Both the position numbers and the translations under genes were made by a program. The notes under the pieces were generated by a model. The model was not told where the DNA came from. It made no database searches and was given only the letters and a program-made list of their open reading frames with translations. This document shows, in pieces, positions 1-64,000 of a stretch of 64,000 nt of DNA. Location of the stretch: assembly GCA_963758525.1 (NCBI GenBank), contig CAVWVQ010000003.1:32001-96000 (forward strand), in the 5' to 3' direction. Source of the stretch: an uncultured Phycisphaerales bacterium (lineage in GTDB: Bacteria; Planctomycetota; Phycisphaerae; Tepidisphaerales; Tepidisphaeraceae). The first letter of the stretch is position 1. Every line of letters begins with the position of its first letter.

Positions 1-2248
1 AGCTGCTATTCAACTGACTCAATACCGTCTCCAGTCGCTTGCGCTGTCCGATACTCAGCTCGGCACCCCCGTAGCGCACGCGGTAGAACAGCTTGGTTAG
101 ACGATTGATAGTATCGTACACGTCGCTTGGGAGAAACAGAAGTGATTCGACGAATTCGAGCGGTGTTAGATAGTTTGGACGGGTGAGGTTGTGTCGGCCG
201 AGCAGCAGGATGAGGTGATCATAGAACGCAAGTTGGCGCGCCAGCCGCTCTTGCTCTGCAGCGGGTAAGCCGTCGATCCCGATACGATGTGCTCTGCGTC
301 GAAGTCGCCACTTTTCCCAGAAAAAACCCACGAAAGCAGCAAACATGGCGGCCAGCATCAGCCAGACGAACGCGCCAAGGACATTGGAGCTGATATTCCA
401 AAATCGGACGGTGTGCGCCGCATCGCCGAGCTGGCCCAACAGGCCGTGCGAGGTGGATGACGCATGATACATGGCCGATTCGGTGGACTGCAGGATATTT
501 TGCCGATCTTCGTTGTCGTAGGCGATCACATGGCTCGCATAGGTGAACTCAAGAAAGTCGGCGACATGAACCACGCTCTGCCACAGCCCCCCTTTGGCGC
601 GCGTTGCCAGGTCGGCGGGCGTTCCACTGGTGGGATCGAAGCTCTTCCATCCATCTGACGTCCGCACTTCGACCCATGAATGCGCGTGCGATTGCCGCAC
701 GATGAACTGCCCGTCTACCGCGTTGTATTCGTCGCATTTGAAGCCGACGACCATCCGCGCCTGCATTCCCAGGCTCTGGCACATCAGGGTCATCGCTCCG
801 GCGAAATACTCGCAATGCCCCCGCTTGAGATCGTAGAGAAACGCAACCAGCGGGTCGCGCCCCTCGATCTGCTTTGCGTCGGTCAGATCCAGCGTGTAGG
901 TGAAGTTGGTGCGCAGATACGTTTCGATATGCGAGGCGATTTCACCGTCGAGCGGATCGACATCGTTGGGGAAATGCGTGCGCTGGCTCGCGAGCGAGCC
1001 GCGGGCATTGCTGCCGCAGACCTCGGGCCGGCTGGCAAACGCCAGGATCTGCGGGTCGGCGAGCCAGTTGGCAGGCGTCGATACATTGGCGTCGGTAGGC
1101 GGCTCGAGATTGTTCGAGGAAAGGACCTCATATTCCAGCGGCTCCATCAGCGCGCCGCTAGACCGCAACGTTCCGCTTGCCGGTGAATAGTCGATGCGCG
1201 TCGGGCGGTGGGTTGCGATCGAAAACGGGCCGGCCAGTGCGAACAAGACGTTGGTTCCCGTCGGCCGAAGGGTCACCTTTTGCCGCCAGACGTCGGCCCC
1301 CTCGGCCGGGCTGTCGCGCAGCTTCGCCGCCTCGTCAGCGCCGCTGGTGTACGATTCCTCTTCATCGTGGACGTGCTCCCACTCCCATTTACGTCGCATC
1401 GGATTGGGCGAATTTCCCTCGTATCGTTCCAGGGTCAATCCGCGGAGCAGGAGCGTCTGCCCTCCCTTCACGGGGCGGTCGTTGTGCCAAACCTGGACAT
1501 ATCCGACGATTTCGTTGCTCTGGGTGATGCGGGCGACCTGCTGAAAGCTGACTTCCGTGCTGAAGCCCGTCAGCGCCGGTTCTGCCCCGAGCTGCCTTTG
1601 TCCCAGAAAGCTCTCGCCGGTGGGGCGCGGACAGAAGAGGAAGACCACAACGGCAAAAAAGATCGCCACCGACGCGACGAGTAACGTGATGCGTCGCATG
1701 GACCGGCTCATGTAGCGCTGGTCCTGGCGAAGCGTGGCCGGGTTGAGCTTCTCCGTCGGGATGGAGAGCGCCGCCTTGGCGAGGTCCGCTTCGGTTTTAA
1801 GATAAAACAGAAGGCAGCAATACAGGGAGAGAAAAAGATAGACGATCAAGAGCAGCCCGAAGGCAAGGCTCGCGGTATTGATCGACGCGGCCACGACCAG
1901 AAGCAGGCCGAGCACCAGCAACTGTGCGTAATCACGATTGCCGCGCTGCTCGTAAAGCTTCACCAGCTGCAAAAGGACGATGTATTGGCCGATCCAGACC
2001 ACTTCGTCAGTCATTGCCGCCCCCCGGCTCTGCAGCAACACCCACGGCACGCCCGCCAGCAGGATGAGATTTGAAATCCAGCGCGAGATCGGCTGAAAAC
2101 GACCGGTCTTGACGAGCCAGGCGTTAAAGAGCGTCGCGGTCCACCCGATGACAAGGATACCCGGTGAGTTTACCGCCAGCGCGAAGCCCGCCATTCCCAT
2201 CAGCAGGAGAACGTAGAGCGCGGGTTTGAACTGGCGGATGTCGTACAT
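1..2248 (-). CDS. Membrane-anchored transglutaminase-like (TgpA/DUF3488-type) protein, 3' end runs off the window
   Basis: Manually translated ORF from ATG 2248 (MYDIRQFKPALYVLLLMG..., several hydrophobic helices). The catalytic core GHCEYFAGAMTLMCQSLGMQARMVVGF...HAHSWVEV (~660-820) is in the same frame, as is the open stretch at positions 2-58. Third gene of a MoxR-DUF58-transglutaminase operon. Confidence 0.85.
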   Translation of the reverse strand, partial: MYDIRQFKPALYVLLLMGMAGFALAVNSPGILVIGWTATLFNAWLVKTGRFQPISRWISNLILLAGVPWVLLQSRGAAMTDEVVWIGQYIVLLQLVKLYEQRGNRDYAQLLVLGLLLVVAASINTASLAFGLLLIVYLFLSLYCCLLFYLKTEADLAKAALSIPTEKLNPATLRQDQRYMSRSMRRITLLVASVAIFFAVVVFLFCPRPTGESFLGQRQLGAEPALTGFSTEVSFQQVARITQSNEIVGYVQVWHNDRPVKGGQTLLLRGLTLERYEGNSPNPMRRKWEWEHVHDEEESYTSGADEAAKLRDSPAEGADVWRQKVTLRPTGTNVLFALAGPFSIATHRPTRIDYSPASGTLRSSGALMEPLEYEVLSSNNLEPPTDANVSTPANWLADPQILAFASRPEVCGSNARGSLASQRTHFPNDVDPLDGEIASHIETYLRTNFTYTLDLTDAKQIEGRDPLVAFLYDLKRGHCEYFAGAMTLMCQSLGMQARMVVGFKCDEYNAVDGQFIVRQSHAHSWVEVRTSDGWKSFDPTSGTPADLATRAKGGLWQSVVHVADFLEFTYASHVIAYDNEDRQNILQSTESAMYHASSTSHGLLGQLGDAAHTVRFWNISSNVLGAFVWLMLAAMFAAFVGFFWEKWRLRRRAHRIGIDGLPAAEQERLARQLAFYDHLILLLGRHNLTRPNYLTPLEFVESLLFLPSDVYDTINRLTKLFYRVRYGGAELSIGQRKRLETVLSQLNSS

Positions 2249-2251
2249 GAC

Positions 2252-3497
2252 TTATTTGGCGGGGTTCTCAGCTTTTTCGATGAACGGCCGCGGCATGGCG
2301 GTCCTGAAGTTGACGCCGGGATCGAAACGGAACCATGCGCGGGCGGATGCGATGGACGAGGAGATCACCAGCATTCCGCCGCGAGCTTCCTCGATCAGCC
2401 CAAGCTGCACGTTCCGCGGCGTAAAAAGCACCGGCGTCACTCCGGGTCGAATCAATGAGTGACATTCATCCAGCAGCTCCGACAACTCCCTTTCGCGATT
2501 CTGAGGAAGCCGCGCCAGCGCAGATAGAACGTCCGTGCGATGTTGCTTCCCGCGCCGGAGTCAGCGCCAGCCAATGATCGGCCCAGGCAACCATCCCAAC
2601 CTGCATCCCCTGCGCCAGCGCTGCCGATGCGAGCGAGCCGGCCATGGCAATGGTCCGCTCGACCAGCTCCGCGGAGGCAATCGTCTGCTCGGCGAGAAAA
2701 GTATCGACCAGCAGAAGCAGCCGGGGCGGGGCGACGCGAGTCATTTCCCTGGCGACCAGAGTCCCGGTGCGGGCGCTGCGCCTCCAGTAGATCAAACGCC
2801 TGTTCTCGCCGGAGCGGAATTCCTTCACACCATAGAATTCGTCGGAGCCGCCCGGTTGCGGGCGCACCGTGGATCCGGTCAACTCCGCCGATCGGCACAT
2901 CGCGACAAGGCGCTCATCAACTTCCGCCAGCGCGGGATAGATCAGCACACGGTCAGGATGGGCGTTAATGATGGCGCGCTTCACAAACCCGAAAGGAAAG
3001 CCGGTTCCGAGTTGGTAGCGCGCCAACTCGTGGAGGCCACGACGCTTCGGCAGGAGATCCGCGGGAACCGATGCGGTCATTCCCGCCGCTGCATGCAGAA
3101 GATAGCACTGCGGCTGCCTTGCGAAGCCTTCCACACCGTCCAGCTCGGCCAGGGAAACCGAGAGACTGGGCCAGAACCGCTTGGCGTTGGTGATCTCGTA
3201 AACCGCGCACATGGTGACGCCGACCACGCCGTGCTCGGGGAATACCCGGCGCACCTTCAGGCGGCGCACCACCAGCCGGCTGATGACGCCGCTGACCAGC
3301 AGCGTGCCGATCATCAGGCCGAAAATCCCAAAGAGCACGTTGGCGCGATTCTGCATCGCGGCCACGCCCATGAACAGCATGATCGCGGCGTAGATGAAGC
3401 CTGTCAGCGAAACGTCAATTCCAGGACGCTGCCGGACGATGGTTAATTCGTCCCACTTCTTTTCAAGCGCTGCAAGCGATGATCGCCGGAACATCAC
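2252..3497 (-). CDS. DUF58 domain protein (one frameshift near 2549)
   Basis: Two N-terminal TM helices, FPFGF, EFYGVKEFRSGENRRLIYWRRSARTG motif. Continues in another frame as KQHRTDVLSALARL...ELSELLDE (ORF 2252-2485). Confidence 0.85.
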
Positions 3498-3510
3498 TAC
3501 CTCATTTGAA

Positions 3511-4442
3511 TCATCGCGGCGTAGACGCTTCGTCGAGAATTTTCTTGAGTATCACTTCCGTCCCCCCGCCGTCCCCGTTTTGCAGGTAAGACTTGCCGAG
3601 CACGCGATCGGCGCAAACCGCAATGAAGAGCGACTTCACGTCGTCAGGGGTGACGTAATCGCGGCCGTTCAAGACTGCCGACGCCTGGGAAGCCTGCGTC
3701 AGCGCCAACGCCCCGCGCGGCGAAACGCCCAGGCGCAATTCATCGCTCTCTCGCGTCGCCTCGATCAGGTCCATCACGTAGTCCAAAATCGCCGCGTCGA
3801 GTTTCACCTGCGGCACACCATCCTGCAGTTCGACCACCTCAGCCCCGCTCATCACCGGGTGCAACTGGCTCAGCGCATCGCGCCCAGGCTGAGTCAGGAG
3901 GATCTTTTGTTCGGCGCGGCGCTCGGGATAGCCGACGCGCACCTTCACCAGAAAACGGTCCATCTGGTTTTCCGGAAGATGATAGGTTCCCTCAAACTCG
4001 AACGGATTCTGCGTGGCGACCAGCATGAAGGGGCGCTGCAGAGTAAACGTCTGGTTTTCGACGCTGACCTGCTCTTCGCTCATCGCCTCCAGAAGCGCCG
4101 ATTGCGTTCGCGGCGTCGTGCGATTCACCTCGTCCGCCAGCACGATGTTCGCGAACACCGGACCCGGCTTGAAGTCGAACGCCTGCGTCTGGTTGTTGAA
4201 GATTGAAACGCCCAGGACGTCGCTGGGAAGCAGATCCGGCGTCAATTGGATTCGGCTGAATTTGCAGTCGATACTTTTGGCCAGCGAGCGAGCCAGCACC
4301 GTTTTGCCAACTCCCGGCACATCCTCGATGAGCACATGACCGCGCCAATCAACCCCACGATCAACAAATCCACCGCCCGGACATCGCCAAGAAACACTCT
4401 CCGGATATTCTCCCGAAGAGTGTCAAGTTTTGTTCGCGACAA
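3511..4442 (-). CDS. moxR: MoxR-family AAA+ ATPase (frameshift near 4340)
   Basis: HVLIEDVPGVGKT Walker A, RIQLTPDLLPSD, LADEVNRTTPRTQSALLEAM, ATQNPFEFEGTYHLPE. N-terminus lies in ORF 4242-4442. Confidence 0.9.
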
Positions 4443-4523
4443 GATTGCGCTCCATCGCCGGCCAATGCTGGCGAGTCATTTTAGCACGAGCCCGCCTGAT
4501 TTACACGGCGGCGGGTGAGGTCC

Positions 4524-4817
4524 GGTGATTGGTGCACGGAACGTGACAAGACGGGGGGAGGAGCAAACGTGAAGAGCGTCTCGGGCTCGCCGATGTTGCT
4601 CGGAGTCGCTTGCGTCGTCGCGGATGACAGATGAGCCTGTAAGGCCCGCGAAGGGCAAGCAACGCTCGACCCGTCGGCGAGCCCGATATCCTCCTCACGT
4701 TTCACGTTTTCACGTTTCATCCCCCCCTCTTGTCACGTTCCAATCACCAAATTCACGTTTCATCCCCCCTTTCTCACGTTCCAATCACCAGATTCACGTT
4801 CCAATCGTTCCAATCAC
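4524..4817. repeat. Nested inverted-repeat (MITE-like) element built from GTCACGTTCCAATCACC / TTTCACG units
   Basis: Left arm GGTGATTGG..GGAACGTGACAAGACGGGGGG..AAACGTGAA..TCGGGCTCGCCGA pairs with right arm TCGGCGAGCCCGA..TTTCACGTTT..CCCCCCTCTTGTCACGTTCCAATCACC. Extra CACGTTCCAATC copies extend to ~4817. Confidence 0.8.
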
Positions 4818-5731
4818 GATTCGACGTTCTTGGATCTATACGGCGTCATATCCATCCTCGGATACCGCCGGGCCACACCGGCGAGCGTCTCTTGATTCCA
4901 ATAGGGGTGACCCTGAGCGGGGAAACCGATCGCCTCTCGTTGTCGTGGCGTCGCCTGTTCCAGAAAGCGGCGCATCTCCGGCTTCTCCCCAAACCGCGAC
5001 CACTGGTTATATCCGGCAAAGGGAAAGCGTGCGCTGCGGTAAACCAGATGATGCGTAAACCGCACGCCATGCTCGGCAAGCATCTCCGACGCCCGATGGA
5101 ACGTACTCATGGAAAAAATCAGCAAGCCTCCGGCGTCGATCAGCACCTTCTTCTCACGCCGATAGAGTCCGGAATATTGTGTGCGCGGACGAAACGGCGG
5201 CCAAAGCTCGTCCGGCTTCCGCCCCGTTGGCACAACGCAGGTGGGCCCCATCGTGTCATCCACGTCAGTGTAATACAGAATCATGTTCACCTGGCGGAAC
5301 GGGCCGTCGTCGCGCGGATAAACGAGCGTGTTTCCCTCGAAATCCACGTGCATCGGCTGCTCGAAACTCCCCGTGCCAGCGTATTTCGCCCAGATGGCGG
5401 ATTGCGAAAGCATTATTTCGCGATCACCCAGAAGCGATTCGACAAATGAGATGATGCGCGGATGCGTCGCAATGTTGTTCAGGGCATCGCCAGCGTAGGG
5501 AAACTCTATCTGCTGATATTCCGCCTCCTCGAGAATAGCGCCATACCGCTGCGGCGCGGCCGCCAGTTCCTCCGGCGACGGAAAATATCGCAGCATATTG
5601 GCGCGAGCCGCCGCAATCTCGACCGGCATCAGAAACTTCGGAACAACCGTGTAACCCTGCCGTTTGAGTTGGGTTCGATGCTTCGCATCAATTTCGGGAT
5701 GAGGCGCCATGCGACGCGGTTTTCGCGTCAC
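4814..5731 (-). CDS. Phytanoyl-CoA dioxygenase (PhyH) family Fe(II)/2-oxoglutarate dioxygenase
   Basis: QGYTVVPKFL start, HxD motif (MHVD), GPTCVVP, GGLLIFSMSTFHRA distal His. Confidence 0.8.
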   Translation of the reverse strand: MTRKPRRMAPHPEIDAKHRTQLKRQGYTVVPKFLMPVEIAAARANMLRYFPSPEELAAAPQRYGAILEEAEYQQIEFPYAGDALNNIATHPRIISFVESLLGDREIMLSQSAIWAKYAGTGSFEQPMHVDFEGNTLVYPRDDGPFRQVNMILYYTDVDDTMGPTCVVPTGRKPDELWPPFRPRTQYSGLYRREKKVLIDAGGLLIFSMSTFHRASEMLAEHGVRFTHHLVYRSARFPFAGYNQWSRFGEKPEMRRFLEQATPRQREAIGFPAQGHPYWNQETLAGVARRYPRMDMTPYRSKNVES

Positions 5732-6291
5732 GAGCGAACCTCCAGGTTGGAGAGCAGTCCCTCGAACAGATCCGCGGTCTGATGCTGTGCGGTCCAGTGA
5801 CGGATGTACGCGAGGTCAAGTTTCGACTTTTGCAACCGAATCACGTCCGCGGCGTCGGAGATATCCTTGGCACGCTTCCCGCTTCGCGACCACCGGAGCT
5901 TTTGGATGATCACGTCTTCCGCGGTGGGCAGCCAGGTAGGATGCCCTTCGAAATTCACCTGTTGCCGACGGGCAAAGCGTGATTGGTCGTGCGGATCATT
6001 CGTCAGCAGGAACAGTTCGATCTTGAACGCAGTCGCCGGGTGGTGAATGAGGTAGCGAGTGGTCATCGTGATGGTTTCAAATGATATTTGCGGGTCGAAT
6101 TGAAAGTCCGGGCCGAGGGCACCCCGAAGAGCACCGAGTTGGTCTTCAGAGAGGAGCAGTACGAAATCCGCATCCTGCGTCGATCGCGGGCGTCCATAGT
6201 AGTTGCTGGAATAGGAGCCGACCAACATGTAGGGAATGGCAAGTTGGTCGAAGATTCCGAGCAGGTAGAGTACGAGGTCGGTCGCGCTCAC
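5728..6291 (-). CDS. Nucleotidyltransferase-fold protein, putative toxin
   Basis: YMLVGS..S..YGRPRSTQDADF (GS...DxD-type motif), EDVIIQKLRW, KDISD. 4-nt overlap with the upstream small ORF. Confidence 0.6.
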   Translation of the reverse strand: MSATDLVLYLLGIFDQLAIPYMLVGSYSSNYYGRPRSTQDADFVLLLSEDQLGALRGALGPDFQFDPQISFETITMTTRYLIHHPATAFKIELFLLTNDPHDQSRFARRQQVNFEGHPTWLPTAEDVIIQKLRWSRSGKRAKDISDAADVIRLQKSKLDLAYIRHWTAQHQTADLFEGLLSNLEVRS

Positions 6292-6518
6292 TCCACGTTC
6301 TCCTCGGCCGCTCTCGCGTCATCAAGGCGCCGGCGAAGCTCGGCCATCGCCTGCTCCGGTGTGAATTCCGGATGCTGATTGCGAATCCCCGCAAGCGTCC
6401 ACCTGCAGGCATCATCGAACAAGTCACCGCCAGCCCGCAACTTTTGGGAAGGGGTCATCAGCCGGGCCTGCTCGATGTCTTCGGCATCGAGTTTCAAGAT
6501 CAGTTCGTCCAGGGACAT
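6288..6518 (-). CDS. Small helical protein, putative antitoxin partner
   Basis: 76 aa, IEQARLMTPSQKL...GIRNQHPEFTPEQ..ELRRRL. Overlaps the NTase gene; TATACT lies 9 nt upstream of the ATG. Confidence 0.6.
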   Translation of the reverse strand: MSLDELILKLDAEDIEQARLMTPSQKLRAGGDLFDDACRWTLAGIRNQHPEFTPEQAMAELRRRLDDARAAEENVE

Positions 6519-6618
6519 ACTCGACGGAGTATATCCCCCGATGCGCGTTGCGCGAATCGCGAAGCATGGAGGACGATCGACGATTTACGTCAGTGAGCGA
6601 AAACCGCTGAAGTACCCA

Positions 6619-6727
6619 GGTTAGCCGCGACGCGCCGCGGAGCGCGTCCAGCGGCGCGTCCTGACGAATGCCGTCCGAGCCGCTATTGCGCCGTTAGACG
6701 CGCTTCGCTGCGCGTCGCGGCTAACCC
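6619..6727. repeat. REP-like palindromic doublet (TTAGCCGCG..GCGCGTC / GACGCGCT..CGCGGCTAA family)
   Basis: Inverted arms GGTTAGCCGCGACGCGCCGCGGAGCGCGTC and GACGCGCTTCGCTGCGCGTCGCGGCTAACC. Related copies at ~8760, 28970, 52219, 57148 and 61174. Confidence 0.8.
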
Positions 6728-6752
6728 TGGCGGTCGGTCAGGCAAGTTTGAT

Positions 6753-7493
6753 CTATCTGGGCGGCTCCGGTGGCGATGCGTCGGGGCCGCCTGCATCTGG
6801 TCGAGGAACACCCGGACGACCCGGCTCGCCGGGAGGTCCGACAGGTGGGCCGTCATCTTCTCCGCGGAAGTCACGACCGGGAGGGCCGGGGGAATGGCGA
6901 TGTTCATCGGCTCCGTCGCCGGGCCGATCGTCTGGGCCGTCCGGCCCGTCGGGACCGGGGCCATGCCGCATCCCAGGCATTCTTCCAGGTCCGTCCGGCG
7001 GCCCCATTTCTCCGCCCGGGCCTCCGGGATGATGGAAATCGCGCCACGGCGGAGCGTCGGGCATCATTCGCGAACGCATCGCCTCGAAGTGCTGGTCCCA
7101 CTGCGCGAACTGCACGTCGGTCAGCGTCTTCTTCATCGCCGCCCGCAGCTTTTCGTGTTCGGCCGTCAGCTTCACGATCATGTCCGAACGCAGCTTTTTA
7201 ATTGCCGCAAGGCTCTGAGCATAGGCATCCGTCACCTGCTGGCTCTGCTCTGGCGTGAGGTTCAACTCACGCGTCATGTGTGAGACAATCGGCGCGGGAC
7301 TGAAATTCGGAACGCCCGGCGCCGGCCCCGCATCTGGCAGCGTCGCATCAACCGGGGTCGGCGGCTTATGGAAAAACAACGCCCCGCCGGCTCCGATTCC
7401 GCTCCCGCTCAATACGAGAACGGCGCCCCAGAGAATCAGGGCTCGCCGACCAGATTGATCGCGCCGCGACGAGATGGCTTCCGAAGTGCTCAT
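6753..7493 (-). CDS. Membrane-anchored Spy/CpxP-like periplasmic protein with Pro/Gly-rich tail
   Basis: TM helix, ELNLTPEQSQQV (LTxxQ motif), LTDVQFAQW. Last gene of an ECF sigma/anti-sigma triplet. Confidence 0.6.
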   Translation of the reverse strand: MSTSEAISSRRDQSGRRALILWGAVLVLSGSGIGAGGALFFHKPPTPVDATLPDAGPAPGVPNFSPAPIVSHMTRELNLTPEQSQQVTDAYAQSLAAIKKLRSDMIVKLTAEHEKLRAAMKKTLTDVQFAQWDQHFEAMRSRMMPDAPPWRDFHHPGGPGGEMGPPDGPGRMPGMRHGPGPDGPDGPDDRPGDGADEHRHSPGPPGRDFRGEDDGPPVGPPGEPGRPGVPRPDAGGPDASPPEPPR

Positions 7494-7566
7494 GATCCTC
7501 CCTCGGGGTGCCGGGGGAGGGGACAATCCGGACAAGACTCATGCAGCGCGTACCTGATCACGCTCA

Positions 7567-7845
7567 TTAGTTCACTCCCATCTTCAGGGGAGAAAATAAA
7601 ACGCTCATGCTATCCGACGAAGACGCTGCGGGAGTCGTCGTCGTGCTTGAGATGTGCTGTGCATGAAGTCCCAACGCCAGCAACAAGCACGCGGCAACGA
7701 GAGAACCGATCGCCGACAGCGAAAGCGCCGTCTTTGGCAGGCGATATGCCAGCGGTTCAACGCGGGGCGCGACAACGCGCACCATCGGAATAATTTCCTG
7801 GCGCGCCCGCTCGGCCAGTTTGTCAATCCACTGCAGCGATTCCAT
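7567..7845 (-). CDS. Putative anti-sigma factor (single TM)
   Basis: MESLQWIDKLAERARQE..., one hydrophobic helix, start overlaps the 3' end of the ECF sigma gene. Confidence 0.55.
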   Translation of the reverse strand: MESLQWIDKLAERARQEIIPMVRVVAPRVEPLAYRLPKTALSLSAIGSLVAACLLLALGLHAQHISSTTTTPAASSSDSMSVLFSPLKMGVN

Positions 7846-8410
7846 CGGACAGACTCCCAAATCTTTGCGGAAGCTCGCTGGCGTCGGCAATTGCTTTCAG
7901 TTTACGCCTTGCGCGCACCAATCTCATCTTCACCACCGCCCGGTTCCATCCGGTTCGCTCGGCGATCTGCAGCGTGTCGCATTCCTCGAAATACATCAGC
8001 GACAATACAAGTCGATCCGCAGCCGGCAACTTCGCCAGAAGCTCGTGCAGCATTCTTGCCGCATCAGATGCCTCCAAAGACTCGACCGGGCCTGGCGCTG
8101 CGCTTTGCCATTGATCATGCAGCGCGACTGCTCTTTCCCGGCCCTTGCGTTTCCAATGCCGATAGCCGACGCGGGTTGCGATGCGCCGCAGCCAATGTTC
8201 AAACGGGACGCCCTGTCGTCGATACCGCGGAAGTGAATAAAACAGTTCGACGAAAACGTCCTGAGTCAGCTCTTCCCAGACCACCCGGTCGCGGCTGAAA
8301 CGCCACATCTGCCGGCCCACGTCCTTCTCGTACTGCTTGACCAGCGATGCCCAGCAGCGCTGGTCACCAGACAGGCAAGCTTGAATTGCCAGCTCAGTCG
8401 GCTCCGACAC
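7823..8410 (-). CDS. ECF RNA polymerase sigma factor
   Basis: Region 2 EELTQDVFV..LPRYR..FEHWLRRIA; region 4 LAKLPAADRLVLSLMYFE..QIAERTGW..VKMRLVRARRKL. Confidence 0.9.
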   Translation of the reverse strand: MSEPTELAIQACLSGDQRCWASLVKQYEKDVGRQMWRFSRDRVVWEELTQDVFVELFYSLPRYRRQGVPFEHWLRRIATRVGYRHWKRKGRERAVALHDQWQSAAPGPVESLEASDAARMLHELLAKLPAADRLVLSLMYFEECDTLQIAERTGWNRAVVKMRLVRARRKLKAIADASELPQRFGSLSDGIAAVD

Positions 8411-8720
8411 CCAGCCTCCGCACCGATCAACCGTCGCTCACACGAATCCATCGGAACCGCCTACCATATCCTCTCAACTCAATTCCTGAAAAGCCTTTGC
8501 AAAAGGTTCGTATTCACAAAGCTAATGGCCGCAGACAGTTCTGTGGTAACCGGTATTTCAGCAACTGCGATGATTGCTGCAAGTTGTTAATTGAATACGA
8601 GTTACGGCGGCGCCCGGTCGATGGAGCTTCCCGCGAAGCGGCGACGCCCGCCGAAGTGTGTTCGTGTTGAGCGTACCGAACGCTCCGGTGCGCATCGCTA
8701 ACCCGGCTACCCGCGGCTAA

Positions 8721-8885
8721 GAGCCCGTTTCAGAACCCTAAAGGCCTTCCGTCACCTGCTTAGCCGCACCGCGCAGCAAAGCGCGTCCAACGGCGTTTTC
8801 CGCCAGTTTTGACGCAATCTGTCAATACGCGCTCTCGGACGCGCTTCGCTGCGCGGCGCGGCTAAACAGGCTCTGAAACCGCCTC
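8721..8885. mobile_element. MITE-like element with 14-bp terminal inverted repeats and TAA flanks, carrying a REP doublet
   Basis: Left end GAGCCCGTTTCAGA; right end reverse-complement GAGGCGGTTTCAGA (12/14). TAA at 8718-8720 and 8886-8888. Homologous copy at ~52181-52330. Confidence 0.7.
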
Positions 8886-9151
8886 TAAACTGCGGGCTTC
8901 TCGGAAGAAATTATTTCCGTCGTTGCCGATCAGCGACGTTGGTCCATTCATCCGGTGCACGGCCGGGATGGCATACCCTGACTCCTCAATCAGGTGCCGC
9001 GATTGAACGCCGAGCACTCTTTTCAACGTCTTCAGCGCCTCAGAGAGGGACGGCCAGCGTGGCCGTCCCTCTCCAATGCGCCGTCAGTGTTCGCAACTCC
9101 TTGCATCCGACTGCGGACTGAACAAGCCGGCTGTCGTCCAACAAGCGACGT

Positions 9152-9180
9152 TTGACGCATTTTCTGCCAACCGATACGTT
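9152..9180 (+). promoter_or_regulatory. Sigma70-type promoter for tRNA-Ser
   Basis: TTGACG-N17-TACGTT, 14 nt upstream of the tRNA. Confidence 0.6.
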
Positions 9181-9194
9181 AGCATCACAACCCG

Positions 9195-9281
9195 GGAGGA
9201 GTGGCAGAGTGGTCGAATGCGCCGGTCTTGAAAACCGGTGGGCCCGCAAGGGTCCCGTGAGTTCGAATCTCACCTCCTCCG
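9195..9281 (+). tRNA. tRNA-Ser(TGA)
   Basis: Acceptor GGAGGAG/CTCCTCC, anticodon arm CCGGT-CTTGAAA-ACCGG, long variable arm, GTTCGAATC T-loop, G73. CCA not encoded. Confidence 0.95.
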
Positions 9282-9311
9282 ATTTTGCCGAAGGCAAATT
9301 GAGCAACTCCC

Positions 9312-9662
9312 ATGGCGGCAGAACTCAATTATTCCGTGCCCGAGCGTCGGTCTCGCCGGTTGGTGGTCGATATGAGTTATCTCGTCGGCTCTTGCATGTG
9401 TTATGTCTCCGCAATAGTTGGAGAGGTAATCATGCCAGGTTCGCCGCATCGATGGGACCCCGCGGTGCACTGGGCAGTCTTCTTCGCACATGTCTCAGCC
9501 GGAACTTGCGGCCTGTTGTTCTGTTGGGGACTCCTGGACATCGTTCGATGCGGCTGGGCGTCGATGCCGCCTCTCGTGAGGGCAGTTTGGGTCGCCAATG
9601 GCATTCTTCCGTTTCTAAGCTTCTGCTTCACACGCAGCGGGCTTCCTATTCTGTATCGATGA
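9312..9662 (+). CDS. Hypothetical small membrane protein
   Basis: 116-aa ORF with about three hydrophobic segments, directly after tRNA-Ser. Confidence 0.45.
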   Translation: MAAELNYSVPERRSRRLVVDMSYLVGSCMCYVSAIVGEVIMPGSPHRWDPAVHWAVFFAHVSAGTCGLLFCWGLLDIVRCGWASMPPLVRAVWVANGILPFLSFCFTRSGLPILYR

Positions 9663-9826
9663 CGCCAACTGGACGGTACACATGGCACGCACCTATATCT
9701 ATGAATCGGGCCGTGGCTATCCAAACCGCTCCCGTTTCGACGCGCACATCCCTCGTGCAAGGATCCGGTCCTGCCGAACAAATCGGCGCGCAGTGCGCGC
9801 ACCGGCAGGAGTCCACGTGGCGACTG

Positions 9827-10666
9827 CTACCGCACAGCCCGAAACGCGACCGACAGAGCAAAGAGAGTCGCCGCCAAGGCGAGATTCAGCCCGAGAACAA
9901 GCAGCATCGCGGCGTACAAAACCACCGACCCCTGCAACAGTCGCTGGCATGCCTGCAGCGAAAGCTGCCCGGCAAACGTCAATGTGAGCAGATTGAAGAG
10001 AAACACAAGGGCCACCAAAGCCACGAATCCCCCGGCGGCCCCGTTCATGTCCGATCTGCTCAAAGTGATATGGCTCCCGATGCAAAACAGCAGATAGGCG
10101 AAAATCCAGAATTGCCACGATGAGACAACCGATGGGCGGAACAGCAGCATCAAAAGCTGCAACACCAAGGCGAAGACTTTGGATCCGATCGCCGCCAGGC
10201 CCGCGGAATTATTTGAAGGGGCGACGTTGCGAATTGCATCGCTCGCCGATGAACCCAGAAGATACCAAGCCAACAGGCAAACCAGCGTGGTCCCGAACCA
10301 GATCGGGCCGGTGCCGATGAAGAAGTTGCCGATTCTCTGGTAGATGCTTCTGGGGTTGTATGAATGCTGAACGGAGCCGAGCGTGCCGTCGCTGCCCGGC
10401 TTGAACAAGTGCATGCTGACGATCCGATGTCGGAAGATCACGCAGAAGAATGCATGCCCCAATTCGTGAACCATCACTCCCGGAGCGGTGAGATACGTGT
10501 AGGCATTTCGGCCGAGAATTCTCGCCGCTCGACCTCGCACGACTTGCGACAGATAGTCCAGCATGAAGGCCAGGACCAGTACTGGCCCCAGTACGATCAC
10601 GACCTGCTTCAATGTCAGCAGCACGCTCTGCCCCACATAATCGAGAATCGGCTGGATCACGGACAC
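9827..10666 (-). CDS. Membrane zinc metallopeptidase-like protein (M50-like)
   Basis: APGVMVHELGHAFFC (HExxH), G.V.H, FFIGTGPI, multiple TM helices. Confidence 0.75.
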   Translation of the reverse strand: MSVIQPILDYVGQSVLLTLKQVVIVLGPVLVLAFMLDYLSQVVRGRAARILGRNAYTYLTAPGVMVHELGHAFFCVIFRHRIVSMHLFKPGSDGTLGSVQHSYNPRSIYQRIGNFFIGTGPIWFGTTLVCLLAWYLLGSSASDAIRNVAPSNNSAGLAAIGSKVFALVLQLLMLLFRPSVVSSWQFWIFAYLLFCIGSHITLSRSDMNGAAGGFVALVALVFLFNLLTLTFAGQLSLQACQRLLQGSVVLYAAMLLVLGLNLALAATLFALSVAFRAVR

Positions 10667-10804
10667 CGGCTACTTCCCGAAGAACCTGCGCAATCCCGCC
10701 CCGATCCGCAGTGACCAAGAAACGCGGTACACGAATCGACACGAATTTCGCACGAATCTTCACGAAGCAGATTCGCCGAGCATCATGTTGATCACCGAGC
10801 GGTC

Positions 10805-11260
10805 ACTTGCGCTTCGACCGCGAAAATCCGACAGACTTCTTCAGCTCTCCATCACCTCATAAACGATTGGACACGTCAACGTCCGGTCGACCATTGCCAT
10901 CGTGCGGAAGACAAAATCCGGCTCGTACAGATACGGATATCCCCGGCAATTGGCTGGTCGGTCTTCGTAAACGCTGCAGCGGTTGTCCTTCAGAAATGGA
11001 CACGGCGTCATTCGCGTTCGCCACGGGTTCTCGGCTCCAAATTCGGTCGGTTCGAGATAGGCGTCGATGAATGTCGGCTTAACCTCCTTGCAGCAGTTTG
11101 CGCAGCTTGTGCAATCGATTCCCGCCCAGACTCGCTTGGTCAGCTCAAGGACACGCTCATCCAACTCCGCCGGGTCCAACTCGCACCGATCCTTCAAGAA
11201 CGGCGGAATCTCCAGTTCTCATCTTTCTTTTGTTGGGCCAACACGCGCAGCTTGAGTGGT
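10805..11260 (-). pseudogene. YkgJ-family Cys-cluster (Zn/Fe-chelating) protein, degraded
   Basis: IDCTSCANCCK, PCPFLKDNRCSVYEDRPANCRGYPY, CPIVY. The N-terminus (KDENWRFR) and C-terminus (LKKSVGF) are in other frames, and the segment after KPTF looks shortened. Confidence 0.6.
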
Positions 11261-11527
11261 TCGACGGGCATCGAACGCAGGATACAAAATCCTGGCAGTT
11301 TTTGCAGGCGAGCAATCGTCGTCATCGACCTTTCTCGCCTTTGGAGTGTCGTTTAAAAAAGGGCGCAGCACATAACGCTCGGCCATCCGTCTTCTTCTTG
11401 AATCGCTGGAAGATGGCGGTTTCGTGGCGGCCAGCGCCGATATGCCGGGCCTTGTCACCGAGGGCCGATTAAGCACCGGAACCGTTGAGATTGCACAAGG
11501 GCTGGCGCAAAATTACCAAATCGCGTT

Positions 11528-11619
11528 TTCCGGACCGAGGGTGCAAGCACCACTCGGCGTTCAAAATCGCTAAACGCTCTTCGCGAACGCCGAGCGGTGC
11601 TTGCACCCTCGGTCTGGAA
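11528..11619. repeat. REP-like inverted doublet downstream of the tRNA array
   Basis: 35-bp arms TTCCGGACCGAGGGTGCAAGCACCACTCGGCGTTC and GAACGCCGAGCGGTGCTTGCACCCTCGGTCTGGAA (2 mismatches), each internally palindromic. Confidence 0.8.
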
Positions 11620-11672
11620 GCTGTGTGCTGCCGACGCATGATCACTCTCGTCCCCATCCGCCGCTCCCGAAG

Positions 11673-11745
11673 CGCGCCGCGCAGGGATCGAACCTGCCGC
11701 TTCTCGATTTGGAATCGAGCGTTCCGCCATTGGAACTTGCGACGC
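11673..11745 (-). tRNA. tRNA-Trp(CCA), atypical (A8)
   Basis: Acceptor GCGTCGC/GCGGCGC, D-stem GTTC/GAAC, CTCGA-TTCCAAA-TCGAG, GCAGG-TTCGATC-CCTGC, G73. Confidence 0.8.
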
Positions 11746-11761
11746 GAGGTGAATGCGCTTG

Positions 11762-11845
11762 GAGTCCGGCGACAAGTCGCTCGGCTCTGCGCTGACGCGA
11801 CGAATGCGCCCCCTTGGTATAAGAGACATCGTCAACACCGGACTC
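11762..11845. repeat. REP-like element (GAGTCCGGCGACAAGTCGCTCGGCTCTGCGCTG) between tRNA genes
   Basis: Same unit as the doublet at 25798-25914; bracketed by GAGTCCGG...CCGGACTC. Confidence 0.75.
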
Positions 11846-11850
11846 TCTGA

Positions 11851-11936
11851 TGCGCAGGGAGGGATTTGAACCCCCGTAGGGTCGTGGACCCGTCGGTTTT
11901 ACGGACCGATGCGATTAGCCGCTCTGCCACCTGCGC
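11851..11936 (-). tRNA. tRNA-Tyr(GTA), atypical (C33)
   Basis: Acceptor GCGCAGG/CCTGCGC, TCGGT-CCGTAAA-ACCGA, long variable arm GGGTC..GACCC, GGTTCAAATCC, A73. Confidence 0.8.
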
Positions 11937-11974
11937 GAATTTCATTTTCTTGCTCCATCTCAAAACCGTCTCGA

Positions 11975-12047
11975 AGCCGCGTGCTGGAGTTGAACCAGCG
12001 ACCGGTCGCTTACGAGGCGACTGCTCTGCCAACTGAGCTACCGCGGC
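11975..12047 (-). tRNA. tRNA-Thr(CGT), G7-A66 mismatch
   Basis: GCCGCGG TA GCTCAGTTGGCAGAGC A GTCGC-CTCGTAA-GCGAC ... GCTGG-TTCAACT-CCAGC ACGCGGC. Confidence 0.85.
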
Positions 12048-12566
12048 GATGTTTTCAATTCACATGGGGGCTTGCTACGTTCAAACGCCAGCTTTTGCCA
12101 TGACGATTCTTCCGATGCTCCTTCCTGAAAACGGACTAACCGATGCGCAGACGCTCAGCCGGCATTTTGCCGTGCAGACGTTCATCCGCTTGGCGAAATA
12201 CAGAACGAACGCGCTTCAATGCGTCTAACTTCTTCCCAGTTTTATAGTAGTGATTACTGTTGACCGGGAAGAACTCCCGGCCGACACAGGCGAGGAGCTA
12301 CGAGCGCGTGGTGACGCCCAATGTCGTATACACGAATCGCCCTTCGGCGAACGTGTTACTTGTAGATGTATACCAATATTGCCGCATAGTTTTCTCCATC
12401 GACACAACGTGCCGAGTGAATGAATTATTCCATCGTGATTAGGGAATTGCAACTGCAAAATTGGAGAGAGAGATCGCACTGCCGCGGCGCCGTTGAAACG
12501 AACGAGCAGCCAGGACCGCGGTATATTCAATTGGCGGTTAGGGCTGTTCCTCGAACAAGGCGAGTC

Positions 12567-13388
12567 ATGATGAACCGATGTACATTTCTGACGGCGATGA
12601 TATTCGCATTTTGCGCGGCGCTCTCGACGGTTCGTGCCGAAGAGACTTCGGCAACGCAGCCCGAGGAGCCGGGACAGCATCCGGGAAGTTTCGAGGCGAC
12701 GATTACCTTCAAACTCAACTACCTGTTGTTTCTCCCTGAGGATTACTCGAAGGATCCGGAGAAGAAATGGCCGCTGATCGTTTTCCTGCATGGTTCGGGA
12801 GAGCGCGGCAATGACGTCAATATGGTCAAGGCGCACGGGCCGCCGAAGATTGTTGAGACGAAAAAGGATTTCCCGTTTGTGGTGCTCTCGCCGCAGTGCC
12901 CGCCGGATACGGGGTGGAAGCCGTTCGAGTTGAACGCGCTGCTCGATAAGATTCTGGCCAGCTATCGCGTGGATCCGGATCGCGTTTATCTCACCGGGCT
13001 GAGCATGGGGGGATTTGGCACGTGGGACTGGGCGTCGCAGAACGCGAATCGCTTTGCGGCGATCGCGCCGATGTGCGGCGGGGGAAACACCTCATTGGCG
13101 CGGCGACTGAAGAATCTGCCGATCTGGGTGTTTCATGGCGAAGCCGATCCTGTCGTCCCGATTGCGCGCAGCCAGGAGATGGTCGCGGCTTTGCAGAAGG
13201 TCGGCGCCGATGTGAAATTCACGCACTATCCCGGCGTCGGTCACAATTGCTGGACGCAATCGTACGACAATCCGGAGCTTTACACATGGTTCCTCTCGCA
13301 TCATCGCGGAGAAGTGAGAGTGCCCCAGACGCAGCAAGCGGCACAACCGCAAACGACGCAGCCCGAAACGCAACCCTCGCGGAACTGA
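12567..13388 (+). CDS. Secreted alpha/beta hydrolase (predicted peptidase/carboxylesterase)
   Basis: Signal peptide, WPLIVFLHGSGERG, GLSMGG nucleophile elbow, WVFHGEADPVV, GVGHNCW. Confidence 0.85.
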   Translation: MMNRCTFLTAMIFAFCAALSTVRAEETSATQPEEPGQHPGSFEATITFKLNYLLFLPEDYSKDPEKKWPLIVFLHGSGERGNDVNMVKAHGPPKIVETKKDFPFVVLSPQCPPDTGWKPFELNALLDKILASYRVDPDRVYLTGLSMGGFGTWDWASQNANRFAAIAPMCGGGNTSLARRLKNLPIWVFHGEADPVVPIARSQEMVAALQKVGADVKFTHYPGVGHNCWTQSYDNPELYTWFLSHHRGEVRVPQTQQAAQPQTTQPETQPSRN

Positions 13389-15022
13389 TCGGGCCGCGAT
13401 TTGTCTTGCGCTGGTCCGCGATCGCGATTCTCCTCTTCGGGCAAATCGCACGGGGTGAAGAGCCAGCGGATGTTGTGGTGTACGGGGGCACCAGCGCGGG
13501 CATCATCGCGGCGGTGCAAAGCGCCCGTATGGGCAAACATGTCACCCTGATCGAACCGGGGAAATACCTGGGCGGAATGACCGCCGGCGGTCTGGGCGCG
13601 ACCGATATGGGCAACGAAAAAGCAATCGGCGGCGTTGCCCGCGAGTTCTATCGGCGAGTGCTCGCATACTACCGGCAGCCTTCCGCATGGACCGGCGAGA
13701 CACTGGAGCAATACCAGAAGGGTGAGCATTATTTGCATGAAGATGCGCTTTTCGGCTTCGAGCCGCATGTCGCCGCGAAAATCTTCGGCGACATGCTTGG
13801 CGAGGCAAAGGTGACCGTGGTCCTCGGCCGAAGGCTCGATCGAAACCACGGCGTTCGGAAGGATGGGCCGCGCATCGTTTCCATCGCAATGGAGGACGGC
13901 AGCGTCTTCGTCGGCCAAATGTTCATTGATGCTACCTACGAAGGTGATCTGCTCGCGACAGCGGGCGTGTCTTACGCCATTGGACGCGAGGGCAACGCGC
14001 AATACGGCGAAACCTACGACGGCATTCAGACGGCTCAGGCACACGGACACCAATTCATGCTGCCAGTGGATCCGTTCGTGCAGCCGGGCAAACCCGAAAG
14101 CGGCCTGGTTCCTGGAATCCATCCCGGCGGCCCGGGAGTCGATGGAGAAGGCGATCGGCGCGTCCAGTCGTACAACTATCGCATCTGCATGACCAATGTT
14201 GCCGACAACCGCATTCCGTTTCCCAAGCCGGCCGGTTACGACGAAAGAAATTACGAATTGTTGCTCCGTTATTACGAAGCCGGCGCCAAGAGTGTGCCGT
14301 GGGGATCGCGGGGGATGCCGAATCACAAGACCGACTCGAACAATTCCGGCGCCTTCTCCACGGACGCGATTGGATTGGCCGATGCGTACCCTGAGGCTGA
14401 CTATCAAACCCGCGAGAAGATCGCGGCGCAGCACATCGACTACACCCAGGGGCTTCTCTGGACCGTCGCCAATCATCCGCGCGTGCCGGAGAAGATTCGA
14501 CGCGAAGCGAGCCAGTGGGGCCTGGCGAAAGATGAGTTCATCGATAACGACAACTGGCCCTGTCAACTCTATGTGCGCGAGGCGCGGCGAATGATCGGAG
14601 ACTACGTGATGACCCAGGCCGACATCACGCACCAGCGCAGCGCCGATGATCCGGTCGGACTGGGCTCTTACACTATGGATTCACACAACACACAGCGATA
14701 CGTGGACGCGGGCGGCCACGCCCGCAACGAGGGCGATGTGCAGATTCACGTGGCCAAGCCGTATTGCATCAGCTACCGCGCATTGACTCCCAAGGCCGCG
14801 GAATGCACGAATCTGCTGGCGCCCGTGTGCGTGAGCGCGACGCATATCGCCTACGGATCGATCCGAATGGAGCCGGTCTACATGATCCTTGGACAGGCGT
14901 GCGGAACGGCGGCTTCCATTGCGATCGACGAAAATGCCACTGTTCAAGGGATTCAATACGAGAAGTTGCGCGAAAGGTTGACGGCGGATCATCAGTTGAT
15001 CGCGTGGCCCGCGGGGCGCTGA
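13385..15022 (+). CDS. FAD-dependent oxidoreductase (secreted), start approximate
   Basis: DVVVYGGTSAGIIAAVQSAR, GGMTAGGLG, FIDATYEGDL, YVREARRMIG, SIRMEPVYMILGQACG. Confidence 0.85.
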   Translation: MIGPRFVLRWSAIAILLFGQIARGEEPADVVVYGGTSAGIIAAVQSARMGKHVTLIEPGKYLGGMTAGGLGATDMGNEKAIGGVAREFYRRVLAYYRQPSAWTGETLEQYQKGEHYLHEDALFGFEPHVAAKIFGDMLGEAKVTVVLGRRLDRNHGVRKDGPRIVSIAMEDGSVFVGQMFIDATYEGDLLATAGVSYAIGREGNAQYGETYDGIQTAQAHGHQFMLPVDPFVQPGKPESGLVPGIHPGGPGVDGEGDRRVQSYNYRICMTNVADNRIPFPKPAGYDERNYELLLRYYEAGAKSVPWGSRGMPNHKTDSNNSGAFSTDAIGLADAYPEADYQTREKIAAQHIDYTQGLLWTVANHPRVPEKIRREASQWGLAKDEFIDNDNWPCQLYVREARRMIGDYVMTQADITHQRSADDPVGLGSYTMDSHNTQRYVDAGGHARNEGDVQIHVAKPYCISYRALTPKAAECTNLLAPVCVSATHIAYGSIRMEPVYMILGQACGTAASIAIDENATVQGIQYEKLRERLTADHQLIAWPAGR

Positions 15023-15104
15023 AGCTCTTTCGAGCCGCCGCGCCTCCTGGGATTTCAAGCTCCGTAGGCATTCAAGAGCGACGGCGGCTTGGAACGTTTC
15101 ATTA

Positions 15105-15213
15105 CCCCCTCTCCCGGAACTCCGGGAGAGGGTTGCGGTGAGGGTGATTTTTGAGTACCGGTGGCGCCCGACGTTCGAGATCACCCTCACTGCGGGAGTA
15201 CCGGGAGAGGGGG
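15105..15213. repeat. Palindromic intergenic repeat (CCCTCTCCCGG..CGGGAGAGGG..GGTGAGGGTGA family)
   Basis: Close copies at 32756-32874, 59438-59564 and 60463-60580. Confidence 0.85.
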
Positions 15214-15261
15214 CAAGTCGCGCTCGAAGTTCTGAACCGGCTCTGAACTGCGTAACTTGGG

Positions 15262-17645
15262 TTAGCGCCGTTTGCGCCCCGCCGGCGCCTTGCGGCCGCC
15301 GCGCAGGGCGCCTTTTTGCCGCCGCCGCGAAGCGGCTGCTTCGCCTTGCCCCCCTTGAGCTTCTTCTTTCCTTCGGGCTCGACAGGAACGTCGGTGGTGG
15401 CGGCCGCACGCGCGCGACCAATGATCCTTTTGATGCTGAGATCCAGCTCGCGGCGCACGACGTCCACCCGCACGACCGCCACGTCGGCGACGTCGCCGAT
15501 GCCGATGCGCTGGCCCGTGCGCTGGCCGCGGACGACGCCGGCTTTTTCGTTCACATCCCACCAGTCGTCCATCAGGTTTTCGTAGCGGATCAGGCCGTCG
15601 ATGAGCCAGGTGGAAAGCTGGACGAAAACGCCGAAGTTGGTGATGCCCGTGACGACGCCGGGGAATTCTTCGCCGATCCGCTCCTTGAGCAGTTCGAGAA
15701 TCTTCACCTGCCGAAGCTCGCGCTCGGCGTCCTCGGCGCGGCGTTCGGTGAAGCTCAGTTGCTTGCCGAGCGCGACCAGATCGTCGTACGACGGCACGCT
15801 GTCTTCATCAACCTGCGGTTTGCCCTTCCCCGTCCGCTGGCGCGCTTCAAAGTAGGCATCGAGCAGACGATGAATCGTCAGATCGGCGTATCGCCGGATC
15901 GGGGAGGTGAAATGGCAGTATTGTTCGCTGGCGAGCGCATAGTGCCCGATCTGCTGCGGAGAATATTCCGCGCGGGTCAGACTTCGCAGCACCGCGATGT
16001 TAATGGCAAATCCTTCGGGCTTGCCGTGCGCCGCGAGGAGCAGGGCCTGGATCGCCTGGCGATCGAGCACCTTGGGAATCTTGAACCCCGCGACCGTCAC
16101 GAACTGGCGGAGACGATCTGAATCGCCCCCCTCCGGCTCGGGGTGAATGCGGCGCAGAAACGGGAGGTCCTGCGAATTGAGCAGCCGGGCGACGGCTTCG
16201 TTCGCCTCGACCATGAACATCTCAATCAGCGTGTGCGTGAAGCTCTGATCTTCCGGCACGGCGTCGGCGACCTTGCCATTCTCATCGAGCACCAGCTCGA
16301 CTTCCGGGAGATCGAGAACGATCTGTCCGTCGGCCAGACGTCGCTTCTGGAGACGGCGGGCCAGGACGTTCATCTGCCCCAGCAGCTCGATGATCCGAGG
16401 CTCATAATCGCCGACACGACGATCGCCGTCGGGATGCGGCACCACTTTGCCCAGATCGGGCCCGGCATTTCCGCCGGCGTCGATCGCGTCCAAAATCGCC
16501 TGCGCCTCACGATATCGCATCCGCTTGGCGCTGGTGATGATGGTGTTCGCGAACTTTGCGGAGACCGGCTTGGCGCCGCCGTCATAGGTGATGAACGCGC
16601 TCTTGCAGAAGCGCGGCACTTTTTCCTGCAGCGAGCAGACGCCGTTGCTGAGGATTTCCGGCAGCATCGGAATGACATGGCCGGGGAAATACGCGCTGTT
16701 GCCGCGCTTCCGCGCCTCTTCGTCCAGGGCGCTTCCCTCCGGCACAAAGTGCGAGACGTCGGCGATATGAACCCCAAGCTCCCAGCAGCCGTTGTCCAGC
16801 GCCCGCAGGCTGATGGCGTCGTCGTAGTCCTTCGCGTCGTCTGGATCGATCGTGCAGACGGTCTGGTCCGAGAGATCGATTCGACGGGACCGCTCGTCAT
16901 CAGGATTGAATCGATCGACCGACGCCCGCGCCTCGTCGAGAACGTCCTGCGGAAATTCGCCGGGCAGGTTGAACTGCACGATCACGCTCCGCAGATCGAC
17001 GTCTTTCTCTCCGGCTTCACCGAGCACTTCGGTGATCACGCCGACCGCGCGCTGGCCGTTGGCTGGATATTCGGTCATCTCCACGACGACCTTGGTTCCC
17101 GGCTGCACGTGCCGGCTCGCGGCATCGGGCGTGAGAATCGGCTCAGTGATGGAGTTGCCCTCCGGCAGCACCATCCATTGCGTTCCCTGACGCACCAGTT
17201 GTCCGACGAAGCGCTTCTGCGTGCGCTGCAAAATTTCGGTGATGCGACCACTGTAGATCGCCTTGCCGTCGCGGTGCCCCTTGCTCATGATCTTGGCGCG
17301 GACGATGTCCCCGGTGATCGCGCCGGAGTTCTGGCCTTCGGGGATGTACAGATCTTCCCGACTGCCCGGATCCGTCGGCACGACAAATCCGAATCCGCGT
17401 TTGTTGTGCCGATACGATCCGACAAACTCGTCGCGGCTGTGATGCTGGGCGGGAAGCACCACGGCTCCGCGCGCTCCCAGAACCACGTGTCCCCCGTGCA
17501 TAAGCTCCTTGAGCGCGTCACGGAAGGCGTGATACTGCTCTTCACCGTCCACGTTCAATTCGCGCGCTAACCCCCGGGCCCTCAGCGGGCGGTACTGCTC
17601 GCTCTTGAGGTGCTCAATAATCCGATTCTCTAACTGCTCTGCCAT
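15262..17645 (-). CDS. rnr: Ribonuclease R (probable C-terminal frameshift near 15306)
   Basis: HTH N-terminus, GFGFV cold-shock domain, TIDPDDAKDYDDAIS, GHYALA..YCHFTSPIRRYADL, S1 domain. The basic tail ends LRGGRKAPAGRKRR in an alternate frame. Confidence 0.95.
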
Positions 17646-17877
17646 AAACCTTTCAACCAAAAGACCGATTCCCCAGACGGCACATGCCGCCCGAAAATTT
17701 CCGGAAGCCGAATCAACGATAGGAACAGAAAACAGGTGTGTTCGCTAGGAAAACTGCGGGCTGCGGACAAGGAATCAATATCGTGATCGGCTGAAAACCT
17801 ACCGAAGGTAAGGAACAAAATCCGAACAACGACAGCAGGATAATACGAGATCGGGCTGGAATTGCAACTGCTGCAGG

Positions 17878-18135
17878 ATGACGTTGAGTCTGTCGATTTC
17901 GCCTGAGGTGGAAATGAAGCTGCGAGAAAAGGCTGCAGCTGCCGGTTTCGACCTGCCCACTTACGCAATCAAGACTCTTGAGCGGGTCGCATATCGTCCG
18001 ACGCTCGAGGAGGTGCTCGCCCCGCTACGCGAGGATTTTGATAGAAGCGGAATGAGCGAAGACGAACTGACGGCACTTCTTGAAACCGCAAAGCACGAAA
18101 TGCGAGCGGCACGTCGCGCGCGAAGTGCATCGTGA
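17878..18135 (+). CDS. Small putative antitoxin
   Basis: MTLSLSISPEVEMKLREKAAAAG (RHH-like start). Its stop overlaps (GTGA) a PIN toxin remnant. Confidence 0.65.
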   Translation: MTLSLSISPEVEMKLREKAAAAGFDLPTYAIKTLERVAYRPTLEEVLAPLREDFDRSGMSEDELTALLETAKHEMRAARRARSAS

Positions 18136-18306
18136 GATCCACCCCCTCGGCGGTATTTGATTGCAACGTTTATCTCAAGGTGATGCTGAGAACTCATGAG
18201 CGATGCGAACGCTGAGGGCAAGGAGCTTCGCCTGATCCACCCTGACTTCAAGGTGCTCACTCCGCCGCAGTTCCTGAACATGATCCGGCCACCCTTGTCA
18301 CCGTGA
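18132..18306 (+). pseudogene. PIN-domain toxin remnant with large internal deletion
   Basis: MRSTPSAVFDCNVYL (PIN N-terminal strand and Asp) joined out of frame to LMSDANAEGKELRLIHPDFKVLTPPQFL (typical PIN C-terminus); only 175 bp in total. Confidence 0.6.
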
Positions 18307-18460
18307 ATTTCGCAGCCGCGCGCCCGCATTTCCCCGCAATCTTCTGGATTTAAGGGCCGCCGTTCGCTAAAACTACCCTCATCGCAGCCTGGACGGTCGG
18401 GAATTTGGCGGCTGTTGTGCTGACGATTGGGCGTTCATTCATCCGATAAAGAGGCCAAGG

Positions 18461-19228
18461 ATGGCTAAACTCTTCGCTACATTTACGCTTGGTCTGATCG
18501 TCCTCGCCACTGGCTGCGAGGTGGCTCCGACCGTTTCCATGGTCGATCGACTCCCGGCGCCGTCGTTTGGCGGGCCGCCGAATCCGGACCTGGCGCCGAT
18601 TCCTGCGCCCGTGCCTCCGCCGGCGCCGGTCGCGGTGCTTCCGCATCGCAGCAATCGACCTGATCCAATTGCCAGCGCCGGGGTTCCGCGAAGCTGGATT
18701 CCAATCGCGGCCCCCAACGAATGGTATTGGATCGTCGTGCACCACAGCGCCACCGCTACCGGCGGTGCCGCCGCCTTTGACAAAATGCACCGAGCCAAGG
18801 GATGGGATGAGCTGGGGTATCACTTCGTGATCGGAAACGGGACCGATACGGGCGATGGCCAAGTTGAGGTCGGCTCGCGCTGGCCGAAGCAGAAGTGGGG
18901 CGCGCATGCGAAGACGCCTGACAACCGCTACAACGAACACGGCATCGGTATCTGCCTGGTCGGCAACTTCGATATCACTCGCCCCACCGCAAAGCAAATG
19001 GCGTCACTGGAACGCCTGGTGTCGTATCTGATGAAGACGTACCACATTCCGGCGGATCACATTCTGGGCCATCGCGATACCAAGAGCACGGATTGTCCGG
19101 GGCATAATATGAATGTCGCCGCGGTGCGGTCTGCGTGTGTGCGGATGCTGGCCCAGGCGGGTGAGGCAGTGCCGGAAGAGAACCGAACGGCGACTGCGGA
19201 GCTGATGGTCGATTCGCCGACGCGATGA
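18461..19228 (+). CDS. N-acetylmuramoyl-L-alanine amidase (Amidase_2/PGRP-like) lipoprotein
   Basis: Lipobox LATGC, IVVHHSAT, LGYHFVIGNG, GAHA, GIGICLVGNF, GHRD..TDCPG. Confidence 0.9.
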   Translation: MAKLFATFTLGLIVLATGCEVAPTVSMVDRLPAPSFGGPPNPDLAPIPAPVPPPAPVAVLPHRSNRPDPIASAGVPRSWIPIAAPNEWYWIVVHHSATATGGAAAFDKMHRAKGWDELGYHFVIGNGTDTGDGQVEVGSRWPKQKWGAHAKTPDNRYNEHGIGICLVGNFDITRPTAKQMASLERLVSYLMKTYHIPADHILGHRDTKSTDCPGHNMNVAAVRSACVRMLAQAGEAVPEENRTATAELMVDSPTR

Positions 19229-19351
19229 TCGGGCGTTTTTGACGCTCCGCGAAGGGGCAAGCCACGGCGATGCCGATTGGTGAATTGCGGCATTCTCCTT
19301 TGGCGTCAGTCGTTCCGTGCTCGGAAGATCCTCGGCGATCTCGTATCGATG

Positions 19352-19429
19352 TTGTCACGTTTCACGTCTTCAAGTACCGATCTTCGCTGCTCCCGTCACG
19401 TTCCAATCACCAATCACCAAAGATCACCA
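19352..19429. repeat. Solo arm of the GTCACGTTCCAATCACCAATCACC repeat
   Basis: Exact 24-mer at 19395-19418, identical to the arm at 54732-54755. Confidence 0.85.
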
Positions 19430-19436
19430 GTCCCAT

Positions 19437-19464
19437 TTGACACTTTCTCTTCACCCCGCATAAT
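19437..19464 (+). promoter_or_regulatory. Sigma70-type promoter of atpG (probably leaderless)
   Basis: TTGACA-N16-CATAAT, ending 8 nt before ATG 19473. Confidence 0.6.
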
Positions 19465-19472
19465 CCCGCGAT

Positions 19473-20378
19473 ATGGCTAAGGCTCGCGCTATTGTGAAAC
19501 GCCGCAAGGCGGTTCGGAACATCCGCAAGATCACCAAGACGATGCAGATGATCGCGACGGCCAAGTTCCAAAAGTCGCTGAAACGAGCGGTTGGAACCAA
19601 GCCTTACAGCCTGAAGGTGCGCGAACTGGTGAAGGAGCTGGCGGCAAGCGTCGGAGACGTGGACCATCCGCTGCTCCGTCGTCCGAGCGATGCCGATCGC
19701 AAGAAGAAGATCGCACTGGTCGTCATCACCAGCAATCGGGGGCTGGCGGGCGCCTACAACGGGAGCGTGCTTCGGGCGGCGAACGTATTCATCCGACAGC
19801 AGACCGCCGAGGGAAATGCGATCGATCTCTACGTTGCCGGGAAAAAGGGTATCTCGTTCTTCAATTTCCAGAAACGCCCGATCGCGCAGCGCATCGAAGT
19901 CGCCGATCCAGTGCAGTTTGCCGACGTGGAAGTCCTGGCGAATCAGTTCATCGAACAGTTCGTCTCGGGCCAGGTCGACGCGGTTTACGTCGCGTACATG
20001 AACTTTTTGAGCGCGTCCAACCAGAAGCCCGACGTGATGTCGCTGCTGCCGTTGGCTGGTGTTGAGGCGCCCGCGGCGGCCGGGCAGACGGCGCCGTCGG
20101 CCGGCCTCGCGAAGCAAGTGGTCTACGAGTTCTCGCCCGACCCGATCAGTCTGTTGGATGATCTGCTCCCGCGCACTGTTCGCACGGCTCTCTTTCAGGC
20201 ATTCCTCGATGCGACCACCAGCGAGCATGTCGCCCGCATGATCTCGATGAAAAGCGCCACCGATAATGCCGACAAGATGGTCAAATCGTTGACCATGCGA
20301 TACAACCGCGCCCGACAGAGCCAGATCACCACTGAGCTATCGGAAATCATGGGCGGCGTAGAGGCGATGAACAAGTAG
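19473..20378 (+). CDS. atpG: F1F0 ATP synthase gamma subunit
   Basis: KITKTMQMIATAK, ITSNRGLAGAYN, SEHVARMISMKSATDNA, YNRARQSQITTELSEIMGG. Confidence 0.97.
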   Translation: MAKARAIVKRRKAVRNIRKITKTMQMIATAKFQKSLKRAVGTKPYSLKVRELVKELAASVGDVDHPLLRRPSDADRKKKIALVVITSNRGLAGAYNGSVLRAANVFIRQQTAEGNAIDLYVAGKKGISFFNFQKRPIAQRIEVADPVQFADVEVLANQFIEQFVSGQVDAVYVAYMNFLSASNQKPDVMSLLPLAGVEAPAAAGQTAPSAGLAKQVVYEFSPDPISLLDDLLPRTVRTALFQAFLDATTSEHVARMISMKSATDNADKMVKSLTMRYNRARQSQITTELSEIMGGVEAMNK

Positions 20379-20390
20379 GCCGCCAGGGCC

Positions 20391-20650
20391 GCCACTTCGG
20401 GCGGAAATCCGAATTCCGAAACCCGAAACCAGAATTAAACCAGAATGACGAATGACCGAATGTTGCGCCGAGAGCCGCAGCTCATGTCGTTGGTCTGATG
20501 GCAGGTGCGAGCTAGCTAGCTCGTGGGGATGGGATCACAGAACTCCGTTTCAGTCATTCGTCATTCGGGTTTCGGGTTTGATTCTGGTTTCTGGTTTCGG
20601 AATTCGGATTTCTGCCCGAAGTGGCAGTTCTGGTTTCGGAATTCGGGTTT
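20391..20650. repeat. Inverted pair of heptamer-repeat arms (GAAACCC/GAAACCA/GAATGAC family)
   Basis: GCCACTTCGGGCGGAAATCCGAATTCCGAAACCCGAAACCAGAAT..GAATGACGAATGAC pairs with GTCATTCGTCATTC..TTCTGGTTTCGGAATTCGGATTTCTGCCCGAAGTGGC. Confidence 0.85.
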
Positions 20651-20677
20651 CCTCTTGCGACTGGTTCTCAGTTTTGC

Positions 20678-20706
20678 TTGATACCCCATCGTCCGGCCCC
20701 TATATT
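20678..20706 (+). promoter_or_regulatory. Sigma70-type promoter upstream of the suf genes
   Basis: TTGATA-N17-TATATT. Confidence 0.5.
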
Positions 20707-20817
20707 AATACAAGCCACCGGCCCTGCGGCTTGGTGGCAATCGTTCAGGACTCATACACAACGCCCTGTAAATCGAACACTTAGCGTTCGGCGTGGGCTT
20801 TGGGAGGCTTTAGTATC

Positions 20818-21153
20818 ATGGCAATCATGCTCACCGAATTCGCGGCCAACAAGATCAAACAGATCATTTCCGAGCAGGGCCTGCCTGACGCGGCGACGAA
20901 GCTGCGCGTCGGGGTAAAGGGTGGCGGCTGCTCCGGTTTCAGCTACATGCTCGACCTCACCGAGGAAGCCAAGAGCGAGGGCGACGAAGAAATGGACAGC
21001 CACGGCGTGAAGATTCTCGTCGACATGAAGAGCTATCTCTATCTCAACGGAACCGAGATCGACTTCAAGAGCGAGAACATGAGCGAAGGTTTCGTCTTCA
21101 AGAACCCCAACGCCACCAGCTCCTGTGGTTGCGGCAGCAGTTTCTCCGCCTGA
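20818..21153 (+). CDS. sufA: Fe-S cluster assembly accessory protein (HesB/IscA/SufA)
   Basis: LRVGVKGGGCSGFSY, FKNPNATSSCGCGSSF. Confidence 0.93.
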   Translation: MAIMLTEFAANKIKQIISEQGLPDAATKLRVGVKGGGCSGFSYMLDLTEEAKSEGDEEMDSHGVKILVDMKSYLYLNGTEIDFKSENMSEGFVFKNPNATSSCGCGSSFSA

Positions 21154-21323
21154 TGACGCAGGAAGCTGTTCCGATTGCACGAACCCGCAGAGCACGCCGA
21201 GCCAAAGTTACTGGGAAGGCTCGGATCAAACGGTAGCGATCCGGGCCTTCGGAGTGCCTCAGACCTCGGCGTGGACACGCAAGTGCAGCCGCGCCCCGCC
21301 GCAGCGTGATGTAAAGGCTACGC

Positions 21324-22763
21324 ATGCCCACCGAAACCAGCGAAATCGAAACCCTGGCCAACCAGGAATATCGATGGGGATTCATCACCGATATTGAAGC
21401 GGATTCCGCGCCCATGGGGCTGAATGAAGAGATCATTCGATTCATTTCGCTCAAGAAGGCAGAACCCGACTGGATGCTTCAGACCCGGCTGAAGGCGTTT
21501 CGGCATTGGCAGACGTTGTCCGAGCCAACCTGGGCCGCTGTGCATCACCCCCCGATCGACTATCAACGGACGATTTACTACTCCGCGCCAAAACCGAAGC
21601 TCAAGAGCCTCGACGAAGTCGATCCGGAGTTGCTGGCGACGTACGAAAAGCTCGGCATCCCGCTTCAGGAGCGGGCGATCCTGGCGGGCGTTGCCGTCGA
21701 CGCGGTTTTCGACAGCGTCTCGGTCGCCACCACGTTTAAGGCCAAGCTTGCGGAATTGGGCATCATCTTTTGTTCCTTCAGCGAGGCGGTTCGCGAGCAT
21801 CCCGACCTGATCAAGAAATACATGGGATCGGTCGTCCCCTACTCCGACAATTTCTTTGCGACGCTCAACGCGGCGGCGTTTACCGACGGCTCTTTTGTCT
21901 ACATCCCCAAAGGGGTGCGCTGCCCGATGGAGTTGAGCACGTATTTCCGCATCAACGCGCAGGGGACCGGCCAGTTTGAACGGACGCTGATCATTGCCGA
22001 TGAAGGTGCGTACGTGAGCTATCTGGAGGGGTGCACCGCCCCGGCGCGCGATGAGAACCAGCTTCATGCGGCGGTCGTGGAACTTATTGCACTCGATAAC
22101 GCGCAGATCAAATATTCCACGGTGCAGAACTGGTATCCGGGTGACAAGGAAGGCAACGGTGGCATCTACAACTTCGTCACCAAACGCGGCGCCTGCCGGG
22201 GCGTGAATTCCAAAATCTCCTGGACGCAGGTCGAGACCGGCTCAGCCATCACCTGGAAATATCCAAGCTGCATCCTGCAGGGAGACAACTCGGTCGGCGA
22301 GTTCTATTCCGTCGCGCTGACAAACAATTGGCAGCAAGCGGACACCGGCACGAAAATGATTCACATCGGGAAGAACACCCGCAGCACGATCGTCTCCAAG
22401 GGAATCTCCGCCGGTCACGGACAAAACACGTATCGCGGGCTGGTGAAAATCCTCAAGGGTGCGACAGACGCGCGGAACTACACGCAATGCGACTCGCTGC
22501 TGCTGGGCGACAAGTGCGGCGCCCACACCACGCCGTACATCGAGGTCCGCAATACGACGGCGCGTGCCGAGCATGAGGCGTCAACGTCGAAGATTGGCGA
22601 GGATCAGCTTTTCTACTGCAAGCAGCGCGGGATCTCTCTCGAGGACGCCGTGAGTATGATCGTGAACGGCTTTTGCAATGAAGTCTTCAATGAACTGCCG
22701 TTTGAATTCGCCGTTGAGGCGCGGAAGCTGTTGGGGGTGAGCTTGGAGGGGAGCGTCGGTTGA
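21324..22763 (+). CDS. sufB: Fe-S cluster assembly protein SufB
   Basis: [54 protein letters not shown]. Confidence 0.97.
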
Positions 22764-23341
22764 TGAAAGCCGTATTCGATCCGGCTCCGCCCTGGGAAGG
22801 AGCGCGACGCGAGTTCCTGATACTCTGGCATGGTTGCACGCATCTGGATTCCGAAGGCGTAGGCGCTGGAATCGATCTGACCAGGAGCAGGACCAACTTG
22901 GATTTCGGAAGAGGATTTTATACGACGACACTGCGGCGTCAGGCTGTACACTGGGCGGTACGGCGATTCGATTCGCGTTTCGTTGCGAAGTTGAATAACT
23001 GGCCGGTTGTGCTGCGATTTACGGTTCGGCGGGCAGAACTTGCGGAACTGAAAAGCATGAGTTTCGTTTTGGCCGCGTACGAACACGAAGATTACTGGAG
23101 CTTGGTGCAACATTGTCGCAGGAGTCGGGCTGGCAAGGTGAATGATCATCTTGGGCCGGTGAGCGACGACGGGCATTGGTATGATGCCGTGTCCGGGCCA
23201 GTTGTAGCCGACTGGCGGCAGCGTGCGGCACTGATAGGAATGGACCAGGTGAGCTTTCACACGCAGTCTGCCGTCGCACTGCTGGATGGCGCGATCCGGT
23301 CTGGAAGTGCGGAAAGGTACGAATGCGATATCAACCTGTAG
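22763..23341 (+). CDS. DUF3990-like protein (predicted ADP-ribosyltransferase fold)
   Basis: LWHG, DFGRGFYTTT..QAVHWA, YDAVSGPVVAD, DQVSFHT. TGATG overlap with the sufB stop. Confidence 0.75.
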   Translation: MKAVFDPAPPWEGARREFLILWHGCTHLDSEGVGAGIDLTRSRTNLDFGRGFYTTTLRRQAVHWAVRRFDSRFVAKLNNWPVVLRFTVRRAELAELKSMSFVLAAYEHEDYWSLVQHCRRSRAGKVNDHLGPVSDDGHWYDAVSGPVVADWRQRAALIGMDQVSFHTQSAVALLDGAIRSGSAERYECDINL

Positions 23342-23370
23342 CACGCAAGGCGGCTGAAGCCGACGGTGGT

Positions 23371-23613
23371 GTGAAGTTGCCTGTCGTTATCCGACAGTTC
23401 TGGGCTGACGTCCAAGCGCGGCTTCATCGCCACCACAAGCTTCCGATGACACAGGCGCGAAACGCCGTGCGCACCTACCGGCGACGCGTCGGAAACGTCG
23501 CGATGAATCAAGGGGAAATTGAAACTGCAGCCGATATTGCCGCTGCGGTTCGAGCTGGCGGATTCGCGTCTCTTTCGGGTCCGCGGCCGGCGCGGGTTGC
23601 GGTCGAGGTCTGA
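23371..23613 (+). CDS. Small hypothetical protein, partner of the DUF3990 gene
   Basis: 80-aa basic helical ORF (GTG start) filling the gap between the DUF3990 gene and sufC. Confidence 0.5.
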   Translation: MKLPVVIRQFWADVQARLHRHHKLPMTQARNAVRTYRRRVGNVAMNQGEIETAADIAAAVRAGGFASLSGPRPARVAVEV

Positions 23614-23658
23614 CGGCGGCGCCGACGACGGTTTTATTTATCTTTTCGGATGCCAAGA

Positions 23659-24429
23659 ATGCGTTTGCTCGAAATCAAGAATCTGCACGCAAAAGTAGCT
23701 GAACGCGAGATCCTCAAGGGGATCAATCTCACGGTCAACGCCGGCGAAGTGCACGCGATCATGGGCCTGAATGGCTCGGGCAAGAGCACGCTTGCGCAGG
23801 TGATTGCTGGTCGCGAGACCTATGAGGTCACCGAAGGCGAAGTTCTGTATAACGGCAAAGACATACTCGATCTGTCTGCCGAGGAACGGGCCCGCGAAGG
23901 CGTCTTCCTCGCGTTTCAGTATCCGGTGGAGATCCCCGGGGTCAGCACCAGCTACTTCCTCAAGGCCGCGGTCAACGCCATTCGCAAGTATCGCAACGAA
24001 TCGGAACTCGATGCGGTCGCGTTTCAGGCGCTGGTCAAGGAAAAGATGAAGCTGCTGCAGATGGATTCGAGTTTGATGCGGCGCGCCGTGAACGAAGGAT
24101 TCTCGGGCGGGGAGAAGAAGCGGAACGAAATCTTCCAGATGGCCGTTCTCGAACCCCGTCTGGCGATCCTGGACGAAACGGATTCGGGCCTGGACATCGA
24201 CGCGCTCAAAACGGTCTCGCACGGCGTCAATTCACTGCGAAACCCCGATCGCGCCATCGTTGTGGTGACGCACTATCAGCGCCTGCTGGATTTCATCGAG
24301 CCGGATTTCGTTCACGTGATGCTCAAGGGCCGGATCGTCATGTCGGGCGACAAGAACCTCGCATTGAAGCTCGAAAAGCAGGGATACAAATGGGTCGAGG
24401 ATCAACTGCCCCCGCCCTCGGCCGCCTGA
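23659..24429 (+). CDS. sufC: Fe-S cluster assembly ATPase SufC
   Basis: HAIMGLNGSGKSTL, FLAFQYPVEIPGV, GFSGGEKKRNE, LDETDSGLDIDAL. Confidence 0.97.
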   Translation: MRLLEIKNLHAKVAEREILKGINLTVNAGEVHAIMGLNGSGKSTLAQVIAGRETYEVTEGEVLYNGKDILDLSAEERAREGVFLAFQYPVEIPGVSTSYFLKAAVNAIRKYRNESELDAVAFQALVKEKMKLLQMDSSLMRRAVNEGFSGGEKKRNEIFQMAVLEPRLAILDETDSGLDIDALKTVSHGVNSLRNPDRAIVVVTHYQRLLDFIEPDFVHVMLKGRIVMSGDKNLALKLEKQGYKWVEDQLPPPSAA

Positions 24430-24446
24430 ATTCGTGAGTCATCTCC

Positions 24447-25793
24447 ATGACCCAACTGATGGAACACAAGGACACGTATCTCAGCAGTTTCGCCCGTCTC
24501 AAGGACGAAGCGGGCAATGGCGCGCACCCCTGGTTGGAAAAACTGCGGAAGAGCGCCATCGACCGCTTCGCCACCGTCGGATTCCCCTCGACGCGCAGTG
24601 AGGAATGGCTTCATACCAACGTCGCGCCCATCGCACGCACGCCCTTCCGCCCTGCCGGCGGGCAGGCCGATCTCGCGCGTAGCGCCTTCTCGCAGTATAG
24701 CTTCGCCGACCAGGCAGCCGTCGAGCTGGTTTTCGTCAATGGCCATTACCGCTCTGAGCTTTCAACGGTGCGCCCTCTGGCCAAGAACGTGCGCGTGTTG
24801 AGTCTCCCCGACGCGCTGCAATCGCATGGCGAGCGCATCGAGCAGCACTTGACGCGATACGCCGACATCAATAACAACCCGTTTGTCGCTCTCAACACCG
24901 GCTTTTTGCAGCACGGGGCGTTCGTTCACATTCCGCGGGGCGCTGCGCCGGACCGGCCGATTCACCTGCTGTTTCTCTCGGCTCCCTCCAGCGAGCCGGT
25001 GGTCGCGCATCCGCGCGTGCTGATCCTCGCCGACGACACTTGCGAGGCGTCGATCGTCGAGACATATGCTGCCACTGAGCCAGGCGTCTATTTCAATAAC
25101 GTCGTGACGGAAATCGTCGTGGGGCATGGCGCTCGCGTGGAGCATTGCAAGGTGCAGCAGGAATCGCTGGCCGCTTTTCACGTCGCGACCACCGAAGTCC
25201 GCGTCGGGCGGGCCGCCTATTTCCTGTCCCACTCGGCTTCACTCGGGTCGCAACTGACGCGAAACGACCTCAACGTCGTTCTCGGAGGCGCAGGCGGCGA
25301 AGCGATGCTCAACGGTGTAACGCTCATCACCGGCAATCAGCATGTGGACAACCACACCGTGCTCGATCATAAGGAGCCCCGCTGCCCGAGCCACGAGCTC
25401 TACAAGGCGGTTCTCGACGGCAAATCGAGCGGCGTGTTCAAGGGCAAAATCCGGGTCCGACCCGGCGCGCAGAAAACCGATTCGAAGCAGAGCAGTAAAA
25501 CTCTGCTTCTCTCGGACGACGCCCTGATGCACTCGCAACCGGCCCTGGAAATCTACGCCGACGACGTGAAATGCACGCATGGCTCGACCACCGGCCCCGT
25601 CGACGATCAGCAGATCTTCTATCTCCGCTCCCGCGGCGTCAGCCTCGAAGCCGCCCGGCATCTGCTCACGTACGCTTTCCTCGCCGAGGTCACCTCGCGC
25701 ATCCGCATCCGCCCCGTCCGCGACCGCCTCGAAGCCATCATGGCGGATCGTCATGGGTTGCCGCAGGATTTGCGGGTAGCAGATATCGGGTAA
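24447..25793 (+). CDS. sufD: Fe-S cluster assembly protein SufD
   Basis: FPSTRSEEW, HVDNHT, GVFKGKI, PALEIYADDVKCTHGST, FYLRSRG. Confidence 0.95.
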   Translation: MTQLMEHKDTYLSSFARLKDEAGNGAHPWLEKLRKSAIDRFATVGFPSTRSEEWLHTNVAPIARTPFRPAGGQADLARSAFSQYSFADQAAVELVFVNGHYRSELSTVRPLAKNVRVLSLPDALQSHGERIEQHLTRYADINNNPFVALNTGFLQHGAFVHIPRGAAPDRPIHLLFLSAPSSEPVVAHPRVLILADDTCEASIVETYAATEPGVYFNNVVTEIVVGHGARVEHCKVQQESLAAFHVATTEVRVGRAAYFLSHSASLGSQLTRNDLNVVLGGAGGEAMLNGVTLITGNQHVDNHTVLDHKEPRCPSHELYKAVLDGKSSGVFKGKIRVRPGAQKTDSKQSSKTLLLSDDALMHSQPALEIYADDVKCTHGSTTGPVDDQQIFYLRSRGVSLEAARHLLTYAFLAEVTSRIRIRPVRDRLEAIMADRHGLPQDLRVADIG

Positions 25794-25797
25794 GACC

Positions 25798-25914
25798 CCG
25801 GCGACAAGTCGCTCGGCTCTGCGCTGGCGCGACTTCTCACGCCCCACGCGCGACCAATTTTTCTGTGGGGTCCCCGGCCTCGCGCCAGAGCACAGCCGAG
25901 CGACTTGTCGCCGG
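25798..25914. repeat. REP-like inverted doublet between convergent genes
   Basis: CCGGCGACAAGTCGCTCGGCTCTGCGCTGGCGCGA ... TCGCGCCAGAGCACAGCCGAGCGACTTGTCGCCGG. Confidence 0.85.
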
Positions 25915-25971
25915 ACTCATCGCGCGACCCTCTCATTCCCGAAAGCCGTCCGATCGGTACCCGCGGATGCC

Positions 25972-26559
25972 TTACCCCCGCGACTCCGGCGGAATCGTCT
26001 CGATCACCCAACTCGGCGCAATCGGCTTCCCCTTCACCCCGGCGGGACTTTTGCCGCTGACGAGTTGCAGAATTGCATCACTGAACGCGGGAAGATCGTC
26101 GGGGCACCGGGCGGTGATGATCGGGCCGTCAACGACACATTCTTCGTCCACCCATTTCCCCCCCGCGTTGACCACGTCGTGGACGATCGACATGTAGCTC
26201 GTGCAGCGCCGGCCGCGCAGAGCGTCGGTGGAACAGAGCATCCATGGGCCGTGACAGATCGCGGCCATGGGGATCTTCTTCGCGGCCGCGTCCCTCACGA
26301 GCTTGATCATGGCTCCGTCGCGCCGCATGTGATCGGGGCTGCTGCCGCCGGGGATGACGATCAGGGCATAGTCCGCGGCTTTCACATCCACGGCAGCCTT
26401 CTCCGATTTCTGCGGGTAGCCGTGTTTTCCGACGTACGTTTCCCCGGCTTTCGGTCCGATAACGTCGACGGTGTGGCCGGCTTCCTTCAGCCGCAGGCGC
26501 GGGTACTGCAGCTCGAGGTCTTCGTAGACTTTTTCGACAAGGATTGCGATTTTTGCCAT
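25972..26559 (-). CDS. PfpI/DJ-1 family protein
   Basis: YEDLELQYP, IVIPGG, AAICHGPW, ITARCPDDLPAF. Confidence 0.9.
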   Translation of the reverse strand: MAKIAILVEKVYEDLELQYPRLRLKEAGHTVDVIGPKAGETYVGKHGYPQKSEKAAVDVKAADYALIVIPGGSSPDHMRRDGAMIKLVRDAAAKKIPMAAICHGPWMLCSTDALRGRRCTSYMSIVHDVVNAGGKWVDEECVVDGPIITARCPDDLPAFSDAILQLVSGKSPAGVKGKPIAPSWVIETIPPESRG

Positions 26560-26828
26560 GGCGCAATTATCCCCTGATTATCTCCCCCTTTCCACTAGCT
26601 CGACTCCCCGCCCCGGGGTGCCCGAAGATCCGGAAGTAATGAATTCGGCGCTGTTCGGCAGCGCTGACGGCGCCGCGCCCTGATTTCTCCTCCACAATGC
26701 TCCGGCGTCAGTGCCGCCAGCTACCCAAGGATTCGACCACAATTTCCCGGAAACACACGCAAGCCCGAAACCGCAAATTCCCGCCCCGGCGCTTGGCGGT
26801 TCAAGTGCGGCTAGCGTACTATTCGACC

Positions 26829-27057
26829 ATGCAGCGGGACCTGCTCAATCGGATCACGTTCGAGCGGGAAGTGCGGCGGCAAACCGTGCATACGGGGATT
26901 GCGGATACGGGTAAGCGATATTCTCGACTTGCTCGCCGCGGAAGCGACCGTTGACGAAATCCTGCGTGATTACGCATTTCTGGAACGCGACGATCTATTT
27001 GCGGCCCTCGCATATGCGGCGCATGAAACGGATCATGTGGTCCTTCCGACCTCATGA
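26829..27057 (+). CDS. DUF433 antitoxin (frameshift near 26872)
   Basis: MQRDLLNRITF.. then CGGKPCIRGLRIRVSDILDLLAA..EILRDYAFLERDDLFAALAYAA. Confidence 0.75.
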
Positions 27058-27382
27058 AGAGAATGGTAGACAATCAGTTGCCGCTGCAACTTGCTGTCCA
27101 CCTGCGCACTTGGGGGCTGGATTCCATTCACGTTCTCGAGAATTCCTGGAACGGGCGTCGGACTTGGAAATATGGGCCCATGCCCTGAACGAGGACCGGG
27201 CCGTGATCAGCAAGGACGAAGACTTCGTCATTCTTGCGAGCCGGCCCGGTGACTCCGGACGATTGATCTGGGGACGGCTGGGGAACTGCCGCAATTCCGC
27301 ACTCCTGGCCGCATTCGACGCTGCGCGAATCGGGATTATTCACGCACTTAACATCCGTCAGCGCGTTACCGAGGTTCGGTAG
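27054..27382 (+). CDS. DUF5615 PIN-like toxin (frameshift near 27140)
   Basis: MKRMVDNQLP..HV then ASDLEIW..VISKDEDF..RLGNC. ATGA overlap with the DUF433 gene. Confidence 0.75.
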
Positions 27383-27515
27383 AGCGCCCGAGCCGACCGA
27401 TAATGCGCCATTGCCTGCACACCTGCTCAGAATGCAGCCGCGATCGCCGAAGAAGATAGTCGGAGAGTACCGCGGGCATGCCGGGTCCGGTACATTCCCC
27501 GCGGAGAAAGATTGA

Positions 27516-28748
27516 ATGGGCCTGACATTGCGATGGGTTGGCGAGAGCGACTACGACCGCGTGGCGGACGTGCGCCTGCGCTGCTATGCGCACTCGCTCA
27601 AGGACGCCGCGCGGTACCGCGATGGCATTCGCGCCGACCGCCGCGCGGTGGGGAATGCGTATCTGCTGGCAGAGCAGGACGGAACGGCCGTCGGCACCAC
27701 CGCAAGTCTGACCTTGCAGATGTGGGTGCGCGGGGCGCGCGTCCCTTGTCAGGGAATCGCTTACGTCGGCACCATTAAAACGCATCGGCGCGGCGGCAAA
27801 GCTGCGGGCGGCGGGATCGCGACGCAACTGATGAACGCGGCGCTGCGCCGGGCGCGCGACGAGCAGCTCGCGGCGACGGCACTGATGCCCTTTCGATCCA
27901 GTTTTTACGAGCACTTCGGCTACGGCACCGTCGAGACGCGACACAACTGGACCATCCCGATGTCGCTGCTCCCGGCAGGAGCGTTTGACGGAATGCGGTT
28001 CTATGAGCCGCAGGATCGCGCCGCGATCGAAGCGGCCCGGCAACGCAGCGCGGAGCGCGGGCAATGCGATATCGAACGGCCGAGCCATTATTGGGACTGG
28101 GTCCTGCAACGCGCTGAGGACGGTTTCATCGTGATCGATCGACCTTCGATCAACGGCGATATCGCCAGCTATCTGTGGCTGCAGCACCATCACGAGAGCG
28201 GACAGGAGCAGCTCAAAGTGATGGACGCCGCCTTTGATGATGTTGCCGCCCTGAAGCGACAGCTTCATTTCCTCGGCAGTCTGCGCGATCAATACAGTTC
28301 AGTGGTCTATCCCTTCCCGGCGGATTTCCAGGCCAACTGGCTGCTCCGCGAAGTACAGCTCCCCCACCGCCCGGTGACGCACTCGACAGCAGAAGTGCGC
28401 ATCGCCAATCGCCTGCAGGTTCGCGTGCTGGATCATCAGAAATTCATCGAGCCAATGCATCTGCCCGCCGGCGCCAAGGGGCGGGCGGTGATCGGCGTGC
28501 ACGAGACGGAGGGTCACGTCAGCCGATTTGCGATCGACGTGGTTGCTGGCCGAGCCTCGGTGAAACCCACTAACGCAACGGCCGAATTTGAGGGTTCTGA
28601 TCGGATTTGGGCTGCCATTGTCTGCGGAGAACTGCCGGCATCACAGGCAGTTGCCCTGGGGTTGGCCACGTCCGCTACGCCAGCCTGCGCAACGTTCCTC
28701 AGCGTCTTCTCCGACGGGCCCCGTCCGTTCTGCCGTGAAAACTTCTAA
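27516..28748 (+). CDS. Eis-like GNAT acetyltransferase with SCP2-like C-terminus
   Basis: GIAYVGTIKTHRRGG..GIATQLM, LMPFRSSFYEHFGY, LQVRVLD, C-terminal PFCRENF. Confidence 0.85.
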   Translation: MGLTLRWVGESDYDRVADVRLRCYAHSLKDAARYRDGIRADRRAVGNAYLLAEQDGTAVGTTASLTLQMWVRGARVPCQGIAYVGTIKTHRRGGKAAGGGIATQLMNAALRRARDEQLAATALMPFRSSFYEHFGYGTVETRHNWTIPMSLLPAGAFDGMRFYEPQDRAAIEAARQRSAERGQCDIERPSHYWDWVLQRAEDGFIVIDRPSINGDIASYLWLQHHHESGQEQLKVMDAAFDDVAALKRQLHFLGSLRDQYSSVVYPFPADFQANWLLREVQLPHRPVTHSTAEVRIANRLQVRVLDHQKFIEPMHLPAGAKGRAVIGVHETEGHVSRFAIDVVAGRASVKPTNATAEFEGSDRIWAAIVCGELPASQAVALGLATSATPACATFLSVFSDGPRPFCRENF

Positions 28749-28785
28749 TAAAGATTCGCCTCGCTCGTGATCGTTTATAGCCGCA

Positions 28786-28930
28786 CTAGTGGTGCATTCC
28801 ATCTGAATTCGCGGTTCGGTCGCCTGTAGGGCGATTCATCCCGCCGTGCCTTCTGTGAGACGACAGACCACGGCGGGATGAATCCCGCCCTACGTTGTCC
28901 GCCCGAATTTCGACGGGAATGATCCACTAG
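28786..28930. mobile_element. MITE-like element bounded by CTAG, containing a GTAG-type REP doublet
   Basis: CTAG-TGGTGCATTCC..GAATTC ... GAATTT..GGAATGATCCA-CTAG. Inside: GTAGGGCGATTCATCCCGCC (28826-45) and GGCGGGATGAATCCCGCCCTAC (28872-93). A solo REP lies at ~52145. Confidence 0.65.
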
Positions 28931-28968
28931 CTAGGCAACATCAGCCCAGAGTCTGTCGCGATCCCGCT

Positions 28969-29047
28969 GGTTAGCCGCGAGGCGGAGCGGAGCGTGTATT
29001 CGGCGCCGACGTAGAATACGCGCTCCGCTGCGGGTCGCGGCTGACCC
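28969..29047. repeat. REP-like doublet (TTAGCCGCG family)
   Basis: GGTTAGCCGCGAGGCGGAGCGGAGCGTGTATTC ... GAATACGCGCTCCGCTGCGGGTCGCGGCTGACC. Confidence 0.75.
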
Positions 29048-29145
29048 GGGGGAACAATCGCGAACCGATCCGTGGCGCAAAAAATGATTTTTCATTGACT
29101 CAACTTGACACCATGCTATAGATGCACGTGCATCAGGAGTGGTTC

Positions 29146-30375
29146 ATGGCAATCCAGCCGATCGTCCCCTCGCCGCTTCCCCAGCAGCCCGGAGGTGTTA
29201 AGCCCGCCGGCCCGCCAGCGCCGCGCTCCGCGACGGCGTCGATTCCGGCGAAGGACGCGAAGGGCAATCCGCTCCCTCCCGGCGCTGTGCCCGTCGGTGC
29301 GCCAGTCGAAGGCCCGCCGCCCGCGGACGCGAATCGCGATCAAGCGGTGCCGCTGAACTTTTTCCAGCAGCCGTGGGTCCAGAACGTCTTGCCGTTCGTC
29401 ACGTCGCTGATGCTGCACGCGACGGTGATCATCATCGCAGTCCTGACGGTGAAGGCGATTCAGATCATCAAGGCTCCACCCGCCGAAGAGCAGATCATCA
29501 TTCCCGATTCGAACATGGTTGAGAATGGGCCGCCCGGCGGCGTGCCCAATGTGGGTCTGGGCGATAATCCATTCAAACAGGCGCAGCAGGATACGACGCC
29601 CGACGGCGGGACCAAGTCGGGCTGGGCGGAGAAGGCCGGTCCGTCTGCCAATATTGAATCGGCTGGCGGCGGCAGTGGCGATTCCAGCGATTCGGTTATC
29701 AGCGTCGGTCCCGGCGGCGGCTTCGGGCGCGGCAAGGGGCTGGGCTCGGGCAATGGCGGGAGCGCTGGATCTGGCGCCGGTGATGGCTCGGGGGCGCTGG
29801 CGGCGTTTGGAACCCCGGGGGGCGGCGGGATCGGGCCGCAGGGGCCCGTCTTTGGGCATGGCGGAAACGCCCGGACGATCCTCTTCGTCTGCGACTGCAC
29901 CGGCTCGATGATCAATAAGATCGCTCAGCTGAAAATCGAACTCAGCCGGGCCGTCCAAAACCTCAAACCCATTCAATCGTTCAACATCGTATTCTATCAG
30001 GACGAGAAGGTGCTGAAGCTCAGCGGCGCGCTGATTGCCGCAACCTCCGAGAACAAGCGAAAGGCCGAAGCATGGCTGGGTGACATCGTTACCGCGGGCA
30101 CCACCGATCCCGTGCCCGCGCTGGCCTTTGCGCTGGGAGAGAAGCCTCAACTGATGTATTTTCTCACTGACGCCGCAGACTTCCCCGATGTTGCGGCGGT
30201 CCAGAATGTCTTCCGAAAGCTGAACGGCGATCATAAAACCAAAGTGAATACGATCCTGTTTGTCGAGTCGAAGGAAGAGCAGGAAGCCAATAAGGAGTCA
30301 GAGCCGCTCATGCGGGGGATTTCGGGCGAGAACGGCGGCGTCTTCAAATGGGTAAGATTGGATCAATTGAATTAG
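29146..30375 (+). CDS. Single-TM protein with Pro/Gly-rich stalk and C-terminal VWA domain
   Basis: TM with SLMLHA, G-rich linker, LFVCDCTGSM (MIDAS-like), FNIVFY, MYFLTD, KVNTILF. AGGAG RBS. Confidence 0.8.
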   Translation: MAIQPIVPSPLPQQPGGVKPAGPPAPRSATASIPAKDAKGNPLPPGAVPVGAPVEGPPPADANRDQAVPLNFFQQPWVQNVLPFVTSLMLHATVIIIAVLTVKAIQIIKAPPAEEQIIIPDSNMVENGPPGGVPNVGLGDNPFKQAQQDTTPDGGTKSGWAEKAGPSANIESAGGGSGDSSDSVISVGPGGGFGRGKGLGSGNGGSAGSGAGDGSGALAAFGTPGGGGIGPQGPVFGHGGNARTILFVCDCTGSMINKIAQLKIELSRAVQNLKPIQSFNIVFYQDEKVLKLSGALIAATSENKRKAEAWLGDIVTAGTTDPVPALAFALGEKPQLMYFLTDAADFPDVAAVQNVFRKLNGDHKTKVNTILFVESKEEQEANKESEPLMRGISGENGGVFKWVRLDQLN

Positions 30376-30671
30376 CCGAAGGAGGCCCTGGCCCCTGCAA
30401 GGATCAGCGGTGACAGAGACGCGATTCCGGCCGCCGGATGCTTGCAGAACAAGCCAGCCTTTTTCAACCCTCAGACCCCGCGCAGAGGCAGCGAGATCGG
30501 CTCCAGCCCTGGTGCGTGGCGAGGGAGAATTTGTAGGGTTGATGACTTGCGATTCGCGATTGTCGATTGAGGCCGACAGACATCTCCATTTTTGCTCGCC
30601 ACCTCCATCCAAACAATCCGGCTCAGGTCGGAGATCCGGTTTCTCCGCATCGCGGAGGAAGGACTTCTAAC

Positions 30672-31504
30672 ATGCGTCGTTGGTATCGATCCGCCAGGAT
30701 CAGAATTGCCCTGCTCGTCCCGGTGCTGCTGGGATTCTTCTTGGTTGGCACCACATTCGCTCAGGATGCTGCCGCCCCCAAAGTGGAACCAGAGGGTCTG
30801 TTTTCTCTGCTGATTCACAGCGCTGACCCGGTGACCTACATCATCCTGCTGCTGTCGGTGGCCGGGCTGACGCTGATCATGCAGGGCTTTCTCAAGAATC
30901 GGGCTTCGGTCTTTATGCCTTCCGAGAGCACGGAACATATCCGGGAGCTGATCGGCCAGAAGAAGTTCAAGGAGCTGATTGAATACACGGAAACGGATCC
31001 GAGTTTCGTGAGCAAGGCGCTGAATCCGGCCCTCAAGCGTGCCCCCAGCTTCAGCAGCATGAAGGAAGCCATGGAAACCGCGATCGGCGAACAGACCGCC
31101 GAGCAATTTCGACGAATCGAGTATCTCAACATCATCGGCAACCTCGGCCCTCTGCTGGGACTGCTGGGAACGGTGCTTGGCATGATCGTGGCGTTCAGCG
31201 CCATGAAGGCGGCGGGCGGCAGCGCCAATCCAGGCGATCTGGCCGGCGGTATTTCCAAGGCGCTGTGCCACACGTTCGAGGGTCTGGCACTTGCCGTTCC
31301 GTGTCTGGCTTGCTTTGGAATCCTGCGCACGATCGTGGACCGGCTCACCGTGCAGGGGGCGTTGGTTGCCGAGGAACTCCTGCTGATGGTCAAGCCGGCG
31401 GATAAGCCCGCCGTGGCACCGGGCGCTCGCCCGCAGGCCGGCGTGCCCCAGCCTCAGGCGCCGCGCAAATGCCGGCGCCGCCGGTTCCGGCCCCGGCGTC
31501 TTGA
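30672..31504 (+). CDS. exbB: MotA/TolQ/ExbB proton channel (tail frameshift near 31468)
   Basis: IIGNLGPLLGLLGTVLGMI, LAGGISKALCHTFEGL..AVP. The corrected tail reads KMPAPPVPAPAS*. Confidence 0.9.
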
Positions 31505-31661
31505 TCAGACGATTCTTCAGTCGTCGCGGCACGGCGCCGGAAAGTCGGCCGTCGCTGCGCGGCATCGAAACGGCAGAGCCGCTGCGCCAGAATCACGCCG
31601 CAATGGTGACTGCATCTAAGAAAACCCGCGGTCGTCCGTCTGCAATCAAAATAGGTGAGCG

Positions 31662-32183
31662 ATGAAAAAGCACGTCATGCCGGAGATGAAGGAAGGCGGC
31701 GTTAACGTCACGCCGCTGATCGACATCGTCATGTGCCTGATCATCTTCTTCATGCTGGTTGCGAAGATCGGCGTGACCCGCGGGGATCTCAAGAGCGTTG
31801 TTCTGCCCAAAACCATCCTCGGCAAAGAGATCAAGGACTTCAGCAACACGCTGACGCTGAATGTGCTGCCGACCAACCTCGATGATCCGCAGGTTTCCAC
31901 GCTCGTCGATGGCCAGCCGCGCGACATCAAGATTTACGATCACCTGGGCGGCCAGACGGATCAGCCGTTGTTGCGCATTCTCAAGGAGTTTAAGGCAACC
32001 CACACCGAGCCCAAGGTCATCATCCGCGCGGACAAGGACCTGCCCTACAGTCAGCTCGAAAGCGTTCTGCTGGCGTGCGCCGAGGCGGAAGTCACCAACA
32101 TTGCCTATGAGACCAAGGAAGGTCAGGAAGCCGCCGACACCGCTGAGAGTCCGGCCCCCGCGGACGCCCCGAGCAATCCATAG
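31662..32183 (+). CDS. exbD: ExbD/TolR family protein 1
   Basis: VNVTPLIDIVMCLIIFFML, VIIRADKDLPY. Confidence 0.9.
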   Translation: MKKHVMPEMKEGGVNVTPLIDIVMCLIIFFMLVAKIGVTRGDLKSVVLPKTILGKEIKDFSNTLTLNVLPTNLDDPQVSTLVDGQPRDIKIYDHLGGQTDQPLLRILKEFKATHTEPKVIIRADKDLPYSQLESVLLACAEAEVTNIAYETKEGQEAADTAESPAPADAPSNP

Positions 32184-32203
32184 TCCTCAAGCAGGAACCT
32201 GGC

Positions 32204-32674
32204 ATGAAAGTCAAAGGCGCTAAGAAAGTCCACTACGATTCGGGGCCCAACATGACGCCGTTGGTGGACGTCGTGATGGTCATCCTGATTTTCCTGATGC
32301 TGGCGGGCAGCTTCGGCGGCGCCGCGCGCTTCCTCGTGAGCAAGCAGGGGATCAAAGCGAGCGGCGGTCACGGTCGCCCGCTCAAACCCGGCGAAGTCCC
32401 CGACATCAACCTCGACATTCACGTCGACAACGCGCGCGACGGCGTAGGATTCGTCGCCCAAGGCACCGGCATTCCGCCCACGGGCGACGCCGACAAGCTC
32501 AAGGCGTTTCTCGACGGCCAGCTCAAGCGCTTCAATGACGCCGGCACCAAGACCGATCAGTTGCAGGTGGTGCTCTATCCCGGCCGGCGCGTGAAGTACA
32601 AATATCTGATCGCGATCTATCAGGCGGCGCTTCAGGCGAAGTTTGAGAAGATTGCCTTTGCGACGTCGCATTGA
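32204..32674 (+). CDS. exbD: ExbD/TolR family protein 2
   Basis: PNMTPLVDVVMVILIFLML. Confidence 0.9.
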   Translation: MKVKGAKKVHYDSGPNMTPLVDVVMVILIFLMLAGSFGGAARFLVSKQGIKASGGHGRPLKPGEVPDINLDIHVDNARDGVGFVAQGTGIPPTGDADKLKAFLDGQLKRFNDAGTKTDQLQVVLYPGRRVKYKYLIAIYQAALQAKFEKIAFATSH

Positions 32675-32755
32675 TTGAACGCGCACAGGCACGCGTTTGT
32701 GCAAATAGTTGGCTGCCTTAGCGGGCAAACGCTCAGCCAAGCGCCGGCTTCATTA

Positions 32756-32874
32756 CCCCCTCTCCCGGTACTTCGGGAGAGGGTTGGGGTGAGGGTGATT
32801 TCGAGGACCAACGGCATCCGACGATCAAAAATCACCCTCAACCCCGCCCTCTCCCGGAATACCGGGCGAGGGGG
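32756..32874. repeat. CCCTCTCCCGG-family palindromic repeat
   Basis: CCCCCTCTCCCGGTACTTCGGGAGAGGGTTGGGGTGAGGGTGATT...AATCACCCTCACCCCCGCCCTCTCCCGGAATACCGGGCGAGGGGG. Confidence 0.85.
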
Positions 32875-32953
32875 TGGCTCGCTCGAAATTCGGAGATGTG
32901 CTCTAAACGATGTTGGGAGCGCACAATCGCCCAAGATTACTTAGGTGGTCACG

Positions 32954-33418
32954 ATGCTCATCACGCTCCGGTCCCGGCAGACGCGATATGACGCAGGACC
33001 AAACCTCACCCCGCTTGTCGATGTCGTGCTTGTCGTGCTGATTTTCCTGATGCTCGCGGGCAGCTTTGGAGGTGCAACGCACTTTCTCGGCGGCAACGTT
33101 CTCAGAGGCGGAGTGAGCCGCAGTGCGATATCCCGTGCCGCGGAAATTGCGCCGACTTCGATTGATCTGTTCGTTCAGCAGTCCGGGGACGGACTGATTA
33201 TCCGCGGAAATCAAATTGGGACAACTTCGAGCCTGTCTCTCGTGCGGCAAAGATTGCGGCTAAAATCCGACGGGCTGATTGCCGGCGGAATGAGCCCGGC
33301 GAAAGTGCTTGTGGTGCTGCATCCGGGAAGGAGCGTGCGGTACGGCCAACTGATGGCGGTGTATGATGCGGTTGAGGGCGCCGGATTACCATCGATCGCG
33401 ATGTCGAGGGCGAACTAA
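32954..33418 (+). CDS. exbD: ExbD/TolR family protein 3 (paralog of protein 2)
   Basis: YDAGPNLTPLVDVVLVVLIFLMLAGSFGGA closely matches the upstream copy; VLHPGRSVRY versus VLYPGRRVKY. Confidence 0.8.
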   Translation: MLITLRSRQTRYDAGPNLTPLVDVVLVVLIFLMLAGSFGGATHFLGGNVLRGGVSRSAISRAAEIAPTSIDLFVQQSGDGLIIRGNQIGTTSSLSLVRQRLRLKSDGLIAGGMSPAKVLVVLHPGRSVRYGQLMAVYDAVEGAGLPSIAMSRAN

Positions 33419-33445
33419 GTTTCGAGAGATCAGCGAGATTTCATT

Positions 33446-36338
33446 ATGATGCCGAAGATTCGCAGAGGAATGATCCGACTTGCAGTGGCCGCGGGTTGCG
33501 TCGCACCGTGCTTATCAGCCGTCAGCGCTCGAGCGGATGATCTTTCCACTCTGGGCGACGACAAGACGATGAGCAAGTTGTCCGATCTCGGACTCGACAC
33601 GCTGCTGGATCGAATGTTCGAGCTGAAGCACACCCCCGAGGCCCAGCGGACCGGATTGCGCGCGTTGCGGGCGTTGCACGAACTGGCCGATCCGAGCGTC
33701 AAGCTCACCAACTCGCAACGACAGCGGCACGTCAAGGCCGCGGTGGACGGCATCGCCGCGATCCTGCCCACCATGAACGACCCCGACGCGCTGATGGCAT
33801 ATGCGGGTTCTCTGCTGGAATACGGCGTCACCCCCGACGTGAATACGCTGGAATATTGGGGTGATAATCCGGTGACCGAATCGCGTCTGAAGCCGGTGGT
33901 GAAAACCGTGATCGATCTTCTCGATCGCGCCGCAACCGTGTCGACCGCGCAAGCCGCCGATCTGGGCAACAAGCTTAACGGCGCGGACGATCCGCGCCAA
34001 TATCTGGGAGCATCTGGACAACCTATCCCACACGACCGTCTACAAGAAAAACATGGTGGCGTACTATCAGGAGCTGGCGACGGATCGCAGCACCGCCGCC
34101 GGCCAGCAGGAACGAGTGAAGATTGCCCAGACCGCGCTGAAGTATCTGACGGACATCGACAACGCCGACAGCGGCGTCATGCCGGCGGTGCGGTTGATGA
34201 TGGGCAAGCTCTACCTGGCGATGGGAAGTTATTCCGAGGCTCGTTCCCGCTTCGACAGCATCGCGAACAATCCGAAGAACGAGGTGGTTCCCCCGCCGGA
34301 TGTCTATCAGCAATACGAGGCCCGCTACTTCCATCTCGTGGCCGATCTGGAGAACCGGAACACCGCCGCCGCCAAGAAGGGGCTCAGCGAGTTGATTGCC
34401 TGGCAAAAGTCGAAGCTGCCTGCCGACAAGGCGACGCAGGAAGGCGTCGCCGCGGCGGCGGAAATGATGCGCTATCGCATTTACAGCGCCGAGGCGGCGG
34501 AGTCTGACGCAACTGCCGATGCCCGCAAAAAGGCGGACGATAACGCCATCGCGGTGCTCGAAAAGCTCAAGAAGGATCGCCCCGAGCTGGCGCCGATCAT
34601 TTACGAGCAGTTGATGAACCGCATCCCGGCGGACAAGCCGGTCGCGACGCTGGATCCATTGATTCTGCAGGGACTGATGAACAAGGGAATCGTCGAAGCG
34701 AATAAATCGGACGCGGACAAGCCCGATGCAAAGGTGATCGGCCGCGCCATCGATGCCGCCCGCGAAATCGTCACGCGCAAGGATCGTTCCGGCATCAGCC
34801 GCGATCTGGTCGGCGACGCGGAGCTGCTGATCCCAAAGCTGTATGACCGGTTGGGCAAGAATCTGGAAGCCGCCGAGGGATACGTCGAATACGCCGAGAA
34901 GAACGCCACTTTGAACATGCAGCAGGCGAAGGACGCGATGGACCGCGCGGGATATCTGATCTTCAACGCGAGGAAGACGACTCCCGACGACGTGAAGCTG
35001 GGAGCGATCTACGACCGCTTCCTTCCGGTCGCGATCAAGCCGCCGTTCAATCACAAGGAGCTCACGTACCTCTATGCCAAGCATTTGCGGGCGCTGAACC
35101 GGCCGGCAGAAGCGGTGGTCTATTTTCGGATGGTCCCGAAGGACGACGCAAACTATCTCAACGCGCAATATTTTCTCATGCTCGCGCTGAAGGATGTGCT
35201 TGATACCAAGCTGAGTGACGCGGCTCGCGCGAAGACCGTGGCAGAGATGCAAGCGGTGGGCGACGTGGTGAAGCAACTCGGCTCGGCTTCGTCGGATCCG
35301 AAGGATCGCTTCAAAGCGGCACATGCGACGCTCATCGCCGCGGAGATCGCGGTCGAGGATCCCAAGTCGAAAGATCCCAGGCGCGCCCTTCAACTGCTCG
35401 ATGGTTTCGAGGCACAGGTCAAGGGAGTTCCCGGACAGAAGGATCTGCTGGCCGAGGCGCTTTTCGTCCGCGTGAACGCGTTCATGGACGTCGGCCAACT
35501 CGATCAGGCGACCGGTGCTCTCGTCGGGCTGCTCGATAAAGCTCCGGATTCAGCGCCGGGACTTGTTCGGCAGATGCTCGAGAAACTCGACTCCGAATAT
35601 GCCCGCGCCGACGTCGCCAATGACACAAAGACGATGCGCGAGGTGGCGACCAACGAGGCGAAACTCACCGGCTTCCTCGCCGACTGGGCGACCAAGAACA
35701 GCGACCCCAAGATTCATCAGTTCGCCTACCAGTACCGCGTTTACGACGCCAACACCAAGCGCAAAGCCGGCACGCTCGACGAGAATCCGCAGTCGCGGCA
35801 AAAGCAACTGGAGGCTGCCAAGGCCCTGTACACGGATCTGCTGAGCCCGGCGAATCATCAGCTCTACCTGGCGACGCTGGACCAGGCAAAGATCAAGGAT
35901 GGCACGATTGACCCGTCACTGGACGATACGGCCGTGCGCGTCGGCCTGGCGTTCACCGAGTTTCAGTTGAAGGAGTACTCAGACGCGCAGAAGATTCTCG
36001 GCGACCTCGTCGGCAACCGAATGCTTGGCAGCCCGACCGTCCAGGTCGACGACCACGGCGAACAGAAGCTGAAAGACAACGACCTTTACTGGGAAGCCAA
36101 TGTGACGCTGCTCGAGTGCAACGTGGGCATCGCCCGCCAAGGCGGCGCCGATGCGAAGAGCATCATGGACGGATGCCAGCGGGGCCTCAAGCAATATCTG
36201 ATTCGCGGCGGCATTCCCGAGCGTTGGCAGGATGACTTCGAACGCGTCCGCGCCGACATTCTCCCCGACTGGAAGCCCCCCGTCCGCGAAAATCTCGCCG
36301 CCGCCACCCAGCCCTCGGCGGCTGCGTCTGCGAAATGA
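33446..36338 (+). CDS. Large secreted alpha-helical/TPR-like protein (~960 aa, frameshift near 33997)
   Basis: Signal peptide; ORFs 33446-34507 and 34053-36338 join via DDPR/ANIWEHLDNLSHTTVYKKNMVAYY. TPR-like helices such as MMGKLYLAMGSYSEARSRF. Confidence 0.75.
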
Positions 36339-36352
36339 GTGCTGGTGATTGC

Positions 36353-36727
36353 TCAGCTGGCTTTGCTCCTGATCACCTGCTTCAGGCGTAGCAGCCATCG
36401 CTGCGGATCTTGATTGATCTCGTCCAGTAATCGGCGCACCGGCCCTGCTGGCGGACGCTCGCCTTGCTCCCACGATTGAACAGTCTTGACGTTGACAGCG
36501 AGCAGTCTCGCAAACCCCGCCTGGCTCAGTCCGAGCTTCGCTCGTGTATCCCGAATCTCAGCTGCTTTGTATTCGGCCGGAGCCAGATCAAGTCTGATGT
36601 CACGCACCGTGACCTGCTCACCACGATTCAATGCGTCGAAGAAATCGTTAAGACTGTGAATTACTTCTGCGCCTAGATTCGTTTCCTGTCGAAACGGCTT
36701 CCGTTTGGTGTTGCCGGAACGAGCCAT
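36353..36727 (-). CDS. HigA-like HTH (Xre) antitoxin
   Basis: EIRDTRAKLGLSQAGFARLLAVNVKTVQSWEQGERPPAGP. Confidence 0.85.
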   Translation of the reverse strand: MARSGNTKRKPFRQETNLGAEVIHSLNDFFDALNRGEQVTVRDIRLDLAPAEYKAAEIRDTRAKLGLSQAGFARLLAVNVKTVQSWEQGERPPAGPVRRLLDEINQDPQRWLLRLKQVIRSKAS

Positions 36728-36750
36728 ATTCACCTCCGTCAAAGGACGCA

Positions 36751-37114
36751 TTATCCTCCGGCCTTAATCCAGTTGTAGAGGCGATCCAGCAGACTGGTGA
36801 TTTGCCTCTTCTGTTCGCCGGTCAAATTATCCTGATCTTTTTTTGCGAATACCGCGATCGCGACAATTACGCCAAACTCTTCGAAATATGCGTAAGCGAT
36901 GCGATACGAGCCACTCTTACCTCGACCGCCTGATGCTTTGGCGAATCGGCATTTCCTGAGGCCATTAGCGCCTGAGATCACCGGGTGGCGCTTCGGATCG
37001 AGCATCGTCTGAATCTGAAAGGCTCGCAAATCGTCGTCATCAAGCCCAAGCGCTCTCCATTTATTTTCAAAATACGGGGTCAAGATCCACCGCTTCCAGT
37101 CCTCCGCCCTGCAT
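36751..37114 (-). CDS. RelE/HigB-family toxin (start probably ATG 37114 with a 1-nt shift)
   Basis: LGLDDDDLRAFQ, ISGANGLRKCRFA..GRGKSGSYRIAY, FAKKDQDNLT. Toxin-before-antitoxin order. Confidence 0.8.
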
Positions 37115-37273
37115 GGTTGCCGGATGCTCGACAGACAAACGTGCGATGGAGCGCCGCTTATGAGGAGCCATCCAGTCTCCCCGGAAGCTTTACTTCTCAG
37201 ACACAACCAACGAATTGGACTGCCGATCTATACCATTTAGTAGGATAGAGCAAAGAAACTGAATTTTCAACAC

Positions 37274-38032
37274 CTAGACCGGCTGGACAGGGGATGCACC
37301 CACCGTCCGCGGAACCGGCACGGACCGGCCGTCGACACTCCAGAGAAAACTCAGGTAGGGCAGCAATCTCACCGGCAGCAGGACCTGCAGTGCGATCCGA
37401 GCAATCGGTCTGCCAAGAATTTCGCCCGCGAGGATGCTCACCATTTGAATTCCGGCGACTGTCGCCAGCACCGTCCATCCCCAGTCGGCAAAACGAGGCT
37501 TCGTCACCGGGGTGTAGGCAAATGCCCGCCATGCGTTCCACGCAATGGGCACGATCAGAAGCGGCAGCATCGTGGCCAGGTATCGCACGCCCCGCCGCCA
37601 GTGCCAGCAGAACGTCGCGAAGAATCCCCCCAACGCGGCGCCAACGATCGCTCCGCCGGCGAGTTCCACCCAAACCGGATTTTGCATTTCCGCGTTGACG
37701 GCGTGCCGATCGTTAAACGTATCGTCCAGGTAGGATGCCTGGGACGCCCAGAAGAGTGCTCCGCTGGCAATCACGACCGCCAGCAGGAATCCGATGTAGA
37801 GGACAAGCGCGCCGGTCGCCAGCCGCTGGGTGAACTTCTGGCTTGCCGTCGTCATGTTGCCGGCCGCGCTAAATCGTCCGCATTCGGGACATCGGCAGAC
37901 GAGGATTCCCAGCCGCTGGTCCCGGGAAACCACCTGACTGAAGAGGTTGTAATGGCAATGTGCGCAGAAAGAATCCACCTGCACATGCCCGACCGGCGTC
38001 TGCGGGCCCGCGTCCGCGGCAAGTTCCTCCAT
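37274..38032 (-). CDS. Membrane protein with N-terminal zinc ribbon
   Basis: FCAHCHYNL...RCPECG followed by about four TM helices. Confidence 0.7.
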   Translation of the reverse strand: MEELAADAGPQTPVGHVQVDSFCAHCHYNLFSQVVSRDQRLGILVCRCPECGRFSAAGNMTTASQKFTQRLATGALVLYIGFLLAVVIASGALFWASQASYLDDTFNDRHAVNAEMQNPVWVELAGGAIVGAALGGFFATFCWHWRRGVRYLATMLPLLIVPIAWNAWRAFAYTPVTKPRFADWGWTVLATVAGIQMVSILAGEILGRPIARIALQVLLPVRLLPYLSFLWSVDGRSVPVPRTVGASPVQPV

Positions 38033-38150
38033 GCCGGGCAAGAATAAGCGGCCATCGCCGGCGACGCAAAGAGCATGGCGGGAGGACGCGCAGTCGATTT
38101 GCGGGCGATGGTATTTGATCGTTACCATGCATGCGCAGCGGGAGGACCCA

Positions 38151-38504
38151 GTGTCACAGCTCTTCTTCAAAAAGCAGTTTTTTGCCGCGATCCGCGACGG
38201 GAGCAAGCGCACCACCATTCGGCGCTGGCCGAGAGCGCGCGTCAGCGCCGGGCAAGACGCGTATGCGCCGCATATCGGCTGGCTGCACATTGAGGGGGTT
38301 GAATCCGTGCGCCTTAAGGAATTGGGAGAAGCCGATGCGATTGCCGATGGCTTCGACAGCCGGGCGTCGATGCTGCAGGCGCTCCGTCAACTTTATCCCG
38401 ATTACCGCACGGATGGGAAACAGTGGTTCCGGGTCATCTTCACCATCAAGGAGCTGATCGAGCCGCGTCTGCGCCCGGACGCGGCGCAGCTGAGCATGTT
38501 TTAG
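38151..38504 (+). CDS. ASCH domain protein
   Basis: LFFKKQFFAAIRDGSKRTTIR (GxKxxTxR), DAIADGF; GGAGG RBS before GTG. Confidence 0.8.
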   Translation: MSQLFFKKQFFAAIRDGSKRTTIRRWPRARVSAGQDAYAPHIGWLHIEGVESVRLKELGEADAIADGFDSRASMLQALRQLYPDYRTDGKQWFRVIFTIKELIEPRLRPDAAQLSMF

Positions 38505-39467
38505 GATTCGTTGAGGCGCGACGACAACATCTCCACGATGAGGTTGGCGGAGAGTATGAGTATGGCTCCGCCGATCGCGGCCGGTCCGATCGTATGGTGG
38601 GCGACGACGGCCGCATAGATAGCAGCGATCACCGGTTCCATGAGATAGATCAGCGTCGCCCGCGCCGGCTCGAGCTGCGGTTGAAAATGCGTGAGCAGAC
38701 CAAATGCTGCCGTCGTCGTCAGCAGCGATAACAGCAGCAGATTCCATCCAACGCTGGGCAAAATCAGCAGCCGCCCGATCGCGTCCGGATCGCGGAGGAG
38801 TCTGCCACCAGGAATCACTGCACCGGCAACAACGCACGTCAGCGCGACGACGACGAACTGTCCGAATGCCAGGCGAGAGGCGTTTTCGTATTGGGCCGCC
38901 GCGTTCAGGGCCAGAATGTAGACGGAGAATCCCGCGGCACAGCCGAGTCCGAGCAATTCGCCGGCGCCCAAACCCGTGGGCTGCGCCGGTCATCAACCAC
39001 ACTCCTGCTGTCGCCAGCGCCACGCCCAGCCAAAGCACGCCGCGCGGGGGACGACGCGCGACAAAGGTGAGAAGGATCGGGACAAAGAGAACAGTCAGGC
39101 TTGTCAGAAAGGCGCTGACGGACTCGGACGTTCGTTCCAGGCCGACATGCTGCAAAATGAGGCTCACCGCCAGCAGGGTGCCGACACAGACGCAGCGCAG
39201 CGCTCCGCGCCAGGTCCAGCCGCGCAGAGCGCTCGGAAAGACGATCGGCCACAGCGCCGCGGCAATGCAGAATCTGACGGCCAGCGAAAAGACCGCGCCA
39301 AACGCCGCTTGGGAAGGCAGATGAACGGCAGCATTGATTCCGGCGATGGCCGCCTTGGCCCACGTGAAGCCGCATCCCCAGAAGACCGTGCCAAGCAGCA
39401 GCATCGCAGCCGGCAGGCGGGCGTCGCTCCATCGGTGCTGCCGGGCGTTCGATTCTGGCGCGTTCAC
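38501..39467 (-). CDS. DMT/EamA family transporter (frameshift near 38972)
   Basis: FWGCGFTWAK, GLERTSESVSAFLTSL, RATLIYLMEPVIAA; about ten TM helices across two frames. Confidence 0.85.
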
Positions 39468-39606
39468 GTACGCCTTTCAATCGGCCGGCGCAGCGCTGTT
39501 GCAGACATCAATTGTTCGATTTGAATTCTCAGATTTGAAAACGGTCTGACGATTACCGGAGCCGCGCGACGGATGAGAAGTTCCAACGTTGAGCGCATCG
39601 TTCTCG

Positions 39607-39703
39607 CTTCCCGCTCCTGACTCCTGGCTCCCGCTTCTGACTCCTGGCTCCTGGCTCCTGACTCCTGGCTCCCGCTTCTGACTCCTGGCTCCTGGCTCCC
39701 GCC
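39607..39703. repeat. Heptamer tandem array (CTCCTGG/CTCCTGA/CTCCCGC)
   Basis: About 13 degenerate 7-nt units with a higher-order repetition of CTCCTGGCTCCCGCTTCTGACTCCTGG. Confidence 0.85.
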
Positions 39704-39710
39704 CCGTTCC

Positions 39711-41741
39711 CTACAAATGCACTCGCCGCGTATAGACATACCATTCGACCAACAGCAATGGCAGCGCTCCGCACAATGCGATCCACCACCACAGCTCCAA
39801 TCGCGAGCGCGAGTCCTTCACTTCCTCCACCGCCGCGTTGACATCGCCTGGGGGAGCGTCGGACGGCACCAGATTGCTCTCGTTGGCGTCCAGCAGATTC
39901 ACCGCCAGTTGCTCGTACTGGGGAATTGCCGGCTTGGTCGTGTATATGCCCACGCGCTCCAACGGCGGCAGTGCGAAATCGCCGGCGGCGGGGATCGTCA
40001 GGTCCATTGACATCGAGGGACCGATCAACTGAATCTTCTTCAGCGACGGATCGAGTTTCAGCAGATTCGCCCGCGGAATCACCGGCGATTCGCCCGGCTC
40101 GTACGAATGACGAACGTCCATCTCTGAACCGACGGCCAGATACTCCATCGCGTTTTGCAGAAACATTGGAAAGCTCACTTTCAGCGGCCAATTGCTCTGC
40201 AACACGTCAAACGCCACGATCAAATGCGTTCCCGTTTTCTCCCGGTCCAGCACGATCAATGGCCCCTTGAGCCCGTCCAGCAGGACCTCGACCTGGTCGG
40301 GAACGTCAAGCTTCGCGGCCTCGGCAACATACAGCTTGCTGAGCGCCAGCTCATGCAGAATCGGATGATCGCGCTTCCAATCCAGCACGCCGACGTCTTT
40401 CAGTACCACCGTCTGCCGGCTTGCGTCCTTGACAACCTTGACCTTCAGATCGGCGGGAAGCTCCGCCCGGGGTCCGTCGAGAAAATAAAGGAAGCTTCCT
40501 GCAGGCGGAAGTTTTTTCGGCGAGTAGCGATCGAACAAAATGACGTCGAAGTCGCCCGGCAGCGCTTTCTCGTATGCCGCCGGTGACATCACGACCGGTT
40601 TCTGCAGCCCCAGACTGCTCATCGCCCGCTCGAGAAAATAGTTCCCTTCCGTCACCAGGCAGACCGCCAGCGTCTTGGGCGGCGGCACGACCACTTGCGC
40701 CACGTCGTCGGCGGCAAGTTCGTCTCCGTCCTTGAGCATCTGCTCGACCTTGATCACCGCCGAGCTGGTCAGATCCAACTGAAACTCGACGCTGTCCACT
40801 TCCGGCCGGCCTCCCTGCTTGTCGTACGCATCGCGTTTTTCCTGGGACCATCGGGCTGGAAGGAGATAGACGTTTCGCGTCTGCGATCCCTGCATGCCGA
40901 CAATCTCCCCATCCACGCTCAGTTGGACGGGCACTTCAACCGGATCGGGCCCATCGTTGGCCAGTCGCGCAAAGACCTGCACTTCCGTCGGCCGTTCGTA
41001 GTTTCGCCTGGCATTGAGCGCAACGATGCCGACATTGCGCGCCGAATCGGTCCCGATCTTCTCGAAAATCAAGTTGCCGCGCAGCGTGAGATCCGCCGGA
41101 TCATCCAGGACTCTGCCATCGGAGAACAGGCGGACGTCGAAATGGCTCGCGTCGGAAACATGGACCTGGTCGGGGTTGAAGTTGCTTTGCCCGTCGGCAA
41201 GCTCGTAAGCGAGCTTCAGTCGCGACCGCCGGTCGCTGGGGGTGATGGAATCGATGGCGCGGCGCAATGCCGTAGCATCGCTGGTCCAAGGCTGAAGCGT
41301 GCGGGCCGAATCATCGAACGCAACGACCATTGCCGTCGCATGACGGCCCATCGAATCGACCACTTCCTTGGCGCGTCTTTTCGCTTCGTCGAGGCGTGAA
41401 TGTCCGTCGATGTCCTGTGCCGACATCGATGCTGAGCGATCGATCAGCAATACAGTCGCCTTGCCGGCGCCCGGACGATAGTTCGTGACGGGCCGCGAGA
41501 GCGCCAGGAGGAGGAGGAGCAGGAGCAGCAGTTGCAGAAGCAGCAGCAGATTGCGCCGCAGCCGCTGAAACGGCGCATTGACCTGGAGGTCCTCGATCGC
41601 CTTGCGCCACAAGAGCGTTGAGGGCACGTCCATCGACTGTCGCCGCAGCTTGAGAAAGTAGAGGATCAGGAGCGCGGGAATCGCGAGCGACGCCGCGAGG
41701 AGCGCCGGAAGCGTGTTGAGGAAATGGGGAAACCAGGACAT
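39711..41741 (-). CDS. BatA-type N-terminal TM plus VWA domain protein
   Basis: ILYFLKLRRQ..VPSTLLW, LALSRP, LLIDRSASMSA MIDAS, LFSDG, C-terminal ELWWWIAL..LLVEW. Confidence 0.85.
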   Translation of the reverse strand: MSWFPHFLNTLPALLAASLAIPALLILYFLKLRRQSMDVPSTLLWRKAIEDLQVNAPFQRLRRNLLLLLQLLLLLLLLLALSRPVTNYRPGAGKATVLLIDRSASMSAQDIDGHSRLDEAKRRAKEVVDSMGRHATAMVVAFDDSARTLQPWTSDATALRRAIDSITPSDRRSRLKLAYELADGQSNFNPDQVHVSDASHFDVRLFSDGRVLDDPADLTLRGNLIFEKIGTDSARNVGIVALNARRNYERPTEVQVFARLANDGPDPVEVPVQLSVDGEIVGMQGSQTRNVYLLPARWSQEKRDAYDKQGGRPEVDSVEFQLDLTSSAVIKVEQMLKDGDELAADDVAQVVVPPPKTLAVCLVTEGNYFLERAMSSLGLQKPVVMSPAAYEKALPGDFDVILFDRYSPKKLPPAGSFLYFLDGPRAELPADLKVKVVKDASRQTVVLKDVGVLDWKRDHPILHELALSKLYVAEAAKLDVPDQVEVLLDGLKGPLIVLDREKTGTHLIVAFDVLQSNWPLKVSFPMFLQNAMEYLAVGSEMDVRHSYEPGESPVIPRANLLKLDPSLKKIQLIGPSMSMDLTIPAAGDFALPPLERVGIYTTKPAIPQYEQLAVNLLDANESNLVPSDAPPGDVNAAVEEVKDSRSRLELWWWIALCGALPLLLVEWYVYTRRVHL

Positions 41742-41767
41742 ATGCAACGGTCGCTTTTGCGCAAGCT

Positions 41768-42822
41768 CTAAGCCGGGTCCTTGTCCGTTCCGTCAAACAA
41801 CCCATCCTGAGCCGCCGGCGGGGGATTATATTTCAGTCCGAGATGCTCGTACGCCGGCCTGGTCGCGCGGCGTCCCTGGCGCGTGCGGGTGACGAAAGCC
41901 TTCTGCAACAGGTACGGCTCAATCACGTCTTCCAGTGTGTCGCGCTCCTCGCCCATGGTCGCCGCGATCGCTTCGATCCCTACCGGCCCGCCATTGTAGA
42001 CTTCGATAATGGTCCGGAGAAACGTGCGGTCCTGCTCGTCAAGGCCGCGGCCGTCAATTTCCGCCAGATCCAACGCCGCCTGCGTGATCGGGACGGTGAG
42101 CTTGCCGTTCCCTTCAACAGTCGCGTAATCCCGGGTGCGGCGCAGCAGTCGATTCGCAACCCGCGGCGTTCCCCGGCTGCGCCGGGCCAGCTCCCACAAG
42201 CTGTCGTCATCAGCGTTGAGCTTCAGCGACCGCGCGTTGGCGCGAAGGATTTCATGCAGAGACTCGGGACTATAAAACTCGATGTGCTCGCTGATGCCGA
42301 AGCGCCGCGCATCGGCCCGGTCAACAGCCCGATCCGCGTGGTCGCACCGATCAGCGTGAATGGCTGCACCGGAATTGTCACCGTGCGGGCGTGCGCGCCA
42401 TGATCGAGCATCACATCCACTTTAAAGTCTTCCATCGCCGGGTAGAGGTATTCCTCCACGATAGGACTGAGGCGGTGGATTTCGTCGATGAAGAGCACGT
42501 CGCCGGGACCGAGTTTCGTGAGGATGCCGACCAGATCCGCGCCCTTGGTCAGCGCCGGGCCATTGGTAACGTGGACCTGCGCACCCACTTCGTTGGCGAC
42601 CACATGCGCCAGCGTCGTCTTGCCCAGCCCGGGCGGCCCGTGCAAAAGGGTGTGATCGACCGGCTCTTTGCGGCTGCGGGCCGCCTGCACGGCAATGCTC
42701 AGCTTGCGAATGAGCGAATCCTGGCCGATGTACTGCGCGAACCGCAGCGGACGGAGCGCGAAATTTTCGCGCTCCTCCGCCTCTCCGCCCGATTCGCCGG
42801 TGACAATTCGTTCACGCGCCAT
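41768..42822 (-). CDS. ruvB: Holliday junction branch migration helicase RuvB (frameshift near 42305)
   Basis: [59 protein letters not shown]. Confidence 0.95.
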
Positions 42823-42893
42823 CAGGATTCACTTTTACCGCCGGAGGCGCTGGAACGCGAACCTTCAACGCCACGCGGGGGTGCGAGTCCCCC

Positions 42894-43532
42894 CTATCCC
42901 CTCGGCGAGCGCAAGCGAAGCATCTCGCGCACAAATGCGTCGGTGCTCTTCATCTGCGGATTGCTCGACCGCGCCCGGTCCAGCAGAAGCTCCGCGTCGA
43001 CGCGCTTTTCTCCCAGCGCCATCAAGGTTGCGATCGCATCCTCCTCTTCCGCCACGCGCGAGCGAGCGGATGCGACGGGTCCGCCGCGCGTGGCATTCAC
43101 CGCCGTCGCGTAGGGTGCCGCTTTTCCCGCAAGCTCAGCGACAATCAACTCCGCCATTCGTTTGCCAATCTGCGGCAGCTCGACGAGAAACCGCGTGTCG
43201 CGCGACTCGATCGCCTGGGCGATCTCCCCCACCGGCAGCGCCAGCGCCCGCAACGCCTTCTTCGGGCCGATCCCCTTGACCGTAATGAACAGTTGAAAAA
43301 AACGCTTATCCTCAGCGCGCAGGAATCCCACCAGCCGCGGCTCGATGTTCCCCCCGCCGGCATCCCCTTCGAGATAGAAGATGGTATGAAAGGTGATCTC
43401 CTCCCCCACCGTGTTCCGCAGAAACTCCACGTCAAACGCGGCCACGAGCAATTCGCAGACGAGTGGCCCCACGCGCACGTGGGCACGATCTTCGTCCACT
43501 CGAATCAGGTCGCCGGTCAGGGAGGAAATCAT
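42894..43532 (-). CDS. ruvA: Holliday junction DNA-binding protein RuvA
   Basis: MISSLTG, FITVKGIGPKKAL, LPQIGKRMAELIVAEL, DAIATLMALG; adjacent to ruvB. Confidence 0.93.
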   Translation of the reverse strand: MISSLTGDLIRVDEDRAHVRVGPLVCELLVAAFDVEFLRNTVGEEITFHTIFYLEGDAGGGNIEPRLVGFLRAEDKRFFQLFITVKGIGPKKALRALALPVGEIAQAIESRDTRFLVELPQIGKRMAELIVAELAGKAAPYATAVNATRGGPVASARSRVAEEEDAIATLMALGEKRVDAELLLDRARSSNPQMKSTDAFVREMLRLRSPRG

Positions 43533-43554
43533 TGACGGCGAGTGTAGCGGACAG

Positions 43555-43762
43555 AAACCCGAATGACGAAACCAGAAACCAGAATCAAAGAATCAAATCC
43601 GAAACCCGAATGACGAATGTCGAAGCTCAGTTCGTGCAACACGCGCTCGGAACATTAATACGATCGAAGTGCCAAGTCGCACGAGTTATCCTCTTCATTT
43701 GGTCATTCGTCATTCTGGTTTGATTCGTTTTGATTCGGGGATTCTGGTTTCGTCATTCGGGT
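43555..43762. repeat. Inverted pair of heptamer-repeat arms (GAAACCC/GAATGAC family)
   Basis: GAAACCCGAATGACGAAACCAGAAACCAGAATCAAA.. pairs with ..GTCATTCGTCATTCTGGTTTGATTC..TTCTGGTTTCGTCATTCGGGTT. Confidence 0.8.
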
Positions 43763-43838
43763 TGCAGAAGAGCTTGTATTTCGTCACAGAGCCTCGCGCT
43801 CCTATCCAAACCCGCGCCGCGCGCACTAAGATGGAGCA

Positions 43839-44762
43839 ATGCTTTACCGCACCCTTGGAAAGACCGGCTTAACCGTTTCCGTTGTCGGCATCGGAACGTG
43901 GCAATACGGAGGCGAATGGGGGAAAGACTTCACGCAGCCGGAGGTCGATGCCATGTTCGATCGCTGCCGGGACCTTGGAATCAATCTCGTCGATACCGCC
44001 GAGTGCTACGGCGATCATCTTTCGGAACGATTTGTCGGAAGCGCGGTGAAGCGAGATCGCGATCAATGGATTGTGGCAACCAAGTTCGGTCATCACTTTC
44101 ACGGCTTCCAGGACCGCACGCAGGGATACGACCCGGACGATATTCGCCGGCAACTTGAGGCATCGCTCAAGGCGCTGCAGACCGATTACATCGATCTGTA
44201 TCAGTTTCACTCCGGAAAGAACGATGAATTTCAAACGCCCGGCTTATGGGAGATGCTGGCCGAGCAGGTGAAGGCGGGCAAGGTTCGGCATCTGGGAATT
44301 TCGGTAAGCCCGCCGGACAATATTTTTCAGGTCGAACGAGCGACTTCGGTGGCGGCGCAAGCCGTGCAGGTCGTCTACAACCGTCTGGAGCGCAAGCCCG
44401 AGGCGGCGGTTCTGCCGTCATGTCAGCAGCAACAACTTGGCGTTCTGGCGCGGGTGCCGCTGGCGAGCGGATATCTCACCGGGAAATACAAACCAGGCAT
44501 GCAGTTCGACAAGTCTGACTGGCGTTCCACGGCCGATCCAAAGCGGCACGAAGAGCGGCTTCGCGAATCGCAGCGCATCCTGGAAACCGAAGTTCCGCAG
44601 AGGACCAACATGGCCCAGTGGGCACTGGCGTGGTGCCTGAGGCACGACGCGGTCGCGTGCGTCATCCCCGGCTGCAAGGACGTCAAGCAGGTCGAATCCA
44701 ACGCGGCCGGCGCGGAATCGGCGCCAAAGGATCATCCTCTGGCCGCTGCCGCCCCAAGATGA
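43839..44762 (+). CDS. Aldo/keto reductase
   Basis: GIGTW, GINLVDTAECYG, ATKFG, LQTDYIDLYQFH, GKVRHLGIS. Confidence 0.93.
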   Translation: MLYRTLGKTGLTVSVVGIGTWQYGGEWGKDFTQPEVDAMFDRCRDLGINLVDTAECYGDHLSERFVGSAVKRDRDQWIVATKFGHHFHGFQDRTQGYDPDDIRRQLEASLKALQTDYIDLYQFHSGKNDEFQTPGLWEMLAEQVKAGKVRHLGISVSPPDNIFQVERATSVAAQAVQVVYNRLERKPEAAVLPSCQQQQLGVLARVPLASGYLTGKYKPGMQFDKSDWRSTADPKRHEERLRESQRILETEVPQRTNMAQWALAWCLRHDAVACVIPGCKDVKQVESNAAGAESAPKDHPLAAAAPR

Positions 44763-45640
44763 TGGAGCCGGCGCCCCTCGATTCCGATGTGCTGGCATCC
44801 GACTGGTTCTGCGTGCGGTGCGGCTACAACCTGCGCGGTCTGAGCCGCACCGGACGCTGTCCCGAATGCAATACACCGATCCCGCGGTCGCTGCGGACGC
44901 GATACCTTGCCGGCAGAAGCCGGGAGTGGGTGCGCGACGTGCGCGACGGCGCATTGATCCTGGCCGCTTGCTATGCGGTGGAAATCCTGCGCGATGCCCT
45001 CGTCGAGGTTCCTTCGTGGATCCACCTTCCGTATGGCGTCTTCCGCGGCCTTCTATCGAATGGAACGCACCTCACGCTCTACGCGATCGAGTGCGTCGGA
45101 ATCTGGCTGCTGGCCAGGCGAGAACCTCTTTCCGTGGACCACCGATCGCTCCGCGCCGCCCTGTGGATTCGCCGGCTCTACGTCGTTGGGTTCATCGCCA
45201 GCATCATCTACCGCCTGGTCCTTGTTCCATACTTCCTGCGCGATGTCTACCGCGCGTGGGCCACCGGAGAACTGCTGCTGCTGATTGTGGTCGAAGTGCT
45301 GCTCTACAACTATCTCGCCGGCCTGGCTCAACGGATACCGGACCTGTCGCTGGCGCGCAGGTTTTCGACGCTCAAATGGCTTGGACCGTTGGCGACGATT
45401 GTGGGAAGTCTCATCCCGTCGGTGCTTCTGTACTTTCACATCTGGCGAATGCCCCCCACCCGATTCGCGCCGCACGGCACGGCTGTTTATATCGGCCATG
45501 CGCCGGCCATGGTGTTGTGCGCCGACCTGTTCAGACTCGTCGTGTTCGTATGGGCGGTGAGCGTGATCTGGAGCTTCGCGAGCGCTCTGAAGGCGGTTCT
45601 CGCGGCGCAGAGCGCCGCAGCCGATTCAATCAATCCTTGA
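44759..45640 (+). CDS. Membrane protein with N-terminal zinc ribbon
   Basis: FCVRCGYNLRGL..GRCPEC followed by about six TM helices. Confidence 0.7.
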   Translation: MMEPAPLDSDVLASDWFCVRCGYNLRGLSRTGRCPECNTPIPRSLRTRYLAGRSREWVRDVRDGALILAACYAVEILRDALVEVPSWIHLPYGVFRGLLSNGTHLTLYAIECVGIWLLARREPLSVDHRSLRAALWIRRLYVVGFIASIIYRLVLVPYFLRDVYRAWATGELLLLIVVEVLLYNYLAGLAQRIPDLSLARRFSTLKWLGPLATIVGSLIPSVLLYFHIWRMPPTRFAPHGTAVYIGHAPAMVLCADLFRLVVFVWAVSVIWSFASALKAVLAAQSAAADSINP

Positions 45641-45645
45641 GCCAT

Positions 45646-46377
45646 TCAGCGCGGCGTGTCGAGCCAGCCTGAGGGCCGCTTCCCAAACGCAACAGGCGGG
45701 CCTGCCGAAATCGGCGCTGTCCACCGCACGCCGTTTTCGATGATTCTCATTACATTCGGGTCGTGGTAGGTCGGATACGTCTCATGGCCCGGCCGGAAGT
45801 AAAAGATTCTGCCGGCGCCGCGCGTCCAGGTGCAGCCGCTGCGGAAAACTTCGCCTCCGGAAAAACTGCTGATGAGGACCGTTTCCGTTGGCTCGGGGAT
45901 GTCGAAGAACTCTCCGTACATTTCCTCGGCTGCGAGCGTGAAGTGGTCGTCGATTCCTTTGACGATCGGATGACCGGGCCGCGTGACCCACAGAATCTCG
46001 CGATCATTCGCTTCGCGCCATTTGAGATCGCACGTCGTTCCCATGAGCTTGCGAAACAAACGCGAATAATGGCCGCTGTGCAGAACGACCAGGCCCATCC
46101 CCGCGAGCACGCGCCGATGCAGGCGATCGACCACTTCATGCGAAACTTCATCGTGCGCCATATGAGCCCACCAGATCAGCACGTCGGTCTGATCGATCTG
46201 CGCCTGCGAGCATCCATGTTCCGGCTCGTCGATTGTGGCAGTGGACACCGAAAGGTCGGCGGCGCGCCGCAGATGATCGGCAATCACCTCGTGCATTCCC
46301 CGAGGGTAGATCTCAGCCACCCGCGGGTTTTTCTTCTCGTGGCGGTATTCGTTCCAGACCATCACTCGAGTCTGCAT
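45646..46377 (-). CDS. thuA: ThuA-like (trehalose utilisation) protein
   Basis: [51 protein letters not shown]. Confidence 0.88.
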
Positions 46378-46399
46378 CCTGACTCCTTGAATCGCGGCG

Positions 46400-47512
46400 T
46401 TAGCGCGCGCCTTCCCACAGATACAACAATCGCGGCCGCAGGAAGCGATCGAGCGTTGCCTGATCGATTGTCACTCCGTTCACGGAAACTCCGGACGAAG
46501 CGGAGGGCGTGAGGTGCATCGCTTTGGCGTCATCCCCGAAGAGTTGGAACAGTGACATCTTCTCCTCGAAGCGGACGACCTGCGGCTTGGCCACATGGGC
46601 GGTGGCGGCGGCGTACTTCCAGGCATCCTCCAAATATCCCGTGCTGTCGATCAGACCCTCGGCAAGAGCCCGCTCGGAGGTGTAGACGCGCCCGTCGGCT
46701 ATCTGAGCGATCGCCAGCTTCAAATTGCTGCCCCGCCCCTTGCTGACAACCTGCTTGAAGCGGGCGAACGCCGAATCGATGATCCCCTGAAGATAGGCGT
46801 CGTCGCGCGGGTTGTCGGGCGCGAACATGGAGCCGGCGTTTTTGTACGTGGCGCCGCTGGAGACGATGGTGTCTTCCTGAATCCCATATGTTTCCGCCAG
46901 CTTGCTGAGATTGAACCGCGGCATGAGCACGCCGATGTTCCCCGTCAGCGTCGTGTGCTCCGCGATGAGATAATCCGCGGCACAGGAAGCGTAATATCCG
47001 CCGCTGGTCGCCATCGCGCCCATCGAAACGACGACGGGAAGACTCTTTCGCGATTTGTACAGCTCGATGCGCTGGTAAATCTCATCGGAAGCGGTCACCT
47101 CGCCGCCCGGCGTGTTGATGCGGACGACGAGCGCCTTGACGTTGCCGTCGCTCTCGACGCGCGTCATGACCCGGTCAAACCTGGCGGCGACCGTTTCATT
47201 GATTTCACCTTCCAGCGGAACGACGGCAATCTCCGTACTGGGATCGCCCGCCTGAATCGTCTGCTCCTGCCCGCCAAGCCGTGACCCGCGCATTGCCAAC
47301 AGGGCAAAGTTCAGCAGCAGCGACAGGCCCAATCCGGTCAGCAGCAAGATTGTGAAGAAAATACGCCAACCGCCGCGACGTGGCGGCGGAGGAGGACCGA
47401 AAAACGGCGGCGGCGGACGCATGTCCGGCGCCGGCGCAAACATTCCTGGTGGCGGAGGAAGAAACCCGGACTGCGGGTCAATCGGTCCCTGTCCTGAGAT
47501 CGGTGAATTCAT
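46400..47512 (-). CDS. sppA: Signal peptide peptidase SppA (S49)
   Basis: [41 protein letters not shown]. Confidence 0.9.
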
Positions 47513-47545
47513 AAAAGCCTCGACGTTCTCAAACGGCCTCTTCGA

Positions 47546-48019
47546 TTAGCGAGCAGATGGACCGCGCGGCTTCCGTCGCTTGGCGGTTGTCGCTGCGCCG
47601 TTTGTCGATTTAACCCCGGCCTCGTGGTGCGCCGTGACCGTTCCCGCAGTGCCGCCGCGAACGGCAAAGTCGCCGATGACGGTCATCTCCCTCGGGGACA
47701 GCAGCGCCACCAGATCATCCAGGATCGTGTTCACCGCCGCTTCGTAAAACATCCCCTGGTTTCGATACGCGAAGAAATAGAGCTTCAGACTCTTCATCTC
47801 CACGCACAACGCATCGGGGACGTAGCGAACGGTGATCTTCGCAAAATCGGGCTGACCGGTCACCGGGCAAAGGCTGGTGAACTCGGGAAAAACAAATTGG
47901 ACTTCGTAATCTCGGCCAGGCCGGGGATTCGCGAAGGCTTCGAGAATGGATCGCGGCTCGGCAAGCTGCGCGGCGGTCAGGATCGAACGCGAACCAAGGT
48001 GTTGAAACGTGCGGGCCAT
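47546..48019 (-). CDS. queF: NADPH-dependent preQ0 reductase QueF (short type)
   Basis: PEFTSLCPVTGQPDF, VEMKSLKLY, VRGG. Confidence 0.92.
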   Translation of the reverse strand: MARTFQHLGSRSILTAAQLAEPRSILEAFANPRPGRDYEVQFVFPEFTSLCPVTGQPDFAKITVRYVPDALCVEMKSLKLYFFAYRNQGMFYEAAVNTILDDLVALLSPREMTVIGDFAVRGGTAGTVTAHHEAGVKSTNGAATTAKRRKPRGPSAR

Positions 48020-48028
48020 CGGCCGGAA

Positions 48029-48913
48029 TTATAAGGGAAACAGCAGGGGTTGCGCAGGGTTCGCCGTGATGGCGTCGATGCGCGAAAATCCGACGATGCG
48101 ATCAAGCTTGAATGTCCGCCGTTCGTTTCGCAATTGGCAGTGGGCGACGAGGATCAATTCCCCGGCCACGCGGCGCACGTGCAACGGCTCGATCGCGCGC
48201 TGCGTCCGAAAGTCACGCGCATCGATATAGTCCATCATGACCGCGCACTTTTGTTCCAGCGCCTCCTCAAGCTCGAGCGGCAGCATCCTCTGGCGCGGCT
48301 TGAGCGGTAAAAGCCCCATTGGGCCGCCCTGCGCCTGAATGACGTCGCAGAGCATTGCGTGCCAGCCGCCGATCGGCTCCAGCAACCGGCCTAGAACATT
48401 GGCGGTGGTTTGCGCATCGGCCAGGGCACGATGCGCGCCCGATGGAATCACTCCCAGCCGCGGCGCCAACCGCTGCAATCCATTGCCGCCGCGCCCGAAG
48501 CGACGCCGGGCGATACGAACCGTATCAAGAACGGGCACGGCTCCCAGAGTTTCTTGAATATCAAACCCCGACCGGCGAAATTCTCGATGCAGAAATGACA
48601 GATCAAAGCGAATGTTGTGTCCGACGACGATCGCGCCGCGAAGGAAAGCAAGGGCGGGAACCAACTGGTCGCAAAATTGCGGCTGGCCGATGACCATTTC
48701 GCTGGTGATTCCCGTCAGCGCAGTGATGCCGGCGCTGATGGGCCGGGCGGGATAGATCAGTTGCTGATATTCCCCGACAACCTGGCCGCCTTCGATCCGG
48801 ACGATGCCCAGCTCGATGACCCGGTGCCCCAGATCAGCCGACGCCCCGGTGGTTTCCACATCCAGGATCGCCAGCGGAATTTCCAACAGTGGTTGTAACA
48901 GTGAAAACGACAT
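48029..48913 (-). CDS. DEDDh 3'-5' exonuclease fused to a C-terminal WYL domain
   Basis: ILDVETTG, VGHNIRFDLSFL, LDT, HRALADA; then DY..RTQRAIEPL..LVAHCQLRNERRTFKLDRI. Confidence 0.85.
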   Translation of the reverse strand: MSFSLLQPLLEIPLAILDVETTGASADLGHRVIELGIVRIEGGQVVGEYQQLIYPARPISAGITALTGITSEMVIGQPQFCDQLVPALAFLRGAIVVGHNIRFDLSFLHREFRRSGFDIQETLGAVPVLDTVRIARRRFGRGGNGLQRLAPRLGVIPSGAHRALADAQTTANVLGRLLEPIGGWHAMLCDVIQAQGGPMGLLPLKPRQRMLPLELEEALEQKCAVMMDYIDARDFRTQRAIEPLHVRRVAGELILVAHCQLRNERRTFKLDRIVGFSRIDAITANPAQPLLFPL

Positions 48914-49037
48914 TGCCGACAGCACACTCCATTGGCTGACGTCCACCCTCTTCCCCGCAATGCCTCCGTGCCCCCTCACATCCCTTACTTCCTCACCCTT
49001 CGTGCCTACGTGCCTTCGTGCCTTCCTCCCCTTCCCC

Positions 49038-49511
49038 CTACATCTCCGTCCCAATGATAGTCGACTCAAAGACCAGGCTGCCGTCGACGACCCCCTGAAT
49101 TTTGGAGCAAAATCTGCGGTGACGCACCCATTGCTTCTGCCCCACCAGATAGAGCCGCTGCCCCGGGCGGACAGCCTGGCGGAATCGAATCGCGTCGGCT
49201 CCCCCGAAGCCGATGAATCCCTGCCATTTCTCGTATTTGCGAACGTAAAACGAGGCGAGCTGAGCCCCCGCTTCGATCATGAGCACGCCAGGAAGCAGCG
49301 GGTTGCCGGGGATGTGGCCCGCGACCCAAAACTCGTCGGCCCGCGCATCCTTGTAGCCGATGATCCGTCCCAGTTCTGGCGCGGTATAGACAATCCCGTC
49401 GAGTTGCTCCATGTCCCCGCGCTGCAGATTGCAGCGGCGAATCTCCTCCTGATCGAACACAACACGGCTCAGGTCGATGACGGAGATGTCGTAGAGCAGT
49501 TGCGGCGGCAT
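49038..49511 (-). CDS. fabZ: FabA/FabZ-family hotdog dehydratase
   Basis: EFWVAGHIPGNPLLPGVLMIEAGAQL, FRQAVRPG. Confidence 0.8.
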   Translation of the reverse strand: MPPQLLYDISVIDLSRVVFDQEEIRRCNLQRGDMEQLDGIVYTAPELGRIIGYKDARADEFWVAGHIPGNPLLPGVLMIEAGAQLASFYVRKYEKWQGFIGFGGADAIRFRQAVRPGQRLYLVGQKQWVRHRRFCSKIQGVVDGSLVFESTIIGTEM

Positions 49512-49559
49512 GATAAGCAGACAACCTGGAAACGAAGGCGAGTCTACGCGAAGCGGATA

Positions 49560-49772
49560 TTAATCAGCATCGTCGGGCGTCGATGCGGCCGCGCCCGGTT
49601 CACCTTCTTCGCGCCCTTCGAGGATCTTCTTGCGAACATCCTGGGCGGCAGACTTGATCTCCTGCATTTTCTTCCGAACGCGCGTCCCGGCGGCCTTGTT
49701 GCCTCCGTGCGCTTTGTTCACATCTTCTTCCGCCTCGGCAACCAGTTGCTTGAGCTTCTCGTATTCCTGCAT
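49560..49772 (-). CDS. Histone H1-like (Hc1-type) small protein
   Basis: GNKAAGTRVRKKMQEIK..AQDVRK motif; GGAGG RBS. Confidence 0.75.
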   Translation of the reverse strand: MQEYEKLKQLVAEAEEDVNKAHGGNKAAGTRVRKKMQEIKSAAQDVRKKILEGREEGEPGAAASTPDDAD

Positions 49773-49895
49773 GGAACCTCCGTAAGAACCTGACTTAGGG
49801 GCGAAACTCTAATGGGAGGGGTAGGGAGTGTCAATTCCAGTGAAAAATGAGGGGTGGGGGAAAAGCCCGAATGTGGGACATCCCGGCGCGCGGGG

Positions 49896-50062
49896 ACGAA
49901 ACCCGAAACCAGAATGAAATAATGAAATCCGAATGGCGAATGACCGAATGTCGAAACGAACCCTGCGGCCGCCGACAGGAGTTCTTCCCCTTTGTCCCTC
50001 TTAGTCCTAACCCTTCGTGCCTCCGTGCCTTCGTGCCTCCGTGCCTTCCTCGGGTGCCTTCC
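49896..50062. repeat. Heptamer arm (GAAACCC/GAATGAC) followed by an octamer array (TTCGTGCC)
   Basis: GAAACCCGAAACCAGAATGAAAT..GAATGACCGAATG; CCTTCGTGCCTCCGTGCCTTCGTGCCTCCGTGCC. Similar octamers at ~48960-49025. Confidence 0.75.
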
Positions 50063-50926
50063 TTAGCTGCCTTCGGCGATATACTCTCTGAACGCACCCA
50101 TCAGCCTCCGCGTCAGCGCCCCCGGTTTACCATCACCGATTTCGCGGCCGTCGATTGTTGTCACCGGCGCGATCTCCGCCGCGGTTCCCGTCAAGAAGCA
50201 TTCGTCGGCTATATAGAGGTCATGCCGCTGCAGGGTTTTCTCGACGGCTGGAATCTGTAACCGCTGACACAAAAGGAGGATAAGTCCGCGGGTCACCCCT
50301 TCCAGGATCCCGTCAGACGTAGTCGGCGTCTGCACCTGGCCATGGCGGATGATGAAGATATTATCTCCCGAACACTCGGCAATGTTCCCCTCATGGTTGA
50401 GCATGATTGCCTCCTCAACCCCGGCATCGCACGCCTCGATTTTGGCAAGGATGTTGTTGAGGTAATTCAGACTTTTGATGCGCGGAGAAACGGCATTGGG
50501 ATGGTTGCGTATCACTGAAGCCGTCACCACCGCCATCCCTTTTTCGTAGACTGCCGGGTCATACAACGCGATCTGGTCGGCAATGATGATGACGCCGGGA
50601 TTTTCACATTTATTGGGGTTCAATCCCAGACACCCGACGCCACGGGTGACGATCGCGCGGATGTAGCAGTTCCTCAGCCCATTGACGCGAACGGTCTCTT
50701 CCATCGCCGAACGCATTTGCGGCAGCGTGATTGGAACCCGCAGGCGGATCGCCCGGGCGGACTGATACAGGCGATCGAGATGGGCATCGGCCTCAAAGAC
50801 CTTCCCGTTATAGACGCGCACGCCTTCAAAAACGCCGTCGCCATACAGCACGCCGTGGTCGTAGACGCTGATCTTCGCATCGGCCTGATCGACCAGCTTC
50901 CCATCCATCCAAATCTTCAACGACAT
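50063..50926 (-). CDS. ilvE: Branched-chain amino acid aminotransferase
   Basis: YGDGVFEG, IKSLNYLNN, ECSGDNIF, LEGVTR, FLTGTAAEI. Confidence 0.95.
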   Translation of the reverse strand: MSLKIWMDGKLVDQADAKISVYDHGVLYGDGVFEGVRVYNGKVFEADAHLDRLYQSARAIRLRVPITLPQMRSAMEETVRVNGLRNCYIRAIVTRGVGCLGLNPNKCENPGVIIIADQIALYDPAVYEKGMAVVTASVIRNHPNAVSPRIKSLNYLNNILAKIEACDAGVEEAIMLNHEGNIAECSGDNIFIIRHGQVQTPTTSDGILEGVTRGLILLLCQRLQIPAVEKTLQRHDLYIADECFLTGTAAEIAPVTTIDGREIGDGKPGALTRRLMGAFREYIAEGS

Positions 50927-50989
50927 TTCATCTCCATAGCCGCGCCCGAAGCGCGGTGCGAACGAACGAACGGAAGCTGCGCCGGTTCC

Positions 50990-52125
50990 TTATTGGTAAT
51001 CGAGCGTCCCGGCTTTATCGGGTTCCGGCCCATCGCCCGGGCGCTCGAGCCGGCCGTTGCGAAGCACCAGCACGCGATCCGCCTTGCTGGCGACGCTGCG
51101 GTCGTGAGTGACCATGACAATCGTCTGCCGCTGCTCGCGATGCAGGCGTTCGAGCACCGCCATGATCTGCCCGCCGGTTTCAACATCGAGATTGCCGGTC
51201 GGCTCATCCGCGAAGAGAACGCGCGGGTTGTTCATCAGCGCCCTCGCGATCGCAACCCGCTGGCGCTCGCCGCCGGAGAGTTCGCTAGGCTTGTGCTTCA
51301 GGCGCTCGGCAAGCCCTACTTCCGTCAGGACCTCGGTCGCCCGCGCCTTCAGCGCCGGCTTGTCCCGAAGATACCGCAGCCAGGAGCGCTCGACCATCGC
51401 GGGCATCAGCGCGTTCTCAAGTACATTCAACTCCGGCAGCAGATGATAAAACTGAAAGACGAACCCAAACGAGTTGGTTCGCAGTTCGCAGACGGGTCGT
51501 TCCGCAATATAGCCGGCAATCGCCAGGTAGATTGCAAATACAACAGGCGGCGCCACTTCGATTGCTGTCCGGAGCCACCACGTCACATTCGCCGCTTCCA
51601 GGCACCACTCCGCCCCTGCAAAGACCCACGCGGCAGCAATCAGCAGCAGCATTCGCTCCGATTTCTTGAACAGCGCCACTGCCACCCAAATCAGGGTGAT
51701 CACCGGCAGCGAGATTCGCACAATCGGGACGAGCGGGATCAGTGCCATTGCGCTCATGATGGATACTGCAACAATAGCCTCGATCCACATGCGAACTCGA
51801 AGCGGAATAGCCAAAAGCCCTCGAAACGGCGTGGGATACAGCCACCCTTTGGGGTTGGCGGCATATCGTGCTCCCTCGAATTCCAGCGTTCCTGCATCGG
51901 GCACATCAAGACCGCCCATGATGTGCAGCAGAGTGCTCTTGCCGGAGCCGGATTTTCCTTCGATCGCGACGAACTCCCCTTCCCGCAGCGTCAGGTCGAC
52001 AAGTTTGAGAATCTGCAGCACGTCGCGGCCGGTTTCGTAAGTTTTTTTCAATCCCTTGTGCGCAGAATCGTCGGCCGCTCCGACCGGGAGGATTGCACCG
52101 CTGTTTGAGAGACCACTTGCGACAT
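50990..52125 (-). CDS. lolD: LolD-type ABC ATPase with a large hydrophobic insertion (start frameshift near 52056)
   Basis: GKSGSGKST, GFVFQFYHLLPELNVLEN, LSGGERQRVAIARAL, ADEPTGNLD, VTHD; follows lolC/E. Confidence 0.88.
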
Positions 52126-52144
52126 AAATTCAAATCCGCAATCC

Positions 52145-52330
52145 GTAGGGCGGGATTCATCCCGCCGCAGGTTTAGCTTAGAGCCAGTTTCAGAACTTGC
52201 GCAGGCGCCGCCACCTGTTTAGCCGCACCGCGCAGCAAAGCGCGTCCTGACGGATCGCTGCCAAAGGTCCATAAAACGTCGCTCGGCGCGCTTCGCTGCG
52301 CGGCGCGGCTAAACAGGCTCCGAATGGACC
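52145..52330. repeat. GTAG REP plus second copy of the 8721-8885 MITE-like element
   Basis: GTAGGGCGGGATTCATCCCGCC; TTA-GAGCCAGTTTCAGAAC..TTTAGCCGCACCGCGCAGCAAAGCGCGTCC..GCGCTTCGCTGCGCGGCGCGGCTAAACAGGCTC. Confidence 0.75.
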
Positions 52331-52344
52331 CACGGTCGCAAATT

Positions 52345-54132
52345 TTACTCCCACCGCAGCGATTCCACGGGATTTTTTCGCCCTGCCGCGATCGCCGGAA
52401 TCAACGCGCCCAGCACGCTGGCCAGGATCGCGATCGGCACAATCCATTTAATGTCGGTCGCGCTCATCTGGTTGGGAATCTTGTCGAACAGATACACCTC
52501 CGGATTCCAGATCTGCACGTGAAACTGCCGGCCCAGCCATGCGTGCATTTCGTTGATGTAATGCACGATGAGATAGCTGACCAGCAGGCCCAATCCGCTG
52601 CCGATGAGCCCGATGGTCAAGCCGTACCACAGGAAAATGCCGGCGACGCCCGCCGAGCTGGCGCCGACGCTCTTGATGATGCCGATATCCCGCGTCTTCT
52701 CCAGCACGATCATGTAGAAGATGCAGAAGATCAGGAAGATCGCCACGATGCTGATGACGCCAAACAGCATCACCGTCAGCATCTTCTCGTTCTCGATCGC
52801 ATTGATCCAAACCGCCTGGCTCTCCAGCCACGTCTCGACGTACGGATGGCCGGTTCCGGTGATGTTTGTCCCCTCGTGCGACAGTTCCACCGCGTCGACT
52901 TGCTTCTCAATCTCGTCGCGCGCGACGGCCAGCGACGCGTCGTCGGTGAATCCGGGCTTCATGCGGACATGAATTTCCGTCGTTCGCGCGGGAATTTTGA
53001 TCTTCTCCCCCGTGTCCAATGTCGCGTCCTGCGCATTCATCCCCAAATCCGACTGGAGCTGAGCGAACGACACGTAAACGTAGTTGTTGTCGTATTGCCA
53101 GATTTGCGTTCGGCTGTCGTCCACGAGCCAGTAATTTCGCTCGGACCGGTTGTTGATATCCGGGCTCGACTCCCCGGGATGAAATCCCAGCACCGTCAGC
53201 TTCAGCGGTCGGCCATAAATCCCCGGATCGTCCGGCAACGGCAGCCGCGGCCCAAGCGGCGACCCCCACGTCCCCGTCTTGTCGCGCTGAATCCCGATCA
53301 CGCCGATGCCGACGATCATCCCCGGCCATTTCGTGACATCCTGCCGCGTGCGCGGCACCAGCGACTGGTAATCGATCACCTCCCCGCTGTTGGAAATCGC
53401 GAAGAGCTGGTCGACTGCCTGCTTGAACTGCGCATCCTGCGACAATCCCCGCAGCAGCAGCCGATCCTCCGGCCCCATGATCCCCTTGAACATCAGCTTC
53501 CCCGCCTGCGGATCAAACCAGAATCGCGACGCCAGGCTTTCGGGGAGATTTGCCTTTCCCACTGAACCTTGAACCCTGAACTCTGAACCCTCCTTCGCGA
53601 GCCGAACATCGCCCGGCATATTTTTAAGCGGCACGCCGCACCGATCCAGCAGATCGAACGACGCGGGCTGCTTCAGTTGTTCCTGGAGCTGCGCCCGCAG
53701 CTCGGGCGAGAGCTTCGGGTCGGCCAGCATCTCTTCGAGGTTGGTGTGCTGCCGAAACAGCGAATCCGGAAACCGGTTCACATTTCCGATCTGCTCGATG
53801 GGAATGCCGATCACCTTCACCGCCGCCGTCGGGTATGGCCCGACATTCAGCAGACCAAACGTCTCGATGCTGGGGACCGCCGCCGCCACGCCCGGCACCT
53901 GCAGGATCTTGTCCATCATCTCCTGATAATACGGGAATCCCGTCAGCGAAGAGCTGCGCACGATGATGTCGCCGGTGAGTCCGTGGAACGACTGCTTGAA
54001 CATGTTGAGCCACCCGCCCATGACGCTGATGACCACCAGCACCATGGTGGTGCAAAGCATCACCGCCGCGAGGGAAACCCAGGCGATTCGGCGCTTGAGG
54101 AGGTATTTGAGGATGAGGAGGAGTTTGTACAT
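52345..54132 (-). CDS. LolC/E-type lipoprotein-releasing ABC permease with an enlarged periplasmic domain
   Basis: VVISVMGG, MIVLEKTRDIGIIKSVGAS, IWNPEVYLFDKIP, PAIAAGRKNPVESLRWE; lysS-lolC/E-lolD order. Confidence 0.88.
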   Translation of the reverse strand: MYKLLLILKYLLKRRIAWVSLAAVMLCTTMVLVVISVMGGWLNMFKQSFHGLTGDIIVRSSSLTGFPYYQEMMDKILQVPGVAAAVPSIETFGLLNVGPYPTAAVKVIGIPIEQIGNVNRFPDSLFRQHTNLEEMLADPKLSPELRAQLQEQLKQPASFDLLDRCGVPLKNMPGDVRLAKEGSEFRVQGSVGKANLPESLASRFWFDPQAGKLMFKGIMGPEDRLLLRGLSQDAQFKQAVDQLFAISNSGEVIDYQSLVPRTRQDVTKWPGMIVGIGVIGIQRDKTGTWGSPLGPRLPLPDDPGIYGRPLKLTVLGFHPGESSPDINNRSERNYWLVDDSRTQIWQYDNNYVYVSFAQLQSDLGMNAQDATLDTGEKIKIPARTTEIHVRMKPGFTDDASLAVARDEIEKQVDAVELSHEGTNITGTGHPYVETWLESQAVWINAIENEKMLTVMLFGVISIVAIFLIFCIFYMIVLEKTRDIGIIKSVGASSAGVAGIFLWYGLTIGLIGSGLGLLVSYLIVHYINEMHAWLGRQFHVQIWNPEVYLFDKIPNQMSATDIKWIVPIAILASVLGALIPAIAAGRKNPVESLRWE

Positions 54133-54138
54133 GGAGCA

Positions 54139-54162
54139 GGTGATTGGTGATTGGAACGTGAC
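54139..54162. repeat. Left 24-bp inverted repeat of the four-helix-bundle cassette
   Basis: GGTGATTGGTGATTGGAACGTGAC, the exact reverse complement of 54732-54755. Confidence 0.9.
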
Positions 54163-54685
54163 TCAGAACTTGCCGTCTGCGGATGCTTCGGCCGAGCGTT
54201 CATTTGGCAGCTGTTGCCTCCGCGGGTCCGCTGATTGGTGAGTGGAACATGGCAAAGCGTCTGCGTTCGGTGCGTCGTTCAGTTGAATATTCTTCCGTCG
54301 CTCGTTGGCAGCCATACGGATCAACAACTTTGCCAATTGCGTCATGATTCCGATCCTATGGGCGGTTACTTTGGAGCCCAGCACGGCTCGTGCCTTGAAA
54401 TACCAGTCCCGAGTTTCGCGCGGAGCCGAGTGCGTACTCATAAAACCTCGCGCGGTCGCGTCCACTCCCGCGTGAGTAGCCTTCCGCGACGTTTGAACTA
54501 ATGTTGCCTGCTGCGCGACATAATTGGTCGGCGGTGGACTTGGCGCGGGCGTCGCGCATTAGCTTCGCGCCGTCATTCCAAGCCAGATCAGACGCAAACA
54601 GTCCAAGTCGGTACGCCTCCATCTTCCAAACAGAGTCACCTCGAATCTCCTCCGGAACCTGCTTCTCCCAGTCATCAAATGTCAC
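54163..54685 (-). CDS. Four helix bundle protein (TIGR02436 / 23S rRNA IVS protein / Avd-like), frameshift near 54420
   Basis: WKMEAYRL, ADQLCRAAGNISSNVAEGYSRGSGRDRARFYEYALGSA then RETRDWY. Confidence 0.85.
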
Positions 54686-54690
54686 GGCAT

Positions 54691-54755
54691 CCCCGTCTTG
54701 TCAGGTTCCACGTTCCAATCACCAGCGCCTTGTCACGTTCCAATCACCAATCACC
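54691..54755. repeat. Right inverted-repeat arm of the four-helix-bundle cassette
   Basis: CCCCGTCTTGTCAGGTTCCACGTTCCAATCACCA and GTCACGTTCCAATCACCAATCACC (54732-55). Overlaps the lysS stop codon. Confidence 0.9.
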
Positions 54756-56241
54756 CTGACGTCAAACGGGTCGGCGATTCCATCGGCCGCATCAAAGGAA
54801 ACAGAAGCACATCCCGTATGCTCTCCGCGCCCGTCAGCATCATCACCAGCCGGTCGATTCCCATTCCCATGCCGCCTGCGGGGGGCATTCCATATCGTAG
54901 GGCGGTCAGGAAGTCTTCGTCGGTCTTTTGCTTCTCGGCATCGTCGCCAACCTGATGCGCGAAGTTTGCCGCTTGAACGTCCGGATCGTTCAACTCACTG
55001 TAGCCAGGGGAGATCTCCGAGCCGTTGATCGCAAGTTCGTAGACGTCCGCGAAGAAGGGATCGGCGGCGTTTTTCCTGGCAAGCGGAATGATCACCGACG
55101 GAAAATGCGTGACGAAGCACGGGTCGATCAACGTCGGCTCGACGAGTTTCTCATACACCTCCACAAGCTGCTCTGCTGGCGACTTCCCGCGCAGGGCAAG
55201 CTGCTTGCCACCGATGTCCGACTCCCGGAGGTCGCCGAGTTCGATCGTCTTCTTCTGAAATTTCCACCCCGTCTTCTCTTCGACAAGCTCCGCCAGGCGG
55301 ACACGCCGCCAGGGGCGCTGGAGATTGATGGCTTTCCCTTCGCGATGGGCGATCTGCAGCCCGCCGACCAGCTTCTCAGCCACGGAGCAGATCATCCCCT
55401 CGACCAGGTCGGCCATGGTTTCCCATGATCCGAACGCCTCATACGCTTCGAGCATGGTGAACTCGGGATTGTGCCGCGGGCTGATTCCTTCGTTGCGGAA
55501 GTTGCGGTTCAGCTCAAATACCTTGCTGAAGCCGCCGACGAGGAGGCGCTTGAGATAGAGTTCCGGCGCGATCCGCATGTAGAGCGGGATGTCGAGCGCA
55601 TTGTGATGCGTGACAAACGGCCGAGCCGCGGCGCCGCCCGCCAGCGGCTGCATCATCGGCGTTTCGACCTCGAGATACCCCTGCTCCTTCATATATTGCC
55701 GGATCGCGTCGACGATCTGCACCCGCAGCTTGAGCACGCGCATTACCTCCGGATTGGCCCAGAGATCGACATACCTTTGCCGATACCGCAGTTCCACATC
55801 CGACAGCCCCTCCCACTTCGCGGGAGGCGGAAGCAACGCCTTCGACGCCATCGTCACCGATGTCGCCCAGATCGTGATCTCGCCTTTGTTTGTCGAGCCC
55901 AACGGCCCTTCAACGACGATCAGATCGCCAAGATCGATCAAATCGCGCACGCCCCACGCTTTTTCGTCCACTCGTCGTTTGTCGATCGCGATCTGCAGGT
56001 CGCCGGTCTCGTCGCGGAGGGTGAGAAAGCTAAGCTTCCCCATGTCGCGCTTGAGCATGACCCGCCCCGCCGCTTTCACCACGGGTCCGGCGTCGTGCCC
56101 CATCGCCGGCTCAAACGATCCCTTGATTTGCGCCAACGGCTGCAGTCCTTCGGTCCGCGTCCCGTACGGATCGACGCCCAGCTCGCGCAGCTTGGCTAGT
56201 TTCTCCCGTCGAATTTGTTCCTGATCGCCTGAGTCGCTCAT
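54751..56241 (-). CDS. lysS: Lysyl-tRNA synthetase (class II)
   Basis: RYRQRYVDL, EVETPMM..GGAAARPF.THHN, RIAPELYLKRL, FRNEG, YGMPPAGGMGMGIDRL. Confidence 0.98.
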   Translation of the reverse strand: MSDSGDQEQIRREKLAKLRELGVDPYGTRTEGLQPLAQIKGSFEPAMGHDAGPVVKAAGRVMLKRDMGKLSFLTLRDETGDLQIAIDKRRVDEKAWGVRDLIDLGDLIVVEGPLGSTNKGEITIWATSVTMASKALLPPPAKWEGLSDVELRYRQRYVDLWANPEVMRVLKLRVQIVDAIRQYMKEQGYLEVETPMMQPLAGGAAARPFVTHHNALDIPLYMRIAPELYLKRLLVGGFSKVFELNRNFRNEGISPRHNPEFTMLEAYEAFGSWETMADLVEGMICSVAEKLVGGLQIAHREGKAINLQRPWRRVRLAELVEEKTGWKFQKKTIELGDLRESDIGGKQLALRGKSPAEQLVEVYEKLVEPTLIDPCFVTHFPSVIIPLARKNAADPFFADVYELAINGSEISPGYSELNDPDVQAANFAHQVGDDAEKQKTDEDFLTALRYGMPPAGGMGMGIDRLVMMLTGAESIRDVLLFPLMRPMESPTRLTSG

Positions 56242-56548
56242 GATCCGCTCTTCCGCCAGTCAAAGGGAGAGGATGATAGTCGGAAGAAGGCACGAAGGGA
56301 AAATGCGGAAGAGCCGCGGAGCGGGACGGAACGGAGTCGCAAATCGAGGCTCGCAAATATTGCTGCAGATTGCAGATATTGCAGATTGCAAATCAAATCT
56401 CAAACATCTCAAAATGTGAGTAAGCTTTGAGCCCGGGGAAACGGCTTGCATCGATCTCGCCGCACCTCGCCGCCGTGGCTTGCCCTTCGCGGAGCGACGC
56501 CGGCGATGAATTGCAAAACGCAGCAGCGAACTTATGGGTCTACCGCAA

Positions 56549-57055
56549 TCAGAACCACGACCGTCCGTGGTTCACGTGCGCCCGATAGAAATCGTCTTCG
56601 CTCATCGACAGGTAGATGATGCCTTCGATGAAGCCGATGACGCTCATCACGATGGCGCCGACGCCGGTGAGCGTCACGAGCAGCATGAGTACGCCGGTGC
56701 CGGTGTATCCGAGGATGAACTTGTGTATGCCAAGTCCGCCCAGCAGCAGGCCGAAGATGCCTGCGACGGTTTTGTTCGGGTTCCGCCCACCGCTGCGCGC
56801 CTGGGCGTACTGCGGCTGAACCTGCATTCCGCTGGCGTGAGCGTTCGCCGCCGGCGAAGCAGCAATGGCTGCTGGAAACAGCGTGCGAATGGGCTGCCAG
56901 TCGGTCCCGTCGCGCCAAATCATGGCATCGGCGGTGATCGTGCCGGTGGCTACGAATTCAGCAATCTGGCTCTTGGAAAACGGCCCGCTCGCTTCGCCGC
57001 CGGGATAGCTCAAGTACCACTGAATGGGTTGCGGTGGCCGAATGGCATCGTTCAT
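56549..57055 (-). CDS. GYF_2 (DUF4339) plus TM2 domain protein
   Basis: WY..SGPFS..GTITADAMIWRDG.DWQP; KTVAGIFGLLLGGLGIHKFILG, IEGIIYL. Confidence 0.8.
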   Translation of the reverse strand: MNDAIRPPQPIQWYLSYPGGEASGPFSKSQIAEFVATGTITADAMIWRDGTDWQPIRTLFPAAIAASPAANAHASGMQVQPQYAQARSGGRNPNKTVAGIFGLLLGGLGIHKFILGYTGTGVLMLLVTLTGVGAIVMSVIGFIEGIIYLSMSEDDFYRAHVNHGRSWF

Positions 57056-57248
57056 GAGGAGCGCTTCCCAATTGGTCAAACCGACAGAGCGAGTTCGGTA
57101 GCGGTCGTGAGTGTATCAAACGGCACGTACGGAGTCGCGTGACAGACACGCTCTCCGCTGCGCGGCTACTTCGGACGGCTGCGCCCGTGTCGGGAGCAAC
57201 ACTTTTGAGGTTCTGAAGCGGCCGCGTGGCCGCGACGCGCGAGGAGTG

Positions 57249-57663
57249 TCAAACAGCGGTCTGTTCACGTGCACTGCGAGTCGCTCCGCAGCACCACCAA
57301 TAGCACCCGGCGAGGACCCCGCCGATCCCGTATGCGACGATGTCCCACGGGTCGCCCGCAGCGATGAAGACGTTCGGGAAGCGGGGAACCACGATTTGGA
57401 AGACGAGCGTAAAGACCACCAGGTTTTGGAATATCTCCCATGCGCGGGAAACCGCGATGTTTTCGCAATCCGATGAGGTGCTGCACATAGAGGATGATCG
57501 GAACAAACAACGGCAGGCAAAGAATGTCGTTCAGGTAGCCGTGCGTGAACCAACCGCCGACGTGATGTGGCTTGAAAAAGAAACGGTTGACGGCGTAAAG
57601 AAGAAGTGAGAGCACGCAAGCGCCGTCGGCGATGTAGCGAAACTGACGCGGGCGCGGAATCAC
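57249..57663 (-). CDS. Hypothetical membrane protein (frameshift near 57443)
   Basis: LYAVNRFFFK..GYLNDILCLPLF continuing as WEIF..GDPWDIVAYGIGG. Confidence 0.6.
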
Positions 57664-57683
57664 GGTGGACCTGCAAGGAGCCC

Positions 57684-57848
57684 CTAATGCCCGCCTCCGC
57701 CGACGGGCATCAGAAATAAGGCCGCGGCCGACGCAATGAGCGCGCTGACGATCGTGCCGGCGACGACATACCACACGATTCTCCACGGGTCGGCTTTCGG
57801 CGGCGATGTGTCGTAATCGAGCGGCTCGGGTTCGGATTCGTCTTTCAT
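57684..57848 (-). CDS. Small single-TM protein
   Basis: MKDESEPEPLDY...WYVVAGTIVSALIASAAALFL; TATGAT lies 7 nt upstream. Confidence 0.5.
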   Translation of the reverse strand: MKDESEPEPLDYDTSPPKADPWRIVWYVVAGTIVSALIASAAALFLMPVGGGGH

Positions 57849-58131
57849 TGCGTCTATCATACTGTTGACGACGCAGCGGGAGCGAACTAACGATCGAGGC
57901 ACACGCGAGTTTCCGGCCGGAGAACGAACAAACTGCGCTCGCATCGTTGCAGTTGCAGGCTGTCTTCGATCCTGGGGCACTCTTCGAGCCGGAGCGGCAC
58001 GGCGAGCCTGCACCACAATGTAGCGCCCGAGGATTCGCCCCCGCCCTTGGCGGCTTGTCGAGTCCCGGCTCTTTCCGGATTTCCTCTCCCGACTTAGAAT
58101 CGCCCGTTTCCATAAGGAGCACTCACTTTCC

Positions 58132-59382
58132 ATGAGCGACGACAGCTACATTCAGAATCTCTTTGCCGACCGCATCGGCGGAAAAACTTACGGCAAAGGG
58201 ACCGAGATCTACAAGTTCGAGAAGATCAAACGCGCCAAGAAAGCCGCGCTTGCGGCCAATCCCGGGGCCGAGCTGATTGACATGGGCGTCGGTGAGCCGG
58301 ATGCGATGGCGTTTGAGTCGTGCGTGGAGGCGCTCGCGCAGGCAGCGCGCAAGCCGGAGAATCGGGGTTACGCGGACAACGGAGCCGACCCATACAAGCA
58401 GACGGCGGCGCGGTGGCTGGAGAAAGTCTGCGCCGTGCGCGGAATCAACCCCGACACGCAAATCGTTCACTCCATCGGCTCCAAAGGCGCATTGACGATT
58501 CTGCCGGCCTGCTTCATCAATCCGGGGGATGTGGCGCTCATGACCACGCCGGGGTACCCGGTGTTCGGGACACACGCCAAATACTTCGGCGGCGAAGTCT
58601 TCAATCTGCCGTTGCTGGAGAAGAACAAGTTTTTGCCGGACCTGGGAGCGATCCCAGCTGACAAGCTGGCGCGGGCCAAGACGCTGGTCATCAATTATCC
58701 GAACAATCCGACCGGCGCTTCGGCAACACCCGCGTTTTTCGCGGAGGTGGTGGCGTTTGCGAAGAAGCACAATCTGATCGTCATTCACGACGCGGCTTAC
58801 GCGGCGCTCGTGTTCGATGGCCAGCCGCTTTCGTTTCTCGCGACGCCAGGCGCTTTGGACGTCGGAGTTGAGCTTCACTCGATGAGCAAAGGCTTCAACA
58901 TGACCGGCTGGCGGCTGGGCTTCGTCGCCGGCAATCCGCTGATCGTCAAAGCGTATGCCGATGTGAAGGACAACAGCGATTCAGGGCAGTTTCTGGCGAT
59001 CCAGGAAGCGTGCGCGTTTGCTTTGGATCATCCGGAGATCACGCAGGAGATTGCCGGCAAGTATTCCCGACGAATGACACAGCTTGTTGACGTGCTCAAC
59101 AAACACGGATTTGGCGCGCGGAAGCCCAGAGGATCATTCTTTTTGTACGTGCGCATTCCCAAAGCCGCGGCCGGAAAGATCGGCCAGCGCGTCGCGTTTG
59201 AGAAGGCGGAGCACTTCAGCCAGTGGATGATCACCGAAAAGCTGATCAGCACCGTCCCCTGGGACGATGCCGGGGCCTATGTGCGATTCAGCGTCACGTT
59301 TATCGCGAAGGATGAGGCAGAGGAACGCCGAGTGATTGGAGAGATCGACAAGCGATTGGGGAGCAGCCGATTTGAGTTTTAG
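58132..59382 (+). CDS. dapL: LL-diaminopimelate aminotransferase
   Basis: IQNLFADRIGG..YKFEKIKRAK, DMGVGEPD, INYPNNPTG, HDAAY, SMSKGFNMTGWRLG, DSGQF. Confidence 0.88.
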   Translation: MSDDSYIQNLFADRIGGKTYGKGTEIYKFEKIKRAKKAALAANPGAELIDMGVGEPDAMAFESCVEALAQAARKPENRGYADNGADPYKQTAARWLEKVCAVRGINPDTQIVHSIGSKGALTILPACFINPGDVALMTTPGYPVFGTHAKYFGGEVFNLPLLEKNKFLPDLGAIPADKLARAKTLVINYPNNPTGASATPAFFAEVVAFAKKHNLIVIHDAAYAALVFDGQPLSFLATPGALDVGVELHSMSKGFNMTGWRLGFVAGNPLIVKAYADVKDNSDSGQFLAIQEACAFALDHPEITQEIAGKYSRRMTQLVDVLNKHGFGARKPRGSFFLYVRIPKAAAGKIGQRVAFEKAEHFSQWMITEKLISTVPWDDAGAYVRFSVTFIAKDEAEERRVIGEIDKRLGSSRFEF

Positions 59383-59437
59383 ATCGGATTCATGCGAATC
59401 GTGAGCAACGCATCGCAATCTGGAGATTGCAAGCCTT

Positions 59438-59564
59438 TCCCCCTCCCCTGGTACTCCGGGGGAGGGCTGGGGTGGGGGCTTGCTCCGATCGCGCAGGTTG
59501 GCTACCGAACCGGTTCTTTGCTTCCCGCCCCCCACCTCGTTCCTCCCCCCGGGTACGAGGGGAG
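59438..59564. repeat. CCCTCTCCCGG-family palindromic repeat (divergent)
   Basis: CCCCCTCCCCTGGTACTCCGGGGGAGGGCTGGGGTGGGGG ... CCCCCACCTCGTTCCTCCCCCGGGTACGAGGGGAGG. Confidence 0.7.
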
Positions 59565-59599
59565 GAGGCAAGAAACAAGCTCCCGGATTTTCGGGCACA

Positions 59600-60437
59600 C
59601 CCGTGTCGGCGATAGCGCGATTCCCCGCCTTTTAATTTGCAATTTCCAATTCCCGACCCTGATATTCTGGCTCCTCGCTGCTAGCTCCTTACTCCTAATG
59701 ACCGGCTGCGCTGCTCCTACCAACCCCTCCTTTCCCATTTCGATCAATCAGGGTCGGACCGCGCTGAAACAAATGGCGGCGGACCCGCGGCCGCTGCCTC
59801 GACCGCTGATCCTGATCGGCGGATTCCTCGACCCGATTTCAACCGACTGGATGGAAGCGGAACTCCGCGCCATATCGCACGACCGGCGGATCGTGACCGT
59901 CTGCATCGCCGGGCACCTGAGCTTCTGGGGATACCGCCGCGAGCTGCTGGAGAAGATTGCACCCTTTTTGCCGCCCGACGAGAACGGTCGGCGTCCGGAA
60001 GCGGACGTGGTCGGCTTCTCGCTCGGCGGCCTTGTCGCACGATATTCCGCCATTCCGGAAAATGACGGCCGGGCGCCCTGCGCATATCGCGGCTTTTCAC
60101 CATCAGCACGCCCCACCGCGGATCGGCCAGCGCCCAGGCATTTCCTGTTCTCTTTAATCTGCAGGGAGAACTGCGTCATGAATCCGCTCGCTTGCGGGAG
60201 ATCGACAACGCGCCGCGCGATTATCCGATCTTTCCCTACGTTCGGCTGGGTGATCTGATCGTCGGGGCGAAGAACGCCGCGCCGCCAGGAGAGCGGGCGT
60301 GGTGGGTCTATACGCCGTGGTTTAATTTCGCCCACGAGGGAGCGCCGTGTGACCCGCGCATCATGGCTGATATTGCGCGGCGAATTCGCGGGGAGGAGCC
60401 GTTCTCGACGCTGCCGGCGACGCCGTTGCCGAAATGA
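59600..60437 (+). CDS. Alpha/beta hydrolase lipoprotein (start approximate, frameshift near 60077)
   Basis: Lipobox LMTGC, LIGGF, DVVGFSLGGLVARY (GxSxG), continuing as RLFTISTPHRG, GDLIVG, FAHEG. Confidence 0.65.
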
Positions 60438-60447
60438 ACATCCCTGA

Positions 60448-60600
60448 GAGCCCGTTTCACAACCCCCTCTCCCGGCACTTCGGGAGAGGGTCGGGGTGAG
60501 GGTGAGTTCGAAAACCAGCGGCTTTCGACGCTCCAAATCACCCTCACCCCAGCCCTCTCCCGGAGTAGCGGGCGAGGGGGAAGGGTTCGGAAATGGGCGA
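60448..60600. repeat. CCCTCTCCCGG-family palindrome bracketed by GAGCCCGTTTC-like ends
   Basis: GAGCCCGTTTCACAACC...palindrome...GGTTCGGAAATGGGC. Confidence 0.7.
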
Positions 60601-60641
60601 TAAACTAGATTTGAGAATCGGAATCGCCTTTGGAAAATCAC

Positions 60642-61115
60642 GTGAGACGTTCGAACTGCATCGCTTACATCGCGCTGGGATCAAATCTAGGGGACCGCGA
60701 GGCGCAGATTCGTTCGGCCGCTGAACTGCTTCGGCAGACGCCGGACGTGGAACTGGTGACGCTGTCGCCGCTTTTGCAGTTTCCCGCCGTCGGGGGGCCA
60801 GCGGATTCTCCGGATTTTCTCAATGGCGCTGCGGAGGTGCGGACAACACTCTCGCCGAGACAATTGCTGGACCGGTTGCTGGAAATCGAGCGGCAACTCG
60901 GACGCGTGCGCAACGAGAAATGGGGGCCGCGGAAGATCGACCTCGATCTGCTGCTGTACGGGGATCAGATCATCTCTTCCTCGGAGCTGAAAGTGCCGCA
61001 TCCCTTGATGGCCGAACGGCGATTCGTGCTGGAGCCCCTGGCACGCCTGGCGCCCGACGCGCGGCACCCAGTGCTGGGGAAGACGGTGTTGGAACTGCTG
61101 GAGAGGGTTCGCTAA
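60642..61115 (+). CDS. folK: HPPK, 2-amino-4-hydroxy-6-hydroxymethyldihydropteridine pyrophosphokinase
   Basis: AYIALGSNLGDR, FLNG, IERQLGRVR..WGPRKIDLDLL, PHP, RRFVLEPL. Confidence 0.95.
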   Translation: MRRSNCIAYIALGSNLGDREAQIRSAAELLRQTPDVELVTLSPLLQFPAVGGPADSPDFLNGAAEVRTTLSPRQLLDRLLEIERQLGRVRNEKWGPRKIDLDLLLYGDQIISSSELKVPHPLMAERRFVLEPLARLAPDARHPVLGKTVLELLERVR

Positions 61116-61173
61116 TGCGGGACTAAACGGGATGCCGTTCCGAAAGAAGCTGGCGTCCCCGTGCATTTGCAAA

Positions 61174-61235
61174 GGTTAGCCGCGACGCGCAGCGGAGCGC
61201 GTCCGGACGCGCTCCGCTGCGCGTCGCGGCTAACC
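61174..61235. repeat. REP-like hairpin (TTAGCCGCG family)
   Basis: GGTTAGCCGCGACGCGCAGCGGAGCGCGTCC GGACGCGCTCCGCTGCGCGTCGCGGCTAACC, a perfect palindrome. Confidence 0.85.
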
Positions 61236-61317
61236 CGCTACAGCAGGCTCCCCACTTCCGCGCCTGCGCATTCATGGCGAGTTTGCATTTTCCGTGGACC
61301 GGCCTAATCTCGCGGGC

Positions 61318-62193
61318 GTGACGGTTGTCAAAACAATCGCGGAGTGCCGGGCGGAACGATGGAAACTGGGGAAACTCGCCCTGGTCCCGACGATGGGGGC
61401 GCTGCACGCGGGGCACGTCTCGCTGATCGACTTGGCGCACGAGCACGACGCGGCAGTCGCGGTCAGCATCTTTGTCAATCCGACACAATTTGGGCCGCGG
61501 GAGGATTACAACCGGTATCCTCGGCCGATCGAGCAGGACCTCGCGAAGTGCGAAGCGGCAAAAGTGGATTTTGTCTTTCTGCCAGACGCGGAGGAAATGT
61601 ATCGGCCGGGATTGGCGGACATTGTCGTCGATCTGCCGCAACTCACCAGCGTTCTGGAAGGAAAACATCGCCCCGGACATTTCCGCGGTGTCTGCCAGGT
61701 AGTGGCAAAGCTCTTCAACATCACCCGGCCTGACTTTGCGGTCTTCGGGCAGAAAGATTTTCAGCAGCTTCGCGTAATTACCGCGATGGTCGAATCTCTC
61801 GATTGGCCGATCGAGATTGTTTCCGCGCCAACGCTCCGCGATCCCGACGGCATGGCCATCAGCAGCCGCAATCAATATCTGACGGCTGATGATCGCCGGC
61901 GCGGCCTGGCGATCAGCAAAGCGCTCTTCGCCGCCCAGGCCGAGTTCGACCGGGGCATCAATCAGACGAACCGTCTGTTGACGACGATGCAAAGGATTCT
62001 GCTCGAGCCGCACCTGCACATCGACTACATCGCCGCCGTCGATGCGCGGACCCTGAAGACGGTTGACGTCGTGCTGGAGCCGACAGTGCTCGCGCTGGCC
62101 GCTCGCGTGAATAACACCCGGCTGATCGACAATGTGGTGTTGGGAGAAGGCACGAAGGCACCAAGGCACGAAGGCACGAAGGGAAGGAACTAA
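61318..62193 (+). CDS. panC: Pantoate--beta-alanine ligase
   Basis: VPTMGALHAGH, SIFVNPTQF, RPGHFRGV, FGQKDFQQ, GMAISSRN, TRLIDN. Confidence 0.96.
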   Translation: MTVVKTIAECRAERWKLGKLALVPTMGALHAGHVSLIDLAHEHDAAVAVSIFVNPTQFGPREDYNRYPRPIEQDLAKCEAAKVDFVFLPDAEEMYRPGLADIVVDLPQLTSVLEGKHRPGHFRGVCQVVAKLFNITRPDFAVFGQKDFQQLRVITAMVESLDWPIEIVSAPTLRDPDGMAISSRNQYLTADDRRRGLAISKALFAAQAEFDRGINQTNRLLTTMQRILLEPHLHIDYIAAVDARTLKTVDVVLEPTVLALAARVNNTRLIDNVVLGEGTKAPRHEGTKGRN

Positions 62194-62378
62194 ACGACAT
62201 GGCGCGGCACCAACATGCCTTTCCTGTCTCCCTCTCCATCCCTACAATTCACCAAGCCATGAGGGATTCACAAATGACGACGTTTAAGAGATTTGTTCAC
62301 GCTTCACGTTTTCACGTTTCACGTCTTCACGTTTCCACTCCCTCACTTCGTGCCTTCGTCCCTTCGTCCCTTCGTCCC
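62149..62378. repeat. Inverted octamer arrays (GGCACGAA x4 / TTCGT[GC]CC x4) enclosing TTTCACG heptamers
   Basis: 62149-62180 and 62347-62378; TTCACG(T) units at ~62295-62335. Confidence 0.8.
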
Positions 62379-62390
62379 TTCTGACCCCCC

Positions 62391-63338
62391 ATGTACCCCG
62401 ACCTCTTCAAAATCCCCTTCACCAACTTCCCCGTCCACAGCTTCGGCGTCATGCTCGTGCTCGGCTTCATGCTGGCCATGGCGCTGGCGAAGTTTCTGGC
62501 ACGGCGCAGCAACCTGGACCCGGAAATCTTTGCCAACGCGGCGCTGATCGCCCTGCTCTCGGGCGTCGTGGGCGCGCGGCTTTCCCACGTCATCGAAAAC
62601 TGGCATCAGTACACCGACCCGACTCGCTCAGCGTGGGCAAACTTCCGCGAAGCGGTCAACATCACCGAGGGAGGGCTCACCTATTACGGCGGGTTTTTGA
62701 TGGCGACGGTCAGCTGCATCGGCTACGGCCTGTGGAAACGCGTGCCCATCCGCCTGGGAATGGACATCCTCGCACCGTGCATCATGATCGGCCTGGGATT
62801 CGGCCGCATCGGCTGCTTCCTCAACGGCTGCTGCTTTGGCGCTCAGTGCAATCTGCCGTGGGCGGTGGAGTTTCCGTATCACAGCTATGCGTTCATGGAC
62901 GAATACTCAAAGAACCAGCTCAAGACCAACGTGCCGGATGAGGTCCTCGGGCCGCCCAACATCTGGGGCGAGCGGTATCCGCTGCCGGTCGAGCAGGTTG
63001 GGCCGCAGCCCGAGCTGAAATCAAATCCGCTTCATCCGGCGCAGCTCTACAGCACCTTTACGGCATTGCTGCTCGCGGCGCTGCTCTACGCCTATTTCAC
63101 GCTCCCCCACGTTCCGGGGCGCGTCTTCGCGCTGATGATGGGTCTGGAGGGGATTTGCAGATATTTGCTGGAGCTGGTGCGCGATGAGCCGCGCGACTAT
63201 CTCAATCACACGGCAAGCCTGGGAATGGTGCAGGGCATTCTGATCTGTACCGGAGGATTGGCGTTGTGGGCGATTTTCGGGGCGATGCATCCAAGAAAGC
63301 CAGTCGCGCAACGAACTGGACCACCACTCACGACGTAG
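62391..63338 (+). CDS. lgt: Prolipoprotein diacylglyceryl transferase
   Basis: SFGVML, VGARL, GGLTYYGG, GRIGCFLNGCCFG, HPAQLY, RYLLELVR. Confidence 0.95.
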   Translation: MYPDLFKIPFTNFPVHSFGVMLVLGFMLAMALAKFLARRSNLDPEIFANAALIALLSGVVGARLSHVIENWHQYTDPTRSAWANFREAVNITEGGLTYYGGFLMATVSCIGYGLWKRVPIRLGMDILAPCIMIGLGFGRIGCFLNGCCFGAQCNLPWAVEFPYHSYAFMDEYSKNQLKTNVPDEVLGPPNIWGERYPLPVEQVGPQPELKSNPLHPAQLYSTFTALLLAALLYAYFTLPHVPGRVFALMMGLEGICRYLLELVRDEPRDYLNHTASLGMVQGILICTGGLALWAIFGAMHPRKPVAQRTGPPLTT

Positions 63339-63389
63339 TGGCCCAGGCCAAAGGGGTTATGCGCCACAATATAGATGACGGCTCATTGT

Positions 63390-63437
63390 TGCGTTGATGT
63401 TTCGAAATTGACATCAACGCACCACTGAATATACATT
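63390..63437 (+). promoter_or_regulatory. vapBC promoter with overlapping operator palindrome
   Basis: TGCGTTGATGT-N10-ACATCAACGCA (63390-63421) overlaps TTGACA (63408-13); TACATT at 63432-37. Confidence 0.7.
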
Positions 63438-63444
63438 CCCCTAC

Positions 63445-63693
63445 ATGCGCACCACCCTCACACTGGACGACGACGTAGCTGTGATGCTGGAACAGGCGAG
63501 GGTGAAATCAGCTGGGAATTTCAAGCAGTTGGTTAACGACTTGCTTCGAGCGGGGCTTCAACAAGCCTTGGAGCCGAAGGTGCCGGCTGTGCCGTACCGA
63601 ACACCATCGAGTGATGCCGGGAAATGTTTGATAGGCTCGATTGCTGACATCGAGCATGTGTTAACGGAGCTGGAAGGACCAATGCGTCGATGA
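63445..63693 (+). CDS. VapB-like antitoxin
   Basis: MRTTLTLDDDV..FKQLVNDLLRAGL; ATGA overlap with the PIN toxin. Confidence 0.85.
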   Translation: MRTTLTLDDDVAVMLEQARVKSAGNFKQLVNDLLRAGLQQALEPKVPAVPYRTPSSDAGKCLIGSIADIEHVLTELEGPMRR

Positions 63694-64000
63694 TTCTGGT
63701 CGATGCGAACCTGCTTCTATACGCGCGCATTTCGTCGTTTGCCGAGCACGAACGGACCAGATTCTGGCTTGACGGCCAATTGAACGGTCCCACACCTGTG
63801 GGTATACCGTGGCCATGTCTGACCGCATTTTTGCGGATCGCAATTAACCCTCGAGTATTTACCCGCCCGCTCGCCATAGACGAAGCTTGGAAACAGGTAC
63901 AGGAATGGCTGGCGTGCGGTCCGGTTTGGACGCCCGCTCCGACGGAGGCGCACGCGAGGGTCCTGGGCAAGCTCCTCGGAAGCACGGCCATGACGCCCAA
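63690..64000 (+). CDS. VapC-like PIN toxin (runs off the window)
   Basis: MILVDANLLLYA..EH..WL..VGIPW..FLRIAINPRVF. Confidence 0.85.
   Translation, partial: MILVDANLLLYARISSFAEHERTRFWLDGQLNGPTPVGIPWPCLTAFLRIAINPRVFTRPLAIDEAWKQVQEWLACGPVWTPAPTEAHARVLGKLLGSTAMTP

What the first reader, a model, noticed from the sequence alone, without database searches (positions are those of the whole stretch)
51488..51871. LolD ATPase with a ~115-aa, four-helix hydrophobic insertion inside the nucleotide-binding domain
Seen: between ..TLEFEG and ELRTNSFGFVFQ there are 128 residues in an unbroken frame, where LolD normally has about a dozen. They contain four hydrophobic stretches (WIEAIVAVSIMSAMALIPLV, ISLPVITLIWVAVALF, MLLLIAAAWVFAGAEWCL, VAPPVVFAIYLAIAGYIA). 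Walker A/B, Q-loop, signature and H-loop are all intact. An even helix count would return the chain to the cytoplasm. Known: LolD is a soluble ATPase. Inference: a membrane-integrated LolD variant adding a TM module to the lipoprotein exporter; only one, enlarged, LolC/E partner is present.
Basis: partly seen in the sequence, partly recalled or inferred. Interest (0 to 1): 0.75.

Follow-up and report, generated by a model that had tools for sequence, protein, structure and literature searches.

The report
Lipoprotein-exporter ATPase with built-in membrane helices
The ATP motor (LolD) of the likely outer-membrane lipoprotein exporter of this uncultured planctomycete carries four predicted membrane helices inside its normally soluble catalytic domain, and about one in six related genomes carry largely dissimilar inserts at the same spot, which likely tether the motor to the inner membrane.

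Summary
Confirmed, and larger than reported. LolD (50990-52051, minus strand) has a 116-aa insert at E. coli LolD positions 72-79, just before the Q-loop; the catalytic motifs are intact. It is not a chimera: homologous inserts (33-54% identical) occur in independent assemblies. AlphaFold2 gives four confident helices, the last continuous with the native pre-Q-loop helix, and charges fit in-out-in-out-in.

New here: 23 of 129 family (Tepidisphaeraceae) genomes have an insert at this exact site: 12-55-aa short or amphipathic, two-helix, or four-helix. The types are mostly dissimilar in sequence, scattered over 14 genera (10 changes forced on the LolF tree), fast-evolving but hydrophobic, and 17 of 17 helix-type inserts share a junction tyrosine. 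LptB has none (0 of 126).

Most likely the insert is a lipid-facing anchor gained repeatedly; a gate or accessory role is not excluded. Membrane insertion and function are untested. My paper searches found no description. This scan noted nested helices earlier in other ABC families, on other DNA, but not in LolD.

The parts
50990..52051 (-). lolD main frame (353 aa from TTG): MacB/LolD-type ABC ATPase with insert
   Evidence: (best NCBIfam family TIGR02211, 234 bits, cut-off 307.75)
52052..52125 (-). Natural N-terminus of LolD in another frame; one base is missing near 52057-52059, likely an assembly slip
   Evidence: (extra base in contigs of X1 and X2)
51932..51958 (-). Walker A
   Evidence: sequence
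51488..51871 (-). Region with the 116-aa insert, between the last strand before and the helix leading into the Q-loop strand (E. coli LolD 72-79)
51794..51871 (-). Basic, Pro-rich linker before helix 1, conserved in the four-helix clade; holds the junction Tyr63 (51863-51865) shared by 17 of 17 helix-type inserts
51734..51793 (-). Predicted membrane helix 1 (about residues 87-106)
51668..51721 (-). Predicted membrane helix 2 (about 111-128), followed by the charged loop with conserved Glu132
51599..51652 (-). Predicted membrane helix 3 (about 134-151), the weakest by hydropathy (1.63)
51503..51571 (-). Predicted membrane helix 4 (about 161-183), continuous with the native pre-Q-loop helix through a Glu-Arg-Pro junction
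51437..51466 (-). Q-loop stretch (GFVFQFYHLL)
   Evidence: sequence
51365..51385 (-). Second, family-wide 7-aa aromatic and basic insertion in the helical subdomain relative to E. coli LolD; possibly membrane-touching
51266..51280 (-). ABC signature LSGGE
   Evidence: sequence
51203..51220 (-). Walker B with the catalytic Glu
   Evidence: sequence
51104..51106 (-). H-loop His316
   Evidence: sequence
52345..54132 (-). lolF (LolC/E-type permease, 595 aa, four membrane helices); the only orthologue found in the genome
52214..52317 (.). Intergenic inverted repeat between lolF and lolD (31-nt arms, 94%); not followed up

Best explanation
This is the cell's likely LolDF lipoprotein exporter, whose ATPase LolD carries a real 116-residue insert that is predicted to form four inner-membrane helices and likely acts as a lipid-facing tether beside an unchanged LolF dimer. 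SHOWN: the insert, its site, intact catalytic motifs, the absence of a second lolD in this assembly, conservation in a clade, and recurrence of dissimilar inserts at the same site in 23 of 129 family genomes. PREDICTED: the chain leaves the ATPase after a surface strand, runs along a basic Pro-rich linker, crosses the membrane four times (in-out-in-out-in), and returns through a helix continuous with the native helix that leads into the Q-loop. INFERRED: because the Q-loop face docks on LolF's elbow and coupling helices (PMC13575116), this loop lies next to the inner leaflet, so it tolerates and holds hydrophobic growth, from short amphipathic pieces to hairpins to four helices. The anchor would keep LolD in the membrane and near LolF while the ATP-driven extrusion stroke stays as in ordinary LolDF. 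Helix-type inserts most likely arose several times (about ten on the tree), each with the same junction tyrosine.
For: Inserts of very different sequence occupy one site, which fits a physical role rather than a specific partner. Insert dN/dS is 0.21-0.68 vs 0.08-0.14 in the core (6 pairs with finite dS), and only 24 of 241 changed hydrophobic positions became charged or polar. Lys/Arg sit before helix 1 and in loop 2, and are nearly absent in loops 1 and 3, across 7 homologues. Helix counts are 2 or 4 in the long inserts. Two AlphaFold2 models of dissimilar inserts both end in a helix continuous with the native one. LolF is unchanged in length and helix number. The label needs 10 changes on the LolF tree, all forced by starred branches, and 11 on LolD+LolF, where one clade is rejected (p-AU 1.6e-5). 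LolD cores of helix-insert genera are no more alike than expected from LolF (177 of 300 shuffles as high). Controls: 0 of 126 genomes with an LptB match show an insert; among 60 ABC ATPase frames of this genome, only LolD reaches hydropathy above 1.5 between Walker A and B where that could be measured.
Against: No topology predictor, experiment or complex model was run, and I could not inspect model coordinates. Helix 3 is weak, and a 19-residue scan finds only 2-3 segments in 5 of 7 four-helix homologues. About 82% of family genomes do without an insert, so any benefit is small or conditional. On LolD alone, one origin of the helix-type inserts is not rejected (p-AU 0.155). The shared tyrosine (17 of 17 vs 3 of 75; independent pairs 7.5 of 8, p 0.008) could mean common origin rather than convergence. 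The four-helix clade keeps about 20 invariant residues near the membrane surface, more than a bare anchor needs. Lipoprotein export by this complex is inferred from homology and gene order only.
Confidence: 0.58

Rival explanations
1. The inserted helices are an accessory membrane subunit. They pack against LolF and, being rigidly joined to the helix before the Q-loop, pass ATP-driven motion to the membrane or tune which lipoproteins enter, working like the Wzt gate helix or LptC's helix in LptB2FGC (the latter recalled).
For: The last helix is continuous with the native pre-Q-loop helix in both models. Junction and juxtamembrane residues are conserved. An Asp in LolF's C-terminal helix occurs in 8 of 18 insert-bearers and 0 of 49 others, and that helix contacts LolD (PMC13575116). 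A precedent exists for an NBD extension at the membrane acting at the substrate entry (PMC6379404, passages).
Against: At least nine short or two-helix inserts show no significant similarity to any other. The membrane segments diverge fast. The LolF Asp holds in only 2.6 of 9 independent pairs (p 0.25) and came out of 1790 tests. Insert presence does not track Lnt (6 of 23 vs 9 of 21, p 0.34).
Confidence: 0.2
2. Nearly neutral growth: the loop sits at the membrane and tolerates inserts, selection only weeds out those that cannot fold or insert, and there is no benefit.
For: 106 of 129 genomes lack it, and in 7 of 14 genera with an insert a congener lacks one. Length runs from 12 to 119 aa and dN/dS reaches 0.68. 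G003 sits inside a clade of insert-bearers without one, a possible loss.
Against: The same junction tyrosine in 17 of 17 helix-type inserts, retention across at least two genera at 33-54% identity, and the absence of inserts in LptB point to constraint. Constraint on folding alone could also give these patterns.
Confidence: 0.14
3. Same anchor role, but the helix-type inserts have one origin and spread between lineages by exchange of a short piece of lolD, then diverged beyond recognition. This concerns origin only and overlaps with the best explanation, so its confidence does not add to the others.
For: The N-junction (Phe 16 of 17, Tyr 17 of 17, Thr 11 of 17) and C-junction (Arg 13 of 17, Pro 9 of 17) are shared. 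One clade is not rejected on LolD alone. The window's LolD is closer to genus g2 (0.73) than to its congener G001 (0.67), while its LolF is closest to G001.
Against: There is no excess similarity of LolD cores, near or far from the junction, among helix-insert genera. Several insert-bearing LolDs group with their insert-free LolF sisters.
Confidence: 0.3
4. The insert is a cytoplasmic helical bundle, or an assembly artefact or inactive gene.
For: There is a frame break near the start in this assembly. No RNA evidence was available.
Against: Hydropathy and charge pattern; independent homologues; a contig bridging the 3' junction and two contigs with the extra base; no other lolD found.
Confidence: 0.06

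Closest known systems
LolDF (Acinetobacter; PMC13575116, PMC11784454) and E. coli LolCDE (PDB 7MDY, 7ARH; PMC8333309)
   Same: lolF-lolD gene order, one four-helix permease, and an ATPase whose best family, best solved-sequence hits and top fold matches include LolD. All catalytic motifs are kept.
   Different: LolD carries 116 extra residues with four predicted membrane helices at positions 72-79, plus a 7-aa family-wide insertion in the helical subdomain. None of the 20 solved sequences listed matches the insert. Both subunits score under the NCBIfam cut-offs.
MacB (type VII ABC transporter with the ATPase fused to its membrane domain)
   Same: The ATPase is tied to the membrane in one chain; same ATPase subfamily.
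   Different: In MacB the membrane domain follows the complete ATPase and is the permease (established knowledge). Here the helices are nested inside the ATPase and a separate permease is kept.
Gate helix of Wzt/TarH (type V exporters; PMC6379404)
   Same: An extension of the nucleotide-binding domain that sits at the cytosolic membrane surface.
   Different: The gate helix lies between strands 1 and 2, does not cross the membrane and is conserved. This insert lies before the Q-loop, is predicted to cross the membrane, and varies widely.
Nested-helix ABC ATPases noted earlier in this scan (OppD/OppF, LivG, sugar importers; unchecked AI notes)
   Same: Predicted membrane helices inside an otherwise soluble ABC domain.
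   Different: Other transporter families and taxa. None of the listed notes concerns LolD, and none of the lines shown describes a graded series of dissimilar inserts at one site.

Membership tests
LolD (TIGR02211) | Whole-protein score above the curated cut-off | tested here: not met
   234.3 vs 307.75 bits, matched in two stretches around the insert; still the best of 191 families. Insert-free relatives were not scored against the cut-off.
LolD (TIGR02211) | Intact Walker A/B, Q-loop, signature and H-loop | tested here: met
LolD (TIGR02211) | Soluble cytoplasmic subunit without membrane helices | tested here: not met
   Four hydrophobic helices predicted; by prediction only
LolDF | lolF-lolD gene pair with a single LolC/E-type permease | tested here: met
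   The upstream permease's best family is TIGR02212 (153.6 bits, under its cut-off of 362.45); 721 bits vs 51 for the next frame on the family profile
LolDF | No other lolD orthologue in the genome | tested here: met
   373 bits on the family LolD profile vs 231 for the next frame. TIGR02211 ranks five unsplit paralogues higher, none over the cut-off. The genome is 91% complete.
Lol pathway | Lgt and LolA partners | tested here: inconclusive
   Lgt found. One LolA-family match lies among genes that look biosynthetic, judged by eye, and may not be the Lol chaperone. No LolA_like match; Lnt not found with TIGR00546.
Lol pathway | ATP-dependent release of lipoproteins to LolA | not testable with these tools
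   Needs biochemistry
MacB-type fused ATPase-permease | FtsX-type permease fused to the ATPase | tested here: not met
   The insert has no Pfam match; the permease is a separate gene
Wzt/TarH gate helix | Extension between NBD strands 1 and 2 | tested here: not met
   The insert is after Walker A and before the Q-loop; gate helix position from PMC6379404
Integral membrane protein | Helices shown to span the bilayer | not testable with these tools
   Hydropathy, charge bias and AlphaFold2 only

The most novel reading that the evidence does not exclude
A loop of the essential Lol motor is a hotspot for the birth of membrane domains. Tepidisphaeraceae have independently turned LolD into an integral membrane protein about ten times through a graded series (amphipathic piece, hairpin, four-helix bundle), each time locking the new helix rigidly onto the helix before the Q-loop with the same tyrosine. 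The new helices act as a third membrane component that couples ATP motion to LolF or sets lipoprotein selectivity.
Probability: 0.2. Interest if true: 0.82.

Novelty: new variant of a known kind. Interest (0 to 1): 0.6.

Why it matters
LolD is described as a soluble subunit of an essential outer-membrane pathway that is also a current antibiotic target. A membrane-embedded form widens what the Lol machine can look like and points to a site in the ATPase that tolerates large inserts. The family offers a natural series of inserts from 12 to 119 residues at one position, with insert-free congeners as controls. That makes a general question testable: how new transmembrane domains arise inside soluble enzymes, and whether they are adaptive. 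Annotation also stumbles on these genes: one relative's stored protein begins inside the insert (P0009).

Tried and rejected
Origin of the insert: no match at cut-off in Pfam for the window insert or 17 relatives' inserts. The four-helix profile found 3 proteins among 1.84 billion representatives, all LolD pieces, and 6 among the longer proteins scored, all ABC ATPases. The ESM Atlas gave no usable hit for the insert and only plain ABC clusters for P0006. No direct repeats or mobile-element-like ends were found around the insert. Insert GC3 is close to the core's (0.65 vs 0.75 here).

Complex prediction of the insert with LolF was not available, and the wide VIA fold search could not be run. 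Contact with LolF, and structural look-alikes of the bundle beyond Foldseek, therefore stay open.

Expression: no RNA holder listed.

Correlates: none with LolF length, Lnt or LolA-family matches (17 of 23 vs 12 of 21). Independent-pair tests were run on the top 8 of 1790 residue tests; the output was partly cut, and none seen had a median p under 0.05.

A tblastn check of how often this assembly breaks frames was uninformative. A pattern scan of 21 phylum genomes was not used. The promoter/terminator scan gave nothing above shuffles. The careful tree of 98 LolD cores did not finish, so all trees are quick trees.

Papers: ten searches of the open library showed no listing on a LolD with inserted helices. 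Subscription papers and supplements were not seen.

Full report
OBSERVATION. The minus-strand ORF 50990-52051 encodes an ABC ATPase whose best NCBIfam family is LolD (TIGR02211, 234 bits, cut-off 307.75, two stretches), directly downstream of a 595-aa LolC/E-type permease. Walker A to GFVFQ spans 154 residues against 38 in most relatives, a 116-aa insert, which takes the place of E. coli LolD residues 72-79. The catalytic motifs are present. Hydropathy peaks are 2.46, 2.32, 1.63 and 1.83. AlphaFold2 (56 sequences, mean pLDDT 87.4) builds helices 84-102, 109-128, 132-154 and 158-194; the last runs on into the native helix before the Q-loop strand, and the linker 68-80 has low confidence. Foldseek returns MacB/LolD-type ATPases that cover only the core (TM by query about 0.56).

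NOT AN ARTEFACT. Four other proteins carry a homologous insert at 39-54% identity; further ones came with a profile at 33-50%. P0006 is named Tepidisphaeraceae by its source and has the sequence of G156's LolD, which is how I name family f1. A contig of run X1 bridges the 3' junction with one mismatch; no listed contig covers the 5' junction. The N-terminal 24 codons (ATG 52125) are in another frame and match P0003 at 58%. Contigs of two runs of one study each carry an extra base there, at low depth, so the real protein is most likely 378 aa. This is the only lolD and lolF found in a 91% complete genome: 373 vs 231 bits and 721 vs 51 bits on family profiles.

THE WIDER PATTERN. Of 141 family genomes searched, 129 gave a LolD (127, two more). 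23 have an insert at this site and 106 do not (83 read in sequence, 23 judged from match span; the unpublished G004 is one of the 106 and of the 126 LptB matches, and enters only these denominators). Of the 22 read in frame, 5 are short (12, 33, 33, 41, 55 aa; basic and aromatic, one with a single hydrophobic segment), 13 have two hydrophobic helices (64-116 aa) and 4 belong to the window's four-helix type (115-119 aa). G139 has a two-helix type broken by a frame change. All-against-all BLASTP links only five small groups and leaves nine singletons without a hit under 1e-4. Inserts occur in 14 genera; in 7 of them a congener lacks one, including both congeners of the window's genome. A second model, of a dissimilar two-helix insert (G077), shows the same design: a hairpin whose second helix continues into the native helix. 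Outside the family, about 110 listed best matches among 220 class genomes showed no large insert; the list was cut, and ten low scorers checked showed none, with one partial match (G350) not fetched. Two of 80 metagenome loci have an insert at the same site: L037 (40 aa) and L099 (62 aa, hydrophobic, in a more distant LolD). Control: 0 of 126 genomes with an LptB match show an insert; 15 genomes gave no match, and five of these checked showed no intact LptB.

EVOLUTION. On 67 genomes with both genes, the helix-type label needs 10 changes on the LolF tree, all forced by starred branches. All inserts need 11 changes on LolD+LolF, where a single clade is rejected (p-AU 1.6e-5). On the short LolD core alone a single clade of helix-type inserts is not rejected (p-AU 0.155), but LolD cores of insert-bearing genera show no excess similarity. 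The insert-free linker has the E. coli-like length in 71 of 75 and is general outside the family, so I take no insert as the ancestral state (inference). One residue tracks the helix-type inserts: a tyrosine at the start, 17 of 17 against 3 of 75, in 7.5 of 8 independent pairs (p 0.008). I noticed it in the data before testing it. It is either convergence for packing or the trace of a short shared tract. Inserts evolve faster than the core (dN/dS 0.21-0.68 vs 0.08-0.14, six pairs, several near saturation) but stay hydrophobic (24 of 241 changed hydrophobic positions became charged or polar). In seven four-helix homologues Lys/Arg number 2-4 before helix 1, 0-1 in loop 1, 1-3 in loop 2 and 0-1 in loop 3, as expected for in-out-in-out-in.

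THE PARTNER. LolF keeps its length (median 500 vs 498) and helix pattern with or without the insert. A single lolF before lolD is described as the most common layout (PMC11784454, passages; PMC9963962, passages). The best LolF association, an Asp in the C-terminal helix (8 of 18 vs 0 of 49), holds in only 2.6 of 9 independent pairs. Insert presence does not track Lnt or LolA-family matches. Lgt lies in the window. The genome's one LolA-family match may belong to another pathway.

MECHANISM. In LolDF the Q-loop of LolD meets the elbow and coupling helices of LolF (PMC13575116, passages; likewise LolCDE, PMC8333309, passages). The insert sits one helix before that loop, so I infer that it starts near the inner leaflet. 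The simplest reading is a tether: the chain leaves the ATPase, crosses the membrane an even number of times and returns, making LolD an integral membrane protein that stays near LolF, with the extrusion stroke unchanged (0.58). Dissimilar, fast-changing, hydrophobic sequences in front of an unchanged LolF fit lipid contact better than a specific partner. The rigid join and the conserved membrane-surface residues leave room for an accessory subunit acting on LolF (0.2), in the manner of the Wzt gate helix (PMC6379404, passages). Neutral tolerated growth (0.14) and a non-membrane or dead gene (0.06) are less likely. No complex model, topology predictor or experiment backs any of these.

NOVELTY. 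It works like LolDF and meets the gene-order and motif tests, but not the soluble-subunit feature or the curated score cut-offs: a new variant of a known kind. Ten searches of the open paper library showed no listing on such a LolD; I saw listings and passages only, no whole texts or supplements (PMC8386196, passages, added only the type VII classification). Earlier notes of this scan report nested helices in other ABC families (28 notes hold the words, 8 shown), and none was found for LolD; they are unchecked and are not support. What stands out here is the essential pathway, the single hotspot, the graded series and the shared tyrosine. Interest 0.6.

Noticed in passing
window 51365-51385 and family LolDs: Nearly all family LolDs have a 7-aa aromatic and basic insertion in the helical subdomain relative to E. 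coli. G061 and G063, which have a 33-aa amphipathic insert at the main site, have lost most of it, as has insert-free G129.
   Followed up: partly
L099:298-1203 and L037:180-1046: Metagenome LolDs with 62-aa hydrophobic and 40-aa Trp-rich inserts at the same site, both after a lolF end; L099 is a more distant LolD.
   Followed up: partly
L066, L068, L070, L084, L092, L106: Other LolDs with 9-35-aa hydrophilic inserts near the same region, one with two Cys-x-x-Cys pairs (L092). Genomes of family f14 show about 15 extra residues.
   Followed up: no
G000 and 43 family genomes: Lnt is patchy: over the cut-off in 15 of 44 genomes, and not found in G000 or its two congeners.
   Followed up: partly
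window 52214-52317: Inverted repeat with 31-nt arms (94%) in the lolF-lolD gap.
   Followed up: no
window 54356-54685: Small ORF matching the 23S rRNA intervening-sequence protein family, between lysS and lolF; it may be frame-broken.
   Followed up: no
window 48029-49069: DEDDh exonuclease fused to a C-terminal WYL domain.
   Followed up: no
window 62403-63272: lgt, about 8 kb from lolF on the other strand.
   Followed up: partly
L221:1474-2901: The genome's only LolA-family match sits beside ORFs that look by eye like a radical-SAM enzyme and a dehydratase, so it may not be the Lol chaperone.
   Followed up: partly
G000:C3:55614-56426 and C6:3099-3911: An ABC ATPase frame of the same length and score on two contigs; C6 may duplicate part of C3.
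   Followed up: no

Follow-up and report, generated by a model that had tools for sequence, protein, structure and literature searches.

A four-helix-bundle gene between inverted heptamer-array arms at the lysS-lolC/E junction of a Phycisphaerales bacterium, and its gene-less satellite arrays

The window, a stretch of 64,000 nucleotides from the genome of an uncultured Phycisphaerales bacterium (here G000, compared with 30 relatives including the unpublished G004), contains a small cassette between lysS and a gene for a lolC/E-like permease of 595 aa (Table 1). Among named relatives, Tepidisphaeraceae genomes are the closest, and the host is likely a planctomycete from this family. An earlier note on this DNA had described the gene at this site as bracketed by an exact 24-bp inverted repeat. 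The repeat is present at 54139-54162 and 54732-54755, and with up to 3 mismatches allowed the window contains the 24-mer 4 times, compared with 0 in 100 shuffles. The coordinates also agree with the note's account of the junctions: the TGA of lysS, at 54751-54753, is part of the 5' arm, and 6 nt separate the end of the 3' arm from the lolC/E ATG at 54132. The four-helix-bundle ORF is the sole ORF between the arms; as the note had stated, no transposase is found there. The cassette is located at a junction of host genes and not in an rRNA helix, and the only Rfam matches in the window are 4 tRNAs. Both lolC/E and the neighboring lolD give their best profile scores to those families, yet remain under the curated cut-offs. 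The lolD-like ATPase (window 50990-52051) carries a mostly hydrophobic insertion of ~110 residues within its ABC domain.

Table 1. Coordinates in the window of the cassette, its host genes and related gene-less arrays.
Feature	Position	Strand	Remarks
lysS, upstream host gene	54751..56241	-	profile match
Outer 5' arm, purine-rich	54732..54755	-	exact genome-wide 24-mer, includes lysS stop codon
Inner 5' arm	54700..54723	-	1 mismatch from second arm variant
PF05635/TIGR02436 four-helix-bundle gene	54163..54685	-	GTG start; 174 aa if frame open
Inner 3' arm, decayed (4 mismatches)	54230..54253	-	within the ORF's C-terminal tail
Outer 3' arm, pyrimidine-rich	54139..54162	-	exact 24-mer, immediately after ORF stop
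lolC/E-like permease, downstream host gene	52345..54132	-	profile match below curated cut-off
Solo arm, gene-less, exact	19395..19418	.	preceded by short TCACGTT array
Hairpin element, gene-less	4524..4820	.	one 5' arm and three 3' arms, with TCACGTT arrays inside
Array of TCACGTT, the subfamily's ancestral heptamer, gene-less	62296..62335	.	-

The arms are nested. The arm variant closest to the inner 5' arm has 10 exact copies in the genome, and in the close homologues P0001, P0004 and P0006 an arm is translated at the position of the inner 3' arm. The inner pair is likely older than the exact outer pair, and a decayed pair nested in an exact one is consistent with new arms having been added more than once on the outside. 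Because both outer arms are copies of a genome-wide family, their perfect match alone is no proof of selection for pairing. A 24-bp RNA stem closing around the ORF appears in both the minimum-energy and the centroid predicted folds (whole-region z = -1.66), and to that extent the modelled RNA is consistent with the note's proposal that the arms pair in the mRNA and loop out the gene.

As assembled, the cassette ORF is split into two frames near position 54416. A soil-metagenome contig of 151 nt (depth 2.5) matches 54369-54517 without substitutions and differs only in two extra bases near 54416, which open the frame; homologues of the gene likewise have an uninterrupted frame. Given the extra bases and the intact homologues, an assembly error is the likeliest cause of the frameshift, although it may instead be a strain-specific mutation, as the evidence for an open frame in this sequence comes from one low-depth contig that is perhaps from a near strain. 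Programmed frameshifting is not favored, a frame shorter than 110 aa being found in only 3 of 155 parsed loci, the window's included. By eye, three other genes of the family in G000 (C5:136237, C3:4532839 and C2:13691) also look frameshifted or broken; counting the window's, this applies to 4 of its 8 family genes and may reflect indel errors of the assembly. Two further indel differences in the soil runs did not clearly show assembly errors.

To our knowledge, PF05635, a family that is very common in bacteria and has structures solved, has no known function. The N-terminal frame alone scores 40 bits against PF05635 (cut-off 33.8) and 42.6 bits against TIGR02436 (cut-off 24), which places the protein in the IVS/Avd-like four-helix-bundle family named in the note. 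A structure model was built for the homologue P0002, which is 84% identical over the matched part (pLDDT 91.5). By sequence, P0002 finds only a weak match to 2GSC among solved structures (E 0.056), and its model best matches BT_0352 (2RLD) and Xcc0516 (2GSC), with rmsd values of 1.7-2.2 A; the Foldseek match to Avd is weak (TM 0.63 by target length), and the structural matches reveal neither a catalytic activity nor a nuclease or polymerase fold. Xcc0516 is described as a homopentamer (PMC4990558), and Avd as a positively charged pentameric barrel needed together with the reverse transcriptase for cDNA synthesis in diversity-generating retroelements (DGRs) (PMC6182149); PF05635 is regarded as an Avd homologue in PMC10053308. 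By analogy, the cassette protein likely forms a ring, probably a pentamer. Proteins of its subfamily are net positive (median +4). The TRAP ring is a protein that wraps a periodic single strand. A comparable ring around a single strand would suit arrays that combine a fixed core with variable positions.

The arm belongs to a repeat family that is widespread in G000, with 46 exact copies of the 24-mer and 64 within 2 mismatches; a search with its 22-base core gives 66 matches in G000, compared with 0 in the 30 relatives. Copies are located outside called genes in 61 of 64 cases, using a custom caller whose genes cover 77% of the genome, and none of the 62 sites away from the cassette holds a gene remnant. 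The copies form 57 clusters, comprising 40 single arms, 2 same-direction doubles and 15 clusters with inverted pairs. In all 15 paired clusters the order runs from purine to pyrimidine arm, the spacers differ and inner TCACGTT arrays are frequent in them. No target duplication was seen by eye in the 12-nt flanks of these 15 elements, whose ends are not fixed by an empty allele. In 21 of 61 arrays the purine arm begins no more than 15 nt past the stop codon of a called gene, compared with 1 of 61 in the opposite orientation and 2.5% of random intergenic positions. Eight of these are at exactly 4 nt, the upstream genes range from 96 to 954 aa, and the base before the stop is G in 15 of the 21 (36% genome-wide). 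A stop triplet 4 nt upstream is also present in 5 of the other 40 arrays, and the closeness to stops could be linked to translation or reflect a preference for GTGA-like sequence. Near start codons the pyrimidine arm shows a weak excess only (17 versus 6 of 64 within 60 nt; 3 versus 0 of 59 for called starts), and a crude ORF-based orientation count gives sense neighbors at 59 and 54 of 60 and passing antisense ORFs at 43 and 19.

Two such gene-less sites in the window had been pointed out earlier, and both are real. The solo arm at 19395-19418 is an exact copy, 54 nt upstream of an ORF that we take from its translation to be ATP synthase gamma-like; a full cassette precedes ATP synthase gamma at the Poribacteria locus L076 (compare window 19395-19473, with the solo arm before its gene). 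The empty pair at 4524-4750 folds into a single hairpin (z = -8.3); its 5' arm (4524-4547) has 3 mismatches to the 24-mer, and further arms reach to about 4820. A contig of soil run X1 shows the exact 24-mer where the assembly has this 3-mismatch arm (window 4535-4537), reflecting either an assembly error or conversion of one arm. Contigs from three soil runs, with thin coverage over 3500-20500, contained no joint skipping an arm and yielded no pair of empty and filled alleles from close strains. The gene-less arms at window 43559-43747 and 39644-39685 belong to two other four-helix-bundle cassettes of G000.

The note had called for a search for flanking inverted arms on other members of the family, and such arms are common. 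For the subfamily of the cassette protein, 159 fetched loci together with L026 and the window yielded 155 parsed loci; requiring full unique flanks reduced these to 134, and a limit of less than 90% protein identity to 100. Inverted arms (score of at least 12) were found at 83 of these 100 loci. Far-flank controls gave 0 of 58, arms in direct orientation were found at 11 of 100, and the best period was 7 at 92 loci. Upstream flanks contain at least two TYACKYH words in the expected orientation in 80 cases and downstream flanks in 77, compared with 3 and 5 for the other orientation. Mismatched arm pairs within the subfamily also score (42%), and a gene's own arm is best in only 16 cases, because the TYACKYH word is common to the whole subfamily. 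The hosts belong to the Chloroflexota, Verrucomicrobiota, Poribacteria, Rhodothermota, Acidobacteriota and Planctomycetota, and the downstream ORFs to which Pfam families could be assigned (38 of 53) span 23 different families. In the wider family, 97 of 113 matches in G000 and its 30 relatives were used, leaving 90 after coverage and flank filters; 68 of the 90 have arms, with the purine-rich arm upstream in 54. There, mismatched pairs pass in 2.2% of cases and the own arm is best in 60.

The word also co-varies with the protein clade, as the note had asked to have checked: it is common to the nearest protein neighbor in 24 of 75 cases (mean 2.3 and maximum 9 in 2000 shuffles), on a quick tree in which kin are non-independent and some pairs may be same-site orthologues. 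Sharing falls from 62% of pairs at 60-70% identity to at most 4% of pairs under 40%. G000 itself has 8 family genes, all different, one of them from the subfamily. The arms of 5 of the 8 contain 14-mers that recur 35-233 times in the genome, and those of the other 3 have no satellites. Gene and arms are a real unit, and it is nearly certain that the satellites belong to it as well.

A cassette's own spelling can be followed between genomes. That of G031 is matched 22 times in its own genome, and G000 contains no exact match to it; those of G008, G062 and G103 have 14 (7 of them overlapping in one array), 22 and 15 matches at home, and each has 0 in four other genomes. By this own-spelling test the satellites are genome-specific in four of six relatives. 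The G034 spelling has 4 matches only, the same as its reversed control, and the ancestral-type spelling of G032 is not genome-specific, being present in G000 and G031 as well. Six of 15 gene-less G031 sites have a syntenic counterpart in G000, and the motif is present in 0 of these 6, some with gaps of much different size. The subfamily gene occurs in 5 of 101 genomes of the class. At least 10 TYACGYH arrays are found in 3 of the 101, all gene carriers; the two remaining carriers use other spellings, and the 96 non-carriers have at most 5 arrays, the highest being G083, which holds a truncated cassette. Reversing the pattern does not give a control for chance in this count, since some genomes contain the reversed form as a repeat in its own right.

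The site between lysS and lolC has a long history. A lysS match was found in 29 relatives with lolC adjacent in 22, and 21 of these 22 (including G004, on which no conclusion rests by itself) lack the cassette gene, so that the empty junction the note had proposed to look for is the common state among them. The exception, G008, has a cassette gene with a different word. Cassettes at this junction were found in 11 fetched loci and in the genomes G034, G062 and G083, the last being truncated. Twelve same-site copies form one branch of the tree (support 86), where shuffles give a mean of 11.6 changes. The arms of 9 of the 11 other copies score at least 16, four pairs being perfect with differing sequences, and L026 and L220 score 11 and 6. 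Compared with L147, whose gene has a premature stop, the window gene shows a dN of 0.09 and a dS of about 3, and dS is saturated against six others. Such substitution rates indicate strong purifying selection on the lysS-lolC protein. Together, a single clade of 12 copies, saturated dS and low dN suggest one old insertion followed by vertical inheritance and repeated loss. The sequence comparisons thus point to an old insertion that has been selected in some lines and has decayed or been lost in others; it is not a recent jump. The word at lysS-lolC has drifted, that of G062 being typical of another clade, which implies that the specificity of protein for word is loose. Of the note's picture of an autonomous cassette with non-autonomous derivatives, the gene-less and lineage-specific copies hold up, and current hopping does not, given 8 different family genes in G000 and one old clade at the shared site. 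In relatives, the lysS downstream junction also carries small ORF pairs that look toxin-antitoxin-like by eye (L015, L018, L021 and L028) and gene-less inverted heptamer pairs of other words (L032 and L037), and it looks like an insertion hot spot.

Several known systems resemble the cassette in part. The ORF-bearing intervening sequences (IVSs) of 23S rRNA in Coxiella and Leptospira (S23p; PMC4990558) share with it a PF05635/TIGR02436 protein, complementary ends that close the ORF in a predicted stem, and a patchy distribution. Unlike them, the cassette sits between protein-coding genes, its arms are heptamer arrays with dozens of gene-less copies, and its protein is under purifying selection and not decaying. 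REPIN-RAYT systems (Bertels and Rainey 2011, PMC3116915) resemble it in that a gene present once, and passed on mostly vertically, is accompanied by repeats of its own, that a genome has several distinct gene-repeat pairs, and that the repeats occur between genes as inverted doublets and singlets with variable spacers. The cassette protein is a four-helix bundle and not a Y1 HUH tyrosine transposase, and its arms are non-palindromic purine/pyrimidine heptamer arrays with a polarity fixed relative to transcription. Lacking a transposase, the cassette does not belong with the insertion sequences or MITEs, and it differs from a DGR in having neither a reverse transcriptase nor a template/variable repeat pair, the cassette protein being related in fold to Avd and matching 2RLD and 2GSC far better.

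Heptamer repeats are known, yet unexplained, in many bacterial genomes; the STRR and SDR elements of cyanobacteria are intergenic 7-base arrays, often in inverted pairs, and are not known to be linked to transposases. The GGGAATC and GGGGA(C/T)T heptamers of Xanthomonas and Nostoc are described in similar terms in PMC4692102, that is, as intergenic, often as inverted pairs and with no transposase link; in the portion of that paper dealing with them they are tied to no gene family, whereas the arms described here are tied to a protein clade. PMC8700078, in the part that concerns the family, merely lists its genes. No link between the PF05635 family and heptamer arms is found among the literature matches listed, which cover subscription papers thinly and main texts without supplements. 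G000 contains further repeat families. Arrays of 9-base repeats flank GxxExxY-type nuclease genes (G000:C3:275451-275798 and three other PF13366 loci, L227-L230) and are in inverted orientation at C3:275451, with 9-mer sites in the window at 49010, 50017-50033 and 62148-62164. Related 9-mers form a family of 182 arrays genome-wide, with the same bias for a purine arm after a stop (30 versus 0). These nuclease genes and their 9-base arrays are a parallel gene-plus-repeat system. Window positions 28881 and 52145 belong to a REP family of the classical GTAG type, which numbers about 300 copies in the genome; there are also 23 Y1/RAYT-like matches.

The best reading of the cassette is a gene-plus-satellite system of the REPIN-RAYT kind, related to the ORF-bearing rRNA intervening sequences. 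As to how it works, we give about even chances to a scheme in which the protein binds its own arms and, with a host enzyme, steers templated short-patch copying of arms to the gene ends, the arms forming a stem of the RNase III type. The ring would bind its own arms, with their 7-base period, as single-stranded RNA or DNA; RNase III would cut the arm stem, as in rRNA intervening sequences; an arm would be copied by templated copy-and-overwrite, leaving no target duplication, much as in Avd-assisted DGR homing, and with the help of the host enzyme would be written to the gene ends; and the whole cassette would on rare occasions be transferred to other operon junctions and other phyla. This proposal is weakest at the copying enzyme. 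G000 has 6 RVT_1, 23 Y1/RAYT-like and 4 PDDEXK_3 matches, with the RVT_1 and Y1_Tnp matches located away from the cassette, and in 2 of 5 relatives, which are draft genomes, no reverse transcriptase match was found, including G062 with its 22 satellites. Loci L291-L296 of the reverse transcriptase set comprise four near-identical, group II intron-like genes and two others.

The Y1/RAYT-like or reverse transcriptase proteins of G000 could move repeats without the cassette protein, and the arms might then be REP/REPIN-like sequences moved by RAYT, the GxxExxY nuclease or a group II intron reverse transcriptase, with the gene as cargo. The presence of 23 Y1_Tnp, 6 RVT_1 and 4 PDDEXK_3 matches in the genome would allow this, the two arms are simply members of the genome-wide 24-mer family, and the other sites hold a gene remnant in 0 of 62 cases; it is nevertheless unlikely, as one heptamer word accompanies the subfamily over many phyla and neighborhoods, other protein clades have other words, and the array-rich genomes are those that carry the gene. 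Still less probable is present-day movement of the entire cassette as an autonomous element, by way of an RNA that is cut out and may be circular. There is no second cassette copy in G000, the same-site copies are one old clade, no target duplication is seen by eye at the 15 paired elements, and the excised RNA of the Coxiella IVS is reported to be quickly degraded, all of which speaks against an element of this kind despite the predicted stem closing the ORF, the spread of the subfamily over phyla, and the RNase III excision shown for that same IVS, whose protein is of the same family (PMC4990558).

The rival that comes closest, though still doubtful, is a domesticated post-transcriptional system in which the ring, bound to heptamer arrays at operon junctions, adjusts how mRNA is processed or translated, and in which ordinary recombination or gene conversion, and not the protein, spreads and homogenizes the arrays. 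It would account for strong purifying selection on a gene vertically resident at one site, for the polarity of the arrays and their closeness to stop codons, and for the net positive charge of the subfamily proteins (median +4), and ribosome stalling has been reported for REPs no more than 15 nt from a stop codon (PMC12306157). A regulator of this type is harder to reconcile with a cassette that is repeatedly lost and decayed, with unrelated neighbor genes, with several clades per genome each having its own word, and with satellite sites that are not conserved.

Returning to arm copying steered by the cassette protein, a broader version is possible and is put forward tentatively: PF05635 rings may be the specificity factors of a widespread, transposase-free form of copying, a free-living counterpart of Avd-type homing in which the ring of each clade would recognize that clade's heptamer word on RNA and guide the templated writing of arms at the gene ends. 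If true, this would explain what the 23S IVS protein family does, and also why 7-base repeats are, as has long been observed, in excess in bacteria. The link between gene and arms gives the PF05635 protein a candidate ligand that can be read from its own flanks, and the different words of different clades are natural swaps usable as controls. The puzzle posed by the RAYTs, a gene selected at one site of which only the satellites spread, is here repeated by an unrelated protein. If the protein does drive the copying, such cassettes would represent a type of small mobile DNA that does without its own transposase, and may provide a means of writing short templated patches into genomes.
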